From NCBI GenBank assembly GCA_947487055.1, contig CANKVN010000001.1:19555-83554 (forward strand): a DNA stretch of 64,000 nucleotides, written 5' to 3'. This document shows, piece by piece, positions 1 through 64,000 of this stretch. Origin of the DNA: Flavobacteriales bacterium. Lineage in GTDB: Bacteria; Bacteroidota; Bacteroidia; NS11-12g; UBA955. Position 1 is the stretch's first letter, and each line of letters opens with the position of its first letter. Both the position numbers and the translations under genes were made by a program. A model generated the notes under the pieces. It saw only the letters and a program-made list of their open reading frames with translations, ran no database searches and was not told where the DNA came from.

Positions 1-3000
1 TACGCATGAAGCGGATGCTTTTAAAATCGCTGATGTTGCCTACGGCTTTCTGGTATTGCCTTACCGGAATTTTAAACTGATACCAGTTTATTTCTTCTTC
101 TTTACCATTGCGCAGTTTAACCCTTTTGCGAACGATATCGGCTACATAATTTTTACCAATTTGCAAATCAGCGGCACTTATCTTCAATTGATACTGATAA
201 TAATCTTCGCTTTGGTTTAGCGTGAAATCGCGGTTTACATCCTCATCATTGGGCGCAGAACTGGAAGATTTTGGCATGCCGGTGTATTTTCCGGTAAACC
301 TATCTGGATTGGAGTTTCCCTGTAAACCCTGAAAACGGCTGTATCGCCCGATGATATCGGCATCTGCATTGGTATAGTTGTCTTCCAGGTAATGTACAAA
401 ATTATCGTTGGATGGATCTTGAGCTGCCTTTTGGTAAATGGCGGATGTGTTACCAAAATTGGCCGCCAGGGGTTGCAAATAGGATTGATCGAAGTGCTCT
501 TTTTCCTGGTTATCATCCATGCCATCCAAACCTGCATCCTGTTCTTTCAATGTTGCGGGGTTGTTGTTAAATGCAAAATTGATTTGAGGAACAGAAGGCA
601 CAATGGCGTAATCAGTGGTATCGGTATTCTGGTAGTCGCCGGGGGTGGTTGGTCTTCCGTTTTCAAATGATTTGCGCCTGTCGGGAAGAATATCTTCGCT
701 GATACTGCCCAAGTGAAGGTAGAATTCACCCTTCAAGCCCGGATTTTTAATCAACGGATCCATCATCCATATTTCAATATAATCAATATTGGCGGCTTCA
801 AAATCATTTTGATCTACACGGCGCATGATGCCTGCCCAGCTCTTTTCGGGTTGAAGCAAATTACCGGCTGCATTAATCTGTCCCGGAATGCTGTTGAAAT
901 TATACAAACCCCGCTGGGTGGGCCTGTACACCAAATCCAGTGTAGTAAGCAGCGTTGGCGTGCCGGGAGGGAACTGACGCTGCGGAAAAACCTCACGCTG
1001 GTCAATCTGCCGCATGTATGGGTCGCTGAGGATATCATCCACCCGTTTCTGGATATTGTCAGGCATGTCCGCATCGCGGTAAAAGAGCTGGTCTATGCTG
1101 TAGAATGAGAGACTCGCATGGCGGTTCAGCCAACGTAATTTATTGGTATCAGACGTTTCCGGAAACAGACTGGGTTGCTTTTGCGGAACGCTGGCCACAG
1201 TCCAATTTGAAACCTGTTTAAAATCGTTGGGGAGCTCGGCATTCTCGAAATCCTCGAGGTTGGAAACGCCGCGCTGACCTCCCTGGGATTTGTGGTTGTG
1301 GGGGATAATCTTTGCAAACTCCGCATAAGCAGTAATGCTGCTGATTTCTTTTGTTTCCAGAAATGGCAGGCGGTCTACCATCCGCGTAATAAACCTGGAT
1401 TTATTGCTGTAGGCTACATCACCACCGAAAATGGTATTTAGCAGCGGCTCTTCATTAAAATTGGTTTTGGTGGTCAGTGGTCTTTCATACATATGCAAAG
1501 CTGTTCCTCCAACCAGCAGGTGTTTATTGAATTTGTGTTCAATCCTTCCACCAACCAGGGTTTTTTGCTGGATATTAAAAAAGCTCTGACCGTCTGCACT
1601 GGCCCTGATTTCTGCTCCGCCGCGCAGTAACCCGTCATTGATTATTCTCACACGGCCTAGTGCATAATCAACCTCATAATCCATGCCTTCCTGCAAGGGG
1701 CGTCCGTTGGCGGTTACACGCACAGAACCTTTCTGCAAATTGGTGGTTCCCAAAAACAGTTCAGCACCATTGGGGCTTTTATAACTTCCTGACAAGAAGA
1801 ACTTATTGTGCTTCACATCCTGCTGAGCAAGCCATTTTGTGCTGTCGTAGAGGGCATCATAACAATAAAAATCGGCTAAGTCGCTTCTTCCCCCAAACTG
1901 GCTGCGCATGTAGTTACCAAAAGGCTCAGTTACCGGAAAAATAATGCGGGCGTATTGTGCCTGAACGGTTAGTCCTTCAATGGCATCAAAAATACCATCC
2001 GGTTTGTCCTCTTGCTGCCTGTTTAGCTTATCCAGACCCAATACACGGATAAGTGGATTTCCATTGGCAAAGGCCGAAACTGCATCGCGAATGGGTAAGT
2101 AATTGTAGTCTGCGCCCGAGGTATCATCGGCATACAACACATTCAGTTTAAAATCATCCAATGACAAGCTATACGTATTGAGGGTATAGATGTTCTTCAT
2201 CATCAGATTCCACATAGGCATTTTTGTGCGTATGGTATTGCCTTTCAGCATTTTGAGATACAGCATTCGCTGATCTCCTGGTGGCACATCACGGCTAAAT
2301 TCACCTACTGAATATACCTTGCCATTGTAAGTATATTCGAAGGCTACAGCCAAAATCTCATCGTTATTAAGCGGTTGGTTCAACGAGATATAACCCAGCT
2401 GCGCGTTCAGCGTATACTCAGTCCCTGTTAATTGTCTGGCATTGTTCAGAATATCAAAGTCTACGGTTTGTTCAAAATTGGGGTACATGGAAAACAAACG
2501 GTCCACAGCGGTTCCATTTTTTCGTACCAGCGCATCACCCGAAACCTGTCCGTAGAGGTTGTTTGAAGCATTATCGGGCACCGGGTCGATATTGCCGCCG
2601 AGGCTAGTCCTGTAAGGTTTTGATTCGCCCAAATCATGGAAAACAAGAATGTCGCGGGGGGTTTCTATGTTGGCACTGCGGTTGGTTACCCATACCTCAA
2701 CCCTGTTGATAATTACACCACTGGCCACAATGGGCAGGTTTTGCAGCGACTGGTTATAGGTTTCATGGAAATACTGAGCAAGAAAAAAGTGGCGGTTTTG
2801 GTCGTAGTTATCGGAGGTGATTTTAAATTCATTAAGCTGCTGACCGCCCTGCAAAACGGTTTCCGTGCTTTGCCCTTTGTTTTGGCTAAATACAGACTTC
2901 ACTGTGGTTTTACCAAACTGCATGGTTGTGCTAAATCCAAACAGGTTGTTTGCCGGTTTAATCAACTGGGTTGGCAGGTTCAGGCTCACGTTACCCACCT

Positions 3001-3724
3001 GAATGTCCTTTAAAATACCATCGGGCTTTCCCTTCCAGCCTAGGTTGGTTTGGTTATCAAATTCAAAAGCGGCTTCGGTATCGTAGTTGATTCCAAGTTT
3101 TACATTTTGGCCAACAGAACCATTGGCACTAATTTGCAATTGCTGATCAAAAACAGGAACAAAATACCGTTGCTGTCTTTTGCTGAAGGATGGATTGCGG
3201 TTTACGTTCACATTGCCACCAAGCTTAATCATGGCAGAGCCATTCAACTGAAAATCAACACCGCCTTCCCCAAAGATTTTGCTTATGGTTGGGTTGGTGA
3301 GTTCTGTTTTAATGTAATCGTTGATGCTTCCTTTTCCTGCGCTGCCGGTGTTGTAACTGGCATTTTGGGATTTCTCGCGGTAGTAATCTATGCGGTTGGA
3401 ACGGGTGGTTTCTTTAAAGTATTCTGAAACGCTAAGTGATTTTCCTGTTGGGTAACTAAGGCCTCCAATGGTGGTATACTCTTCGTAACGGTTGGATTTT
3501 GGATTGTATTTCCATTCGGAATTGATGGGATTTTGAAGATCCACATTTCCGGTAGACTTGCTTTTTTGCCAGGCTTTTGCGGGGGCAATGGAATATTTTA
3601 ATGACGTGGTATCGGTCTGCGCGCCGGCACCAAGCGAAACCATCAACACCAACAAAAGCCCCATTGACTTGAGCCTCTTTACTGACATAGAAACGGCCAT
3701 CCTAAATCGGGTGGTAATACTCAT
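1..3724 (-). CDS. sprA: SprA-like T9SS/gliding cell-surface protein, N-terminal ~1241 codons (3' end runs off the window at position 1)
   Basis: Absent from the ORF track because it has no stop in the window. Hand reverse-complement translation from ATG 3724 gives MSITTRFRMAVSMSVKRLKSMGLLLVLMVSLGAGAQTDTTS (signal peptide). The frame is still open at positions 2-58 (QYQKAVGNISDFKSIRFMR). Every minus-strand ORF the track lists in 1-3600 is in another frame (end coordinate mod 3 = 0 versus 1) and is at most 100 aa. The very large secreted protein directly downstream of gldAFG-ruvA fits SprA. The family call is from memory. Confidence 0.7.
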   Translation of the reverse strand, partial: MSITTRFRMAVSMSVKRLKSMGLLLVLMVSLGAGAQTDTTSLKYSIAPAKAWQKSKSTGNVDLQNPINSEWKYNPKSNRYEEYTTIGGLSYPTGKSLSVSEYFKETTRSNRIDYYREKSQNASYNTGSAGKGSINDYIKTELTNPTISKIFGEGGVDFQLNGSAMIKLGGNVNVNRNPSFSKRQQRYFVPVFDQQLQISANGSVGQNVKLGINYDTEAAFEFDNQTNLGWKGKPDGILKDIQVGNVSLNLPTQLIKPANNLFGFSTTMQFGKTTVKSVFSQNKGQSTETVLQGGQQLNEFKITSDNYDQNRHFFLAQYFHETYNQSLQNLPIVASGVIINRVEVWVTNRSANIETPRDILVFHDLGESKPYRTSLGGNIDPVPDNASNNLYGQVSGDALVRKNGTAVDRLFSMYPNFEQTVDFDILNNARQLTGTEYTLNAQLGYISLNQPLNNDEILAVAFEYTYNGKVYSVGEFSRDVPPGDQRMLYLKMLKGNTIRTKMPMWNLMMKNIYTLNTYSLSLDDFKLNVLYADDTSGADYNYLPIRDAVSAFANGNPLIRVLGLDKLNRQQEDKPDGIFDAIEGLTVQAQYARIIFPVTEPFGNYMRSQFGGRSDLADFYCYDALYDSTKWLAQQDVKHNKFFLSGSYKSPNGAELFLGTTNLQKGSVRVTANGRPLQEGMDYEVDYALGRVRIINDGLLRGGAEIRASADGQSFFNIQQKTLVGGRIEHKFNKHLLVGGTALHMYERPLTTKTNFNEEPLLNTIFGGDVAYSNKSRFITRMVDRLPFLETKEISSITAYAEFAKIIPHNHKSQGGQRGVSNLEDFENAELPNDFKQVSNWTVASVPQKQPSLFPETSDTNKLRWLNRHASLSFYSIDQLFYRDADMPDNIQKRVDDILSDPYMRQIDQREVFPQRQFPPGTPTLLTTLDLVYRPTQRGLYNFNSIPGQINAAGNLLQPEKSWAGIMRRVDQNDFEAANIDYIEIWMMDPLIKNPGLKGEFYLHLGSISEDILPDRRKSFENGRPTTPGDYQNTDTTDYAIVPSVPQINFAFNNNPATLKEQDAGLDGMDDNQEKEHFDQSYLQPLAANFGNTSAIYQKAAQDPSNDNFVHYLEDNYTNADADIIGRYSRFQGLQGNSNPDRFTGKYTGMPKSSSSAPNDEDVNRDFTLNQSEDYYQYQLKISAADLQIGKNYVADIVRKRVKLRNGKEEEINWYQFKIPVRQYQKAVGNISDFKSIRFMR

Positions 3725-3793
3725 TTTTTAATACAGAAAAAGTAAACGTAATGGTTCGCCTTATATTGTCAGTGTTTTGTAGAATTGTGCAAG

Positions 3794-4399
3794 TTAAAGT
3801 ATTTTGAGCGAATTACGGATAAGTTCTTCCACCGAAAGCGCAGTTTTACCGTTATCTGAAATTTTGAGCAGTGCTTTTTCTGCAGCTGCTTTATTATATC
3901 CCAGGACGGTTAACGCTGTCAATGCTTCATTTATAGGGTCAGACACACCCGGAGCCATCAATGTTGCCCCGGCTTTTAATTTTTTACCGCCAATTTTATC
4001 CCTAAGTTCCAGTACGATACGGTGGGCTGTTTTCTCACCAATGCCTTTTATGCTTTTCAACAGCCCCACATTGCCATTCAAAATTGCCGAAGACAGCGCT
4101 TCTGCATCCAGGCTGCTCAACATCAGGATTCCGGTATTGTTTCCCACGCCACTCACAGAAGTCAGCAGGCGAAACATTTCGCGCTCTGCAGGATCGCTGA
4201 AGCCGTAAAGCAAAATGGCAACCGGACTTTGGTTTTCCACCTTAAAAGTTTGTTCCACAAACACCCTCACCTGCTTTTGCGGCTTTATTTTTTCGTAGGT
4301 AAAAATGCTGATGGCCAGGAGGTAACCCAAACCATTGTTTTCGATAACCACGTGGGTTGGACTTATCTTTTCTATATTTCCTTCAATGAAATCGTACAT
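3794..4399 (-). CDS. ruvA: Holliday junction branch-migration protein RuvA
   Basis: 201 aa. It has the MYDFIEGNI..NGLGY N-terminus, a helix-hairpin-helix region (IKGIGEKTAHRIVLEL) and a C-terminal domain III, and the length is typical. Confidence 0.93.
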   Translation of the reverse strand: MYDFIEGNIEKISPTHVVIENNGLGYLLAISIFTYEKIKPQKQVRVFVEQTFKVENQSPVAILLYGFSDPAEREMFRLLTSVSGVGNNTGILMLSSLDAEALSSAILNGNVGLLKSIKGIGEKTAHRIVLELRDKIGGKKLKAGATLMAPGVSDPINEALTALTVLGYNKAAAEKALLKISDNGKTALSVEELIRNSLKIL

Positions 4400-4402
4400 G
4401 CT

Positions 4403-6169
4403 TTAGCGGGTATATTTTCTTTTTCTAATCCAGTAATTGGTGGTACCAAACAAGATGATTAATCCCAAGGGCAACAGTAAATTCAGCATTTGCCAATAGG
4501 TTTTTTCGTCTTTTATTTTAACCGGATCCAGCAAACGCAATGTGGTTTCCCGACCCCTTATTTCTATCAATCCATTGTCATCAATCAAATAATCGACACA
4601 GTTTTGAAGCAGCTTTTGGTTGGCAAACGTAATCTGGCTGTATCTGTCATATCCTGTAGGAAAATTGCCGCCTTTGCTGCTCACAAAATTGCGCATAATG
4701 TCGCCATCTGCAATCACAATCATGGCACTTTTACCCTCGGTTAAATAACCTTGATTCAGCGGTTTCTTTTGGTTCCGGAATGGCGATTTAAACATCCCCT
4801 CCACCAGCACACCGCTCACCTGAGGCCCCGATTGCATGGTCTTGGAGAAATTCTTGTCTGCATTCATCATGGCCACCGTAATCAGCTCCACCGTGGCGGG
4901 AGCATTGGCAATTTTGGTGTATGGCGACGACACCAGCAACGGTGTCATCTGTAATCCTTCCCGTTTTTTCAACTTCAAGGTTGCAGGAAACTGGGCCCAT
5001 ACGGCACCTATGTTTTTGGTGATGATGTGCTGGCTGTTTTTGCTCGTAAAAATCGGGAAATAAGGGAAGGGCATCAGCTGCATACGACCACCTGCGGGCA
5101 GGGGAACGCGGTTGCACATCATATCCTGCAGCAGGTCGGAATTAACCCCCACACCATAGGAAAACAAACTTGCATTGAGGTTCTCCAAACCGCGGTCCAT
5201 TGCCATCACCGTTGGCATTTTCTGAAAGCTGTCAATTTCAATATTCACAGGATCCATCAGCCACATCACCTTTCCGCCTTTCATGATGAATTGATCAATC
5301 AGGTATAACTCAGCAGGTGAATAATCTTTTTCAGGTTTTATCACCATCAGCAGGTCGGCACTGTTCAGCCTTCGCTGCAAGCCTTTCAGCAGTATCAATT
5401 CTGCGCTGTCCGGCTTTGCTTGGATTTGCTCCAGAAAGGGCCTTGCGCTTTCCGGATCGGCAATATTCATGTTTAGCGCTTCTAGGCTGTAATAGCGGCC
5501 AAGCTCTTTGGCGAACGAACCCACACGGGCATCAATCATTTCGCCGTTTCCATCGGCTACCACTATCTTCTTTGCCTTATCCGTAACACATTGTCTCAAG
5601 GCATTGGCAAGCTCATATTCAATATTATCGATGGCGCGCTTAATGTTGGATTCGATATCCAGTGAAACATCGTATTGAAAGAAATTTGCTGAAACGGTTT
5701 TACCCTTATAATTAAAATCTGCGCCGGGCACTAGGTATTTGATGCGGGTTTCATCCCCATCTTCCATATCAATGTCGCGCACAGGCTCCATTCCTCGTTC
5801 TGCAAACCCTTCCAGAATGGAAGAAACTTCCCTTTTCTCTTTGCTTTTGAGGGGATCTGAAATTTCTATTTCCAATTTACCTCCACTGGCTTCCCTGAAT
5901 TCAAAGGCCATGTCACGGATCTCATTCCGCAACTGCTTGAATTTCGAACTCATTTCCCCATCCAGGTAGAGTTTGAAATACATTTTTTCCTGCAACCGCG
6001 TAGCCAGTTTCCGGCTTGTTTCACTGAGGGTATAACGTTTTTCCTGGGTAAGATCAAAACGCTTGTAATAGAAGGAAGACAAGGCATTCAACACCACCAG
6101 GGCAACCACCACCACCAGCAATTCCAGTAGGCTTTGGGTTTTGTACAATCTGCGCTTTTTCATTACCAT
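4403..6169 (-). CDS. gldG: Gliding-motility-associated ABC transporter auxiliary/substrate-binding component GldG
   Basis: 588 aa. An N-terminal TM anchor (LLELLVVVVALVVLNAL) and a C-terminal TM anchor (LLLPLGLIILFGTTNYW) flank a large extracytoplasmic domain. The FDLTQEKRYTLSETS motif near the N-terminus is typical of GldG. It overlaps gldF by 7 nt. Confidence 0.8.
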   Translation of the reverse strand: MVMKKRRLYKTQSLLELLVVVVALVVLNALSSFYYKRFDLTQEKRYTLSETSRKLATRLQEKMYFKLYLDGEMSSKFKQLRNEIRDMAFEFREASGGKLEIEISDPLKSKEKREVSSILEGFAERGMEPVRDIDMEDGDETRIKYLVPGADFNYKGKTVSANFFQYDVSLDIESNIKRAIDNIEYELANALRQCVTDKAKKIVVADGNGEMIDARVGSFAKELGRYYSLEALNMNIADPESARPFLEQIQAKPDSAELILLKGLQRRLNSADLLMVIKPEKDYSPAELYLIDQFIMKGGKVMWLMDPVNIEIDSFQKMPTVMAMDRGLENLNASLFSYGVGVNSDLLQDMMCNRVPLPAGGRMQLMPFPYFPIFTSKNSQHIITKNIGAVWAQFPATLKLKKREGLQMTPLLVSSPYTKIANAPATVELITVAMMNADKNFSKTMQSGPQVSGVLVEGMFKSPFRNQKKPLNQGYLTEGKSAMIVIADGDIMRNFVSSKGGNFPTGYDRYSQITFANQKLLQNCVDYLIDDNGLIEIRGRETTLRLLDPVKIKDEKTYWQMLNLLLPLGLIILFGTTNYWIRKRKYTR

Positions 6170-6891
6170 TTCCTGCTTTCGAAAAATGTTTTTGTTAAAC
6201 CAATAAACAGGCCGCTGAAACTCAACATGTAAAGGATATCGCGGGTATCCAGGACGCCCCTGCTCATGCTGTTAAAATGATATTCAAGGCTAAACCATTC
6301 CAGGCTCTTCCCGATTACATCCAGGGCTTGAATATCGCCCATCATGCCCAATACCACATAGAAAAAGAAACCCATTGCCATGGAAAGAATCAGTGCTACA
6401 ATCTGGTTGTCGGTAACCACCGATGCGAATATGCCCAATGAAGAATATGCCATTGCCAGCAATACCAATCCAAAGTAGCTTCCCCACATGGCTCCTGTAT
6501 CTACATTCCCTTGTGGCGAACCCAGCTGAGAAACACTGTAATAGTAAATAAGGGTGGGCAACAACGCGATAATCACCAAAAATACACTTGCTGCATATTT
6601 GCCTAAAATAATTCCCAAATCAGAGATAGGCCTGGTGGTAAGGGTTTCCAGCGTACCCAATCGTTTTTCTTCGGAAAAGCTGCGCATGGTGATGGCCGAG
6701 ACCAGAAAGATAAAAATATAGGGAGCCAACTCAAACATCACCTGCATGCTGGCCAATCCTAAATCAAAAACAGTATTGCCTTTTATCACCCACATGAAGA
6801 GGCCTGTGGTTCCTAAAAAAACCAGCATCACCACGTATGCGATAAGAGAACTTAGAAATCCTCGGATTTCCTTTTTAAATATGGTCCACAT
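6163..6891 (-). CDS. gldF: Gliding-motility-associated ABC transporter permease GldF (ABC-2 type)
   Basis: 242 aa polytopic membrane protein of ABC-2 permease size. It sits between, and overlaps, the ATPase gene and gldG. Confidence 0.8.
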   Translation of the reverse strand: MWTIFKKEIRGFLSSLIAYVVMLVFLGTTGLFMWVIKGNTVFDLGLASMQVMFELAPYIFIFLVSAITMRSFSEEKRLGTLETLTTRPISDLGIILGKYAASVFLVIIALLPTLIYYYSVSQLGSPQGNVDTGAMWGSYFGLVLLAMAYSSLGIFASVVTDNQIVALILSMAMGFFFYVVLGMMGDIQALDVIGKSLEWFSLEYHFNSMSRGVLDTRDILYMLSFSGLFIGLTKTFFESRKW

Positions 6892-7792
6892 GTCCGGTTA
6901 CTTGTCTGAAAATGTTTTCTAAAGAATGTTGCTCGCTCACCAGTTCCATCACTTCCAGGTTCGCTGCGAGCGCAAATTGCGAAACTGCCTGCCTAAAGTC
7001 TGCCTGTGTTCCGGTAAGGCGCCACGAATAACCGCCGGTATTCTCTGCAGCAATGCAGCCCTGAATTTGCAGCAAGGCCGATTGCTCCACGGCTGCAGCA
7101 AACTGCACCCTGACCAAAACCTTACCTCCACTACTTTTCCTCAGGTTTTCAAGCGTATCATCCGCAACAATATTGCCTTTATCGATAATAATAACCCGGT
7201 CGCAGATTGCTTCCACTTCCTGCATGATGTGGGTGCTGAGCATGATGGTTTTGTCGCGCCCCAGGCCTTTGATCAAATCCCGGATTTCCACCACCTGATT
7301 GGGATCCAGCCCACTGGTAGGTTCGTCCAGAATCAGCACATCGGGTTCATGAATCATGGCTTGCGCCAAACCCACACGCTGTCTGTATCCTTTGGATAAT
7401 TGTCCGATTTTTTTATGCTGTTCTGTTACCAGGTTCGTAAGGTCAATAACCTCAGCAACCCTTTTTGCCGGATTTTTCATCCCTCCCATACCTGCAGCAA
7501 AAGCCAGGTATTCTTTCACATACATGTCCAGGTATAAAGGATTGTGCTCGGGAAGGTAACCCACATGCTTTCGCACCTGCAGGCTTTGCTCTCCTACATC
7601 CAGTCCGCAAACTTTGGCAGATCCTGAAGTGGGTGGAATAAAGCAGGTCAGGATTTTCATGGTGGTACTTTTACCAGCGCCATTTGGCCCTAAGAAACCT
7701 ACAATTTCGCCCTTTGAAATAGCAAAGGTGATGTTGTTTACCGCTGTTTGGGCGCCATACAACTTGGTTAAATTACTTACTTCTATGCTCAC
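6875..7792 (-). CDS. gldA: Gliding-motility-associated ABC transporter ATP-binding protein GldA
   Basis: Walker A GPNGAGKST, ABC signature LSKGYRQR, Walker B VLILDEPTSGLD. The longest ORF starts at TTG 7816, but GTG 7792 gives the canonical MSIEVSNLTKLYG start. Confidence 0.8.
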   Translation of the reverse strand: MSIEVSNLTKLYGAQTAVNNITFAISKGEIVGFLGPNGAGKSTTMKILTCFIPPTSGSAKVCGLDVGEQSLQVRKHVGYLPEHNPLYLDMYVKEYLAFAAGMGGMKNPAKRVAEVIDLTNLVTEQHKKIGQLSKGYRQRVGLAQAMIHEPDVLILDEPTSGLDPNQVVEIRDLIKGLGRDKTIMLSTHIMQEVEAICDRVIIIDKGNIVADDTLENLRKSSGGKVLVRVQFAAAVEQSALLQIQGCIAAENTGGYSWRLTGTQADFRQAVSQFALAANLEVMELVSEQHSLENIFRQVTGHVDHI

Positions 7793-7890
7793 GGTAGAAA
7801 TGCAAAAATAAGACAATCGGCTTCACCTAAGTGAATAATGATAAGCAATGAAAGCGGGTGTGCAGTTTATTTTACACCCCGCTGATGGTA

Positions 7891-8412
7891 TTAATTGGCA
7901 GATTCTTCGCCGGCGTCGGCTGCAGCGGCAATTTCGCCCAGTTCCCTGTCGAGCAGATAAAGGCCACTTCCGTCCTTGCCTACTATTTTCAGCTTGTTGA
8001 GGATGCTTTTCACCTGTTTTTCTTCCTCCATTTGCTCACTCACATACCATTGCAGAAAGTTGTGTGCGGCATGGTCGCGCTCTTTAACCGCAACATTCAC
8101 CAATTCATGGATGCTTTGGGTAACTTTTTGTTCCTGCTCAAGCACAGACTTGAAGCAAGTATGGAAATCCTTGAACGATTTGGGTGGAGCCTCAATAGCA
8201 GGAACGATTGCATGCCCGTCGTTGTCGTTGATGAAGTGAAATATTTTCAGCATGTGCATGCGTTCTTCATCGCTCTGCTTGTAAAAAAATGCGGCAGCGC
8301 CTTCAAAACCTTCAGCATCCATCCAGCTGGCCATGCTCAAGTATACTGCACTGGAATACGCCTCCATGGCTATTTGATGTTGCAGTGCTTTTTCTATACT
8401 TTTTGAAATCAT
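7891..8412 (-). CDS. ftnA: Non-haem ferritin
   Basis: 173 aa four-helix-bundle protein with ferroxidase-type E/Y/E..H residues (AMEAYSSAVYL, SDEERMHMLKIF, EQEQKVT). Size and pattern are typical of bacterial ferritin. Confidence 0.88.
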   Translation of the reverse strand: MISKSIEKALQHQIAMEAYSSAVYLSMASWMDAEGFEGAAAFFYKQSDEERMHMLKIFHFINDNDGHAIVPAIEAPPKSFKDFHTCFKSVLEQEQKVTQSIHELVNVAVKERDHAAHNFLQWYVSEQMEEEKQVKSILNKLKIVGKDGSGLYLLDRELGEIAAAADAGEESAN

Positions 8413-8456
8413 ATGTTGTGTAGTGCGAAAGTAAACTTAAAGAATGGCAAATTGTT

Positions 8457-8954
8457 TTATTTACCTGAAAAAGCTTTCAGCTGTTTTTCAAGCTCTTCTT
8501 CTGCGCCAGGAGTATATCCCTGATGCGACCATACCACGTTGCCGCTGCGGTCCACAATGAATGTCAACGGAGGATTATTCACGTTCATGGCACGTGCCAG
8601 ATCCATGTTTTCATCCAGGATAATCTGATAATCCCAGCCATAACCCAATACTTTTGGCTTCACTTTTTTACTGTTACGGGCATCGTCAATGCTCACAGCA
8701 ACCAGCTTCATGTTATAATTTTTCTGCCAATCCGCATAATGGTCGTTTATCGCTTCCAATTCTTTGATACAAGGGGCGCACCAGGTGGCCCAAAAAGAAA
8801 TCACGGTAAGTTTGCCGCTGTCTGCAACTGTTTTAAAGTCTAGTGGCTGACCGTCAATGTTTTTAACCTGCACCGAGGGTAGGGTTTGGCTTTGGGCATT
8901 GGCCTGAAAGGCTAATGCAATGAGGGCAAAAGAGAACAGGAGAATATTTTTCAT
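8457..8954 (-). CDS. TlpA/ResA-like periplasmic thiol-disulfide oxidoreductase
   Basis: 165 aa with signal peptide MKNILLFSFALIALAFQANA and the thioredoxin-fold active site WATWCAPC. Confidence 0.8.
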   Translation of the reverse strand: MKNILLFSFALIALAFQANAQSQTLPSVQVKNIDGQPLDFKTVADSGKLTVISFWATWCAPCIKELEAINDHYADWQKNYNMKLVAVSIDDARNSKKVKPKVLGYGWDYQIILDENMDLARAMNVNNPPLTFIVDRSGNVVWSHQGYTPGAEEELEKQLKAFSGK

Positions 8955-9012
8955 AACACTTTTACAAAGTAAATCAAATCATGTGCCATTTTCGAAATTC
9001 ATGGACATTTGC

Positions 9013-9045
9013 AAAAAAAAAGCCGCAACTTTCGTCGCGGCTTTT
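9013..9045 (-). terminator. Intrinsic terminator after the lipoprotein gene
   Basis: AAAAGCCGC / GCGGCTTTT 9-bp stem. On the minus strand it is followed by a run of 9 T (plus-strand A9 at 9013-9021). Confidence 0.6.
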
Positions 9046-9064
9046 CATTATTTTGTCTTGATAA

Positions 9065-9487
9065 TTATTTTGACTTGTAGTGATACTCCGTTTTATCGGT
9101 GCCATCATCTTCCACCAACCACATTTCGTTGCTGGTCAGTCGGGTAATTTTTAATAGAAACTTGGTAGTACTTCCGTTTTCCATCAATTCCAGGTTCTCT
9201 TTTTTGCTGTCGAATGACCAGGTGCCCGTTTCTCTGTCTCCATCCACCAAAAACTCATAGGCTCCGTCTTTTTTAAACTCCAAAGTGTGATCTCCCAGAT
9301 TTAACAGAAATAAGGCGGTAACATCCTGCCCATTTAAAATACACTTTTCGATAACCCAGGTATTGGCTACACGGGCTTTCTTAGAGCTGAGTGAAAAACC
9401 GGGACCATCTTCATACTTGCCACAAGAAGAAAATGTTGCGAGTGCCATGGATGCCACAGCAAACAGAATGAATGAGAATTTTTTCAT
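9065..9487 (-). CDS. Small secreted lipoprotein, function unknown (lipocalin-like size)
   Basis: 140 aa. The signal peptide ends in LATFSSC followed by GK (lipobox-like Cys). I recognise no catalytic motif. Confidence 0.5.
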   Translation of the reverse strand: MKKFSFILFAVASMALATFSSCGKYEDGPGFSLSSKKARVANTWVIEKCILNGQDVTALFLLNLGDHTLEFKKDGAYEFLVDGDRETGTWSFDSKKENLELMENGSTTKFLLKITRLTSNEMWLVEDDGTDKTEYHYKSK

Positions 9488-9600
9488 ATCAAATATTTGA
9501 CTACAAAATTAGGAGGGCATTTAACCAAATACAAAATATATTTATTTACTGTATAAAAAAGCGGAAAAACGATTTCGGATAATCGCAGTAACTTCGCAGC

Positions 9601-10986
9601 ATGGATAAACCATCACTGCCTTCCGGAACGCGCGATTTCGGGCCCGATGTGATGATGCGGCGCAAATACCTGATTGGCTGCATAGAAAACACCTTCAAAC
9701 GCTACGGATTTCTGCCCATTGAAACGCCTGCACTTGAAAACCTTCGCACCCTGCAAGGCAAGTACGGCGACGAAGGCGATCAGCTGCTGTTTAAGGTTCT
9801 TAACAACGGAGATTTTCTGGCAAAAGCCGATGAAAAAACATTGCTAAACCGCGACAGCAAAGGCCTTTCACCGCTCATTGCAGACCGTGGACTTCGGTAC
9901 GATTTAACCGTTCCCCTGGCCCGCTTTGTGGTGATGAACCGTGACAAAATCAGCTTTCCCTTTCGGCGCTATCAAATGCAACCCGTTTGGCGGGCAGACC
10001 GGCCTCAAAAAGGTCGCTACCGCGAATTCTGGCAATGCGATGCCGATGTTTTGGGCAGCAATGGCATCAGCAACGAAGCCGATTTAATCAGTATTTATGA
10101 CGATGTTTTTTCAGAGCTGGACCTTAAGGTTACCATTCGATTAAACCACAGAAGGCTGTTGGACGCCTTTGGCAACTGGCTGCAAGGAACCCAAAACCTG
10201 GGCCGTTTTATGCAACTCATCGACAAAGCCGATAAAATTGGTTTCGATGGTGTTTCCCAAGAACTGAAAGCCAATGAAATTCCAAACGGCATTGAAGCCT
10301 GGACCTTTTTGCACAGCACCAGCCAGATGAACAGCCCGGCAGCCATACTGGAAGCGCTGCAAAAACAGGAATCCATTCAAAACGAACACCTGCAGGAGGG
10401 CATTGCCGCGTTAACGGCCTTGTTCAGCATCCTGGATAAACTTAAATTAAACAATAAGCTGCAACTGGACCTTACCCTGGCCAGGGGGCTGAGCTATTAC
10501 ACCGGCTGTGTTTTGGAAGTGGTTCCTTCCGATGACCGCATACCTGCTGATTTCAAAATTGGCAGCATTGGAGGCGGCGGACGTTATGATAACCTGACAG
10601 AAATTTTTGGGTTAAAAGATGTCTCGGGTGTTGGGATTTCTTTTGGACTGGACCGCATTTATGACATCATAGAATCGGCCCAGCTATTCCCTACCAATGC
10701 GCTGGAAAGCACCACCATTTTGATATGCGCCATGGACGAAACCACCATCCCCCATGCGTTTTCTTTGGCACAATCGCTGCGCAAAGCAGGCATTGCAACA
10801 GAGGTTTACCCTACTGCTGCCAAACTAAAGAAACAACTGGATTATGCCAATGCAAAAGGCATGCACTGGGCTGCCATTATCGGGGATCAGGAAATGCAAT
10901 CCGGAATGGTTACCCTCAAAAACCTCCAATCCGGCGATCAACAAACCATTGGACAGCAAGCCATAACAGAATACATTAAACCATGA
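9601..10986 (+). CDS. hisS: Histidine--tRNA ligase
   Basis: 461 aa class II aaRS with PSGTRDFGP near the N-terminus, RYREFWQCD, GGGGRYD, and a C-terminal anticodon-binding domain. Confidence 0.95.
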   Translation: MDKPSLPSGTRDFGPDVMMRRKYLIGCIENTFKRYGFLPIETPALENLRTLQGKYGDEGDQLLFKVLNNGDFLAKADEKTLLNRDSKGLSPLIADRGLRYDLTVPLARFVVMNRDKISFPFRRYQMQPVWRADRPQKGRYREFWQCDADVLGSNGISNEADLISIYDDVFSELDLKVTIRLNHRRLLDAFGNWLQGTQNLGRFMQLIDKADKIGFDGVSQELKANEIPNGIEAWTFLHSTSQMNSPAAILEALQKQESIQNEHLQEGIAALTALFSILDKLKLNNKLQLDLTLARGLSYYTGCVLEVVPSDDRIPADFKIGSIGGGGRYDNLTEIFGLKDVSGVGISFGLDRIYDIIESAQLFPTNALESTTILICAMDETTIPHAFSLAQSLRKAGIATEVYPTAAKLKKQLDYANAKGMHWAAIIGDQEMQSGMVTLKNLQSGDQQTIGQQAITEYIKP

Positions 10987-12452
10987 TTGAAATCCAAGAG
11001 CATTATAGCCTAAAAGACATACTGGATTTAATTCACAGCGAATCTAAAATTTGCTTATCGTCGCAGATTTTGCAACGAATAAATGCATCAGTAGCATTTC
11101 TGGAAAACCACCTAAAATCTGGCAACCCGGCTGTTTATGGGGTTAACACAGGTTTTGGAAGCTTGCAGCACGTGCGTGTTCCCGATGATGAACTGGAGGA
11201 GCTACAACGCAATTTGCTGATTACCCATGCGGCAGGCACAGGCAATTTCCTGGACCGAAAACTGGTAAAAACCATGCTGCTATTGAAAATCATCAACATC
11301 AGCAAAGGATTTAGTGCGGTTCGCAGCGAAGTGGTCGAACGCCTAATTTGGCATTACAACCAAGATTGGATCCCACAGGTTCACGAACAAGGCTCCCTTG
11401 GGGCTTCAGGCGATTTGGCTCCCTTGTCGGAAATGTGTCTGCCTCTGCTGGGAATGGGAACACTTAACCACCCTGTATTCGGCGCAAAATCTGCGTCGAA
11501 TGTACTTTCTGAAAACAACCTAAAAGCCATATCCCTTAAACCTAAGGAGGCTCTCGCGCTCATCAACGGGACCCAGTTCATGCTGGCCCATGCTTTGCAT
11601 CTGGCAAATACCTATTTAACCATTAAAGAACGCCTGCCTGTAGTGGCCGCTTTGAGCGCTGATGCCTGGCTTTGCCGGATGGATCCGTTTCAGCCACCGC
11701 TACACGCAATTCGTCCGCATGACGGACAGCAGCGAGCTGCCCATGAAATGCTCACCCTGCTGCAAAGCAGCCCATTGCAACAACTTCCCAGGCCTGCCGT
11801 ACAGGATCCTTATAGTTTCCGGTGCATACCACAGGTACATGGCGCCAGTTATGATGCCATGGCATACTGCATGCAGGTATGGGAAACGGAGCTAAACAGC
11901 GTAACCGATAATCCAAATGTATTTGTCGCTGAACAGCAAGTGTTAAGTGGTGGTAACTTTCACGGCCAGCCTTTGGCACTTACCCTTGATTTTGCGGCCA
12001 TGGCCCTGGCTGAACTCGCCAATATTTCCGAACGCAGAACCTACCTGCTCATTAGCGGACAGCGAGGTTTGCCGCCATTCCTTGCTCCCAATCCGGGCAC
12101 AGACAGCGGCTACATGATTGCGCAGTATACGGCTGCTAGCATTGTTAGCAAAAACAAGCAATTGTGCACCCCTGCAAGCGTAGACAGCATCGTAAGCAGC
12201 AACGGACAGGAAGACCATGTGAGTATGGGTGCCAATGCAGCCACAAAAGCCTTGCTGGTAGCAGAAAACGTGAGAAACGTAATCGCGATTGAATGGCTGT
12301 GTGCCAACCAGGCCATGACTTACAGGGAGGGAGAAACATTTGACCAGGCGGAACATTTGATGCAAAAAATGCCACTATCTCAGGCGGAACATTGCGATTC
12401 CCCAATGCACGAACTGATAAGCCGGGCAAAGCAAAGCCTGTTTGGCCATTAA
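10983..12452 (+). CDS. hutH: Histidine ammonia-lyase family (MIO-dependent aromatic amino acid lyase)
   Basis: 489 aa with the MIO precursor GASGDLAPLS, LINGTQ and QDPYSFRCIPQVHGAS. The selectivity position reads T-H (LLITHAAGTG), closer to HAL (S-H) than to PAL/TAL as I recall them. Its start overlaps the hisS stop (ATGA). Confidence 0.72.
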   Translation: MIEIQEHYSLKDILDLIHSESKICLSSQILQRINASVAFLENHLKSGNPAVYGVNTGFGSLQHVRVPDDELEELQRNLLITHAAGTGNFLDRKLVKTMLLLKIINISKGFSAVRSEVVERLIWHYNQDWIPQVHEQGSLGASGDLAPLSEMCLPLLGMGTLNHPVFGAKSASNVLSENNLKAISLKPKEALALINGTQFMLAHALHLANTYLTIKERLPVVAALSADAWLCRMDPFQPPLHAIRPHDGQQRAAHEMLTLLQSSPLQQLPRPAVQDPYSFRCIPQVHGASYDAMAYCMQVWETELNSVTDNPNVFVAEQQVLSGGNFHGQPLALTLDFAAMALAELANISERRTYLLISGQRGLPPFLAPNPGTDSGYMIAQYTAASIVSKNKQLCTPASVDSIVSSNGQEDHVSMGANAATKALLVAENVRNVIAIEWLCANQAMTYREGETFDQAEHLMQKMPLSQAEHCDSPMHELISRAKQSLFGH

Positions 12453-14002
12453 GGATTGCCAATATAGAGCTCGCGGCTCATTTTGCGGCCCTTTGCCGAA
12501 AGCGAAACCCGGTACACGCCGGGCACCAGCCTTTTCAATGGAATCACTACCTCTTGCTCTTCCGGTGGCAGCGGATCATACAATTGTTTGTAAACGGTTT
12601 GCCTTCCACGGGTAATTTCAAGGGTGCCGCTTTTCATTCCCGGAAGCCCAAAATGCACCATAAATGCAGCACTATCGGTAAGGTTACCCATTTCCATATA
12701 AGCCTGCCTGGGCACATCGGCAAATTTTTTGATGAATCTATCGGTAAGCACTGCCACCTTCACCATGCTCATACATTCCTCTTTTTCGTAGGTGGTAAAA
12801 GCTACACTCAGTTGGCCTTTTGCCGCGGCAACCGCTATATAATCGCCAAAAAACACCTTACTGCCCGGAGGGCAAAACGATTGGTTGGTAACGCGGTATT
12901 CCTTTCCAGGCTTCCCTTTCACGATAGGCCGCAAATAGATATCCGTATAAATATTGTTTGCGGAGTGCCTTCTATCGTACCAAATGGCATAGGCTTTACC
13001 GGTGCTTTGATCTACGCACAACTGGGGCATATACTGGTCGCGGCCATTGCCTTGTGGATCGGAATTTAAACGCAGGTCATCGCTCCAGCTTTTGCCGCCA
13101 TCCTGGCTTGTTTTGAGGAAAATATCGTAATCTCCGTGGCGTTTATCGCCATAAATCAAATAGAGGCGGCCTTTGGAATCGGACTTCAGGAACGGCATAT
13201 TGTTGCTTCGCATCAAAGCCGGGATATCTGCTACCGCCCAGCCGGTAAGTTGATTTGCAATAATGCGGTCCTTACCCCAGGTTTTACCACCATCCAAACT
13301 CATATCAAACCACAATTTGTCTTTTCCCGCCCAAACGCAATAAACCTCACCGGCAGTACCCACCGCGCAGGTAGCTCCTTCAAGGGTTCCATCATCGTCG
13401 GTGGCATCACCGCAGGAGTCGCTTATTGTGGTTGTTTGAAATGTATCTGTTGCATTTCTGCGCCAGGCAAACCTGATGCGGCTTGAGTCTGAAGCACTTT
13501 TACTGCCATAGCGGTCAAATTCAGTCCAGGACACATACAAACTTCCTTTAAACGGGCTTTTTTTGTGCTCGTCCATTGCAATCCAGGGTTTGTCCTGCAT
13601 TTTCCCTTTCCGGTGACCAATACCAGTGCTAATCCAGCTTGCGCCACCATCCCGGGATGATTGCAATACAATACGGTCGAACTGTTCGGGCCATTCCAAC
13701 CGCGGGTTTCTGGCCAAACTTAAGAGGTAGAATCGACCTTGTTGGTCAATATGCACCACAGGATCTCCATAGAAACCCTCCGGAGGGCTTAGGGAAAGGG
13801 ATTTCCAGGAATATCCAGCATCGGTAGACTGAAAGAAGTAGGCCGTGTTGGAACCCAGTATTTGAATATTCGGATTAGTGGGATGAATGGCAATACTTGG
13901 CTCATTGGTTTCCACCCCGCCTGTCCCCAAATCCACCAATGTGGTTTGGGCATTAAGCATCAGGCTAACCGATGCCAGGCAAAAAGCCAGCATCCATTTC
14001 AT
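12449..14002 (-). CDS. BNR/Asp-box repeat (sialidase-fold) secreted protein with T9SS C-terminal sorting domain
   Basis: Four Asp-boxes are present (STDAGYSW, SRDGGASW, SLDGGKTW, SQDGGKSW). The signal peptide MKWMLAFCLASVSLMLNAQ starts at ATG 14002; the track's longer start at 14071 would overlap trxB. The C-terminus (LVPGVYRVSLSAKGRKMSRELYI) resembles a type-A T9SS CTD. Confidence 0.7.
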   Translation of the reverse strand: MKWMLAFCLASVSLMLNAQTTLVDLGTGGVETNEPSIAIHPTNPNIQILGSNTAYFFQSTDAGYSWKSLSLSPPEGFYGDPVVHIDQQGRFYLLSLARNPRLEWPEQFDRIVLQSSRDGGASWISTGIGHRKGKMQDKPWIAMDEHKKSPFKGSLYVSWTEFDRYGSKSASDSSRIRFAWRRNATDTFQTTTISDSCGDATDDDGTLEGATCAVGTAGEVYCVWAGKDKLWFDMSLDGGKTWGKDRIIANQLTGWAVADIPALMRSNNMPFLKSDSKGRLYLIYGDKRHGDYDIFLKTSQDGGKSWSDDLRLNSDPQGNGRDQYMPQLCVDQSTGKAYAIWYDRRHSANNIYTDIYLRPIVKGKPGKEYRVTNQSFCPPGSKVFFGDYIAVAAAKGQLSVAFTTYEKEECMSMVKVAVLTDRFIKKFADVPRQAYMEMGNLTDSAAFMVHFGLPGMKSGTLEITRGRQTVYKQLYDPLPPEEQEVVIPLKRLVPGVYRVSLSAKGRKMSRELYIGNP

Positions 14003-14004
14003 CG

Positions 14005-14964
14005 TCAGGCGTTTGAAGGAGCAGAATGACGCGCTGCCAGCCAGCGTTCGGCATCCAGTGCAGCCATACATCCGCTACCCGCTGCAGTTACAGCCTGCCT
14101 GTAGGTTTTATCCTGGGCATCGCCGGAGCAAAACACCCCTTCCATGTTGGTGTAGGTGCTACCAGGACGGGTGAGTATATAGCCCTGCTCATCCATATCG
14201 ATAAAGGGCTTGAATATGTCCGTATTTGGGGTGTGACCAATGGCAACAAAAAATCCTTTGATGGAAATTTCGCGGGTTTCGCCAGTTTGGTTGTTTTTCA
14301 CCCGAACGGCTTCCACTGTTTTGTCGCCCAGTATTTCATCGGTTTCGGTATTGAACAAAACCTCAATATTCGGAGTTGTAAGCACCCTGTGCTGCATGGC
14401 TTTGCTGGCGCGGAATTCATCTTTGCGTACCAACATGTAAACCTTGCTGCATATTTTTGAAAGATAGCTTGCCTCTTCGCAGGCTGTATCGCCGGCACCT
14501 ACAATGGCTACATCGCTGTTGCGGTAGAAAAAACCATCGCAAACGGCGCAAGCACTAACGCCACTGCCATTAAGCCTTTGCTCGCTGGGAATACCCAACC
14601 ATTTGGCACTGGCACCGGTTGAAATAATCACTGAATCTGCAACAATTTCCTTGGTACCATCAACCACCACTTTTTGAGGACCTCCCTGCGTAAATTCCAC
14701 CGAAGTAACCATACCAAAGCGCACATCGGCACCCAGGCGAACGGCTTGCTTTTTAAACAAATCCATCATTTCAGGTCCCATGATACCATCAGGGTAACCA
14801 GGGTAATTTTCCACGTCGGTAGTAATGGTCAGTTGTCCGCCGGGCTGAAGCCCTTCGTACATCACAGGTTTCATATCTGCGCGGGCAGCATAAATAGCTG
14901 CAGTGTATCCGGCTGGCCCACTGCCGATAATGAGGCATTCTACATGTTCAGGTGTTGCGTTCAT
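14005..14964 (-). CDS. trxB: Thioredoxin-disulfide reductase
   Basis: 319 aa with the FAD motif GSGPAGYTAA, redox-active CAVCDG and a second dinucleotide motif GAGDTACEEA. Confidence 0.95.
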   Translation of the reverse strand: MNATPEHVECLIIGSGPAGYTAAIYAARADMKPVMYEGLQPGGQLTITTDVENYPGYPDGIMGPEMMDLFKKQAVRLGADVRFGMVTSVEFTQGGPQKVVVDGTKEIVADSVIISTGASAKWLGIPSEQRLNGSGVSACAVCDGFFYRNSDVAIVGAGDTACEEASYLSKICSKVYMLVRKDEFRASKAMQHRVLTTPNIEVLFNTETDEILGDKTVEAVRVKNNQTGETREISIKGFFVAIGHTPNTDIFKPFIDMDEQGYILTRPGSTYTNMEGVFCSGDAQDKTYRQAVTAAGSGCMAALDAERWLAARHSAPSNA

Positions 14965-15376
14965 ATTCAGAAGGGCAAATTTAAGCAGGTAATGGCAGAT
15001 TCGCCATGCCCCTTTTTTAGTTTAGCATTATTGGTTCCCGATACCGACGAAACTACACCCCCTGAAATAGGAAATCAGCCATCCAGAAAAGAATTCCTTA
15101 AGTATAACCATAAATACCCTGTAACCCTTTATTTGAAATGCTTTAAACAATTATTAAAAAACCTTTTCAACGCATTTTTTGCGTCGATTAAAAGCAATCA
15201 AGTAAAAAACAAAACCAGACATGGATAATTTTATAAAAATATGACAACAGTCATAAAGCCAGTCCATGCGTGATTGGCGATGAAAACCAATGCGTTAGGT
15301 CATATATTTTAATTCATTTATGATTTTGAAATTCGATTTTTTTATGTTAATTCGTATTAATAAATATATATGGCCT

Positions 15377-15472
15377 ATGTCAGAAGATTACATGTTAATT
15401 TTTGCGGGCGTTGTGGTGGTCGTTCCGGCCATTTTCCTGATTGTGTGGCTGACGTCTCGCGGTAAAAAATGA
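15377..15472 (+). CDS. Candidate 31-aa single-TM micro-protein (MSEDYMLIFAGVVVVVPAIFLIVWLTSRGKK)
   Basis: Below the track cut-off. The ATG follows an AT-rich spacer. One hydrophobic helix ends in a basic tail, and the stop codon is followed one nucleotide later (stop ends 15472, stem starts 15474) by a perfect 10-bp-stem terminator. Confidence 0.35.
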   Translation: MSEDYMLIFAGVVVVVPAIFLIVWLTSRGKK

Positions 15473-15473
15473 G

Positions 15474-15498
15474 AAAACCCGGGGGAACCCGGGTTTTT
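15474..15498. terminator. Bidirectional intrinsic terminator
   Basis: AAAACCCGGG-GGAA-CCCGGGTTTT is a perfect 10-bp stem with a 4-nt loop and T/A runs on both sides. It lies between the small plus-strand ORF and the end of the minus-strand four-gene unit. Confidence 0.7.
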
Positions 15499-15620
15499 AT
15501 TTGCCTGATTTTTAGTTAGCGCCCCAAATTCAACCATCAAAACCAAAAAAGCAGAACAACCATGTTGCTGCTAAATTGAGCTAACAGACATAGCCGCAAA
15601 CCAGCACTAAAGCAACACCA

Positions 15621-17243
15621 TTACTGCAACACTGCCTGATAGCCGAGCATACCCTGAAACACCGTGCGTGAAGGTGATAGTTGCTGATACTGAATCGAAC
15701 ATTGCAATGATTGCCGTTTGCTAACCGCCCAGGATAACTGCCCCCTGCCAAACGTGGTTTCCCTAAGTAAATTATTGCCCTGATAAGCCCTGTTTTGGCT
15801 CACTGAAATGGTTGAACGTGCTTTGCCCTTTGCCCAGGCCATATTCACAGCAATAACCGGGCAGTGATTGGTTATGACAATTTCATTTATTGTGTTTTTA
15901 CCTGTATTATAAGAAAAGGAAACAGTTGCACCTGATTTTCTGTGTTTACCGGAAAATCCGAGGGCTGTGTTGTAGAAGTCACTACCGCCCTGCAGGCTGG
16001 CGGTTTCACGTTGCCACAAAGCAGACCCGGTAACCACGGATTCCCATTGCTTTGACTTTTGCAAAGGAATACTCCATTGCATGTTTGCCGATTGAGAAAT
16101 CTGCCTGAAATTTAACGTATCCCATGCCAGCATTGGGTTTCCCGGCTGCACAACATCCAAAAAGGAACGCGCATTGGTGTAACTGGTAAAATTGGAATAC
16201 ATCACAGAAAGCATGGAACGCTTTGCTGACGCATACTGCAACTGGGCCTGATATACATTTCGCAGCATGGAAGCGGTTTTGTTCATTTTCAGGTTATCCC
16301 GCTGGATTCCTCCTTGTGCACTCAACTGCAACTTCCCTTTCATCCCCCGCAGGCTTGCACCTACGGTCATATTCTCAAGGTCATTGTTAAAATAATAAGC
16401 TCCCAGCGTTTGATAATCAGGATCTACGCGCTCGTAGGCTGTATTCCATTGCACTACATTACCCTGATGCACCAGGCTTGCCTTAAAGGCATGGTGAAGT
16501 GCATTTATTTGGGGAGTTCTGTAATCATTCATCATGCGAGACTGGCTTATATCCAGCCCCAACTGCCATTTTCTCCGCAACACTTGATTCCATTGAACAC
16601 CAAACACATCATTGCTTTTAGGGGTAATCCCAAGCTCGAATGGAAGGGCTTCAATACTGCCTGTGTCATCCTGGGCATGAAAGTAAAGCAATTGCAAACG
16701 GCTTCCGCGGTTCTGGTAGGCACTCCGAACACCCATTCCCAATCTTTTGTATGCCGGCCGCATGTTGCCAAAACTCGAATCCGGAAGCGGAATGGCTTTT
16801 TGAAACCGGCCGTAAAGCGCTGAAATTGTCCATTTACCAGGCGTTAAATCAATGGCTGCACCTTGAAAAACGTGGCCGTTAAGCGAATAAGGAGACCAGC
16901 TTTGGGCAATACGCCCAACATGCACCTGCACCCATTTATATTTGGGATGAAAAGCGGTCTGGTTAAACGTTGGCTGTGTGTAAGCATTTCCCAGATTGGA
17001 ATATAACATCTGAAAAGGCGCATCCACAACACCGAAAAGGGTTAGGTTGAGGTTACCGGTAAACACATAATTAAACGAACTACCCTGCATTGCGTCGCCT
17101 GTTCCGCGATTGAGCATTTGTATCAGCCCCACATTGCCGCGTGCCACCAGCCATTTCGATTTGACCACTTGCTCCAGATCCTGGCTACGGCCATACTTAA
17201 TTGCCAGTAATTGCAGCAGCAACAATATCAATTTAGCGCGCAT
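15621..17243 (-). CDS. Secreted 540-aa protein, putative outer-membrane beta-barrel; family not recognised
   Basis: Signal peptide MRAKLILLLLQLLAIKYGRSQ. After it there is no hydrophobic helix. The sequence is rich in Q/N/S/Y/G with alternating amphipathic stretches. It is the last gene of the coupled unit (12-nt gap to the upstream gene). Confidence 0.45.
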   Translation of the reverse strand: MRAKLILLLLQLLAIKYGRSQDLEQVVKSKWLVARGNVGLIQMLNRGTGDAMQGSSFNYVFTGNLNLTLFGVVDAPFQMLYSNLGNAYTQPTFNQTAFHPKYKWVQVHVGRIAQSWSPYSLNGHVFQGAAIDLTPGKWTISALYGRFQKAIPLPDSSFGNMRPAYKRLGMGVRSAYQNRGSRLQLLYFHAQDDTGSIEALPFELGITPKSNDVFGVQWNQVLRRKWQLGLDISQSRMMNDYRTPQINALHHAFKASLVHQGNVVQWNTAYERVDPDYQTLGAYYFNNDLENMTVGASLRGMKGKLQLSAQGGIQRDNLKMNKTASMLRNVYQAQLQYASAKRSMLSVMYSNFTSYTNARSFLDVVQPGNPMLAWDTLNFRQISQSANMQWSIPLQKSKQWESVVTGSALWQRETASLQGGSDFYNTALGFSGKHRKSGATVSFSYNTGKNTINEIVITNHCPVIAVNMAWAKGKARSTISVSQNRAYQGNNLLRETTFGRGQLSWAVSKRQSLQCSIQYQQLSPSRTVFQGMLGYQAVLQ

Positions 17244-17255
17244 GGTCTTTCCCGA

Positions 17256-19400
17256 TTAATCAACAACAATCATTTTGAGGGTTTTAAGCTCATTGGCTGT
17301 TTGAACCCTGACATAATAAACCCCTTTGGCAGCAATAGAAAAAGCCATTTCATCCATCTGCTGAATATTGATTTTGGAACTGCTTTGAAGAACCTTTCCG
17401 GAAATAGGATCCAACAACATCAGTTTTACATCGGCGGCTTCCCGCAACCTTATTTTTATCTTGTAATCCTTTCCATTGCTGGGATTGGGCCTCAATCCGG
17501 CATGGATCAGGTTGGGACCCAGATAACCCATGCGGACATCCATCCTGGCTGAATCTGTGGCGCTTATAACCTGAATTTGCTTTTCCCTTACAAACCCACA
17601 TCCGTTTGAAAACCTGGACCTCAGCACCACCAAAAAACGGCCTGTGTCTAAAAACAACGCCCGGATTCCATTTGGCTCCTCTGTTACCTTCTTGTATTGC
17701 TTACCAATGATAAACCAGCTATTGGTGCTGGCTTTTGGCAAACAATGATCGATGGCCAAAACCGTATCGGAAAGCCTAACCTGGGCCGGAATGAGGAAAT
17801 CATGTTTAACCTGTTCATTTCGTTGTTCAACCTTGATGGTATCCCTGGCTACGCATCCAGAATCGTTGGTCCACTCCAAAAACCACAGTCCGCTTTCATG
17901 CAAACTAAACGTATCGGAAGTAAATATTTTGCTGCTGGAACTCCTCCTCACAAAAGCAGCGGCATTGGGGTCTTTGGCATCCACAAACTGTGATTGACCC
18001 GGGCAAAAAACGGTATCAATCCGAAATTTTTTTCCAAAAGGCAATGCTCCCGGAATGTTGAGGGTATCCAGAACAACACAACCTCCCGTATTGGTAGCTG
18101 TAAACGGGTACTTGCCCCTTCCCAGGTGCGTGAGGGTGTCACCTGCTCTTATTACGCCAAACCCTTTAAAGCCAATGAGAACGGTGTCATTCCATTTGGC
18201 ACTGCCAGCTGTTGCAAGCCATTTTCCATCCTTTTTACCTGGACAAGATTCACCATCTCTGAAGGTTGTATTTAGTTTAAATCCATACGGGCCCTCCAGG
18301 CTGACAGTATCCCAGCGAAATCCACAGTCAAAATCGTTCCAAGGTGTAAAATCAACACCCACAGCATACAAACCGTTGATCAAATGCAGCTCTTTTCCTG
18401 CATTTACGGCTGCCAATGGATGAAATTGACCCGATTTATCATTGAAATTAAATTGTGATACCTGACGGTAGTTGCCCAAAAACCATAACAATTTATTGCC
18501 TGTATCATTCAATTTCCTCAACCAAATATTCACCCCAAAAAACGATTGGTGTAAACTGTCATTTTTAAAATAAACATGGATATTCTTTTGGTTTTCCAGA
18601 CAAGTCTTACCCGAAGTAATCACAGAATCTTTTCGGGCATTGAGATAAAAGTTTAGTGGCCCAAAAACAGAACTGGCTTTATTTTTCTCCCCGGTAACAC
18701 CAAAAGTATCTAGCATGATTTTATAATAACGTCTGACATTGAAAACCCCTGCAGATTGACGTTTAAGGGATGCGAAAGGCGAAAAAACCATTCCCGTATC
18801 AGCGGCAAACCATGGTCCATTTAGAGAAGTTGCTTCATACCATTTCAATTTTCCATCAGAAAATGACGGGTTAAAAAAGCAGGGGGCCGTCAATTTAACA
18901 TTCATCGCTTCCTGCTCGCAATGAAACTGTCGCTGGGGATTTAGCCCACCAATGGCTATTGGATCATGCGATTGGCTGTCATTAAACCATTTTAGCGTTA
19001 ACGACGCACAAATTGTTCCCAGTTCATTCATAGGAAAGGCTTCACAGGTTCCCTTTTTCAGCAGACCAGGGAAGCGATATGCCGTGCAATAGGGATTGGT
19101 GAAATTTTTGGCAAACGTATTGGTTTGGGGCACCCTGCGCGTATGGTCAATTATTTTAAATGATATGGAATCTACAGCAGCAGCAAATTCCCGGCGCCAT
19201 TCGTAGGAAAACGGACCATTAACGGTGAATGAATCTTCCTTTATGTCCGAAGCATGCAAATGATAAGTCAGTTTCAACTTAACAAAATCTGCATTGCCAC
19301 TTCCCCAGGTGTAATTGCCTGAAAATTTGAACAACAAATGATTGGATGCAAAACCTGCATTCATCATCAGCAATAGTGTAATTAATCCTTTGATTTTCAT
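17256..19400 (-). CDS. Cys-rich secreted 714-aa protein with type-A T9SS C-terminal sorting domain (surface/adhesin-like)
   Basis: Signal peptide MKIKGLITLLLMMNAGFA. The C-terminus LRPNPSNGKDYKIKIRL..VKLMLLDPISGKVL..GVYYVRVQTANELKTLKMIVVD matches the T9SS CTD pattern. There are two T-N-x-x-G-C-V-x-x-D-T motifs (TNTGGCVVLDT, TNDSGCVARDT). Its start overlaps the upstream stop (ATGA). Confidence 0.6.
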   Translation of the reverse strand: MKIKGLITLLLMMNAGFASNHLLFKFSGNYTWGSGNADFVKLKLTYHLHASDIKEDSFTVNGPFSYEWRREFAAAVDSISFKIIDHTRRVPQTNTFAKNFTNPYCTAYRFPGLLKKGTCEAFPMNELGTICASLTLKWFNDSQSHDPIAIGGLNPQRQFHCEQEAMNVKLTAPCFFNPSFSDGKLKWYEATSLNGPWFAADTGMVFSPFASLKRQSAGVFNVRRYYKIMLDTFGVTGEKNKASSVFGPLNFYLNARKDSVITSGKTCLENQKNIHVYFKNDSLHQSFFGVNIWLRKLNDTGNKLLWFLGNYRQVSQFNFNDKSGQFHPLAAVNAGKELHLINGLYAVGVDFTPWNDFDCGFRWDTVSLEGPYGFKLNTTFRDGESCPGKKDGKWLATAGSAKWNDTVLIGFKGFGVIRAGDTLTHLGRGKYPFTATNTGGCVVLDTLNIPGALPFGKKFRIDTVFCPGQSQFVDAKDPNAAAFVRRSSSSKIFTSDTFSLHESGLWFLEWTNDSGCVARDTIKVEQRNEQVKHDFLIPAQVRLSDTVLAIDHCLPKASTNSWFIIGKQYKKVTEEPNGIRALFLDTGRFLVVLRSRFSNGCGFVREKQIQVISATDSARMDVRMGYLGPNLIHAGLRPNPSNGKDYKIKIRLREAADVKLMLLDPISGKVLQSSSKINIQQMDEMAFSIAAKGVYYVRVQTANELKTLKMIVVD

Positions 19401-21364
19401 TTGCTTTTTAATCCATTAATGGTGTGTGCTACAATTTTTATTTTATCATTTTCAGCGGGTATAAATCCATAAACACAGAGTTGCTTCTCCGCAGCGCTTG
19501 TTGTGCCAAGCACACGGGATTTATTGTTGCTTTTAAGCAAAACACTGAAGTGCGACAAGCCCTTCAGATCGGGATATTCCCAAAACAAAAAGCATCTGTT
19601 TTTAAGGGTATCGCAAACAATGGTGGGTTGGGAAACAGCAGGGATCTGGTCATTTACCGGAAACCTCAACGCCAATGCAGCAGAAGGCTTAGAGATATTA
19701 CCACGTGCATCGCTCGCCGTTATTGCATATTGATAAATGGCATCGCCTTCACCAATTGTGTCAATAAATTTCAAGGAATTATCTGGTGCAAAGGTTCTTA
19801 TTTGCCACTGGTTCCGGGAATTATCGTCCCATCTTATAAGGGTGTAGCTTTGCACGTCTGACGCTCTTGCATGCTGCCATTGAAGTTCATAACCTTTGTC
19901 CATTTTGCGGTAACCCGAAAATGCCGGTGCAGGTGGCGGAATGATATCAAACACTGCGCATGAGTAGTAAGAAAACCTTGATTGATTGTACCGTTCATCA
20001 AGTGCTGATATAGCATAATACAGACTATCCTGGAGCATTTTGAGGTTTATGGTATCGGTGAAAAAGGTATCCGTAAGATGCACATGGGAATAATCTGAAT
20101 ATTCCTGCCTGGGATTGTTTGCCCTGTAAATTCGGTAATAATGTGCCGTCGGTGATGCTTTCCAGTTCAATTTTACGATCCCCAAAGAATCACAACTTCC
20201 TATAATTGATGATGGTGGAGGCGGTGGTAAAGAGTCTACCTTTTGCAGGAAAGCCATGCCGCCTGAATGCCATTCACCTCCCAAATCCCTGGCAGAAGGT
20301 TGTAAATAAATGGATGAATAATCCTGTGGAATTGCCGCAGTAAACCCATTGCCCACCGGTTTATAATCAAGCCTTTGAAAAAGACCGTCAGCGCTTCTGC
20401 CAATCATTATTTCAAGGGAATCAAAATACCGCTTTTCCCGATCCGGAAACGGCCATTTAAAATGCAATTGACTGTCATTTAAAAGCAACAGATCTGTCAA
20501 CTGCGGGCATTCCAAATCCGGAAGTACATATACAAAAACAGTATCCGAGTATGGGCCCGGCAAACCGAACATGTCCAGACCCGAGACGCGGTAAAAAACC
20601 TTACCGGCTAAAACTGCAGGCGTATCCAACAGCATAAGGGTTTCACCTTTCCCGGCATGCACAAATGGCAAGTTGGAAATGGCTTTAAATGCGAATTGGG
20701 AATCCAGAGCGCGTTCCACCGTGTACCCAAAATATTCGGGGCTAAACAGGGTATTTATGCCGAGCACAGCGCGTTTATTTCGGTATTGGTGTTGCTGGAT
20801 TTTTGGCGAAGGTTGCGGTTTTTCCAAACCGGAAAACAAATACACCCGGGCAGTATCCTCACTGGCAGTGGATACCGTATAGACATATTCCTCATTCAAT
20901 TTGGCTGTTTGGTCCTGCCAACCCAAACCACACTGAATGGCAAGGTTAAAGTCGCGCATGAGCAAAACAGAAACCTGCATGAAGGCCAAATCCATCGTTT
21001 CTTTGTCTTCAACAATGGCCAAAGGATTGTTTCCTTCGCTTTTTACATAAAACAACATTTGCTTAATCCATTGCAATTCAGCATTGTCTTTTTCTATGCC
21101 CGCTGTATCAAATTTTATGGGTTGCTCGTTTAGCCGGTAGCGTTCCTCCTTTGGTAATGGCTGCCCATCCCTGGAAATGGTAACCCTTTCCAAGTTAAAG
21201 CCTTTTAACATATGCTTTTTCATGGCCTCGGGCGCACCTGGCTGCCACCTTATCCATACAGCATCGGCAAAGCGCCGTGTTTTACCCCGGATTTCCACAG
21301 ATTGCCCAAAAGCCCATGAAAGGCAACCAATACTTAGGATGAGGAATACCAAAACCTTTTTCAT
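19397..21364 (-). CDS. Secreted 655-aa protein built of about five FN3-like modules; family not recognised
   Basis: Signal peptide MKKVLVFLILSIGCLSWAFGQ. It has repeated beta-sandwich signatures: W early (VWIRWQP, KLNWKAS, ELQWQHA, FLFWEYP) and late Y-x-[YI]-x-[IV]-x-A-x-D (FYRVSGLDMFG, YYAISALDERYNQS, YQYAITASDARGNIS). Its start overlaps the upstream stop (ATGA). Confidence 0.55.
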   Translation of the reverse strand: MKKVLVFLILSIGCLSWAFGQSVEIRGKTRRFADAVWIRWQPGAPEAMKKHMLKGFNLERVTISRDGQPLPKEERYRLNEQPIKFDTAGIEKDNAELQWIKQMLFYVKSEGNNPLAIVEDKETMDLAFMQVSVLLMRDFNLAIQCGLGWQDQTAKLNEEYVYTVSTASEDTARVYLFSGLEKPQPSPKIQQHQYRNKRAVLGINTLFSPEYFGYTVERALDSQFAFKAISNLPFVHAGKGETLMLLDTPAVLAGKVFYRVSGLDMFGLPGPYSDTVFVYVLPDLECPQLTDLLLLNDSQLHFKWPFPDREKRYFDSLEIMIGRSADGLFQRLDYKPVGNGFTAAIPQDYSSIYLQPSARDLGGEWHSGGMAFLQKVDSLPPPPPSSIIGSCDSLGIVKLNWKASPTAHYYRIYRANNPRQEYSDYSHVHLTDTFFTDTINLKMLQDSLYYAISALDERYNQSRFSYYSCAVFDIIPPPAPAFSGYRKMDKGYELQWQHARASDVQSYTLIRWDDNSRNQWQIRTFAPDNSLKFIDTIGEGDAIYQYAITASDARGNISKPSAALALRFPVNDQIPAVSQPTIVCDTLKNRCFLFWEYPDLKGLSHFSVLLKSNNKSRVLGTTSAAEKQLCVYGFIPAENDKIKIVAHTINGLKSK

Positions 21365-24300
21365 GGCTTATAGCCCTCCCCGATGCTAAAACGATTGGTG
21401 GGAAGGTTTGTCATTTGGTAGGTTGCGCCAAACGTCATCGCTTGCCAGTCCACAGGATCATTGAGTTGCAATTGACCAACCCCGTTAACGAATTTATTCC
21501 TCAGTGCGGCTTGCTCTTCCAGCAGCAGCTTGGCCGACTGAAATAATTTCCCGGGTTGCGATTGCTGCAGCGAGGGGGCCTTTTTGGGCGGCGGTAATTG
21601 TGAAATCTGTTTGTTGGAAATATTGTTTACCGGCAACATACCAATCATTTGCTGCAGCGTGATTATGTCTGCGAATTGGGCATAGCCGATCAGCGCCTCC
21701 TTCAGCAGCTCCAAATCCGCTTTCATCACAGCTACTCCGCTATATTCAAGGCTTAATGATTGCGTAACGAAATCCACAGCAGCACCTTTGTAATGACGCT
21801 CATTTAAAACAACCTTTTCACATCCGGGCTGGGTGGCTGTAACTGCCCACTGGGGAATAAGCCCCTGGGATGTGTCCCTTTTCCAACCAACTTTTGTTTT
21901 TGCGGCACTTGGCAGCCGATAATAGAAGCCATACAGTTTTGGATTCACCATGGTGGTAAACCAAGAGGATTTTTGTAGTTGTGCATGAAACCGATACCCT
22001 TTTTGTTTTAATTCCGGTAAGGCACAGTACTCCTGTTTTTGCTGCGACAACGTATATTCCATGATATCGTCAGTGTCGATGCCTTTTTTAACGGTGCAGG
22101 CCTGCCACTTGATATCGGGCTTGGGATAATGAGACGTGCGCACGTAGTACGTTAGTAAAACGGCATCTTTTATTGTGGAACTATTTTGGTTACTGGCTAG
22201 CCCGGAAACACCGCTCATGCTTGCTGCACCCGGATTAAACGTTGTTTCGGCAGTTCCTGAAGCCACGTTCAACAGCCGGTCTTCCGTGCTGCGTCTCATT
22301 AACCTAAACTGGTAGGTTTTGGCGTTCTTCAAGGCTTGGGGAATGGAAAATACCGCAGCATTCCCTTTTACCTCAACGGCAACATCACGGCATTCCCCAT
22401 CTGCGGCTGAAAAACGGCCTACAAATTTGGTTCCTGGCAGCGCCAGTTGTTGCCATTGAGACACTTTCAAGGCTATGCTGCCATTGGTTGCATAAGCAAC
22501 ATGGAGATTGACCTGACCCGGACTGGGATAGGCTTCAGCGATATTTTCGAGGGGAATTTCAGCCAGTGCGTTCCCCGTTTTGAAATCCCGCTTCTGCATC
22601 TCTACCACAGAAGTTCCGTTGTATGGTAAATCATCCCAGCGTTTCAGATTCTGGTTCCAAACTTGAGCCCGCAGGGTTACGGTTAACAAATGCTGCGCAT
22701 TTGCCTTGAGTGGCAGGGGCATCCTAAACGAGGATGATTGCTTATCAGGGGAAAGCTCCCAAAGACCGGCAACTTTTGTTCTATCCTGCAGCAACTCATA
22801 TTGTGGCATTAACCGCAATTTCCGCTGGTTTACATCGGTGAATTCTGTTTCAACAGGAATCGAAAAGGCAACCACCGGAGCCTGAAGCACGCCCATTTGT
22901 TGCCCTTGAACAGGCGCTTCTATTTGAATAATGGGTTCGGAGTTCCATTGATTTTGCACCATTTCGCATGATTTGCCAATGTTTACCCGAAACCTCCCAC
23001 TAACATCAAATAAATTGACTACTTTCACACTGAATGCGGCAGTTCCCGAAGCGGAAATGGGGCTGGGCCCTTGGCCCTGAAGCAACGCACCCAAAGAAAT
23101 ATTTGCCACATCCACAGAAAAATTCCCAACAGAACCACCAATCCGAACGGCCATGCCCGTATAGTACTTACCCTGGGCAAACCAGCCGTTAATTCCGGGT
23201 CTTTCGCCGGTTTCATTGCATACCGTTAACGCATTGTATTTATTCAACGTTATGTCCAATCCGGACATCGCCATTCCTTTCGCGTACAATGCAATCTTTT
23301 TATAACGGTATTCTCCGCCTATTTCTGCAGTCAGCACGCCACCAAAGGAGAAGGCTACACCCTGGGTGAGGCTACCTGCATCCCTCGTTGTTTCCACCGC
23401 ATTTACACCCAACAGATTTTCGATAAAAGTAGGCAAAGGTGGTGGTGGAAGCACTGATTTTCCAGTCATGAAATAGGCTTTGGCATCCATTTTCATGATT
23501 TTGGGTATCACTGCCTGTAAGGCAAGTGGATCTTGGCTATTACCTATCCATACGTACCAGTTTGTAGGACTAAAAAACAGATTAATTTGGCCTGCAAAGC
23601 CGTTATCCCTGGTCCCGGTAATGTTTGCTGCTTTTGTTTTAACATTTGCATACAATCCGAAGTTGCCAACGTAGGTTTTATTGTTGAAATCCAGCTGAAT
23701 ATCCATGGCTGCTGCCAGCATGCCATCAGGCTTGTATTGTGCCACCATTTCTTTGCCGGTAGAAACCGCACACAATGCCTGGCTTTTTTGTGCAAATACA
23801 TTCGCATTTAAGGGAACAGGATTGGTTAAGAAATCTGCGGTTCCAAAAAGCAGAATTTGGTCAATGGCACCACCCTTCCTGAACTGCACCTCCAAAGCAC
23901 CATTTCCCTGAAATGCCCCGGGAGCTGTGCTCTTTAGATAAACACCTGCCCTTAATCCCATTCCGGCAGTTGCATCCGGTACATATATTCTTCCATTGGC
24001 ACTTCTGCCATAGATTGATGAAGGCTCATTTTCCCCAGGTTTCAAGGCGCGCATCCTGAACCATGCACCGCCAAGAAAACCATTTAATGTGGCTGCAGGC
24101 CCTATGGGGATTCCTTTTGACACGTCAACAGCCGCATCAAAATACCAATAACGGTTATCGCGGATTCGGCCAAACAGCACTTTGCAAGCCCCGCTAATTT
24201 CTTCAGAACTCATCTTAACCTTAAAGGTGATTTCTCCGTTGAATCCCTTTCCATACTGGGGATCAGACCGGATGACGGCCAACCTGCCTTGCAGATTGAT

Positions 24301-25917
24301 GTTGGCGATTGCCACGGATAAGGCTAAATCTGAAAGTTGGCATTTTTTGAATGCCCAGCGGTCTTTCCCTTCCCGGGAAATTAAAGTTGCATATATTTTG
24401 ATTCCGGCAGCACAGGCTAAATTTTCGTTGAGGTTTACTCCCAGCGTAAAGCCAAGAAATTGCGACCCGGATTCGTTACCAAAATTCACGTCCCTAATAA
24501 ATATGGGAAAGGCATTTAGTTCGGATGGGGCGCTTTTACCAGTTACCCCTAAATAATCCAGCTTAATTTTTGGTGCATGGTTGGCAATGGTAAGGCCCTG
24601 AAATTCCACACCGCATAAAGTTACATTTGGCCCGTCGGCGTCTTCCCTGGATTTAGTTTTTATGGTTAAACTACCGTGCAGCACGGCTTCGGCGGTCACC
24701 ACTCCCTCATTGATGGCAAGGTATAACTGGCTGCCTGAGGTAAGCATAACTGTTGCTGCTTTCAGCGCCGGAATGCTAATGGTATCTTTCGTTTTTACCG
24801 TAAAACAGTAATTGTCATTAAAGCCAATGAGGGCGTCATAATTAAGCAGCTGCGTATCGGGCAAAACGGGCAGCCCCAGGGTGCCGTTGAATTGTGCCTT
24901 TACCAAACAATTCCGTAAAAAAGTTATTTCCGCCCTATCAATTCCAAATCTCCAACCTGCCAAATTCCCCTTGGATGTATCAAGAATTCCTGTGCCAAAA
25001 ATTGACCCGGAAAAACCGGACCTATCAACCGTTAAATTCCTAAATCCAAATTCCGGCCTGGGTTTTGAGGCCGCTGTAAAATGTGCCGGAAAAATCACTT
25101 TCCCTTCCTGCAGGTAAAATCCCTCCCAACTACCCGCTTCAAAATCCTGAGGTGGCATACCCGGGGCATCTGCCTGCCCGTTTAAATCCAAAACAGCATT
25201 GGTCACCTTGAAGGCATATCCCTTAAACCCTTTTACCTGAAAGGGCTGCAAACTGATTTGAATAAGCATTTCTTCCCAGGAAGCAGTAACCATGCTGAAA
25301 GAACTCTGCAAGCTACTGTCAACCATCGGGTTAAGATTTTTATCCAGCGGCTCCAAAAGATTGCTGTTGATGCTTGCTTCGCCGGTTACACCAAAACGTT
25401 CCAAACCTGAACAGGCAAACTCTGCCCAGGTGTGGTTGATGCCCCCTTTAATAAGAATGTTTGCAGCCCGGCCCAATCTTATATTAACATCACTCAGCAA
25501 GTACATTTTTACCGGCCCGGTGAGACCCTGATGGTAATAGAAACTGATATTGTCTGCTTTGCAGGCCACCAACTGGTTGCTTCTGGAATCGCGAAAAGCC
25601 AGTCCTGCGCTAAAGACAGCCCTTTGGGGCTCTATATCAACATTGTAAATAATGATGGCAAACCGAATATCCTTGGATGCCGGCATCAATAAAAACTCTC
25701 CGCTTGGCTTTGCTTGAAAAGCTGCGCCCAGTTCATCCACCACCGCTCCCCTTTCCACGGCTTGTTTGATCCTCATTTCCATTGAATCGCCGGTTGTTTT
25801 CTGCGCAAATAATCCACATGCAAACAGCAGTTGGCAGAGGCAGAAGCAAACACAACGGTTCAACAATGAGAAATTGACGCCCATAGAACCTACAAATAAA
25901 TTGTGTTTTATCGACAA
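21361..25917 (-). CDS. Giant (about 1507-1518 aa) N-terminally anchored envelope protein; no family recognised
   Basis: It is one uninterrupted ORF. The likely start is ATG 25884 (MGVNFSLLNRCVCFCLCQLLFACGLFAQ: signal/anchor with a possible LFAC lipobox). I saw no internal repeats or catalytic motifs. There is a poly-Pro linker LPPPPLP and a Q/L-rich C-terminal tail. Confidence 0.6.
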   Translation of the reverse strand: MSIKHNLFVGSMGVNFSLLNRCVCFCLCQLLFACGLFAQKTTGDSMEMRIKQAVERGAVVDELGAAFQAKPSGEFLLMPASKDIRFAIIIYNVDIEPQRAVFSAGLAFRDSRSNQLVACKADNISFYYHQGLTGPVKMYLLSDVNIRLGRAANILIKGGINHTWAEFACSGLERFGVTGEASINSNLLEPLDKNLNPMVDSSLQSSFSMVTASWEEMLIQISLQPFQVKGFKGYAFKVTNAVLDLNGQADAPGMPPQDFEAGSWEGFYLQEGKVIFPAHFTAASKPRPEFGFRNLTVDRSGFSGSIFGTGILDTSKGNLAGWRFGIDRAEITFLRNCLVKAQFNGTLGLPVLPDTQLLNYDALIGFNDNYCFTVKTKDTISIPALKAATVMLTSGSQLYLAINEGVVTAEAVLHGSLTIKTKSREDADGPNVTLCGVEFQGLTIANHAPKIKLDYLGVTGKSAPSELNAFPIFIRDVNFGNESGSQFLGFTLGVNLNENLACAAGIKIYATLISREGKDRWAFKKCQLSDLALSVAIANINLQGRLAVIRSDPQYGKGFNGEITFKVKMSSEEISGACKVLFGRIRDNRYWYFDAAVDVSKGIPIGPAATLNGFLGGAWFRMRALKPGENEPSSIYGRSANGRIYVPDATAGMGLRAGVYLKSTAPGAFQGNGALEVQFRKGGAIDQILLFGTADFLTNPVPLNANVFAQKSQALCAVSTGKEMVAQYKPDGMLAAAMDIQLDFNNKTYVGNFGLYANVKTKAANITGTRDNGFAGQINLFFSPTNWYVWIGNSQDPLALQAVIPKIMKMDAKAYFMTGKSVLPPPPLPTFIENLLGVNAVETTRDAGSLTQGVAFSFGGVLTAEIGGEYRYKKIALYAKGMAMSGLDITLNKYNALTVCNETGERPGINGWFAQGKYYTGMAVRIGGSVGNFSVDVANISLGALLQGQGPSPISASGTAAFSVKVVNLFDVSGRFRVNIGKSCEMVQNQWNSEPIIQIEAPVQGQQMGVLQAPVVAFSIPVETEFTDVNQRKLRLMPQYELLQDRTKVAGLWELSPDKQSSSFRMPLPLKANAQHLLTVTLRAQVWNQNLKRWDDLPYNGTSVVEMQKRDFKTGNALAEIPLENIAEAYPSPGQVNLHVAYATNGSIALKVSQWQQLALPGTKFVGRFSAADGECRDVAVEVKGNAAVFSIPQALKNAKTYQFRLMRRSTEDRLLNVASGTAETTFNPGAASMSGVSGLASNQNSSTIKDAVLLTYYVRTSHYPKPDIKWQACTVKKGIDTDDIMEYTLSQQKQEYCALPELKQKGYRFHAQLQKSSWFTTMVNPKLYGFYYRLPSAAKTKVGWKRDTSQGLIPQWAVTATQPGCEKVVLNERHYKGAAVDFVTQSLSLEYSGVAVMKADLELLKEALIGYAQFADIITLQQMIGMLPVNNISNKQISQLPPPKKAPSLQQSQPGKLFQSAKLLLEEQAALRNKFVNGVGQLQLNDPVDWQAMTFGATYQMTNLPTNRFSIGEGYKP

Positions 25918-25931
25918 TAAAATGAGTATAA

Positions 25932-25972
25932 AGTACTAAAAAAAGCCCCAAATCGGGGCTTTTTTTAGTACT
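25932..25972. terminator. Perfect 41-nt palindromic terminator after glnA
   Basis: The sequence is AGTACT-A7-GCCCC-AAATC-GGGGC-T7-AGTACT, giving 18-nt perfect arms and a 5-nt loop. Confidence 0.8.
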
Positions 25973-25998
25973 TCGCTATTTGGGCAGGGATATTTTTA

Positions 25999-28131
25999 TT
26001 ACCTGCAGCCGTTCAAAAGATCGCGGTATGTTGGGAAAGGCCATTCGCGGTCATCTACGATTGACTCCAGCGCATCGCTGTGCTCGCGGATTTCATCGAA
26101 CAGGGGTTTTACCTTTTCGCAATAGGCAATGGCGCGTTTGTGCGCATCTTCAATTTTATTTGCCTTGGCACGTTCGGCGGTCATTTCTTTGTTTACAGCA
26201 TGCAGCTTATTAATATGGCTGCTGATATCGGAAATAATTTCGGTTTGCGCCTTCAAGGTAGATTTGTTCTGACCAATACCCATGAGGGTTTGCACGTTGT
26301 CTGCCAAACGTTTTTGATAATTTACGGCAGCAGGAACTATGTGGTTTTGAACCATTTCATTAATCAGGCGGCCTTCTATTTGCAGGCGCAGCACATAGCT
26401 TTCAAAACGAATATCTGTGCGGGCTTCAAGTTCTTTGTGGTTGAAAATGCCATTTTTAACAAACAAATCAATGCTGGCTTCACTGAGGTAGGATTCCAGG
26501 GCGCGGGGTGTAGTTTTGATGTTATTCAAACCACGGCGCTTGGCCTCTTTCACCCATTCGTCGCTATAACCGTTGCCGCCAAACAGCACTTTCTTGCTGT
26601 CTTTGAGGTAACCACGCAATACTTTTTTGATGGCATCTTCGGTTTTGGTTCCTTTTTTGGCCTTGATGGCGGCATCAACATCCTTTTTAAACAGCATCAA
26701 CTGGTTGCCCACAATGGTGTTGAGCACCGTCATGGAGCTTGCGCAATTGTCGCTGCTACCCACAGCCCTAAACTCAAATTTATTACCTGTAAATGCGAAT
26801 GGTGATGTGCGGTTGCGGTCGGTATTGTCCAGTAAAATTTCGGGAATACTCGCGATTTTGATGCTTGCTTTTCCTTTTTCTTCTTTGGCAGCTGTGGCAG
26901 TACCTTCAAATGTTTGTAGCACATGTTCCAGCGTATCGCCCACAAACACAGAAACGATGGCGGGCGGTGCTTCATTGGCGCCAAGGCGGTGATCATTGGC
27001 AGCGGTAGCGATACTGGCGCGCAACAAATCGGCGTGGTCGTAAACGGCTTTGATGGTATTGATGAAGAAAGTCAGGAACTGTAGGTTTTCCAATGGATTA
27101 TTTCCGGGAGCAAGCAAGTTCACCCCGGTGTTGGTAACAATACTCCAGTTGTTGTGTTTACCGCTGCCGTTAATGCCTTTGAAAGGTTTTTCGTGAAAGA
27201 GCACCTTCATGCCATGGCTATTGGCAACACTTTCCATCACATCCATGAGGAGGCTGTTGTGGTCTACCGCAAGATTGGCTTCTTCGTATTGGGGCGCACA
27301 TTCAAATTGTGCAGGTGCAACCTCATTGTGGCGTGTGCGCAAGGGAATTCCCAATTTATGACTGGCTTCTTCAAAATCTGCCATAAAGGCAAGTACCCGG
27401 TTGGGAATGCTACCAAAATAATGGTCTTCCAGTTGCTGTCCTTTAGCCGGCGAGCTGCCAACCAGGGTTCTGCCTGCAAGCATCAAATCCGGACGCTGGT
27501 GAAAATGATTTTCATCCACCAGAAAATATTCCTGTTCCACACCCAGGCTCACGGAGCAGTCATTCACTTTTGGATCAAAATAATGACAAACTTCTGTGGA
27601 AGCTTTGCGCACCAGAGCAAGTGCTTTCAGCAATGGCGCTTTGTAATCGAGGGCCTCGCCGGTATAGGAAACAAAAATTGTGGGAATACACAAGGTTTTG
27701 GCTCCGGCTTTTTCCATGATGAATGCAGGGGATGATGGATCCCATGCGGTGTATCCTCGGGCTTCAAACGTATTGCGAATACCGCCACTGGGAAAACTGG
27801 AAGCATCCGGCTCTTGTTGAACCAATGCTTTACCCGAGAATTTCTCCACGCCTTTGTCTGTAGCTATTGGCTCAAAAAAGCTGTCATGCTTTTCGGCGGT
27901 TGTGCCACGCAGTGGTTGAAACCAGTGGGTGTAGTGGGTGCAACCTTTATCTAAGGCCCAATCCTTCATGCCTTCTGCCACTTCACTGGCCAGTTCAGGA
28001 GAAATGAGATGACCTTCACGCTGAGCATCTGCAATTGCTTTGATAGCAGGTTTACTGAGGTGCTTTTTTTGTGCTTCGTTGCCGAAAACATTTTCTCCGA
28101 AGTAACTTGAAATAAGGGTATTGTTTGCCAC
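25999..28131 (-). CDS. glnA: Glutamine synthetase type III
   Basis: 710 aa with the GSIII-type N-terminal region (CTHYTHWFQPLRGTTAEKHDSF). The size is characteristic of Bacteroides-type GSIII. Confidence 0.9.
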   Translation of the reverse strand: MANNTLISSYFGENVFGNEAQKKHLSKPAIKAIADAQREGHLISPELASEVAEGMKDWALDKGCTHYTHWFQPLRGTTAEKHDSFFEPIATDKGVEKFSGKALVQQEPDASSFPSGGIRNTFEARGYTAWDPSSPAFIMEKAGAKTLCIPTIFVSYTGEALDYKAPLLKALALVRKASTEVCHYFDPKVNDCSVSLGVEQEYFLVDENHFHQRPDLMLAGRTLVGSSPAKGQQLEDHYFGSIPNRVLAFMADFEEASHKLGIPLRTRHNEVAPAQFECAPQYEEANLAVDHNSLLMDVMESVANSHGMKVLFHEKPFKGINGSGKHNNWSIVTNTGVNLLAPGNNPLENLQFLTFFINTIKAVYDHADLLRASIATAANDHRLGANEAPPAIVSVFVGDTLEHVLQTFEGTATAAKEEKGKASIKIASIPEILLDNTDRNRTSPFAFTGNKFEFRAVGSSDNCASSMTVLNTIVGNQLMLFKKDVDAAIKAKKGTKTEDAIKKVLRGYLKDSKKVLFGGNGYSDEWVKEAKRRGLNNIKTTPRALESYLSEASIDLFVKNGIFNHKELEARTDIRFESYVLRLQIEGRLINEMVQNHIVPAAVNYQKRLADNVQTLMGIGQNKSTLKAQTEIISDISSHINKLHAVNKEMTAERAKANKIEDAHKRAIAYCEKVKPLFDEIREHSDALESIVDDREWPFPTYRDLLNGCR

Positions 28132-28362
28132 AGGTATACGTATTTTATGAATGGTTATGGTTCAATTTTCGATGCAAAGTTCATTAAATAAGCAGACTTT
28201 TTAAGAGGATGCCTCCATTACTTATCCAAAAGAAATTCACCGTAGCACAACACAGCCGCTAAGGGGCTCTTGGCGTTTGTTGACAGATTATTCACAACTT
28301 GTATATACCTCATTAAAAATGCAGTTGCTGCCCCTTAAATTCGCCCACACTTTCAACAAATC

Positions 28363-30297
28363 ATGGGGCAAACACGCATCGACAAACTATCAGCTGCCGG
28401 GCTGCTGGTTACTTTGGGCATCATTTATGGCGACATCGGCACATCACCATTGTATGTAATGAGCGCCATTGTGGGCAATAAGCCCATCGATGAACTTACT
28501 GTACTTGGTGGAATCAGTTGTGTATTCTGGACCCTGACCCTGCAAACTACAATTAAGTATGTAATTCTCACACTAAGGGCAGACAACAAAGGTGAAGGAG
28601 GTATTTTCTCCTTATTCAGCCTACTTAGAAGGCGTTTCCCTTATTTAATGATAGGCACCATGGTAGGAGGTGCTATGTTGCTGGCCGATGGAATTATTAC
28701 GCCGCCAATTTCTGTTTCCTCAGCCATTGAAGGCTTGCGGATTCTGGATCCACAGATTCAAACAGTCCCCATTGTCATTGCTATCATTGCTGTTATTTTC
28801 ATTTTCCAGCGCGCAGGCACCAGCACTGTCGGTAAGGCATTTGGCCCTATTATGCTGGTTTGGTTTGGCATGCTCGCCGTTTTGGGCGGGGCAAAAATCA
28901 TGGAGAATCCATTCGTATTGCATGCAATAAACCCTATTTATGTGGTGAAATTTATCAGCAGCAGCAAAGAAGCGTTTGTGCTTCTGGGTGCTGTATTCCT
29001 TTGCACTACTGGCGCAGAAGCGCTATACAGTGATTTGGGGCACTGCGGAAAAAAGAACATCCGAATTACCTGGATTTTTGTAAAAATCAGCCTGCTACTA
29101 AACTACATGGGCCAGGGTGCCCATTTGCTTGGCATGCAAGGGCAAACACTGGGTGCAAAAAGTCCGTTTTACGCCATCATGCCGGACTGGTTTCTGATTT
29201 TCGGTATTGGAATCGCAACCATGGCGGCCATCATTGCCAGCCAGGCTTTAATCAGCGGTTCATTTACTTTGGTTTCTGAGGCAATACGGTTGCACTTTTT
29301 CCCAAAGTTTACGGTTAAATATCCAAGCGATGTAAAAGGCCAGATTTACATTCCGTTTATCAATACAGCTATGCTGGTTGGCTGCATTGGCGTGGTGCTT
29401 TATTTCCGGGAAAGCAAAGCCATGGAAGCGGCTTATGGCCTTGCAATTACCGTAACCATGCTTATGACCTCTCTGCTGCTATTTTATTACCTGAAAATGC
29501 GCCGCTGGCCACTGGTGCTCATTTGGATGATAATGTTGGTTTTCTTCTCAGTAGAACTTGCCTTCTTACTGGCCAATCTGGCCAAATTCACCCATGGTGG
29601 TTATGTAACCGTACTCATCGGTATTATGATTATGGCATTCATGTATATCTTCTGGAAGGGCGGACAAATCAAAAGCCGGCTCACTGAAAGTGTTCCCCTT
29701 AATATATTCAGGGACAAGCTACGTGCTTTGAGTCAGGATACTACACTCCCAAAATATGCCACACACCTTATTTACCTGAGCAAAACCAAGGCAGATGACG
29801 AAGTCGAATCATTACTGCTGCAGAGCATTTTGCAGAAAAGGCCCAAACGTGCCGATTTTTACTGGTTTGTCAATGTTGATGTTACCGATGAACCCTACAC
29901 CTTGGAATATAAGGTTACAACAGTTGAGAAAAATGACATCTATAAGGTGCGTTTGAAATTGGGTTTCAGGGTTCAGCAAAAAATAAGTTATTACCTAAGA
30001 CTGGTGATTCAGGAAATGCTGGATAACCATGAAATAGATTTGGATCCTTACTATCACGCATTCTCTGACAAACGCTACCTGGGCGATTTCAGGTTCGTTT
30101 TGATTGATGAAGAAATTACCCAGGAAAATGAACTGCCAATACTGGATAACATTGTGCTAAACGCTTACGGGAAGATGAAATTTTTGGCTGGTAGGCCCGA
30201 AAAATGGTTTGGCCTTGATGAAAGCATGGTAACCAAAGAACTGGTGCCTGTAGTGATAAAAAGAACCAAAGATGTGAAATTAACACGCATTAAATGA
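28363..30297 (+). CDS. kup: KUP/HAK/KT potassium uptake protein
   Basis: 644 aa with the IIYGDIGTSPLYV signature, a polytopic N-terminal two-thirds and a soluble C-terminal domain. Confidence 0.92.
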   Translation: MGQTRIDKLSAAGLLVTLGIIYGDIGTSPLYVMSAIVGNKPIDELTVLGGISCVFWTLTLQTTIKYVILTLRADNKGEGGIFSLFSLLRRRFPYLMIGTMVGGAMLLADGIITPPISVSSAIEGLRILDPQIQTVPIVIAIIAVIFIFQRAGTSTVGKAFGPIMLVWFGMLAVLGGAKIMENPFVLHAINPIYVVKFISSSKEAFVLLGAVFLCTTGAEALYSDLGHCGKKNIRITWIFVKISLLLNYMGQGAHLLGMQGQTLGAKSPFYAIMPDWFLIFGIGIATMAAIIASQALISGSFTLVSEAIRLHFFPKFTVKYPSDVKGQIYIPFINTAMLVGCIGVVLYFRESKAMEAAYGLAITVTMLMTSLLLFYYLKMRRWPLVLIWMIMLVFFSVELAFLLANLAKFTHGGYVTVLIGIMIMAFMYIFWKGGQIKSRLTESVPLNIFRDKLRALSQDTTLPKYATHLIYLSKTKADDEVESLLLQSILQKRPKRADFYWFVNVDVTDEPYTLEYKVTTVEKNDIYKVRLKLGFRVQQKISYYLRLVIQEMLDNHEIDLDPYYHAFSDKRYLGDFRFVLIDEEITQENELPILDNIVLNAYGKMKFLAGRPEKWFGLDESMVTKELVPVVIKRTKDVKLTRIK

Positions 30298-32504
30298 AAA
30301 ATATTGTTGTCGCAATTGGCTTCACCTTGGCCTCCATTCATGGACTTTACGCACAGGAGAAGACAGCTTTCACCTTAGAAGACATTTACCAGAAAGGAAC
30401 CTTTCGGGTTTCCGGAGTGGCCGGTTTTAATGTTATGAAAGATGGAGAGCATTACACCGAACTGGTTAATACCAGCAGTAGCTTACCCAATGCGGCAGCA
30501 GCGGCTCCACGGTGGCACATTATCAAGCGCAACCTGCGAAGCGGCGACAGTGCCGGCCTCATCCTGCGCAGCACCGAAGTGGGCGTTAACCTGCAACCCG
30601 AAGGCTACACTTTTTCCGACGATGAGCGCTACATGATACTTACCACAGCTACAGAATCCATTTATCGCCACAGCACCAAATCATTGGTTTATGTGGTAGA
30701 CCTCACCAACGGAAACGCCATTGCGATTGGTTCTGAAAAAATCATGTATCCGCAAATGAGCCCAAACAATGATTACCTGGCTTTTGTGCGTGAAAACGAC
30801 TTATTTATATTTGATCTGAAAACCCAAACAGAAAAGGCCATCACCTCCGACGGACAAAAGAACAGCATCATCAATGGTGCGGTTGATTGGGTTTACGAAG
30901 AGGAATTCAGCATGAGCCAGGGTTATGCTTGGTCCCCGGACAGCAAGCATATTGCCTTTTATCGGTTTGACGAGAGTGCGGTAAAGGAATTCAGCATGGA
31001 CATGTTTAGCGGTCTCTACCCTGCACAAGAAAGTTGGAAATACCCAAAAGCAGGTGAAGACAATTCTGTTGTTGATGTTTATATATACGAACCTTCAACC
31101 GGACAAAAAGTACGTGCAAACATTGCCGCAGGAGATCAGTATTTGCCACGCATTCAGTGGACAAATATTCCCGGTCAATTAAGCATCCAATGGCTGAACC
31201 GCACCCAAAACGAATGGAAATTACTGTTTGCAAACGCCAAAACCGGCAACACAACCACCGTGTTATACGAGAAAAGCAAAACCTACATTGACATCCACGA
31301 CAACCTTTACTTTTTGAAATCCAAGCCTGGATTTATCAGCACTTCAGAGAAAAACGGATTTAACCATTTATACCGCTATATTCCCACTAAAGTACATTTA
31401 GATTACAAGGAAATTGCCATTACCAAAGGAAATTTCGACGTTCTTGGAATAGCGCACGTAAACGAAAGCAAGGGGCTGATATACTTCAACAGCAGTGAAG
31501 TTTCTCCAACCGAAGACCACCTTTTCAGCATTAACCTGGATGGCAAAAAGAAAACCAACGAAACACCGGAACCTGGAAACCACGTGGTTGTTTTTGGTAA
31601 AGGCGGCCGTTTTTATACAGACATGCACAGCAGCCTGGCTGTTCCGGCAAATTATGTACTGAAAGAAACAGGAACAACATGGAAGCGAGTTCTGGAAAGC
31701 AACGCGGCCGCCAAAAAAGTAATGAATAAGTACGCCTTTGGAAAGTCAGAGTTTGGCAACCTCACCACAGACAGCGGTGTGAAATTGAATTACTGGATGA
31801 TTAAACCACATGATTTTGATCCGGCAAAAAAGTATCCCGTCCTTATGTTTGTCTATGGAGGTCCAGGTGTAAACACCGTTAGAAACAGCTGGGGAGGGCG
31901 CAATTTTCTTTACCACCAGTACCTGAGCCAAAAAGGTTATATCATTGTGAGTGTTGATGGCCGTGGAACCGGTCACCGGGGTGAAGCATTTAAAAAATGC
32001 ACCTACCTCAATTTAGGAAAATTTGAACAGGCAGACCAGGCTGCTGCTGCGAGATGGCTTGGCAAACAACCTTTTGTTGACAGCAAAAGAATTGGCATTT
32101 GGGGATGGAGTTTTGGTGGCTATATGAGCAGCTTATGCATTACCAAAAGCCCGGATTTATTCAAAACAGCCATTGCGGTTGCACCCGTTACCAGCTGGCG
32201 CTATTACGACAATATCTATACCGAACGATTCCTGAGAAAACCCGCTGAAAACCCTGCGGGATATGACGAAAACTCTCCCATTCAATTCACAAAAAACATC
32301 AAAGGAAATTATTTGCTGATACACGGCACCGGGGATGACAATGTGCACTGGCAAAATTCTGCAGAAATGATCAATGCCATGATTAAATCAGGTGTCAGAT
32401 ACGATTCGGAAGTATACCCAAACCGCAACCACGGAATAGGCGACAGGTATGCCCAATACCATTTATTTCGCAGGATGGCAGAATACATACAGGAAAAACT
32501 ATAA
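30294..32504 (+). CDS. Dipeptidyl-peptidase IV family serine peptidase (S9B)
   Basis: 736 aa with a signal peptide and an N-terminal propeller half. The S9 triad context is GWSFGGYMS (Ser), IHGTGDDNVH (Asp) and YPNRNHGI (His). Its start overlaps the kup stop (ATGA). Confidence 0.88.
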   Translation: MKNIVVAIGFTLASIHGLYAQEKTAFTLEDIYQKGTFRVSGVAGFNVMKDGEHYTELVNTSSSLPNAAAAAPRWHIIKRNLRSGDSAGLILRSTEVGVNLQPEGYTFSDDERYMILTTATESIYRHSTKSLVYVVDLTNGNAIAIGSEKIMYPQMSPNNDYLAFVRENDLFIFDLKTQTEKAITSDGQKNSIINGAVDWVYEEEFSMSQGYAWSPDSKHIAFYRFDESAVKEFSMDMFSGLYPAQESWKYPKAGEDNSVVDVYIYEPSTGQKVRANIAAGDQYLPRIQWTNIPGQLSIQWLNRTQNEWKLLFANAKTGNTTTVLYEKSKTYIDIHDNLYFLKSKPGFISTSEKNGFNHLYRYIPTKVHLDYKEIAITKGNFDVLGIAHVNESKGLIYFNSSEVSPTEDHLFSINLDGKKKTNETPEPGNHVVVFGKGGRFYTDMHSSLAVPANYVLKETGTTWKRVLESNAAAKKVMNKYAFGKSEFGNLTTDSGVKLNYWMIKPHDFDPAKKYPVLMFVYGGPGVNTVRNSWGGRNFLYHQYLSQKGYIIVSVDGRGTGHRGEAFKKCTYLNLGKFEQADQAAAARWLGKQPFVDSKRIGIWGWSFGGYMSSLCITKSPDLFKTAIAVAPVTSWRYYDNIYTERFLRKPAENPAGYDENSPIQFTKNIKGNYLLIHGTGDDNVHWQNSAEMINAMIKSGVRYDSEVYPNRNHGIGDRYAQYHLFRRMAEYIQEKL

Positions 32505-32568
32505 TTCAAACGCCGTTTTTTAACTGATTTATTTGGAATTGTCATTTTAATTTCTTATATTGGTGATT

Positions 32569-32877
32569 ATGAAAAATCTTATCCTGATGGCTGTTCTCAT
32601 CCTTTTTGGCCAGAAAATCATGGCTCAAAAGGTTTATAAAACTTCCTACAAAAGCGAAGCCGATAAAATCATTTACGTGACCGAATACAAGAGTGAAGCC
32701 GACATGATTGTGTATGAAACCAAGTATAAAAGCGAGGCCAAACAATACAGCGGTATTTGGTTTTGGACAGAATACAAATCCGAAGCAGACTGGAAAGTGT
32801 TTTTTACCAAATACAAGAGCGAAGCCAACCTAAAAGTCTATTTCACCAAGTTCAAGAGTGAAGCAGGAATGAAATAA
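32569..32877 (+). CDS. Secreted tandem-repeat protein, 6 x about 13-aa [VF]Y.T.YKSEAD units; function unknown
   Basis: Signal peptide MKNLILMAVLILFGQKIMAQ, followed almost entirely by repeats: YKSEAD, YKSEAD, YKSEAK, YKSEAD, YKSEAN, FKSEAG. I recall similar proteins annotated only as a DUF in Bacteroidota. Confidence 0.7.
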   Translation: MKNLILMAVLILFGQKIMAQKVYKTSYKSEADKIIYVTEYKSEADMIVYETKYKSEAKQYSGIWFWTEYKSEADWKVFFTKYKSEANLKVYFTKFKSEAGMK

Positions 32878-32905
32878 AAACTTCCCCTACAGCGTTACCT
32901 CATCA

Positions 32906-33811
32906 ATGATTAAGTATTTAAAAACCTCCCTGGCAAGTGCATGTGCACTATTTGCCTTATTATCGAATGCACAAACTGTTCCGCTGGAAAAAATCAGTAT
33001 TTACCCTGACGCTGAAAAACACCTGTTTAGTTGCGATACCAATGTGGTTTTTTATTACTGCGGCAATCCTGATTGGATAATCTGGCATGATCCATCAGGA
33101 TGCGACACCTTGCGCGGCACCGGCTACTATAATGACACGCTGTATACCGGATTGGCAGTATACAAAATCGGGGAATTGACCAAGGCAAAAGTATTGTTTG
33201 AAAAAGGATTGCCTGCCAACATACAGATTTATTACAACAATGGAAAACTCCAGTTTGACGGACATTACAAGCAAGGGATTAAACATGGTAAATATGCATA
33301 TTACACCCAGGAAGGACAGGTATATGAACTTTACAATTACGCTGATGGCCTCAAAACCGGTCACAGTGAACAGCGATGGGATCTGATTGATTATGGCGAC
33401 AGCGAATCGTATTTTCTGGATACATGCTGGTACATCAAAAACAACAAACACGGGAAGTGTGTGAGTTTGCGGTATGACCAAGAACATTATCAAGCCCGCA
33501 ATGGCAGTGTTTATGCGACAAGCTACTATAAACATGGATTAAAACACGGTGAAAGTGCCGTTTGGTATATCAACGGGCAAAAGAAAGAACAGTGGGAATA
33601 CCAGGATGGGAAAGTTACAGGAACCTATACCTGCTGGGAACCCAGCGGAAAAGTTTTCCATCAAACCACTTTCATCAACGGAAGCGGCACCGTTAAGCAG
33701 CGCTACCAGGAAGGTGGATGGATAAAAACCACCGAGTATAAAGATGGATTACCGGTTGAAATTATTCCACTAGAAGAACCGGAAATAATTGAAGAAGTTA
33801 TCGGGGATTAA
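32906..33811 (+). CDS. MORN-repeat-variant (YwqK-like) secreted protein
   Basis: 301 aa with a signal peptide and repeated G-x-K/H-G-x(4)-Y/W units (KQGIKHGKYAYY, KHGLKHGESAVWY, QDGKVTGTYTCW). Confidence 0.65.
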   Translation: MIKYLKTSLASACALFALLSNAQTVPLEKISIYPDAEKHLFSCDTNVVFYYCGNPDWIIWHDPSGCDTLRGTGYYNDTLYTGLAVYKIGELTKAKVLFEKGLPANIQIYYNNGKLQFDGHYKQGIKHGKYAYYTQEGQVYELYNYADGLKTGHSEQRWDLIDYGDSESYFLDTCWYIKNNKHGKCVSLRYDQEHYQARNGSVYATSYYKHGLKHGESAVWYINGQKKEQWEYQDGKVTGTYTCWEPSGKVFHQTTFINGSGTVKQRYQEGGWIKTTEYKDGLPVEIIPLEEPEIIEEVIGD

Positions 33812-33842
33812 AACAAGATTTTGTCAGGTTTGTTATACCATT

Positions 33843-34292
33843 ATGCAATTAAAAACCGGAGACAAAGCCCCAGCATTCAGCGCAAAAAATCAAGATGGTA
33901 AAAACCTGTCGCTAACAGACTTTGCCGGCAAAAAACTGGTATTGTATTTTTATCCTAAAGACGATACTCCCGGATGCACGGCGGAAGCCTGCAGCCTGCG
34001 CGACAATTATGAAACACTTCAAAAGCAAGGCTTTGCCATTGTGGGTGTGAGCCCTGACGGTGAAAGCAAGCACCTGAAATTCATTGCCAAATACGAATTG
34101 CCATTTGATTTATTGGCCGATACCGACAACAGCATTGCTCTGGCCTACGGCGTATGGGTAGAAAAAAGCATGTATGGACGCAAGTATATGGGCATCGCCC
34201 GCACCACCTTTATCATTGATGAACATGGCAACATAGCCGAAATCATTGAGAAGGTTGACACCGCAAAACACGCGACCCAGATCCTAAAATAA
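33843..34292 (+). CDS. bcp: Thiol peroxidase Bcp (peroxiredoxin)
   Basis: Contains the peroxiredoxin motif FYPKDDTPGCTAEAC. ATG 33843 (MQLKTGDKAPAF) gives the normal length of about 150 aa; the track's start at 33789 would overlap the preceding gene. Confidence 0.9.
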   Translation: MQLKTGDKAPAFSAKNQDGKNLSLTDFAGKKLVLYFYPKDDTPGCTAEACSLRDNYETLQKQGFAIVGVSPDGESKHLKFIAKYELPFDLLADTDNSIALAYGVWVEKSMYGRKYMGIARTTFIIDEHGNIAEIIEKVDTAKHATQILK

Positions 34293-34338
34293 CCAACATT
34301 GAAGATAACCACCTGATTTCCGTACTTTTGCGGCAAGG

Positions 34339-35337
34339 GTGAACCAGGATTTTAAGCATATTGGCGTTATAGGCAGCGGAAGCTGGGCCACTGCGCTTGT
34401 AAAGATATTATCGGAAAAAACCGATATTCAGGTTCACTGGTGGTTGCGCAACCAGGAAACGCTGGATTATATCCTGCAGTTTCAACACAATCCCAAATAC
34501 CTGTCCTCTGTGGAAATTGACCTTGAGAAAGTGCAATTACACCAGGATTTACAGGAATTAATAAACCTAAGCGAAGTGCTGGTATTGGCGGTTCCATCTG
34601 CTTTCCTGCACCAATCTTTGCAAACAGTAACCCTGCCCAAAGACAAAATATATGTATCTGCAGTAAAAGGCGTAGACCCCAATACCCGTATGGTGATTGC
34701 CCGTTATCTGGAGCAAATCCATCACATTCCGCCCACGCAAATAGGATTGATTACAGGCCCGTGCCATGCCGAAGAAGTGGCGCTTGAAAAGCTAAGCTAC
34801 CTGACCATTTCGGCGCTGGAGCCAGCTTTATCTTCTGCACTATCCTCATTAATTGCGTGTCGGTATATCAATACCTGCACCAACAATGATTTGTATGGAG
34901 CCGAATATGCCGCCGTGCTTAAAAATATTTATGCAATAGGTTCCGGTATCGCCCATGGATTGGGCTATGGCGATAATTTTCAGGCTGTATATACGGGTGC
35001 CGCAATTCGGGAAATGGAAGATTTCCTGGAATCGTTGCACGAAACCCACCGCGATGTGAAAAATGCCGCTTATCTGGGTGATTTGCTGGTAACTTGCTAC
35101 AGCCAGTTTAGCCGGAACCGCACGTTTGGAAACATGCTTGGCAAAGGCTACAGCGTAAAAAGCGCGCAGCTGGAAATGAACATGGTTGCTGAAGGTTTTT
35201 ATGCTACAGGTAGCATACAGGAACTTTGCTTGGAGAAATGCATCAAAGCGCCGATTATTGAGGCTGTATACCAGGTGGTTTATGAAGGGAAAATGCCCTC
35301 CAAGGTTTTTGGCAATCTGGCCAAAATGCTGTCATAA
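34339..35337 (+). CDS. gpsA: NAD(P)H-dependent glycerol-3-phosphate dehydrogenase
   Basis: 332 aa with the Rossmann motif IGVIGSGSWATAL and a GpsA-like C-terminal domain. TACTTTTG (a TAnnTTTG match) lies at 34323-34330, just upstream. Confidence 0.88.
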   Translation: MNQDFKHIGVIGSGSWATALVKILSEKTDIQVHWWLRNQETLDYILQFQHNPKYLSSVEIDLEKVQLHQDLQELINLSEVLVLAVPSAFLHQSLQTVTLPKDKIYVSAVKGVDPNTRMVIARYLEQIHHIPPTQIGLITGPCHAEEVALEKLSYLTISALEPALSSALSSLIACRYINTCTNNDLYGAEYAAVLKNIYAIGSGIAHGLGYGDNFQAVYTGAAIREMEDFLESLHETHRDVKNAAYLGDLLVTCYSQFSRNRTFGNMLGKGYSVKSAQLEMNMVAEGFYATGSIQELCLEKCIKAPIIEAVYQVVYEGKMPSKVFGNLAKMLS

Positions 35338-35382
35338 GTTTTTGCTGCACACCTCAGTTTAATCGGATGTGACCTAAGCCTC

Positions 35383-35937
35383 TTACTTTTTTCTGGGAAC
35401 CCAGGCAATTTCTTCGCCACCATTTATCTTATCCAGATACCTTGCTAAGGTGAACAAATAATCGCTGAGGCGGTTGAGGTAAGTAACAATCATCGCATCA
35501 ATTTCTTCGTTATCGGAAAGATAAACAACCAACCGTTCTGCCCTTCGGCAAATACAACGTGCAACGTGGGCATGCGCTCCGGCAGTAGTTGCACCAGGCA
35601 GGATAAAGTTGCGCAACTCCGGCAAATCCGCAGTCATTCTGTCTATTTCCGACTCTAAAAAGGAAACATCTTCGTCATACAATTCGGGCAGGATAACCTT
35701 GCTTCCGGCTGCAGAGGCCAAATAGGAACCCAGGGTAAACAACCGATCCTGAACCTGCGCAATAGCGGTAAGCACAGTCACTTCCTGCGTGGTGCTGCGA
35801 ATGAGGCCCAGATAACTGTTCAACTCATCTACCGTTCCATAACTTTCTACCCTAATATGGTGTTTTGAAACCCTGTCGCCACCCAGCAAAGCTGTCTTTC
35901 CATCGTCGCCCTTACGTGTATAAATCTTGAATGTCAT
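35383..35937 (-). CDS. PduO-type ATP:cob(I)alamin adenosyltransferase
   Basis: 184 aa. The N-terminus KIYTRKGDDGKTALLGGDRVSKHHIRVESYGTVDELNSYLG is typical of the family. Confidence 0.88.
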   Translation of the reverse strand: MTFKIYTRKGDDGKTALLGGDRVSKHHIRVESYGTVDELNSYLGLIRSTTQEVTVLTAIAQVQDRLFTLGSYLASAAGSKVILPELYDEDVSFLESEIDRMTADLPELRNFILPGATTAGAHAHVARCICRRAERLVVYLSDNEEIDAMIVTYLNRLSDYLFTLARYLDKINGGEEIAWVPRKK

Positions 35938-36096
35938 TTTTAATGTCTTAGAAAGTTACAAAGTTCAAGCCTTAATTGTTTTTGAGCCACGTTAAATAAA
36001 CTGTTTTTTTTTATTAATTTACCGTTAAAATCAATTGTGATTGAGGATTTTAAAAATCCTGATACATTTATATTGCATTTAACTTTACATCTTCTA

Positions 36097-36765
36097 ATGG
36101 ATATCAATACGTTAAAATCCTTGTTCAACAATGCCTCAGATGCTGAAAAGGCGGCTAAAATGAGCAGCTACATGAAAAACCAATTCCTTTACCTGGGCGT
36201 ACAAAAACCGGAAAGAGCAGCACTTGAAAAAGCCTTCATTAAGGCAAATGATAAACGTAGCTATACAGAATTAAAAGAAACCATTTTAACCCTCTGGAAC
36301 CAACCCGAGCGCGAATTTCAATATACGGCACTGGAGTTGATGATAAAATCAAAAATTTGGAACCATGCAGAAGCGATTACACTTTTCGAAACCTGCGTAT
36401 TGGAGAAAAGCTGGTGGGATACGGTAGACCTGCTCGCATCTCGGATGATTGGCCCCTATTTTCAGCAGTTTCCGGAACAGCGGGATGTTTATATTGAACG
36501 GTGGCTAAACGGCGACAATATGTGGTTGCAAAGAACTTGCATCATATTTCAGTTAAACTATAAGTCAGTAACCGACGTAGCATTGTTATTCGCTTGTATC
36601 ACAAAACACATGGATTCCAAGGCGTTTTTTATCCGCAAAGCCATCGGCTGGGCCTTGCGGCAATATGCCAGAACGAATCCCGAGGCCGTTATTCAATTTG
36701 TAAACAGCCATCCACTAAGCCCACTCAGTAGGCGGGAGGCCCTAAAGCACTTTAAAGATGCATAA
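36097..36765 (+). CDS. DNA alkylation repair protein (AlkD-like HEAT-repeat)
   Basis: The start MDINTLKSLF.. and the YMKNQFLYLGVQKPERAAL motif are typical of this family. ATG 36097 is preferred over the track's start at 36037. Confidence 0.75.
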   Translation: MDINTLKSLFNNASDAEKAAKMSSYMKNQFLYLGVQKPERAALEKAFIKANDKRSYTELKETILTLWNQPEREFQYTALELMIKSKIWNHAEAITLFETCVLEKSWWDTVDLLASRMIGPYFQQFPEQRDVYIERWLNGDNMWLQRTCIIFQLNYKSVTDVALLFACITKHMDSKAFFIRKAIGWALRQYARTNPEAVIQFVNSHPLSPLSRREALKHFKDA

Positions 36766-36797
36766 AAAAAGCCCGCCGGAGGCGGGCCTTTTTTTAT
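36764..36797. terminator. Bidirectional intrinsic terminator between convergent genes
   Basis: The sequence is A7-GCCCGCC-GGA-GGCGGGC-C-T7. Confidence 0.8.
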
Positions 36798-36824
36798 AAT
36801 ACTATCGCTGTAATCAGAAATTGA

Positions 36825-37496
36825 TTACTTGGTTGCTTTCAAAGAAATGGTGATGTCCATTTCGTTGTTTACAATACCATCTTTTACTTTTTTCTGAGCG
36901 GCTTCGGCCAAGCTCAGGTTTTTGCTATCATAGTTAACTCCCCAGTCCAAACGGTTGATGGTTGCTTTTCCATTAGCGGTAACGGTGTTGCCTTCTACCT
37001 TAATGTTTGCAGGGAAAGTGATTTTGCGAGTGCTGTCGCGCAAAGTAAGGTTGCCACTTAGTTCGTGGGTGTAACCTTCGCTGGCTTTTTCAGCTACGCT
37101 CACGATTTCAAATTTTCCGGTTGGGAATTTGGCAACGTTGAAGAAATCTTCTGCCATTAAGTGTCCAACCAGTTTCTTTTGGTAACCGGTATCGGTAAGG
37201 TCGGTGTTTTTAATGCTGTTCATGTCGATGGTGAATGAACCGGCAACCAGTTTGCCATTTTCTACACTCAACTGACCTTCTTTAAGGCTGATGGTTCCTT
37301 TGTGCTCGCTGGCTTTGATGATTTTCCATCCACGCCATTCCAGGTTGCTTGCTGCAACATCTACGGTGTAAGTGCCAGCACCTTCTCCAGCTTTAGCAGC
37401 TGTGTCGGCGTCTCCTGATTTGCTGGTGTTGCCACCACATGCGGCCATAACAGCCATTGCTGCTACTCCTGCGAAATACAAAAATTGTTTTTTCAT
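36825..37496 (-). CDS. YceI-like lipoprotein
   Basis: The start MKKQFLYFAGVAAMAVMAACGGN has a lipobox. YceI-like beta-barrel features (NLEWRGWKI..HKGTISL..GSFTIDMNSI) follow. Confidence 0.75.
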   Translation of the reverse strand: MKKQFLYFAGVAAMAVMAACGGNTSKSGDADTAAKAGEGAGTYTVDVAASNLEWRGWKIIKASEHKGTISLKEGQLSVENGKLVAGSFTIDMNSIKNTDLTDTGYQKKLVGHLMAEDFFNVAKFPTGKFEIVSVAEKASEGYTHELSGNLTLRDSTRKITFPANIKVEGNTVTANGKATINRLDWGVNYDSKNLSLAEAAQKKVKDGIVNNEMDITISLKATK

Positions 37497-37573
37497 GTTT
37501 TTATGTTTTTTTATTGGTTTTAGTTGTAAGTATTGGCAAATATATTTGTTCAAACAAACTTATACAAGTTTTA

Positions 37574-38875
37574 TTAAAATTTTCTTTTTCCGGTTACCAC
37601 TTCTGCTTTCAGGTCAAACAGCATGTGATACAGGCCATAGTAAGTGCGGTTTATGTACAGCGAATGACGGGAGCCCCTCGCTTTTTTACTGTTGCGTATT
37701 TCCGGCATTTCGATGAGGTTATCGGCAAACTGATAAATACCGCCAAAATAACGTTCATCGCCAAAATCGAATGTCTCGCAGGTAAATGGCAAGGTCAGCA
37801 TATCAATCATCTGCTTAAACAGCGGAGCAAAAAAAGCAATTTCACCGGCAGAATCGTCTTCGTGCAGCAATTCCAGTTCACGAAATATGCTGTGGGTTTC
37901 TTCTGTATTGTTGTAAATGCTGCGGTCTACCAACCTGAAGTATGGGGTATAAAAGCGATCCGGAATTACCTTCACACAGCCGAAATCAAAAATATTGACC
38001 TTGCCATCCGGTGTAAATAAAAAGTTGCCGGGATGCGGATCTGCATGCACCATCTTTAATTCATGGATTTGAAAATCATAGAAATCCCACAAAGCCTGAC
38101 CAATGCTGTTGCGCACTTCCTGTGTGGGTTTGGTGGCCAAAAATTCCTTCAAGTGCAAACCATTCAGCCAATCCATGGTGATGATTTTATCCGAAGACCA
38201 TTCTGGATAGTACTCTGGAAATTGAAGGTTGGATATGTGTGCACAGGCCTGGCTAAGCTCTATGCTGCGCTGCAGTTCCAGCTGATAGTTGGTTTCTTCC
38301 ATCAGCTTGCCTTCTATCTCGTCAAAATAATTATCAATATCATTTTTGTTCATGCTTAGCAACCGAACAGCAAAGGGTTTAACCATGCGTAGATCGGAGC
38401 CAATAGAATTGGCGATACCGGGATATTGAATTTTTATGGCGAGTTCTTTGCTATTTTTCGTTGCTTTGTGAACCTGACCAATACTGGCGGCGGCAACTGC
38501 GTTTTGGGTAAATTCATCAAAAAAGGCACCAGGTGAATTTCCAAGCGATTTGCGAAATATTTGAGCAACCAGTGGAGCCGACAGCGGCGGTGCCGAATAC
38601 TGGGACAACTGGAATTTCTCCTGATATTCCTGTGGCAAAATTCCCCTGTCCATGCTCATCATCTGCGCCACTTTCAAGGCACTTCCTTTCAATTTGCTGA
38701 GCGTTTCATAAATATCACCGGCATTGTCGCGGTGCAATTCCTCGCGCTGCACGTCACTATTCACCATTTTTTTGGCATAGTGCTTAATGTAATTGCCCCC
38801 TACCTTTACCCCTGCTCCTGCAATGTGTGCAGCCCGCTCTATGCGAGACTTAGGAATGCGCTCCTGCGATTTCAT
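37574..38875 (-). CDS. ABC1/UbiB-family atypical protein kinase
   Basis: 433 aa with AAASIGQVHKA, KIQYPG, HADPHPGNF and FDFG motifs. Confidence 0.85.
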   Translation of the reverse strand: MKSQERIPKSRIERAAHIAGAGVKVGGNYIKHYAKKMVNSDVQREELHRDNAGDIYETLSKLKGSALKVAQMMSMDRGILPQEYQEKFQLSQYSAPPLSAPLVAQIFRKSLGNSPGAFFDEFTQNAVAAASIGQVHKATKNSKELAIKIQYPGIANSIGSDLRMVKPFAVRLLSMNKNDIDNYFDEIEGKLMEETNYQLELQRSIELSQACAHISNLQFPEYYPEWSSDKIITMDWLNGLHLKEFLATKPTQEVRNSIGQALWDFYDFQIHELKMVHADPHPGNFLFTPDGKVNIFDFGCVKVIPDRFYTPYFRLVDRSIYNNTEETHSIFRELELLHEDDSAGEIAFFAPLFKQMIDMLTLPFTCETFDFGDERYFGGIYQFADNLIEMPEIRNSKKARGSRHSLYINRTYYGLYHMLFDLKAEVVTGKRKF

Positions 38876-38881
38876 TCCTGC

Positions 38882-39550
38882 TTAAGAAAAAGATTTTTTG
38901 CTGCGCTGAAAAATGAATTTGCCAAGATCAAGCATTTCATCAAAGATATTTTCCCCCATCAACTTATAAATAAGCCTTACGGTTTTTTCGATGGCTGCAT
39001 CCGTATCCTCAAAATCATTGGATGTGTCTTTAATCCAGAAATTGAGCAGAAAAACGGTTTGCGCCCAAAGGCCGTGCCTAAACTGGTCGGAAATGAACTT
39101 GCGGTCTGCAATTTGTTTTTCCTCAATACCGGAGGCCACAATTCCTGCTGCATAATCCAAAAACAAATGGCGGAAATGCTGTAGGTATTTTTCTGTAGGC
39201 ATTATTCCTTTTCCGGAATGCTTGGCCAGCATCAATAAATAGCTTCTGTGCGCTAGCAACTCCTGGGTCCACAAGAAATAGAATGCGCTAAGTTTTTCGC
39301 TTGAACCAAACTGCTGGTATTGTTTATCCGCTTCCAACTTGGCTTGGGTGTTGTGAAACAGGTGTTCCCAAAAAAATGCGTCAACCGCTTCAAAGCTGCT
39401 AAAAACTGCAAAAAAATCTGCATCCTTTTTCTTCAGTTGTTTCATGAACAAGTAAACCGATTCGGGTTGCTTGCCATGTTCCAGCTGAAATTGGATATAC
39501 TTTTCCAAGATTGTTACCTTTTCCATACGAAGATGTCCAATATCAACCAT
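38882..39550 (-). CDS. TetR/AcrR-like regulator (divergent HTH) co-oriented with the ABC1 kinase gene
   Basis: 222 aa. The N-terminus ILEKYIQFQLEHGKQPESVYLFMKQLKKKDADFFAVFSSFEAV resembles Bacteroidota proteins annotated as TetR family. It ends 6 nt upstream of the kinase gene. Confidence 0.5.
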   Translation of the reverse strand: MVDIGHLRMEKVTILEKYIQFQLEHGKQPESVYLFMKQLKKKDADFFAVFSSFEAVDAFFWEHLFHNTQAKLEADKQYQQFGSSEKLSAFYFLWTQELLAHRSYLLMLAKHSGKGIMPTEKYLQHFRHLFLDYAAGIVASGIEEKQIADRKFISDQFRHGLWAQTVFLLNFWIKDTSNDFEDTDAAIEKTVRLIYKLMGENIFDEMLDLGKFIFQRSKKSFS

Positions 39551-39596
39551 TAAAGGCCGGTTTTTGTTTGGAAAAAGATAAGAAAAACGATAAAAA

Positions 39597-41240
39597 TCAG
39601 GCGAAGCGATTTCCCACCCAAACGAATCGTCGGTTTACGTATTCGGGGTTCGTGAAACCGGCATTTCCGCTGGGGTTTCCGCCGCTTACATGAAAATCGC
39701 TGAATGCTGCATGCTGGTTCACAAATGCTGCACCGGTAAAATTGAAACTTACCGGGGTAAATGCTTCATTCATGGTTGCAGCCACTTCATCCCTGAAAGC
39801 CTCACTGGTGGTGTAACAAAGGCAGGTTATTGCACCCAAGGAAGAAGCACTTTTTGCAGCAAGCTGCAAGCTTGAAATGCTGTCTTTGGTTTTCACTACA
39901 AATACGGCAGGGCCAAAACACTCGTGTTGCCAAACCTCTACATTTGACGCCTCGGTAACCATCACTACCGGACTTTTCATGCGGGCATCGGGGAAATCGG
40001 GATGCTGAACAGGAATGCTGTCGAGCGCCACCTGGGTGTATTTTTTCGCTTCATCCACACGGTTTACGGTAAGGTCATTCTGGATTGCACCAAGGGTGTA
40101 AGGACCCATTTTGGGGTTTTCAACCAATCCTTTGATGGCATTGCCAATTCCGGCAACCACATCATCAAAACCCAGGTGTCCTTCTGCTGTTGAGATTCCG
40201 GTTTCAGGTACAAAAATATTCTGCGGTGCGGTACACATTTGTCCGCTGTATAAACAGGCACTGAAAGCGATATTGTTAAATACGGCCTGGGGATCGTTTA
40301 CGCTGTCAAGAATCACGCTGTTTACACCCGCTTTTTCAGTGAAGGTAATTTTGCCGGAAAGCGATTCGATATAATCACCAAAGGCAGAACCACCGGTATA
40401 GTCAATCAATTTCACATCATGGTGTTCGGCGAGTTTTTTGGTGATTGGATTTGCCAACGTATCGGGTGCCATTTGCACAACATTGGCCTGCAAACCGGCT
40501 TCGAGCAATGCTTTTTGGATTTCTTCAACCACAATTGCAATTGGAAGAATGCTTTTTGGATGTGGCTTCACGATTACGGGGTTTCCGGCAATCAGGGAAG
40601 CATACAAACCGGGAACGGTATTCCATGTGGGGAATGTGCTGCAACCTATTACCAGGGAAATTCCCCTTGGAATGGGCTGAAACGTTTTGTTGATTTTCAA
40701 ATCAAATTTACCCATCGGCTTCACCCATTCAACCGATTTTTCAAACCGGTTGAGTTCCTGGTATGCCAGGCTTAGCACTTCCATGGCCCTGTCATTGGCA
40801 TGTGGCCCACTGGCCTGAAAACTCATCACAAAGCTCTGGCCTGTGGTATGCATGGTTGCATAGGCAATTTCAAAAAACCTTTCGGCAATATTGTTCAAAG
40901 AGTTCACCAGGATTTCGGCCCTTTTTTCCACGCCGGTATTGCGCCATGCAGGCCAGGCGTTTCTGGCATAGGTTACCAAATCTTCAGCCTCATAAAATGG
41001 ATACTGAACGCCCAGTCCCACCATCATATAGGGAGAAACCTCTTCGCCTACGCGGGTTTGGTGTGGATTTTCAGCAATACCCGTAAAATCGGTATTGAGG
41101 TATTTCTGAAAAGATTCCAGTCCTTTGGCGTTGGCATCTTCCGCATACGCTTTGGGATTTTCCGGATAGGCTGCATAAAACTGCCTGTTGCGCTGAGCCT
41201 CTATGGCTTGTTCTATTTGGGTTTTGGCTTGTGAAGTCAT
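39597..41240 (-). CDS. paaN: Aldehyde dehydrogenase family, PaaN-like
   Basis: 547 aa. The N-terminus QFYAAYPENPKAYAEDANAKG resembles PaaN, and a catalytic-Cys context is present (YSGQMCTAPQNIFV). Confidence 0.55.
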   Translation of the reverse strand: MTSQAKTQIEQAIEAQRNRQFYAAYPENPKAYAEDANAKGLESFQKYLNTDFTGIAENPHQTRVGEEVSPYMMVGLGVQYPFYEAEDLVTYARNAWPAWRNTGVEKRAEILVNSLNNIAERFFEIAYATMHTTGQSFVMSFQASGPHANDRAMEVLSLAYQELNRFEKSVEWVKPMGKFDLKINKTFQPIPRGISLVIGCSTFPTWNTVPGLYASLIAGNPVIVKPHPKSILPIAIVVEEIQKALLEAGLQANVVQMAPDTLANPITKKLAEHHDVKLIDYTGGSAFGDYIESLSGKITFTEKAGVNSVILDSVNDPQAVFNNIAFSACLYSGQMCTAPQNIFVPETGISTAEGHLGFDDVVAGIGNAIKGLVENPKMGPYTLGAIQNDLTVNRVDEAKKYTQVALDSIPVQHPDFPDARMKSPVVMVTEASNVEVWQHECFGPAVFVVKTKDSISSLQLAAKSASSLGAITCLCYTTSEAFRDEVAATMNEAFTPVSFNFTGAAFVNQHAAFSDFHVSGGNPSGNAGFTNPEYVNRRFVWVGNRFA

Positions 41241-41280
41241 GAACTGGTTAAACGATTAAAGTTGGTTGGTTGATTCTATG

Positions 41281-41460
41281 TTATCTAGGTGTAGGAAATG
41301 CAAAAAACAGTGAATTAGGGGCGCAAATATCACCCCAACAGCGGTTAAAAAGGTTGAAAAAAATGAAGGCAATACCAAACAGTAGGAATAAAAGCTCCCT
41401 CCTGATGAACACCGCACGCTTTGCGAGTGGATGAAACTTGCGTTCAAATTTTAAAGCCAT
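41281..41460 (-). CDS. Candidate 59-aa membrane micro-protein
   Basis: One residue below the track cut-off. The ATG lies 7 nt after the DUF3467 stop. The sequence MALKFERKFHPLAKRAVFIRRELLFLLFGIAFIFFNLFNRCWGDICAPNSLFFAFPTPR has a basic N-terminus and one TM helix. It competes with a 63-aa ORF in another frame (41256..41447). Confidence 0.25.
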   Translation of the reverse strand: MALKFERKFHPLAKRAVFIRRELLFLLFGIAFIFFNLFNRCWGDICAPNSLFFAFPTPR

Positions 41461-41466
41461 GGTGCA

Positions 41467-41781
41467 TTATGCTTGCCCTGTTTGTCCGCCAAAATTAAGG
41501 GGAATGGCAGGATTGGCGGCCGTCTCATCCAGCTCAATTTCACCGAAAGTTTCCTCAAATTTGGATACATTCTCGGCCAGCGCCATCATCAAACGTTTGG
41601 CATGCTGAGGTGCCAGTATAATTCGTGATTTCACCTTCCCTTTTGGCACACCGGGCATCAAACGGACAAAGTCCACGATAAACTCTGTATTGCTGTGGGT
41701 GATTATCGCAAAATTGCTGTAGATACCATCTGCTATTTCATCGGATATTTCTATATCGAAAGGTTGATTCTGATTTTCCAT
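41467..41781 (-). CDS. DUF3467-like small protein
   Basis: 104 aa. The GIYSNFAIITHSNTEFIVDFVRLMPG.. pattern matches what I recall for DUF3467. Confidence 0.7.
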   Translation of the reverse strand: MENQNQPFDIEISDEIADGIYSNFAIITHSNTEFIVDFVRLMPGVPKGKVKSRIILAPQHAKRLMMALAENVSKFEETFGEIELDETAANPAIPLNFGGQTGQA

Positions 41782-41880
41782 GTGCTAAAGTTATTGTACA
41801 GGCAAAGATAAACCAGCGCAACGATAAGCGAAAAAAAATGCTAAGTTTGTAATAAACCATTTACAGGTTTCAACATCCAA

Positions 41881-43437
41881 ATGATTACCATGAGAAAAAT
41901 AATGTTGGCGGCACTTTGTTCCTTTAGCCTGGGCCTATTTGCCCAAACCCCCAACTGGAGCGAACATATTGCCCCTATCCTGTTCAACAACTGCACCAGT
42001 TGCCACGTAGATGGCGGAATCGGACCATTTTCTCTGGCTACATACAACCAGGCGGTAACTTATTCGGGAGGTGTAAAAAATGCAACCGCCGCAAGGCGTA
42101 TGCCACCATGGCCCGCCGATGTTCAGTACCAGCGCTATGCCCATGAGCGAATTCTCAGCAGCGAAGAAATCAGCACCATTGCTGCCTGGGTTGATGGCGG
42201 AATGCCAAAAGGCGACACCACAAAAGCACCGGCCAAGCCCACACTCAAAAAGGGCGGCAGCATTACCAATCCCACCAAAACCCTAAAAATGCCTGATTAC
42301 GCGGTCAATACCACTGCCGATGAGTATCGTTGCTTTGTGTTGCCTACAGGATTCACCCAGGATCAGTTCCTCACGGCTATTGAGGTTATACCCGGAAACC
42401 TTCGGGTGGTACACCATGCGCTTATTTTTCATGATACAGGCTCAAAACCCCTGCAAATGGACGCTGCAGATCCTAAACCCGGATACCTAAGCTTCGGAGG
42501 CACCGGAAGCAGCACTTCCGAACTTATTGGATTGTGGGTTCCCGGCTCCGAACCCTACTTTTTTCCAACAGGATTCGGGATAAAACTCCCCAAAAAAGGC
42601 AACATCATTTTGCAAATCCATTATCCTGGTGGTGTGAGTAACGTAACCGACAGCACTCAGGTAATCCTCAAAACCACAACCAGCATGCTCCGTCAGGTGA
42701 TGATATCTTCAGCCTTGAACCACACATCTCCATCATTGCAGAATGGGCCATTATATATTCCGGCAAATCAGGTAAAAAGTTTCAACAACAAATACGATTT
42801 ACCGGTGGCTATTTCCATTTTCACAGTTGGGCCGCACATGCACCTGATAGGTAAATCTATTAAGGCTTTTGCGATACCAACAACTAAAGATACCATCCGC
42901 TTATTCGATATTCCCCGCTGGGATTTCCACTGGCAACGTGCATATTCTTTTCGCAATGTGCTCAAACTTCCCGCAGGTACCACACTCAAAGGATTTGCCA
43001 CGTATGACAATACTTCGGTCAATTCGAATAACCCGAGCAATCCACCGAAAGCTGTTACTTTGGGAGAAGCCACCACAGACGAAATGTTTTTGGTGTATTT
43101 CTGGTTTACCCTTTACCAAAACGGGGATGAAAACATTGCGATAGACAACAGCGCCTTGAAAAACGTGAGTAAAACCCCGTTGATTACTGCCTCTGACAGC
43201 CGTGTTTACCCCAATCCTGCATCTGACTTCGTGACCATATCGGATAGCCGTTTTGCGGCAGGCAATATTCAATGGCAGGTTGTGGACGTTTCTGGCAAAA
43301 TGGTAATGCAAGGAGAAAGTCATGTATCCCAAGAACAACAGGCACAGCTGCAAGTGGGCTCCCTAAATCCAGGTGTTTATCAGGTAATAGCAAAACAGGG
43401 CACCATGGTCTACGGTGCGCGTTTATTGAAGCAATAA
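41881..43437 (+). CDS. Secreted CxxCH-domain / copper type II (PHM/DBH-like) monooxygenase fusion with T9SS sorting domain
   Basis: It has a signal peptide and CTSCH in a HIAPILFNNCTSCHVDGGIGPF..MPPW module. The copper-ligand pattern is VVHHALIFH, QIHYP, GPHMHLIGK, TTDEMF. The C-terminus VYPNPASDFVTIS..GVYQVIAKQGTMVYGARLLKQ is a type-A T9SS CTD. Confidence 0.6.
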   Translation: MITMRKIMLAALCSFSLGLFAQTPNWSEHIAPILFNNCTSCHVDGGIGPFSLATYNQAVTYSGGVKNATAARRMPPWPADVQYQRYAHERILSSEEISTIAAWVDGGMPKGDTTKAPAKPTLKKGGSITNPTKTLKMPDYAVNTTADEYRCFVLPTGFTQDQFLTAIEVIPGNLRVVHHALIFHDTGSKPLQMDAADPKPGYLSFGGTGSSTSELIGLWVPGSEPYFFPTGFGIKLPKKGNIILQIHYPGGVSNVTDSTQVILKTTTSMLRQVMISSALNHTSPSLQNGPLYIPANQVKSFNNKYDLPVAISIFTVGPHMHLIGKSIKAFAIPTTKDTIRLFDIPRWDFHWQRAYSFRNVLKLPAGTTLKGFATYDNTSVNSNNPSNPPKAVTLGEATTDEMFLVYFWFTLYQNGDENIAIDNSALKNVSKTPLITASDSRVYPNPASDFVTISDSRFAAGNIQWQVVDVSGKMVMQGESHVSQEQQAQLQVGSLNPGVYQVIAKQGTMVYGARLLKQ

Positions 43438-43439
43438 CC

Positions 43440-43820
43440 TTACTTAACGCAGGTTACCGAAATTTCTACCAGGGCATCTTTGGGCAAACGGGAAACTTCA
43501 ACTGTTTCGCGGGCAGGATAGGCATCTTTGGGGAAATATTCGCCATAAATGGCATTTACTTTGGGGAAATCATCCATGCTTTTTAAGAAAATGGTAGATT
43601 TCACGATGTGGCTAAAATCCAGACCGGCTGCGTCCAACAACGCTTTGATATTGTCCATTACCTGCTTTGCCTGGGCTTCTACGCCACCTTCCACCATGTG
43701 TCCGGTGTTTGGATTAAGGGCAATCTGACCTGAGAAGTACCAGGTATTCCCTGCACGAACCCCTTGGCTGTAGGGCCCGATGGGTGCCGGGGCATTTTTT
43801 GTAAAAATCGTTTCTCGCAT
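43440..43820 (-). CDS. ridA: RidA/YjgF-family reactive intermediate deaminase
   Basis: Starts at ATG 43820 (MRETIFTKNAPAPIGPYSQGV..), giving the typical length of about 126 aa. The C-terminal ARETVEVSRLPKDALVEI matches the family. Confidence 0.88.
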   Translation of the reverse strand: MRETIFTKNAPAPIGPYSQGVRAGNTWYFSGQIALNPNTGHMVEGGVEAQAKQVMDNIKALLDAAGLDFSHIVKSTIFLKSMDDFPKVNAIYGEYFPKDAYPARETVEVSRLPKDALVEISVTCVK

Positions 43821-43846
43821 GATGGTTTGCTTATTTTTGTGGCTGC

Positions 43847-44509
43847 ATGAAAATAGGAATACTGGGAACAGCAGACAGGCGTAAATCCTGGCCGAATTCA
43901 GGGAGCGAAGATAATTCGCAGATTTCATGGGTGCAAAATAGCCAAGTTGCCGGTGATTTCAACCTCTTCATTGATTTGAACTTTGACGCGCACCCCGAAC
44001 GCATTCGCGATTATGCGGGAAACACCCACACAATTTTTCTTCTGAGTGCCGTTAATTGCACACCAGAGCTGGCATTTCACCAGGAAAACATCCGCCATGG
44101 CGGGGAGCAAATTTTCGGCATTAATGCCATTCCCGGATTTCTGGAAAGAAGCATTGCTGAGGTTTCAAACCCATTTGAATTAAATACCGATCTGCTAAAT
44201 CCATTCAAATCCTTACTGCATTTTGAAAACTTTGAGTGGGTGAAAAGCCGCGTGGGCATGGTTACTCCGCGCATCGTTTTCATGATTATCAATGAAGCAT
44301 TTTTCACCCAGCAGGAAGGCACCGCCACTGCACCGGATATAGACACGGCCATGAAACTGGGAACTGCCTATCCCCATGGACCTTTTGAATGGATGGAGCG
44401 CTGTGGCATTGACAATGTTTACCAAACACTGGAAGCCCTTTATGCCGACACCCACGATGAGCGCTACAAGGTTTGTCCGGCGTTGAAAACCAACTATTTA
44501 AAAAACTAG
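43847..44509 (+). CDS. 3-hydroxyacyl-CoA dehydrogenase-like protein with degenerate N-terminal domain
   Basis: The C-terminal domain is clear (RIVFMIINEAFFTQQEGTATAPDIDTAMKLGTAYPHGPFEWMERCGIDNV). The N-terminus lacks GxGxxG (it reads KIGILGTADRRKSW) and is about 45 aa shorter than canonical enzymes. Confidence 0.6.
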   Translation: MKIGILGTADRRKSWPNSGSEDNSQISWVQNSQVAGDFNLFIDLNFDAHPERIRDYAGNTHTIFLLSAVNCTPELAFHQENIRHGGEQIFGINAIPGFLERSIAEVSNPFELNTDLLNPFKSLLHFENFEWVKSRVGMVTPRIVFMIINEAFFTQQEGTATAPDIDTAMKLGTAYPHGPFEWMERCGIDNVYQTLEALYADTHDERYKVCPALKTNYLKN

Positions 44510-44513
44510 AAAA

Positions 44514-44879
44514 TCAGAATTGTCGGGTGCGCAACATCACCAGCGTGCAAGCCGAGAAGCAATGAATGCCTGCATCAGATAACATTTGCATCAGGGTAGC
44601 ATTTTCCGTTCCAGGATTAAAAATCACCCGGGTGGGTTTTAAAGCCAAAATTGCTGAATACCAAACCTCTTGATGCAACGGATTGAGGTATAATGTAATG
44701 GTATCAACTGAGGTAATGTTTTCTGGAATCTCGCGGTGTATGGACAATCCCGCAACCGATGTTCCGGATTTGCCCACCAATATGGGATGATGCCCATATT
44801 CCAGCAACATTAAGGTTGCCATGTGGCTATACCGCATGGGATTTTCGGAGGCCCCGAGTATCAACACCGTTTCAGCCAT
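44514..44879 (-). CDS. CoA-binding domain protein (YccU-like)
   Basis: 121 aa with the start MAETVLILGASENPMRYSH. It overlaps the upstream gene by 8 nt. Confidence 0.75.
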   Translation of the reverse strand: MAETVLILGASENPMRYSHMATLMLLEYGHHPILVGKSGTSVAGLSIHREIPENITSVDTITLYLNPLHQEVWYSAILALKPTRVIFNPGTENATLMQMLSDAGIHCFSACTLVMLRTRQF

Positions 44880-46419
44880 GCTGCAATGTTAGTGAAGCCG
44901 CTTCTGCACACCTTATTCCGTCCAGTGCCGCACTGATAATCCCTCCTGCATATCCTGCACCTTCGCCACATGGATATAGGTTGGCAACCTGCGGATGTTG
45001 CAACAATTCTTTATCCCTGGGTATACGAACCGGGCTGCTGGTACGGCTTTCTACACCAACCAGCAAAGCCTCGCGGGTGCGAAATCCTTTCATTTTATTA
45101 CCCAATACTTCCAGTGCGCCACGAATGCGCGAAGCTACATCCTTGCTTAACACTTCATCTATTTCCCTTGGGGCAATTCCGGGTATGTAAGAACATTCCG
45201 GCAAATCTGCAGATGCCTTGCGATTGAGAAAATCTTCCATCCGCTGGGCCGGTGCCGTGAGGTTCCCCTCGGTTTGATAAGCCAATTGCTCCCAATGCGC
45301 CTGATACTGCATGGCCCTGAGCGGTCCATATTGCCCGTAAGTAGCAAAATCAGCATCATCTACGGTTACCACAAAACCACTGTTGGCAAACTTGCCATTG
45401 CGTTTGCTGGGACTCCAGCCATTCACCACCACTTCTCCGGGAGCTGTTGCCGCAGGTGCAATGATGCCACCCGGACACATGCAAAAGGAAAAAACACCGC
45501 GTCCGTTTACCTGCTCCACCAAACTGTATGAAGCCGGCGGCAGCTGGTTTTCAGGGGCATTGCAACGGTATTGTATGCTGTCAATCAATTCCTGCGGATG
45601 TTCCATCCTTACCCCAAGGGCGAATGGCTTGGCTTCTATGGCAAGTCCTTTATCGTGCAGCAGGCTAAATATATCCCGGGCGCTGTGGCCTGTTGCCAGA
45701 ATTACTGCATGAACAGGCAATTCTTCCCCCTCTGCCAATACCACAGACCGCACTTTGGCATCGTTTATCTTAAAATCCACTACACGCTTATCAAACAACA
45801 CCTCGCCACCGCAAGCAATGATGTGCTCGCGGATGTGCTCAATAATACCGGGCAGCTTGTTCGTTCCAATGTGCGGATGGGCTTCCCAGGTGATTGCCGA
45901 GGTGGCACCATGGTGCACCAATTCCTGCAATATTTTGGCCACATCGCCACGTTTGGTGCTGCGCGTATAAAGCTTTCCATCGCTGTAGGTGCCGGCACCG
46001 CCCTCACCAAAACAATAGTTGCTGTCTTCATTCACCAGATGCTCCTTGTTCAGTATGGCCAAATCTCGACGGCGCTCTTTCACCGGCTTACCACGTTCCA
46101 GAACAACGGGCTTAAACCCTTGCTCGATAAGCGATAGCGCAGCAAACAGCCCGGCAGGACCACTGCCCACCACATGCACCGGAATGGCGCTGTGCACATC
46201 CCTGGCCAAAAACCCCTGCGATACCGGAGGCAGCTCCCCCGACGAATACACATCAGCGGTGATGATGAACAATGGTTGTTTTCCCCTGGCATCCAAACTG
46301 CGCTTGCGCCAAACCACGGTAGCACCTTGTATGCCTGCAGCATCACAGAACCTGCGATTCACCAACTCGGTATCGGCGTTTTCGGTAGGCGTGAAGGTTA
46401 ACTGCAGGTTCTTAGGCAT
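44872..46419 (-). CDS. FAD-dependent oxidoreductase (COG2509-like)
   Basis: 515 aa with the dinucleotide motif VVGSGPAGLFAAL followed by ERGKPVKERRRD, as in the uncharacterised FAD-dependent dehydrogenase family. Confidence 0.7.
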   Translation of the reverse strand: MPKNLQLTFTPTENADTELVNRRFCDAAGIQGATVVWRKRSLDARGKQPLFIITADVYSSGELPPVSQGFLARDVHSAIPVHVVGSGPAGLFAALSLIEQGFKPVVLERGKPVKERRRDLAILNKEHLVNEDSNYCFGEGGAGTYSDGKLYTRSTKRGDVAKILQELVHHGATSAITWEAHPHIGTNKLPGIIEHIREHIIACGGEVLFDKRVVDFKINDAKVRSVVLAEGEELPVHAVILATGHSARDIFSLLHDKGLAIEAKPFALGVRMEHPQELIDSIQYRCNAPENQLPPASYSLVEQVNGRGVFSFCMCPGGIIAPAATAPGEVVVNGWSPSKRNGKFANSGFVVTVDDADFATYGQYGPLRAMQYQAHWEQLAYQTEGNLTAPAQRMEDFLNRKASADLPECSYIPGIAPREIDEVLSKDVASRIRGALEVLGNKMKGFRTREALLVGVESRTSSPVRIPRDKELLQHPQVANLYPCGEGAGYAGGIISAALDGIRCAEAASLTLQHG

Positions 46420-46524
46420 GGCAACAAATGCAAAAGTACGCCCACAATTCCGATCACAAAGAATCTTTCATATTCAACAACCCTATTGATTTTACCCTTC
46501 GCATTTCTGAAGTACATTTGCATC

Positions 46525-47523
46525 ATGAGCGAAACGGTAGTCAGTGGCATTAGGCCAACCGGCAAGCTGCACCTTGGAAATTACTTCGGTGCGGTACAGA
46601 ACTTTTTGAAATTTCAGGAAAGTTTTCCTTGTTACTTTTTTATTGCCGATTACCACAGCCTCACCACGCATCCCACACCCGAAGACCTTGGGGGCAGCGT
46701 GTACCGCGTATTTGCCGAATACCTGGCCCTGGGCTTGGATCCGGATAAATGCACACTCTACCTGCAAAGCGATGTTCCCGAAGTGGCCGAACTGTATTTG
46801 TTCATGAACATGAGTGCATACCTCGGAGAACTGGAGCGTGTGAGCAGTTTCAAGGAAAAAGTACGCAGCCAACCCGACAACATCAATGCCGGATTACTTA
46901 CCTATCCAGTACTGATGGCTGCCGATATCCTCATCCACCACGGAACCCGAGTACCTGTTGGCAAAGACCAGGAACAACACCTGGAAATGGCCCGCACCTT
47001 CGGAAACCGTTTTAACCGCATGTACGGCGCAGATTATTTCAAAGAACCTGTCGCCATTGGCTCAGGCGAAGGACTGGTAAAGGTTCCAGGCCTCAGCGGT
47101 GGTGGCAAAATGAGCAAAAGCGCCGGCGAAGCCGACAGCATTTACCTCGACGACGAACCCGAAGTACTGCGCAAAAAAATTATGCGGGCAGTAAGCGACA
47201 GCGGTCCTGCAGAGCCAGGTACAGCAAAAAGTCAGCCTGTGCAAAACCTGTTTGACCTGATGGCACTGGTTTGCAAACCCGATGTGATTGCGTTTTATGA
47301 TGAATCTCACAAAAATGGCAGCATCCGATACGGAGATTTGAAAAAACAACTGGCCGAAGACATGGAAATTTTTGTTGCACCCCTTCGAAGCCGCATTGAA
47401 GACATGCTCCAAAACCGCGAAGGCGTTGCAAAAGCCGCCAAAATAGGTGCTGAAAAAGCCCGTGAAAGCGCCTCGAAAACCATCCGTGAAGTGCGCAACA
47501 TGATTGGCTTCAGGGGGATTTGA
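46525..47523 (+). CDS. trpS: Tryptophan--tRNA ligase
   Basis: Starts at ATG 46525 (MSETVVSGIRPTGKLHLGNY, HIGH-type motif). The KMSKS motif is present (GGGKMSKSAG). The protein is about 332 aa. Confidence 0.93.
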   Translation: MSETVVSGIRPTGKLHLGNYFGAVQNFLKFQESFPCYFFIADYHSLTTHPTPEDLGGSVYRVFAEYLALGLDPDKCTLYLQSDVPEVAELYLFMNMSAYLGELERVSSFKEKVRSQPDNINAGLLTYPVLMAADILIHHGTRVPVGKDQEQHLEMARTFGNRFNRMYGADYFKEPVAIGSGEGLVKVPGLSGGGKMSKSAGEADSIYLDDEPEVLRKKIMRAVSDSGPAEPGTAKSQPVQNLFDLMALVCKPDVIAFYDESHKNGSIRYGDLKKQLAEDMEIFVAPLRSRIEDMLQNREGVAKAAKIGAEKARESASKTIREVRNMIGFRGI

Positions 47524-47550
47524 GTTTATTTGGAAATCCCGGTTTTTTTT
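47515..47550 (+). terminator. Intrinsic terminator of trpS
   Basis: GGGATTT / AAATCCC stem followed by GG and T8. The stem overlaps the stop codon. Confidence 0.7.
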
Positions 47551-47643
47551 CGTATATTCATAATCCTTGAGGCCAATTTTGCATACACATTGCAAAAAAT
47601 CTGCCCAATCCACGCCTTTATGTTTTAATTTGCACCATAAACC

Positions 47644-48606
47644 ATGGACATTTCCATTGTCATACCCCTGCTAAACGAAGCGGAAAGCATTCCGGAACTG
47701 TATGCCTGGATTAAGCGCGTTACCGATGCCAACCACCTTACCTATGAGGTAATTTTCATCGACGATGGCAGCAACGATGGCTCCTGGGATGCCATTAGCC
47801 AGCTCAGCAACCAGGACCCTGCCGTAAAAGGCATTCGCTTCCGCCGTAACTACGGCAAGAGCGCCGCTTTAAATGAAGGTTTCAGCATTGCCCAGGGCGA
47901 GGTTGTAATAACCATGGATGCCGATTTGCAGGACAGTCCCGACGAAATACCCGGCCTTGTGAACATGATGCGCGAAGGCAATTTCGACCTCGTGAGCGGC
48001 TGGAAAAAGAAACGCTACGATAACGCTCTCACCAAAAACCTGCCCTCCAAGCTTTTTAATTACACCAACCGCAAACTCAGCGGCATTCAGCTGAACGACA
48101 TGAACTGCGGCCTCAAAGCCTACCGCAACGAGGTGATAAAGAATATTGAAGTGTATGGCGACATGCACCGGTACATTCCCGTAATAGCCAAGAACGCAGG
48201 TTTTAAGCGCATTGGCGAAAAAGTGGTAGAACACCAAGCCCGCAAATACGGGAAAAGCAAGTTTGGGCTGGAACGCTTTGTAAATGGCTTTCTCGACCTG
48301 CTCACCATCCTCTTCATGGGGAAATTTGGCAAAAAACCCATGCATTTTTTCGGTGTTTTGGGCATCTTATCTTTTTTGATAGGATTCTGTTTAGCCGCAT
48401 GGTTGCTAATTGACAAAGCCATTCATGTGTGGGAAGGAACCCCTGCCCCACGCGTAGCCGATTCCGCGTTTTTCTACCTCGGCCTGGTGGTGATGATTAT
48501 TGGAACACAGCTGTTTTTGGCCGGATTTCTGGGCGAACTCATCAGCCGATCGCACCCCGACCGCAACCGCTATCAGGTTTCTGAAACGACCTTCAGCACC
48601 CGATGA
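47644..48606 (+). CDS. GT2 polyprenyl-phosphate glycosyltransferase (GtrB/ArnC-like)
   Basis: SIVIPLLNE, IFIDDGSNDGS and DADLQD (DxD) motifs, plus two C-terminal TM helices. Confidence 0.82.
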   Translation: MDISIVIPLLNEAESIPELYAWIKRVTDANHLTYEVIFIDDGSNDGSWDAISQLSNQDPAVKGIRFRRNYGKSAALNEGFSIAQGEVVITMDADLQDSPDEIPGLVNMMREGNFDLVSGWKKKRYDNALTKNLPSKLFNYTNRKLSGIQLNDMNCGLKAYRNEVIKNIEVYGDMHRYIPVIAKNAGFKRIGEKVVEHQARKYGKSKFGLERFVNGFLDLLTILFMGKFGKKPMHFFGVLGILSFLIGFCLAAWLLIDKAIHVWEGTPAPRVADSAFFYLGLVVMIIGTQLFLAGFLGELISRSHPDRNRYQVSETTFSTR

Positions 48607-49733
48607 AAGGCAAACACATCGTGATTGTGGGCCCTGCCCATCCCCTGCGTGGCGGACTGGCCACCTTCAACGAACGACTGGCGCTTGAACTGGGAAAAGA
48701 AAACACCGTCACCCTACTTTCCTTTAAACTGCAATATCCCGGGTTTTTGTTTCCCGGACAAACCCAATACACCGATGAACCTGCCCCAGAGGGCCTGAAC
48801 ATTGACACCGCACTTAACTCGGTAAATCCACTCAACTGGATTGCGGTAGGACGCAAGTACAAAAAACTTCGCCCAGACCTCATCATTTTCCGCTACTGGA
48901 TGCCCTTTTTCGGGCCCTGCTTTGGCACCTTTGCCCGCATCGTAAAACAAAACAAGCATACCCGCGTGGTTTGCATTGCCGACAACATCATTCCGCACGA
49001 ACGCCGCTTTTTCGACAAACCATTCAACGCCTATTTTATGCCCGTACTGGACGGTGCCATAACCATGAGCCGCAAGGTGCTTCAGGATCTGGATGATTTA
49101 AAATTCACCAAACCCAAGCAATATAACCCGCACCCGCTGTACGATAATTTTGGCGAAGCCCTGTCCCGCGAACAGGCCTTGCAGGAACTGGATTTGCCCT
49201 CAGATGGCCGCTATCTCTTGTTTTTTGGCTTCATACGGCGATATAAAGGCCTGGATCTTTTGCTCAGTGCCATGGCCGATGAAAAGGTGAAACAAACCGG
49301 CGCCAAGCTTATTGTGGCAGGCGAATTTTATGAAGATGCCGCACCATACCATGCCCAAATTGAACTATTGGGACTGGCCGACAGGGTTATTTTAAAAACA
49401 AACTTCATCCCCAACAGCAAGGTAGCAGCCTATTTCAGCGCCGCAGACCTGGTTGTGCAGCCCTACCGCAGCGCCACGCAAAGCGGGGTTAGCCAGGTGG
49501 CCTACCATTTCAACAAACCCATGGTTATTACCGATGTGGGTGGGCTTGCAGAAAGCGTTCCGGACGGCAAAGTAGGTTATGTGGTGGCCCCCGAACCCGC
49601 GGCTATTGCTGACGGCATTGCGCGTTTTTTCAACGAAAACAAAGCAGCAGAATTTATCGGCAACATGGAAGAAGCCAAGGCACCATTTAGCTGGGAGCGA
49701 TTGGTGAGAAGCCTCGAAGAAATCGCTTTTTAG
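48603..49733 (+). CDS. GT4 (GT-B fold) glycosyltransferase
   Basis: 376 aa. The C-terminal half has the retaining-GT1/GT4 pattern (LLFFGFIRRYKGLD.., VVQPYRSATQSGV.., ITDVGGLAE). Its start overlaps the GT2 stop (ATGA). Confidence 0.8.
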   Translation: MKGKHIVIVGPAHPLRGGLATFNERLALELGKENTVTLLSFKLQYPGFLFPGQTQYTDEPAPEGLNIDTALNSVNPLNWIAVGRKYKKLRPDLIIFRYWMPFFGPCFGTFARIVKQNKHTRVVCIADNIIPHERRFFDKPFNAYFMPVLDGAITMSRKVLQDLDDLKFTKPKQYNPHPLYDNFGEALSREQALQELDLPSDGRYLLFFGFIRRYKGLDLLLSAMADEKVKQTGAKLIVAGEFYEDAAPYHAQIELLGLADRVILKTNFIPNSKVAAYFSAADLVVQPYRSATQSGVSQVAYHFNKPMVITDVGGLAESVPDGKVGYVVAPEPAAIADGIARFFNENKAAEFIGNMEEAKAPFSWERLVRSLEEIAF

Positions 49734-49993
49734 TGGTTTTTTTTACCTAAAGCCACTTTTGTTGTTTTACAAATGGCCGCAAAAAACCAGTTTAATCAAC
49801 TTGATAACGCAGTAATATGCTGATGTATGGTAATCAGGCAAGTAAAAAACCAACCTTAAAAACCCAAAACAAGCATACACCAGTCATCTTACTTTTTTTG
49901 TACCTATATTTATGGTAACTTGGCCAAGCCTTTTGCTGCAATAACTGTTCGCACCTGGCAAATAAACAACTACCAAAACCAAGCCATGGGGTT

Positions 49994-50794
49994 ATGATAA
50001 AACACCTAATAACAATAATATGTTGCTTTGTGGTATCCCACAGTGAACTTTTTGGACAGAATTTACCACCTATCCAGCTGGACCGACCTGACCAGACAGA
50101 ATGCCCCTTCATAACACCTGAAAAGTACATTCAAATTGAGAATGGATTTACGGTTGAACATTTTGACAAAAATCAAAAATCATACAGCTATCCTTCAACA
50201 CTGTGGAAATATGGCATAAATGCCAAGTTGGAACTAAGACTGATAACAGAATGCCTATCCGAAAAGATTAACGAAAATACCAATACGGGTATTTCACCAA
50301 TTATCGTCGGCTTTAAGACTGCATTATTGGAAGAAAAAGGACTCATACCCAAAACCTCATTTATTGGGCATATTGCAACCTCAAAAGTTGGAAGTGCCGC
50401 ATTCAATACCAAATATATTGCACCTTCATTCAGGTTTACAATGCAGCATACACTGACCCAAAAAATATCACTTGCATATAATTTGGGTGCCGAGTGGGAT
50501 GGCGAAACTGCCGGCCAAACCTACATCTACACATTGACAACAGGTATTGGATTTACAGAGAAATTAGGTTTTTATGCTGAATTGTATGGTTACTTTCCGG
50601 CAGGAAAAAATGCAGACCACAGGTTTGATGGTGGTATGACTTTTTTAATAAATAACAATTTTATTGCAGATCTTTCGGGAGGATTTGGCTTGACAAAAAA
50701 TGCACCCAAAAATTATGTCTCACTGGGGATTTCTTTTAGGTTCAACACCATAAAAAAAGCAAAAACAAACGGTAACACTGATTCTAAAAACTAA
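49994..50794 (+). CDS. Outer-membrane beta-barrel 'transporter' (MetA-pathway/phenol-degradation-like family)
   Basis: 266 aa with signal peptide MIKHLITIICCFVVSHSELFGQ. The QLDRPDQTE motif after the signal peptide and the alternating beta-strand pattern are as I recall for this OMP family. The coding sequence is AT-rich. Confidence 0.55.
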   Translation: MIKHLITIICCFVVSHSELFGQNLPPIQLDRPDQTECPFITPEKYIQIENGFTVEHFDKNQKSYSYPSTLWKYGINAKLELRLITECLSEKINENTNTGISPIIVGFKTALLEEKGLIPKTSFIGHIATSKVGSAAFNTKYIAPSFRFTMQHTLTQKISLAYNLGAEWDGETAGQTYIYTLTTGIGFTEKLGFYAELYGYFPAGKNADHRFDGGMTFLINNNFIADLSGGFGLTKNAPKNYVSLGISFRFNTIKKAKTNGNTDSKN

Positions 50795-50930
50795 TTCCAA
50801 TACCCCGACCTCAACAGTTGACCAGCCGGTTTCAGCGGAAACAAAAGCTTTTTATAGGTCATTTAATGATTATCCTGTGAGGCCCTTTGTGACGGATGCT
50901 GCTTAGTAAATTCATACATTGATTTAATTT

Positions 50931-51200
50931 GGATTACCCGTCTCGGATCAGCCGAGACTCGTGAACCCGGAGGGGGGGGCTTCAAAGCCAAACAAAAGCT
51001 CAGCCGCTCATTCGCGGCTGCGTTTTTTATTTCCGCCCTGCTCACACAAGCAAGCTTGGCTTATGAGGGATTACTCGCTCGCTTCTCTCACTCGTGAACC
51101 CGGAGGCGGTGGCTTCAAAGCCAGACAAAAGCTCAGCCACTCAAGCGTGGCTGCATTTTTTATTTCCGCCCCGCTCTCACAAGCAAGCTTGGCTAGCTGT
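50931..51200. repeat. Two tandem 133-137-bp structured repeat units
   Basis: Unit 1 spans 50931-51067 and unit 2 spans 51068-51200. The shared core runs CTCGTGAACCCGGAGG..GCTTCAAAGCCARACAAAAGCT-[7-bp stem hairpin]-YRTTTTTTATTTCCGCCC..CACAAGCAAGCTTGGCT. The stems are CAGCCGC/GCGGCTG in unit 1 and CAGCCAC/GTGGCTG in unit 2, differing by one compensatory pair. Confidence 0.8.
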
Positions 51201-51206
51201 GCGGAA

Positions 51207-51237
51207 ATAAAAAACCCGGCTATCGCCGGGCTTTTGT
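51207..51237 (-). terminator. Intrinsic terminator of tRNA-Ser (an inverted third copy of the repeat's hairpin module)
   Basis: CCCGGC-TATC-GCCGGG. On the minus strand it is followed by TTTTTTATTTCCGC. Its flanks are identical to those of the tandem-unit hairpins, but in the opposite orientation. Confidence 0.7.
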
Positions 51238-51244
51238 TTGGCTT

Positions 51245-51335
51245 TGGCGGAGAGAGCGGGATTCGAACCCGCGATAGGCTTTTGACCTATACACACTTTC
51301 CAGGCGTGCTCCTTCAGCCACTCGGACATCTCTCC
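51245..51335 (-). tRNA. tRNA-Ser (anticodon GGA), class II with long variable arm, CCA encoded
   Basis: Hand-folded. Acceptor stem GGAGAGA/TCTCTCC. Anticodon stem CACGC/GTGTG with loop CT-GGA-AA. Variable arm ATAGG/CCTAT. T-arm GCGGG-TTCGAAT-CCCGC. Discriminator G followed by CCA. Confidence 0.95.
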
Positions 51336-51344
51336 GTAAAGGTG

Positions 51345-51352
51345 CAAATCTA
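51345..51352 (-). promoter_or_regulatory. Bacteroidota sigma-A -7 box (TAGATTTG = TAnnTTTG) for tRNA-Ser
   Basis: The minus strand reads TAGATTTG-CACCTTTAC-GGAGAG(tRNA 5' end), so the motif ends 9 nt before the mature 5' end. Confidence 0.5.
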
Positions 51353-51446
51353 AGGAATTTGCAGCGAATTACTTTACTTAATCTGCAACCCAAATAACCG
51401 CATGGTATTCCTTGTAGCTGTGCAACACCTCATTTATGTGTTTTTA

Positions 51447-51566
51447 CCATTGGTTGGTCTTTGCGCAACGCAGTGAAGTGAGACCAACCATTATTTGACA
51501 TTTTTGGATATATCGACGTACCATAGGCGTCATGGTCGGTCTCGCTGCGCAAAGACCAACCAATGG
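51447..51566. mobile_element. 120-bp MITE-like element with 21-nt perfect terminal inverted repeats
   Basis: CCATTGGTTGGTCTTTGCGCA (51447-51467) is the exact reverse complement of 51546-51566. Each end also folds on its own (TGGTTGGTCT / AGACCAACCA). There is no coding capacity. Confidence 0.55.
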
Positions 51567-51794
51567 GATAAGGGTGGTATATGATGGTGCTGGCCAGTGA
51601 ATACTGGCTGTTGAAAAACAAAAACCAAACGACATAACTAGCATTGGCAATAAAGCAAAAGAAGAGTTTAGCGCATTCCTAACAAATTTAAACACGAACA
51701 GGCTTACCCTAACTTCTCAAAAACTAACCAGTAAGGTCAATAATTCAGGGTTATTTCTTCTTAGTTCAGGCCATATTTTTAAGCCAATAGTACT

Positions 51795-52985
51795 CTAAGG
51801 GTAATATTCAATTTTCCATTCGCTGATTTCTATTTTTTGAAATGGTTCGTCTTTAAAACGTTGACTATTAGAAACTACACGAATTGGGTTACCGACTAAA
51901 TCATAGGTAATTGTCGTTATTCTTTTTTTAGATAGACTGGAGTCTGAGTCGTAGTCGTTAATTTCTACACAATTACCCCTATCATCATATTTTGTAGTTT
52001 CTTTAGTTTCTCCACTTATTAAATCATCTCTATTTATTTCAATATTTTCACCATTAAGATTATATTGGTAAGTGTTTTTAAATACAATACTTCCATCGGA
52101 ACTGTAACTAATGTTTTCAGTCATTTTACCATTAAGATTATATTGGTAAGTGTGTTTTGATACAATACTTCCATCGGAACCGTAACTAATTTCTTCAATC
52201 TCTTTGCCTTCCTTATTGTAATTGTACTTATAAGACTTATAGCCCAACATCTTACCACTTGAATAATACTTATATTCATTAATCTCAATACAATTTCCAT
52301 CTTCGTCATAATGAAATTCCTTAGTAGAATTTAACTTACCATAGGTATATTTTTGTTCTTCTTTTTTATTACCTCTTGAGTCATACAAAAATACAAGCCT
52401 GGTATCCAAACTACCCTTGGCATCAAAGTTTTTTTCCTCAACAACTTTACCAAAAGCATCTACTTCCCTAATAACTTTATTACTACTACCAGGATTAACA
52501 TCGTAATAAACAACTTCTGTTTCAATGCCATTAGCGTCATATTTTGATGTGTATTTTGAAGCTATTGTTCCGTTTGAGGTGTAACTTATATCTTCAATTA
52601 CATGGCCATTTTTGTCAAATTTTCTCACATCTCTACTTTCCAGCAGCCCTCCAGCTTTATACCTATTTTTACTTTCATAAACTTTATTGCCACTTGTATC
52701 ATAGGAATTTTTCTCACTAAAAATCAAACTTCCGCTTGACCCGAATACACTTCTCTCCAAAAGGTTGCCATTTTTATCAAATTTCAAAATGGTTTTTGAC
52801 TGTAATTTACCTTTTTCTATCACTCCCAATCTTTCAACACCGGCAAACTCTTTACTTTCAATGAGGAGTATTTTACCCTTCCATTTATTATCTTCGAGAT
52901 AACTTTTTTTGGGAGCATTTTGGGCTGATAGAGACCCACTTAAAAAAACAACAATTTTTAAAAGTGTGCAAATTACATTCTGCAT
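51795..52985 (-). CDS. Secreted YD/Rhs-like beta-hairpin repeat protein without a toxin domain
   Basis: 396 aa with a signal peptide (LLKIVVFLSGSLSAQ). There are at least 10 units of Y/F-[DN]-x-x-G-N/K-x-[IV]-E (KFDKNGNLLE, YDTSGNKVYE, YDANGIETE, YDEDGNCIEIN, YDDRGNCVEIN, YDLVGNPIRV). The coding sequence is very AT-rich. Confidence 0.5.
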   Translation of the reverse strand: MQNVICTLLKIVVFLSGSLSAQNAPKKSYLEDNKWKGKILLIESKEFAGVERLGVIEKGKLQSKTILKFDKNGNLLERSVFGSSGSLIFSEKNSYDTSGNKVYESKNRYKAGGLLESRDVRKFDKNGHVIEDISYTSNGTIASKYTSKYDANGIETEVVYYDVNPGSSNKVIREVDAFGKVVEEKNFDAKGSLDTRLVFLYDSRGNKKEEQKYTYGKLNSTKEFHYDEDGNCIEINEYKYYSSGKMLGYKSYKYNYNKEGKEIEEISYGSDGSIVSKHTYQYNLNGKMTENISYSSDGSIVFKNTYQYNLNGENIEINRDDLISGETKETTKYDDRGNCVEINDYDSDSSLSKKRITTITYDLVGNPIRVVSNSQRFKDEPFQKIEISEWKIEYYP

Positions 52986-53215
52986 TTAATACAAATATCA
53001 GAAATTTTTTTAAGACTGCCAAATAACTTGTAACTGCCAAAAGGGAATAAAAAACAATGTTAAATTAATTTGCACCTGTTACCACATAAATACAATATTT
53101 ACAAATCCCATCGAAGTCAATAAACTTATTGCATTATCTTTGAGTTATTCGCCTAACCTTTTAAATTAATTTGGAATTACACTGTTGTTGAACTTCGTAA
53201 TACTACTGATTTACC

Positions 53216-53261
53216 CCATGGTTGGACTTTGCGCAACGCAGTGAAATGAGACCAACCATGG
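53216..53261. repeat. Solo copy of the MITE-end hairpin
   Basis: CCATGGTTGGACTTTGCGCAACGCAGTGAAATGAGACCAACCATGG is near-identical to 51447-51492, in the same orientation, on the other side of the YD-repeat gene. Confidence 0.75.
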
Positions 53262-53298
53262 AAAAAAACCGCGAACCAACCAATAAACAATTAAACTA

Positions 53299-54072
53299 TT
53301 AAACCACCCCAAACAACCGCTTCGCGTTCTCCGTTGTTACCCTGCCAATTTCCGCCAGCCCCTGCCCTCTTAGTTCGGCCAGAAAGGCCGCCACATGATA
53401 AACATAGGCCGGTTCGTTTCGCTTGCCCCTGTGCGGCACCGGCGGCAAATAAGGTGCGTCGGTTTCCACAATCATATGCTCCAAATCAATTTGCTTAACC
53501 ACCTCTGCAACACCAGCGTTTTTAAACGTCAGCACCCCGCCAATCCCAAGCATCATGTTCAGCTTAATCGCCCGCTGCGCCTGCTCCAGGCTGCCACTGA
53601 AACAATGCAACACGCCGCGCAGATTACTGCCTTTGTATTCTGCCAGAATATCCAGCGTTTTATCCGTGCTGTCGCGGGTGTGCAACACCACAGGCAAATT
53701 TCGGTCAATGGCAAACTCAATCTGCCGCTTTAGCGCAAGCGATTGCCTGTCCAATGTCGTTTTATCCCAGAACAAATCCAGGCCTATTTCTCCAACGGCA
53801 ATGTAATCGCGCTTGTCAAACCAAGCCAGCAAACGATCCAGCTCTTCCGACCAATCCTCCTCCACATCGCAAGGGTGCAAACCCATCATGGGAATGCAAA
53901 ATCCGGGATAGGTATCGGCCAAATGATGCAAACGGTTCACAGAATCTTCATCTACATTGGGCATTAAAATATGCTGTATGCCTTGCCGTTTAGCCGACTT
54001 AATTACTTCGTCCAAATCCTGATCAAACTGCTCCATGTACACATGGCAATGTGTATCTATAAGGCTCACCAT
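53299..54072 (-). CDS. tatD: TatD-family metal-dependent hydrolase/DNase
   Basis: 257 aa with LIDTHCHV (HxH) at the N-terminus, an internal GEIGLD and a LHCFSG motif. Confidence 0.9.
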   Translation of the reverse strand: MVSLIDTHCHVYMEQFDQDLDEVIKSAKRQGIQHILMPNVDEDSVNRLHHLADTYPGFCIPMMGLHPCDVEEDWSEELDRLLAWFDKRDYIAVGEIGLDLFWDKTTLDRQSLALKRQIEFAIDRNLPVVLHTRDSTDKTLDILAEYKGSNLRGVLHCFSGSLEQAQRAIKLNMMLGIGGVLTFKNAGVAEVVKQIDLEHMIVETDAPYLPPVPHRGKRNEPAYVYHVAAFLAELRGQGLAEIGRVTTENAKRLFGVV

Positions 54073-54838
54073 TTGATTTTTTCTTTATTCAGAAAGGAAT
54101 CTATACCCTTTACACAATCTCCACTGCCACGGGCCTCCGCATTGAGCGAGGCGGCATATTCCAGGGCATCATCCATGTGCATTCCGGGAGTTTTTCTTAG
54201 CAACTGCTTGATGTATGCCACAGACACACCCGAAGTGGTTTCGCAAAGTTGTTCGGCAAAAGCCGTAACCGCGTGCTGTATTTGATCATCAGCAACCACC
54301 GTATTCACCAGTCCCATGGAATGGGCTTCATCGGCTGCAATTACTTTTCCGGTAAGAAGCAACTCACGCATGTGGTGTCCCGCAATACGGTATTGCAAAT
54401 ACACCGCCACCAAGGCAGGAACAAATCCTATTTTACTTTCGGTGTAGCCAAACGTAGCCTCTGGTGTGGCATAGCAAAAATCACACAAGGTTGCCAATCC
54501 GCATCCGCCTGCCAGGGCAGGGCCTTCCACCTGTGAAATAAAAACTTTATTGCCACGGTGAATCAAATCAAACAAATCGCGGAGGCGCCTGGAATCAGCC
54601 AGATTTTCCTCACGGCTAAAGTGACGCATTTCCTGCAAATAACCCAAATCGGCACCGGCACAAAACGGCTTATCGAGGATTTAAGCACAATAACCTTGAT
54701 TTCGTTATCGTACAACAACGTTTGTATGCATTCGGTAAGTTCTGCTATCAGCTGAGGACTGAGCGCATTGCGCTTTTCCGGCCGGTTCATTACCACATAA
54801 CCCACACGGTTATTGATTTCCAATGATACGAGTTCCAC
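54066..54838 (-). pseudogene. Enoyl-CoA hydratase/isomerase (crotonase) interrupted by a 1-nt frameshift
   Basis: The N-terminal part is the track ORF 54563..54838 (VGYVVMNRPEKRNALS..IKVIVLKSS). It continues in another frame as KPFCAGADLGYLQEM.., which is the track ORF 54066..54647. The total span is 773 nt (3n+2). The frame switch lies within about 54672-54678 (minus-strand tcctcgataagccg). Confidence 0.6.
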
Positions 54839-54867
54839 CTTGCAAAGATAACCGATTACGCCACCAA

Positions 54868-56886
54868 TTATTGCAAAGACATTGTCATGTAACTACTCCG
54901 CAAAAACTTCACTTTGCTGCCTGCCAGATTGCGCCTGAAGGCACTTTTGGCAAAAGTTGATGAGCCTGAGGAACAAGTAGAATCGGGCAACCACAACAAC
55001 GAAACACGGGTTTCGCCCAGCAATTCCAGCCTGCTGCACGCATCCGTATTTTTCCAAATCCATCCGTCCTTAAGCTTTATATTGCTGTTTGAGGCAGCCA
55101 TGTGCCAATGCACAGCCCCGATGTGTTGCTCTGCAACATAATTTTTCATCAGTGTTCGCAACGTATCCGCACGTCCAAACGACATGGGTTCCGAAAGTAC
55201 ATGCAAATCATACCCTTGTTTTACCGCAGCCAGAAGTTTGCCATGGTCTTCGCACACAATCAGCTCTGAGCTGCGTTCATCCATCCACCTATCTGCAGTC
55301 TTTTTTACGGCAAACATCAGCAACAGCAAGCACATCACCGTAAATGCCCGCTGATAAAACTGATTGTAAACGGCAATCCCAAAAACCAAAATGATGGAAA
55401 ACACAATCAGCGTATCCCATGCATCGAAAGAAAATCCTGAAAAACTGGCACCAGGAATGGACGCCATAAAGCGCGCCGGCATCATCAGAAAATCAAGTCC
55501 GCGCTCGGTAAGCCATACCAGCCCATCGCTAACCCCGGGAACCGGCGAGAGTAGTAAGCAGGCAATTCCCATAAAAATCACCACCGTACTAACCGGCACA
55601 ATGATGATGTTGGCAGGAATAAACAACAAAGGAAAGCTTTTAAACACCAGCAAGGTGATGGGCAATGTGCCCAATGTTGCAGCCACACTTACAAGTCCCA
55701 GTTGCCAGATTCTGCTCAAAACCAACGTAGGCGGATTGTATAAAGCATTTAATCTCGGATAAAAATAAACGATACCCAATACAGCCAGGTAGGAAAGTTG
55801 AAAACCCACATCCAGCAAGTCGAACGGCGACAGTAGCAACTGGAGATAAGCAGCAGCAAACAAGGCATTGTAGGTATTACCCCTGGACGCCAGGAAAGTC
55901 CGTCCCAGTTCCATGATGCTAAACATCAGTGTAGCCCTCACCACCGATGCAGACAAGCCCGTGAGCAAGGCATAAGCCCAAAGTGCAGCCAAAATGGCAA
56001 TACCCTGCCACATCCGCAGTTTTCGCTGTTTTATTGAACCGGTGAACAGTAAGAGCAGCGCCATATAAATCAGACCGACATGCATGCCTGAAACCGCCAA
56101 TACATGGATGGTTCCGGTAATGGAGAATGCACGCAGATCCTGCTCAGAAATATCCGCTTTATAACCCAGCAGCAAGGACGACATCAAGGCGGCATGCTCC
56201 GGCTTAAAACGCTTTTCCAGCAGGGTATTTATGGCCTCAACCGCGTGAAAAGACCAGTTGCGAAGCATATTAACCTTCTTGCCGGTTTTTTGCCAGCTGC
56301 TTGCCGTAAGATATACCTGATGAGCAATTTGTTTGGGACGAAGTACGTTTCGGTAAGAAAACGCTCCCGGAAAAGGCGCATCCTGAATGGGTTCCAGCAC
56401 ATTGGGAATAATCAGCAAATCGCCGTATTGTACCGCCGGCTTTGAAGCATTGCTTCGTTTGGGCCAGTACAACAGTATTTTTCCCTTTGCCGATGTTGCT
56501 TTACCCTGGCTGTCAAGGGCTGCATAAACCTCCGCCTCTGCCCTCCAGGAACCGGTTCGCTCAAGTAAAGGTTCTACCACCTTCACCCGCAATATCCGTG
56601 AGCCTGTAACCTGTGCACTGCCAAGCCCATTATCCGCAAGGGCATTGTTGTTTAAAACGGCCAAGGCAAAACCCAGTAAAAGGTTTAAAGCGATGATAAA
56701 TCCTATATTAATTTCAGAGAAACGCACAGATTTTCTCTTTTGAGAAAGAAACCATGCAGGCAACAACACCAAAAAAAGGCCAAGCACCCATTGGATAGGA
56801 ACCATGCCTGGAAGGTATATTCCTAAACCAATACCGAGCAAAAGCGGCAACAGCAGCCTGATGAAAGGTATGGCGCCAAGGTGCAT
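54868..56886 (-). CDS. comEC: ComEC/Rec2-family membrane protein (no metallo-beta-lactamase domain)
   Basis: 672 aa with an N-terminal DUF4131-like region and a polytopic competence domain (..HVLAVSGMHVGLIY..). There is no HxHxDH motif in the C-terminal 150 aa. Confidence 0.8.
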   Translation of the reverse strand: MHLGAIPFIRLLLPLLLGIGLGIYLPGMVPIQWVLGLFLVLLPAWFLSQKRKSVRFSEINIGFIIALNLLLGFALAVLNNNALADNGLGSAQVTGSRILRVKVVEPLLERTGSWRAEAEVYAALDSQGKATSAKGKILLYWPKRSNASKPAVQYGDLLIIPNVLEPIQDAPFPGAFSYRNVLRPKQIAHQVYLTASSWQKTGKKVNMLRNWSFHAVEAINTLLEKRFKPEHAALMSSLLLGYKADISEQDLRAFSITGTIHVLAVSGMHVGLIYMALLLLFTGSIKQRKLRMWQGIAILAALWAYALLTGLSASVVRATLMFSIMELGRTFLASRGNTYNALFAAAYLQLLLSPFDLLDVGFQLSYLAVLGIVYFYPRLNALYNPPTLVLSRIWQLGLVSVAATLGTLPITLLVFKSFPLLFIPANIIIVPVSTVVIFMGIACLLLSPVPGVSDGLVWLTERGLDFLMMPARFMASIPGASFSGFSFDAWDTLIVFSIILVFGIAVYNQFYQRAFTVMCLLLLMFAVKKTADRWMDERSSELIVCEDHGKLLAAVKQGYDLHVLSEPMSFGRADTLRTLMKNYVAEQHIGAVHWHMAASNSNIKLKDGWIWKNTDACSRLELLGETRVSLLWLPDSTCSSGSSTFAKSAFRRNLAGSKVKFLRSSYMTMSLQ

Positions 56887-56898
56887 AAGGCTTTTATT

Positions 56899-57618
56899 TT
56901 AACAGGAACGTTGTATCACACGTCGAAATTCATCTGCTGATTCCTGCCTGCGACTCCAGTTGTTTTCGTGAAAATGACGATCAAATATTTGCATCGCATG
57001 GGCAACATCGCGGCTGTATCCCACTTCATCCAGAAACTCCATGAAACGCTCCGTATTACCAGCAAACAGCTGGTTGATAAATTCAAACCGCCTGGTGAAA
57101 GACATTTGTGCCGATAAATGCTCGGCGGTGAGCCTCGGTGCCTGGCCTTGATGGGCGTCCTGCAACGCTTCGGAAGGCTCGTGGGTATCTATCAATTCCT
57201 CGATAGACAAAGCTGACGAAAGTTCTTCTGCGGCGGGTGCTTCCGGTTCGGCAACATCTTCATCCGGCTCTATCAATGGCAGCTGATCCTCTACCAGTGC
57301 TGCCAGTTCCTGAAATGGTTCCTCGGCAACCGGTTCTTCTATTGCAGGCTCTTCCACCAAAGGCATTTCCAAAGCAGGTACTTCAGGCTCTAAAACCTTT
57401 TCATCCTCAGGCATTATAGCAACAGGTATTTGCGGATAAAAGACCTCTCCGGATTTGGTGGCCAAATCACTGCAGAGGTATAATTCTGAGGCCAAGGACT
57501 TTATTTTCAACAAATCTTCTATGCGATAAAAGATTTTGTTTTCCTTTTGTTCAGGTTGATTTAATATTGCCAGTTCATTGAGAATTAACCGGATTTTTTC
57601 TGAAAGATTATTTTCCAT
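56899..57618 (-). CDS. Hypothetical protein with acidic Pro/Glu-rich central linker
   Basis: 239 aa. The central EPEVPALEMPLVEEPAIEEPVAEEP.. low-complexity region separates two small folded-looking ends. I recognise no family. Confidence 0.4.
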   Translation of the reverse strand: MENNLSEKIRLILNELAILNQPEQKENKIFYRIEDLLKIKSLASELYLCSDLATKSGEVFYPQIPVAIMPEDEKVLEPEVPALEMPLVEEPAIEEPVAEEPFQELAALVEDQLPLIEPDEDVAEPEAPAAEELSSALSIEELIDTHEPSEALQDAHQGQAPRLTAEHLSAQMSFTRRFEFINQLFAGNTERFMEFLDEVGYSRDVAHAMQIFDRHFHENNWSRRQESADEFRRVIQRSC

Positions 57619-57657
57619 ATCGACGCGGCAGCAATTTACAACAATTCAATTTAATCC

Positions 57658-58218
57658 ATGAGTGATTTTACCCTCATTTACGGCAGTATGTTTTCGGGGA
57701 AAACCACCCGGCTAATTGAGTATTACAACCATAGCCCATTAAGCGAGGTTGAAAAGGTGGCGGTAAAACCCATGCTGGACAACCGATATGCCGCACACCG
57801 CATCAGTAGCCACGGGGGATTACAATTACCCGGTCACCGTATCTCCAAGGCAGAAGAACTGTATCCTATTTGCAACGACCAGATCAAAGAAGTTTACATA
57901 GATGAAGTACAATTCCTGGGAAGCACCATTCCGGATGTGGTTTTGGGATTGCTTATTCAGGGTATCAAAGTAGTTGCATCAGGGCTGGACCGCGATTATT
58001 TAGGGCGCCCTTTTGGCGAAATGCCCCGGTTAATGAAGATGGCAAACAACCGAATTCAGCTGCAAGCGAAATGCCATGTTTGCGGCAAAGCTGCCCACTA
58101 TACCTACAGGCATTCAAGCAGCGACGAACTGGTACTGGTGGGCCATACAGACATGTATGAATCCCGCTGCAAAATTCACTGGGAAGAAGGAATGGGGCAT
58201 TCGCTACCCGATTGGTAA
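57658..58218 (+). CDS. tdk: Thymidine kinase
   Basis: 186 aa with the P-loop GSMFSGKTT and a C-terminal zinc-ribbon Cys pair (KCHVCG ... SRC). Confidence 0.92.
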   Translation: MSDFTLIYGSMFSGKTTRLIEYYNHSPLSEVEKVAVKPMLDNRYAAHRISSHGGLQLPGHRISKAEELYPICNDQIKEVYIDEVQFLGSTIPDVVLGLLIQGIKVVASGLDRDYLGRPFGEMPRLMKMANNRIQLQAKCHVCGKAAHYTYRHSSSDELVLVGHTDMYESRCKIHWEEGMGHSLPDW

Positions 58219-58974
58219 AAAAGCCAGGGGCAAGCATGCATCCAGCCACCAGCGGTAGGTACTTTCCTTCAGTTTTTGTTCGCTTACCAGGATCATGAGC
58301 GATAAAAAAGCATACAAGGTTAGCCCATATCCATGCCTATGCTCCAAAAGAAAATCGGATGCAATGCCCAACAGGATTGCCAAAACAATAAATCCTGTTA
58401 GCCAGCGTTTTTCAAAACCAATATTAAATAAATTGGGATTGCCCAACTCCAAATCCTTGTTCCTTTCCATGTAGGCAAACACAAGAACATTACAAAAGCA
58501 AACCAGGGCAGCTTGCAACCAATCCAAACCTAAAGCAGGCTTAGCGATTGCGGCTCCTGCTGCCAGGGCAATCAACAATGGCTTCAGCAATACTTTCAGG
58601 GGACTTTTCACCCAGCGCAGCAAAAAGTAAATTGCTCCAACCAACCCACTTAGCCAAAACCGCTCGGTAAAACTGAGCACGGTAGCCACAAAGCCACTGC
58701 TAGCGGCCAAAATCAAAGCAAACAGTGTTGCTGTGATTAATAACAAGCCATTGGCCAGGCGAAACCGTTCAAGACCTTTACCTGTTATGGCTTTTAAATC
58801 CAGCCAATGGTCCAGGGAATAATAGCCCATCGTTGCTAAGGCCAACAAGAGCATATTGGGCTCAAACCCTTGGTTTAACCAATAGCAGAGCGCAACAGAC
58901 CATGACGTAATAAATACGCCCAACCACTCGGTTAACGGAAAATAATAGCGATAATTAGTTTTTGAGTGCAACAA
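58204..58974 (-). CDS. Polytopic membrane protein, function unknown
   Basis: 256 aa with about 7-8 hydrophobic segments and no recognised motif. The start is uncertain because the longest ORF overlaps nifU by 20 nt. Confidence 0.45.
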   Translation of the reverse strand: MLHSKTNYRYYFPLTEWLGVFITSWSVALCYWLNQGFEPNMLLLALATMGYYSLDHWLDLKAITGKGLERFRLANGLLLITATLFALILAASSGFVATVLSFTERFWLSGLVGAIYFLLRWVKSPLKVLLKPLLIALAAGAAIAKPALGLDWLQAALVCFCNVLVFAYMERNKDLELGNPNLFNIGFEKRWLTGFIVLAILLGIASDFLLEHRHGYGLTLYAFLSLMILVSEQKLKESTYRWWLDACLPLAFLPIG

Positions 58975-59200
58975 TAGAACCTATACCGGGAATGGCCCTT
59001 CGCAGTGTTTCTTCGATACCCGCGGTCATGGTCATTTCGCTCATCTCACAACTGCTGCATGCACCTGTTAAGCGCAATACCACTTCACCATCGGGCTTAA
59101 TCTCCACCAACTCCACATCACCGCCGTCTGCATGCAGGTAAGGCCTAATAGAATTTAAGGCATCTTCAATGCGGGCATTTAGGGGTTCTGCTTCAGTCAT
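58955..59200 (-). CDS. NifU/Nfu-type Fe-S cluster scaffold domain protein
   Basis: 81 aa with IRPYLHADGGDVELV and the CSSC pair typical of the Nfu C-terminal domain. Confidence 0.88.
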   Translation of the reverse strand: MTEAEPLNARIEDALNSIRPYLHADGGDVELVEIKPDGEVVLRLTGACSSCEMSEMTMTAGIEETLRRAIPGIGSIVALKN

Positions 59201-59220
59201 GTAAATTGATTATGACAAAG

Positions 59221-60276
59221 TTAATCAACCGGGGTTGAATTTACAATACTCACTTTGCGGGCAACTTCTGCCGCCAGTGCCATGTAGGGTTCGAAAAAAT
59301 GGCTGTTTGTATCTATCTCACCTGCATCGGCTTGCGCCCTGTATGCCTGTGTCAATGGCAATTCTCCCAGAAAATCTAGTCCGGTTTCTGAGGCCAGCCT
59401 GCGGCCACCGCCTTCTCCAAAAATATGGTATTTCTTTTCAGGCGCATCATCGGGTACAAAGTATGCCATGTTTTCCACCACGCCCAGTATGGGTTTTGCC
59501 ACAGATGGCAACCTAAACATGGAAATTGCTCGCCTTGCATCCGCCATAGCAACTTCCTGCGGTGTGGTTACAATAATAAGACCCGTTAACGGTACCAGCT
59601 GGCTAAGGGTAATCTGCACATCTCCGGTTCCGGGAGGTAAATCAATGATCAGGTAATCAAGCTCGCCCCATTCCGTATCATTAATAAATTGGCGAAACGC
59701 ACTGCTAATCATAGGTCCGCGCCAAACAATGGCCTGGTCGGGTGCCGCCATTAATCCTATGCTCAACAGTTTTATCCCTTGCCTTTCAACTGGAACAATC
59801 ACCTGCTTATCCCCTTTTTGCATCATGGGTGGCGCTTCCGAAACCCCAAACATGGTGGGAATGGAAGGTCCGTAAATATCTGCGTCCAGCAAACCTACCG
59901 TCGCTCCGGCCTTGCGCAAGGCAAGCGCCAACGAAACGGCAACTGTGCTTTTCCCAACTCCGCCTTTGCCACTGCCTACAGCAATCACATTTTTCACACC
60001 GGGCAAAACAGCATCGGCTTGGCGTGTAGTGCTCACCTGGCTGGTAACATTAATATCAACCGCAATGGCCGGATCCACCATCATTCGGATGGCCGTTTTG
60101 CAGGCATTGACCATCATGTCCTTCATGGGACAGGCAGGGGTGGTCAACACCAAATCAAAGGAAATTCGGTCTCCAATGTTCAGGTTTTGAATCATCCCAA
60201 GGGTAACCAAATCTTTTTTAAGATCAGGATCGTCTACATGCGCCAGGGCCGCCAATACTTTTTCTTCGGTAATCAT
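59221..60276 (-). CDS. apbC: Mrp/ApbC/NBP35-family Fe-S cluster carrier ATPase
   Basis: 351 aa with a DUF59-like N-domain (VDDPDLKKDLVTLGMI) and the deviant Walker A GSGKGGVGKST. Confidence 0.9.
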   Translation of the reverse strand: MITEEKVLAALAHVDDPDLKKDLVTLGMIQNLNIGDRISFDLVLTTPACPMKDMMVNACKTAIRMMVDPAIAVDINVTSQVSTTRQADAVLPGVKNVIAVGSGKGGVGKSTVAVSLALALRKAGATVGLLDADIYGPSIPTMFGVSEAPPMMQKGDKQVIVPVERQGIKLLSIGLMAAPDQAIVWRGPMISSAFRQFINDTEWGELDYLIIDLPPGTGDVQITLSQLVPLTGLIIVTTPQEVAMADARRAISMFRLPSVAKPILGVVENMAYFVPDDAPEKKYHIFGEGGGRRLASETGLDFLGELPLTQAYRAQADAGEIDTNSHFFEPYMALAAEVARKVSIVNSTPVD

Positions 60277-60575
60277 TTTTTGGATTTAAACAAAGACCAG
60301 ATTCGGGAAAAAAATCGTTTTTCAAAATTCCAGAAAAACGTAAACTGACCAAACAACGCTCCGTAAAATAGCAATACCAGGTTATATATGGGCAGTATAA
60401 ACCAATAATAGCTATAGGTGAACCACGCTTCAGACGCCCACTCAAATTCAGCCTTAAGCAACCTGCGTAGCAGCATGATACTGGTTCCGGTCAATGCAAA
60501 AACCAACAAAATAAGCCACACTTTTCCGGTTGATTCTACGTTCCAGCGGATTCTAAGTTTCTCTAGCCAAGCCAC
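60273..60575 (-). CDS. Small two/three-TM membrane protein (DUF6787-like)
   Basis: 100 aa. The pattern LEKLRIRWNV..LILLVFALTGTS ... ILPIYNLVLLFYGALFGQFTFFWNFEKR resembles a conserved Bacteroidota small membrane protein family (from memory). It overlaps the mrp start by 4 nt. Confidence 0.55.
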   Translation of the reverse strand: MAWLEKLRIRWNVESTGKVWLILLVFALTGTSIMLLRRLLKAEFEWASEAWFTYSYYWFILPIYNLVLLFYGALFGQFTFFWNFEKRFFSRIWSLFKSKK

Positions 60576-60609
60576 AGCTGCAAAGGTAGCCCTAATTTTT
60601 GGGCTATGC

Positions 60610-63600
60610 CTAACGCATCAGGTAAATTACCCCTACCTGTTCTTTGAAAGATGCATCGCCTTTGGTAGCCCTGATTTTCAATTCTTCTCCGCCTTCTTTC
60701 ACGGTAACCTTATAGAAATAAGTGCCATTGCCCAGCTTGTCACCAAACTGATCGGTTCCATCCCAGCTCCAGTCGGTGATATTGTTGCCTATGCGGAGAT
60801 TCCCAAGTTCTTCTTTACCCACTTCCTTTACCACACGGCCTTCCACATTCATGATTTTAACGCGAATTTCTTCCGGCACACGTGTTCCTGTAAGGGTAAA
60901 CACAAAACGCATTTTACTCGTAAACGGGTTGGGATATGGATAAAAACGGGTAACGGTCTGTTCTCTTACCACATTGAAACTAATTTCATAATCATTTACC
61001 CCCGCCCGGTTGCCGCTGTAATCCCAGCTTTGCACTTTCAAAATATAATTACCATCGGCCAGATCCTGGGGCCTGTACTCCATGCGCGATTTGTTCGATG
61101 CATTCAACGCCGGCACAAAGGTTAATTCTGTTCCCTTTACCGGTTCAAATGCACCACTGCCGGGCTTCTTGATGAATAGTTCCATTTTCTGAGAATCGCT
61201 TTGCAACAAATGCTTGTTCTCGTCTTTGCTGCTTACCAGGATAAATGGTGATGGGCTAACAACCTCACCATTCATGATGTGCTTGCCGTCAAAAGTCACA
61301 TCCAGCAAGGGATTGATTACATCCTTCTGAACATAGAAATTAAGGATGGCAGCGTTATTGGCCAAACTCATTTCAGGTTGTGCAAACTGCGGATTGAAGG
61401 CAATTTGTAGCGCATAAGGACCACTCAGACCAAGGGTAGGAATGGCTGTTTTAAACAAATAAATAGAATCCACCTTCAGGGCTGCGCATTTCAATTTACC
61501 TGCAGCAACCTCCTCACGGGATACTTTTTGGTAAATCTTGTATTCTATGCTAATATTTTCACGGAACGGAATAGTTCCAATATTCTTGAAGGGTAGAGCA
61601 ATTGAAAACGAATCACCTTCATAAAGGGTATCATTGTGGAAGCGGTAACCTGCAGCAATAGCTGGATAAATAGTTCCCTCGGGTATTTTTGAGTGGGTAA
61701 CCCTCCAGTGCAACAAATTTGGGGCGGTATTTCCCGCATCATCTTCCAATTGCGCCTTCAAATAAACATAACGGTATTTGGCAGCATCAATGGCCGTTAG
61801 ATCCCGCTGGGTAAACACCGTGTTAGGTATCAGCAAAGCTTCATTTCCGCTGGTATCAATACCGTAAACAGCAGTGTTAATTATGTCTTTTTCGCTTGTA
61901 CCGTTGTACTTCAGCAAGGGCCTGGTATAGATTGCGCCATAACCATCAACAGGGCCAATACGCTCACTTTTCATGGTGCCGTAATTTGCGTCGCCAATCA
62001 TGTCTCCTTCCAAACCCACATAAGACGATACCGTTCCAAAAGTATGTTTCTCCTGGGCCGTACCGGGCCTTGCACCCTTTTTACCAAGACAAACCCACAT
62101 AGCATCCGCACTGCGGAACTGAGCACTGTCAAAAATATTGCTGCCAATATCGTTCAGGGCCTGCATCACTTGTGGTTTCCATGTATTGGCGAAATTTTGC
62201 CTGCGGCTAAAAATGGTTACATAATTGCTATCGGGGAGCGCTTTGATAAAATCAATAAACTTGTCTTGCTCTGCATCCGAGTTCATTTGAAAAGCATAAT
62301 ACAATTGTTCATTGGTAGGGTGACCAAATGTTGTCCAAAGCGCACCAGGCCAGCAGTTGGGCCATGATTTAGAAGGATCAATGGCTTCGCGGACCAATTT
62401 TTTACCATTCCATGGTATGGCCACCAGTCCTTCTAAGCAAACACCCCAGTTCATATCCTGACCGCCAAATCCACCCTCTTTAACACCCTTGTTGGATGCA
62501 TTCATATACTGGCAATCGATGTATATTTTTTTCAATACCTTTTTAAACCGTAAACTCTTGGAAGTTGAGTCGGTGGTAAGGTCTACCAGCTCATTCTGGG
62601 ATGCCGGTTTGGTATATTGCCAGTGCACATTTTGCATCCAGCCTTCGGAGTGTGCTTTTATGTAGGTAAATGAACCCATCTGCCAGCCACCGCCTTCATT
62701 CACCGAAGTGCTGATGCGGGCACGCCAGAAATAGGGTTGCGTATCCCGGAGCAAGGGTAATTTCACGGTCCACTTCGCCAAAATTGCCCTGTTTAATGGT
62801 TTACCCTGTTTCTCCAGCGAAATCAGCAGCGGACTGTTAAACCTTGGAGTGGTATCCAGCTCAAAATAATAATCTTCATTCTGCTTGAAAATATCCCCTG
62901 CCTGCGCAACCAGGTCAACGGTATCCCTTCCCCAAATGGCAAAATTCTTTGGAGCAATCAAATTCACGCCATTGCCCGGGATGTAGCGTTTCAGGGTTGC
63001 ATAGTTATTGGAATAGGTATATTCCGCCGGGCTCCTCAATCCATTGATGGCAACCGTAAAAAAGTTCTCGCCGCGCACCTGCACATCCTTGGATGCTACA
63101 CGAATGAAGACCGTATCCTGAAAACCACGTTGTCGGCCCCGGGTCTTGTACGTTCTTTTGGTTACACCGTCGGGGTAGGTCCACTGCAAATCCACATTAA
63201 AACTATCTGCGGTTCCGCGCCCATAATTGCTAATCACCACGCCAACATCAAAACTGTCCATCAAGGCAAAGGCATTTTCAGGATACAGAAATATAGCTTG
63301 ATTATTGATGCTTAAATCAGGTAGCTGCGGGCTATAGACGGCCACAGCAGGATCTCCTTGCAGGAATATTTGTCTGGAGTGGATTTTATTCAGCGGCGAA
63401 TTGGGATTCTGCCATTTAGACAACGTGGATTTCAGCACGCCACCTATGGTTTTGTTATCGGTTGAATCAAAATAATCGGTGTAGAAATAGCGCATTTGGG
63501 AACTGATGGTATACAGCTCGCTAAGGGAAACCTGACCAATAAAAGCAATGGCACCTTTTTTCTCACCCCTGAAAATACGTTCTCCCAAACCCAATGTTGA

Positions 63601-64000
63601 AGTTGGCAAACAAGGATTACCAACCTGGCAACCATTGAAATAATAAATCGGATATTTTCCTTCGTTCAGGTACTTTTCCGGAACCCCAATATCAATATCG
63701 GTAACGGAGGTACTTCCATGCCCCAAAAAGGTTATCAAACTGGTTCCATTGTTGATTCTTGAAACTATTTTCTCCCGGAAATTAGGATCTACAATTCCAA
63801 CAGCCGATTTGGAAAACTGGGTAACAATGCCAGCAAACGGATCTCCCTCGGGAAAAATCCGCAAACCATCCATGATGCTTTTAATTTTTGACGTTTCGTC
63901 GTAAGTGGCACCGCCACTCAGGTGCAGGATATTTTTCTGCCATTCCTGATAATTGTTGTCGGGCCTCACATGGCTTTTGAGCTTATCGAGGTAAATATTA
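60610..64000 (-). CDS. porU: T9SS C-terminal signal peptidase/sortase PorU (C25 gingipain-like), 5' end outside the window
   Basis: The reading frame is open through position 64000; the track's start at 63969 is an internal GTG. The C25-type His/Cys contexts are ITFLGHGS and YYFNGCQVGN. The C-terminal NPFTSKMRFVFTLTGTRVPEEIRVKIMNVEGRVVKEV..GNGTYFYKV matches my memory of PorU. Confidence 0.65.
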   Translation of the reverse strand, partial: NIYLDKLKSHVRPDNNYQEWQKNILHLSGGATYDETSKIKSIMDGLRIFPEGDPFAGIVTQFSKSAVGIVDPNFREKIVSRINNGTSLITFLGHGSTSVTDIDIGVPEKYLNEGKYPIYYFNGCQVGNPCLPTSTLGLGERIFRGEKKGAIAFIGQVSLSELYTISSQMRYFYTDYFDSTDNKTIGGVLKSTLSKWQNPNSPLNKIHSRQIFLQGDPAVAVYSPQLPDLSINNQAIFLYPENAFALMDSFDVGVVISNYGRGTADSFNVDLQWTYPDGVTKRTYKTRGRQRGFQDTVFIRVASKDVQVRGENFFTVAINGLRSPAEYTYSNNYATLKRYIPGNGVNLIAPKNFAIWGRDTVDLVAQAGDIFKQNEDYYFELDTTPRFNSPLLISLEKQGKPLNRAILAKWTVKLPLLRDTQPYFWRARISTSVNEGGGWQMGSFTYIKAHSEGWMQNVHWQYTKPASQNELVDLTTDSTSKSLRFKKVLKKIYIDCQYMNASNKGVKEGGFGGQDMNWGVCLEGLVAIPWNGKKLVREAIDPSKSWPNCWPGALWTTFGHPTNEQLYYAFQMNSDAEQDKFIDFIKALPDSNYVTIFSRRQNFANTWKPQVMQALNDIGSNIFDSAQFRSADAMWVCLGKKGARPGTAQEKHTFGTVSSYVGLEGDMIGDANYGTMKSERIGPVDGYGAIYTRPLLKYNGTSEKDIINTAVYGIDTSGNEALLIPNTVFTQRDLTAIDAAKYRYVYLKAQLEDDAGNTAPNLLHWRVTHSKIPEGTIYPAIAAGYRFHNDTLYEGDSFSIALPFKNIGTIPFRENISIEYKIYQKVSREEVAAGKLKCAALKVDSIYLFKTAIPTLGLSGPYALQIAFNPQFAQPEMSLANNAAILNFYVQKDVINPLLDVTFDGKHIMNGEVVSPSPFILVSSKDENKHLLQSDSQKMELFIKKPGSGAFEPVKGTELTFVPALNASNKSRMEYRPQDLADGNYILKVQSWDYSGNRAGVNDYEISFNVVREQTVTRFYPYPNPFTSKMRFVFTLTGTRVPEEIRVKIMNVEGRVVKEVGKEELGNLRIGNNITDWSWDGTDQFGDKLGNGTYFYKVTVKEGGEELKIRATKGDASFKEQVGVIYLMR

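Follow-up and report, generated by a model that had tools for sequence, protein, structure and literature searches.

An operon of four exported envelope proteins, a toxin-less variant of the TANFOR gene neighbourhood

Four tightly packed genes, A to D, are read on the minus strand between two strong hairpins in the 64-kb stretch of DNA analysed here (the window; Table 1), and they raise the question of which envelope system, characterised or otherwise, they belong to. A preliminary description of this DNA took them for a candidate undescribed cell-surface system. The minus-strand ORFs that it reported, of 1518, 655, 714 and 540 aa, are present, and the features by which it linked them, ATGA start/stop overlaps between A and B (21361-21364) and between B and C (19397-19400) and a 12-nt gap between C and D (17244-17255), are seen directly in the sequence. 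The ATGA overlaps also occur in the homologous loci L001, L108 and L109. Each ORF has many full-length homologues, and all four are real genes. Because the homologues of A align from the ATG at 25884 (M12 of the TTG ORF), this codon is probably its true start.

The hairpin downstream of D has six GC pairs in its stem and is followed by CTCATTTTTT. It ranks strongest among the terminator-like sites of the region, of which there are 14 overall, against 18.6 +/- 4.7 expected from shuffled sequence, and so no excess. On the other side of the unit, what had been described as a perfect 41-nt palindrome (25932-25972) consists instead of two perfect 18-nt arms separated by a 5-nt loop that is not palindromic; A- and T-tracts flank it. 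The most natural reading of this element is that it terminates the glutamine synthetase III gene lying upstream (25999-28131), and it would insulate the A-D unit against upstream transcription.

Table 1. Positions of the A-D genes, their bounding hairpins and T9SS-related genes in the window
Feature	Position	Strand	Remarks
SprA_N-bearing ORF	2-3727	-	domain match
GldA/F/G-like ABC genes	4403-7816		domain match
Intrinsic-terminator-like hairpin closing the A-D unit	15474-15497	-	10-bp stem, 4-nt loop
Gene D	15621-17243	-	540 aa; predicted outer-membrane beta-barrel
Gene C	17256-19400	-	714 aa; cysteine-rich T9SS cargo
T9SS sorting domain (type A) at the C-terminus of C	17265-17489	-	residues 638-712
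Gene B	19397-21364	-	655 aa; exported Fn3-domain array
Gene A ORF	21361-25917	-	1518 aa counted from TTG
Gene A, probable true ORF	21361-25884	-	1507 aa; exported all-beta protein
Inverted repeat between glutamine synthetase III gene and A	25932-25972	.	sequence read
PorU-like Peptidase_C25 with CTD	60610-63969	-	domain match

The four genes are conserved together far beyond this genome. In at least nine diverged lineages (L001, L008, L011, L014, L022, L024, L028, L108 and L109), A, B, C and D occur in this order and with the same sizes, in unrelated contexts and with identities of 28-46% in A. A-D are a single co-inherited operon encoding Sec-exported envelope proteins, and the four-gene form recurs as an autonomous unit in a number of diverged lineages, most of them uncultured and from fresh water. 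In most relatives, however, D is followed by a fifth gene, X, encoding a protein of 1,200-2,200 aa. When adjacencies are counted over about 100 loci, B comes next after A in 12 of 13, C next after B in 18 of 22 and X next after D in 40 of 63, and C precedes D in 17 of 55; the strongest adjacency involving D is that with X, not that with C. The full order A-B-C-D-X is found in L050, L052, L082 and L092. The full form of the cluster is thus five genes in the cyclic order A-B-C-D-X, widespread in Bacteroidota and so far unnamed. One subgroup (L003, L013 and L018) has A-B-C without D within the sequence available.

The X proteins are TANFOR-like antibacterial polymorphic toxins that combine a TANFOR N-domain, fn3 and a metzincin motif with a toxin tip that varies. 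Their N-termini match TIGR02542 in 33 of 53 cases, with a best E of 7.9e-12, and match no other family; unlike at the known TANFOR loci, every one of these matches lies below the NCBI curated cut-off. The layout of X is nevertheless that of published TANFOR toxins (TANFOR at ~26-162, FN3 at ~293-375 and a nuclease tip), and PT-HINT is found among X proteins, as is an AHH nuclease domain in L081. Rare fusions join the TANFOR-fn3 N-module to a full-length A (P0184, P0281, P0157 and P0033), and the order in L110 is D, a TANFOR::A fusion and B, with no C. Together these indicate that a TANFOR-led protein always adjoins D, and that A itself can be TANFOR-led.

Within the window, a profile of the X proteins finds nothing, and A-D have no match to TIGR02542 (NCBIfam). 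The window therefore holds a toxin-less variant, with a short C, of the TANFOR gene neighbourhood. Such neighbourhoods were reported in 2020 to be enriched in SprB, Fn3, PKD and T9SS-CTD proteins, and the T9SS was proposed as the export route of the toxins (Jana, Salomon & Bosis 2020, PMC7073777). The reported enrichment in SprB, Fn3 and Por_Secre_tail corresponds to C and B, and relatives of A-D flank toxins of the published layout (FN3 at ~290-375, nuclease or other tip), behind which lie immunity-like genes. Of the parts of a TANFOR system, the SprB/CTD and Fn3 neighbours are present here as C and B, but a protein combining an N-terminal TANFOR with a variable toxin is missing from the window. 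The claim that the system is undescribed holds in part: the neighbourhood was partly noted around TANFOR toxins (PMC7073777), whereas the 1,500-aa family A and the barrel family D were not recognised there.

The N-termini, previously called signal-peptide or anchor-like, look like cleavable Sec signal peptides, not anchors, with a predicted mature N-terminus of Q in A, B and D. The homologues of A have SPI-type signals and no conserved lipobox, and A, taken earlier for an anchored giant, is judged from its sequence to be exported via its signal peptide instead. Only C adds a T9SS sorting domain; none is found in A, B or D (Pfam, NCBIfam). This domain, recognised correctly as type A, matches TIGR04183 over residues 638-712 (E=1.4e-7; 31.4 bits, the cut-off being 23) and, at 26.2 bits, falls slightly below the cut-off of 27 for Pfam Por_Secre_tail (PF18962). 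Residues ~310-714 of C are common to relatives of 870-2,200 aa; these carry SprB repeats, 14-19 of them in the longer members of the family, and Por_Secre_tail. C is a short member of this SprB-repeat family, whose long form is found in loci with X; the short-C subfamily has 11 invariant cysteines. Domain matches also bear out the presence of T9SS genes (SprA_N, PorU-like and GldA/F/G-like) in this genome segment.

B matches no family in Pfam or NCBIfam (E<=1) as a single sequence. A profile of 16 family members, however, matches the Fn3 arrays of titin and RPTP over positions ~270-675 (E=7e-29, to titin, to 1e-8), and Pfam fn3 matches nine of the 16, confirming the FN3-like modules that had been proposed. 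D, proposed as a putative outer-membrane barrel, gives an AF2 beta-barrel with 26 strand elements (pLDDT 85, pTM 0.73); it models confidently as a plug-less barrel of ~26 strands without a periplasmic domain. It has no match in Pfam, NCBIfam (E<=1) or PDB sequence profiles, and its homologues, at least 823 in number, are unnamed except for the UniRef label 'outer membrane protein beta-barrel'. The family consensus ends in GYSYxF, resembling the BAM beta-signal, and there is no invariant cysteine across 76 sequences. Foldseek matches D to MtrB (6r2q_B, E=1e-9, TMq 0.49), to the FimD/PapC usher pores (TM 0.33-0.47) and to SlpA, a likeness at the level of large barrels in general, with TM about 0.4-0.5 at best.

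A is likewise without a family match in Pfam, NCBIfam (E<=1) or PDB sequence profiles. Its homologues, 33 of them close and 2,826 at the level of representatives (50% clustering), are all unnamed proteins of ~1,450-1,600 aa, and the residues invariant in the family are kept in the window copy. The AF2 model of residues 28-1227 is all-beta (pLDDT 81.7, pTM 0.48): the signal peptide is followed by ~950 aa of tightly hairpinned beta-sheet and by Ig-like domains at ~960-1180, and the C-terminal 300 aa lie outside the modelled part. No global structural match is found by Foldseek, the best hits (LptD, SlpA and ApoB100) having TM <=0.17; with this and the pTM of 0.48, both its fold class and its location are tentative, and A could be periplasmic. 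In P0157, its module at 70-360 is tandemly repeated.

As the preliminary description suspected, neither the profile searches nor the AF2/Foldseek comparisons place the unit in a characterised system. Against a TamB/AsmA plus Omp85 (TAM/BAM-like) pair, A and D lack matches to TamB (DUF490), AsmA, Omp85 and POTRA (Pfam/NCBIfam, E<=1), and the D model lacks a periplasmic domain. LptD (PF04453) and MtrB_PioB (PF11854) give no match at E<=1 either, the likeness being structural only. Two-partner secretion (T5b) is resembled in that a barrel gene lies directly upstream of a giant exoprotein, whose conserved N-terminal domain (TANFOR) could serve as a recognition module and whose C-terminal toxin tips are polymorphic, as in CdiA. 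However, D has ~26 strands and neither POTRA domains nor an Omp85 signature, there is no match to ShlB or to the TPS/haemagglutination-activity domain, and three additional conserved partners, A, B and C, are present; the analogy is functional only. The FimD/PapC ushers and the MtrB of MtrCAB are large barrels through which proteins that are elongated, or folded and Ig-like, pass or in which they are enclosed; the partners of D are Fn3/Ig-rich. D nonetheless has no plug, no N- or C-terminal usher domains and no match to the Pfam usher family (PF00577), and the unit lacks a chaperone-like gene and a cytochrome; as D has no sequence-family match either, what is left is a likeness of barrel fold. 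The gliding adhesin operon sprC-sprD-sprB-sprF of Flavobacterium johnsoniae also brings together an outer-membrane barrel, two large envelope proteins and a T9SS substrate with SprB repeats, and the genome is that of a gliding- and T9SS-positive member of the Bacteroidota. Its gene order is different, though, and A and B have no match to anything SprD- or SprC-like that was compared; for an SprB/RemA adhesin with PorP/SprF, the sorting domain should be type B and not type A, and D should match PF11751, which it does not at E<=1.

The best explanation, held tentatively and at a little short of even confidence, is that D is a conduit or sheath for Sec-exported partners and that C arrives by the T9SS, giving a surface assembly. 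Partners with a Sec signal and no sorting domain (A, B and the TANFOR-led toxin, if present) would reach or span the outer membrane via D. C would be exported separately by the T9SS encoded in this genome, and may meet the other parts at the surface via the conserved ~320 residues preceding its sorting domain. The resulting assembly would display or deliver a TANFOR toxin in most genomes; in this one, presumably only the adhesin-like parts of C, A and B would be displayed, or a toxin encoded elsewhere would be served. The closest folds to D are protein-conducting or -sheathing barrels (MtrB, the FimD/PapC ushers), which counts for a conduit role, and since the window form has no X, D cannot be a translocator of TANFOR proteins only. 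It is in this form that we infer the trans-envelope or surface assembly first proposed for the unit. A stronger version, possible but doubtful, is that A, B and D, partnered by a C that the T9SS delivers, are an unrecognised, Bacteroidota-specific outer-membrane secretion or delivery pathway distinct from the T9SS. D would then be the translocon for Sec substrates without sorting domains, the TANFOR N-domain the targeting module, and the 1,500-aa A a surface shaft or translocation component delivering polymorphic toxins to neighbouring cells, with the window holding the bare apparatus.

The T9SS could, on the other hand, account for more of the unit. If A-D were a cargo-specific accessory or anchoring module, like SprC/SprD/SprF for SprB, C would be the sole surface component, anchored in the outer membrane by D after T9SS export, A and B would give periplasmic or outer-membrane support (e.g. 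by coupling C to the gliding track), and TANFOR toxins would be merely co-located cargo. The C family does consist of SprB-repeat T9SS substrates, in the window form, as in the 17 loci counted above, D comes straight after C, gliding and T9SS genes lie within the window, and T9SS export of TANFOR toxins is favoured by Jana et al. (PMC7073777). We nevertheless consider this module unlikely. The sorting domain of C is of type A, and type A cargo is not known to depend on a PorP/SprF-type partner. SprF acts via twin cysteines, and D has neither a PorP_SprF match (E<=1) nor a conserved cysteine; A lacks the PorP/SprF-like part that SprD apparently has, as SprD and SprF match the same S. grandis protein. 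D also keeps closer company with X than with C, and L110 retains D, TANFOR::A and B in the absence of C. It is very unlikely that A and D are instead an envelope-biogenesis or lipid/LPS-handling pair, with A a TamB/AsmA/LptD-jellyroll-like beta-groove protein, D its outer-membrane barrel and the toxin link incidental. LptD (E=4e-7) and beta-sheet regions of ApoB100 are the best Foldseek matches of A, and the LptD barrel has 26 strands, the number of strand elements in D; but the TM-scores of A do not exceed 0.17, neither protein matches Pfam TamB, AsmA, LptD or OstA at E<=1, and A has Ig-like domains and, in P0157, adhesin-like tandem repeats. Patchy distribution, variation from strain to strain and linkage to polymorphic toxins and immunity genes moreover set the A-D system apart from housekeeping biogenesis machinery. 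The absence of X from the window and its close relatives would also be expected of a decaying remnant, without current function, of a TANFOR locus that has lost its toxin gene. This is the least probable reading, and a highly improbable one: all four ORFs are intact, family-invariant residues are kept, and the toxin-less form retains its gene sizes and stop/start overlaps at 28-36% identity in A and in unrelated contexts.

Among polymorphic toxins specific to Bacteroidota, TANFOR toxins make up the main class described so far, and the T9SS has been the sole export route suggested for them since 2020. They are accompanied by two large unannotated families, the all-beta A of 1,500 aa and the ~26-strand barrel D, each numbering hundreds to thousands of proteins, as well as by a protein with an Fn3 array and a T9SS substrate of the SprB type. 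Families A and D are seeds for two new protein-family definitions, and the A-D genes offer concrete deletion targets for the question of toxin export. Loci without a nearby toxin gene still keep these four accessory genes as an autonomous operon, and there are hints that the apparatus serves more than toxin delivery, for instance adhesion or surface display, in Bacteroidota that are abundant in fresh water and uncultured. Among the neighbours in the supplementary tables of PMC7073777 are unannotated proteins of ~447, ~750-790 and 1,622 aa; set against the families described here by size, without sequences, these may be the accessory PKD protein, a long D and A.

The four long minus-strand ORFs of the preliminary description, here called A, B, C and D, are all present (see table) and form a co-inherited operon encoding four exported proteins, including one T9SS substrate and one large outer-membrane barrel without a plug. 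This operon is part of a five-gene cluster centred on TANFOR toxins, and in the form found in the window no toxin gene is nearby. The ATGA overlaps reported at the A/B and B/C junctions can be read in the sequence, as can a 12-nt gap between C and D. When homologues are aligned, those of A begin at the position matching the ATG, not the TTG. The terminator proposed 3' of D is a strong terminator-like hairpin of 10 bp, 6 of them GC, followed by a T-run. The 41-nt palindrome described upstream of A stands only in part: there is a perfect 18-bp inverted repeat, interrupted by a 5-nt loop and with A/T tracts on both sides. Since it sits just past the stop codon of the upstream glutamine synthetase III (GSIII) gene, it is most simply read as the terminator of that gene, and it also insulates the A-D unit. 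The GC content of the unit equals that of its flanks. Inspection by eye revealed no convincing Bacteroidota-type promoter upstream of A, and a sigma-70 promoter scan is uninformative for this phylum.

Features of the A-D operon and related loci in the window
Feature	Coordinates	Strand	Remarks
A	21361-25917	minus	1518 aa from TTG; 1507 aa from ATG at 25884
B	19397-21364	minus	655 aa
C	17256-19400	minus	714 aa
D	15621-17243	minus	540 aa
Terminator-like hairpin 3' of D	15474-15497		
GSIII, Kup K+ transporter, DPP-IV	25999-32504		
Partial SprA (SprA_N)	2-3727	minus	
GldG/GldF/GldA-like ABC operon	4403-7816	minus	
PorU-like C25 peptidase with sorting domain	60610-63969	minus	

To assess conservation, loci were collected from genomes (17, surrounding A) and from metagenomes (80, surrounding D) and annotated with per-protein profiles. 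The order A-B-C-D, with gene sizes as in the window, occurs in nine loci (L001, L008, L011, L014, L022, L024, L028, L108 and L109), across which identity in A falls from 46% to 28%; the stop/start overlaps are kept in these relatives too. Recurrence across Bacteroidota in this order, proposed earlier as the mark of a functional unit, is thus what the comparison yields. The GSIII-Kup-DPPIV flank is common to the closest relatives of the window (~45% identity in A), and in L108 and L109 the unit lies in unrelated contexts. Synteny over this flank extends to L001, L002, L008, L011 and L014, all from MAGs of freshwater-lake Flavobacteriales/Bacteroidia with ~45% identity in A. In a separate subgroup (L003, L013, L018 and also L016), A and B accompany a C of ~870 aa with one SprB repeat, and D and the toxin gene are absent within the available sequence; D may be encoded elsewhere in these genomes or be dispensable.

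The fifth gene of the wider cluster, X, encodes a protein of 1,200-2,200 aa and lies directly 3' of D in 40 of the 63 loci with room for it. The full cyclic order A-B-C-D-X is seen in L050, L052, L082 and L092, and many further loci have D and X followed by 1-3 kb of small genes and then A and B. The N-terminal ~150 aa of X are conserved, and the sole family matched is TIGR02542 (TANFOR), in 33 of 53 X sequences, with a best E of 8e-12 and every match under the curated cut-off. An fn3 domain follows at ~290-370, and the C-termini are variable, with PT-HINT in some cases and additionally an AHH nuclease in L081; SUKH-type immunity-like genes are found 3' of X in some loci. On the strength of consistent sub-threshold matches and an identical domain layout, the predicted architecture of X is that of the TANFOR polymorphic toxins described by Jana, Salomon and Bosis 2020 (PMC7073777), whose Supplemental Data name TANFOR-positive strains of Flavobacterium johnsoniae, Chitinophaga and Aquimarina. 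A metzincin-type zinc-protease motif, HELGHGxFxLxH, is invariant in X. It lies at ~residues 830-842 (L025-L027, L050, L081 and others), is followed by an LMDY Met-turn-like motif, and may have a role in toxin processing or release; the accessible part of PMC7073777 does not mention it.

The same paper reports SprB, Fn3, PKD and Por_Secre_tail domains as enriched near TANFOR genes and speculates that TANFOR toxins are exported by the T9SS. In the present scheme its SprB/sorting-domain proteins are C, and its Fn3 proteins are B. Its supplementary tables list unannotated neighbours of ~447, 750-790 and 1,622 aa, which, matched by size and not by sequence, may be an accessory PKD protein, a long D and A. 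A and D, for which no domain model exists, are not recognised there as conserved TANFOR partners, and the literature searched contained no later description of these two accessory genes. Other recurrent accessory genes belong to the five-gene form, and none is in the window: a ~450-aa protein just 5' of D in 13 loci (L006:6137-7477, L076:8568-9938, L084:8547-9890 and ten others), whose L006 member carries PKD domains; a ~300-aa protein just 5' of A in seven loci (L025:18918-19844, L027:19570-20490 and five others), with weak HEAT_2 matches on two members; and proteins of 135-160 aa between D and X in eight loci.

Gene fusions linking A with X occur among the 150 top-ranked A-family representatives. 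In two of these, P0184 and P0281, one ORF carries X residues 1-~570 (TANFOR and fn3) in place of the A signal peptide and continues into full-length A. P0221 and P0288 have shorter stretches of the X N-module in front of full-length A, spanning profile positions 280-548 and 416-496 and excluding the TANFOR domain. The 5,511-aa P0157 comprises the X N-terminus, six tandem modules of X-fn3 plus A(70-360), and the remainder of A; P0033 is a similar fusion, and its locus (L110:2513-9211) encodes D, then TANFOR::A, then B, without C. Homology between A and X is ruled out by hhalign (probability 0.3%), so these are true domain fusions. They argue that A and the TANFOR module share one pathway, that the TANFOR-led protein is always encoded beside D, and that one portion of A is an adhesin-like module capable of being repeated, not a membrane barrel.

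Pfam and NCBIfam searches at E<=1 gave no match for B or D and a weak Big_5 match only for A; besides that match, the sole domain assigned across the four proteins is the type A T9SS C-terminal sorting domain that had been recognised on C (residues 638-712). PDB sequence-profile searches gave no match for A or D, Fn3 matches only for B, and nothing significant for C. The Fn3-like modules suggested for B are borne out as an Fn3 array, for which a 16-member profile matches titin and receptor-phosphatase arrays at E values as low as 7e-29; 9 of the 16 members contain Pfam fn3. C is rich in cysteines, 11 of them invariant within its subfamily, and its long relatives carry 14-19 SprB repeats together with a type A sorting domain. 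Each of the four N-termini has a basic n-region and then a hydrophobic stretch leading to a cleavage site of small residues; the residue after this site is Q in A, B and D. These N-termini are read as probable cleavable Sec signals. An 'LFAC' in the window sequence of A raised the question of a lipoprotein anchor, which was ruled out by the homologues: some 80 of them have SPI-type signals and no conserved lipobox, so the supposed anchored giant is better called exported.

The model of A (residues 28-1227; pLDDT 82, pTM 0.48) is predicted to be all-beta, with ~60 strands in tight hairpins to ~residue 945 and Ig-like domains after that. Foldseek against PDB and BFVD returned local similarity only (TM <=0.17) to LptD, SlpA, ApoB100 and phage tail proteins; membership of these families was rejected, and the fold class of the model is left unassigned. 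A word-indexed search recovered 33 homologues of ~1,470-1,590 aa, all labelled 'hypothetical' and lacking Pfam domains, and an exhaustive profile search with the N-domain found 2,826 representative proteins (1,920 at E<=1e-30), of which those sampled are all unnamed. A repeat search using the A alignment added nothing to the proteins already found, and the A-bearing reference genomes recovered by genome scan are all MAGs.

For D, the suggestion of an outer-membrane barrel is supported by a confident model (76-sequence alignment; pLDDT 85, pTM 0.73), which is almost wholly barrel, with 26 strand elements and no predicted plug or periplasmic domain. The closest PDB structures are MtrB (E=1e-9, TM 0.49), the FimD/PapC usher pores and SlpA; the model shows a large-lumen barrel, and these matches do not place it in the MtrB, usher or SlpA families. 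The family consensus terminus is an aromatic-rich GYSYxF resembling a BAM beta-signal. At least 823 D homologues exist, and cultured members of Aquimarina, Pseudochryseolinea, Dawidia and Ohtaekwangia are among their hosts.

The unit lacks the defining features of the TAM/BAM, TPS, chaperone-usher, LptDE, MtrCAB and SprB/SprF systems, and the only class to which any part of it belongs is T9SS type A cargo, by C alone. Equating A with SprD and B with SprC was considered, and A lacks the PorP/SprF-like part that SprD seems to have; the evidence for that part is indirect, in that SprD and SprF both match one and the same S. grandis protein, which suggests it. The known system nearest to the unit is the TANFOR toxin neighbourhood, and the window carries a toxin-less variant of it.

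It may be that D is an outer-membrane conduit or sheath for partners that have Sec signals and no T9SS sorting domain, namely A, B and the TANFOR-led toxin in genomes that have it. C would reach the surface through the T9SS and dock onto the complex by ~320 conserved residues N-terminal to its sorting domain. The sprA, gldAFG and porU genes mentioned previously were recovered as a partial SprA, a Gld-like operon and a PorU-like peptidase, indicating that the genome encodes the T9SS/gliding machinery that C needs. For D, the closest parallels are the usher, through which folded Ig-like subunits pass, MtrB, which surrounds MtrA, and TpsB, the exporter of TpsA. For the organism of the window, this would mean an assembly displaying A, B and C only, or one serving a toxin encoded elsewhere. 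We favour this mechanism as a whole tentatively, judging it slightly more apt to fail than to hold; that A, B and D amount to a Bacteroidota pathway of their own for export or delivery at the outer membrane is a more doubtful proposition.

An SprF-like module dedicated to C as cargo, for its anchoring or for motility, is unlikely: the sorting domain of C is type A, D has neither a PorP/SprF signature nor a conserved cysteine, and some loci, such as L110, have no C. The low-TM LptD and ApoB matches are the sole hint of an envelope or lipid-biogenesis pair, which the patchy distribution and the toxin linkage make highly improbable. Conservation of the toxin-less form over deep divergence makes a decaying remnant more improbable still. 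Returning to A itself, exactly three Cys are invariant in 24-34 homologues (C158, C889 and C973; M12 numbering); C889 and C973 could pair, and the remaining C158, part of an FDCxGLKEF motif, may be available for a disulfide between molecules.
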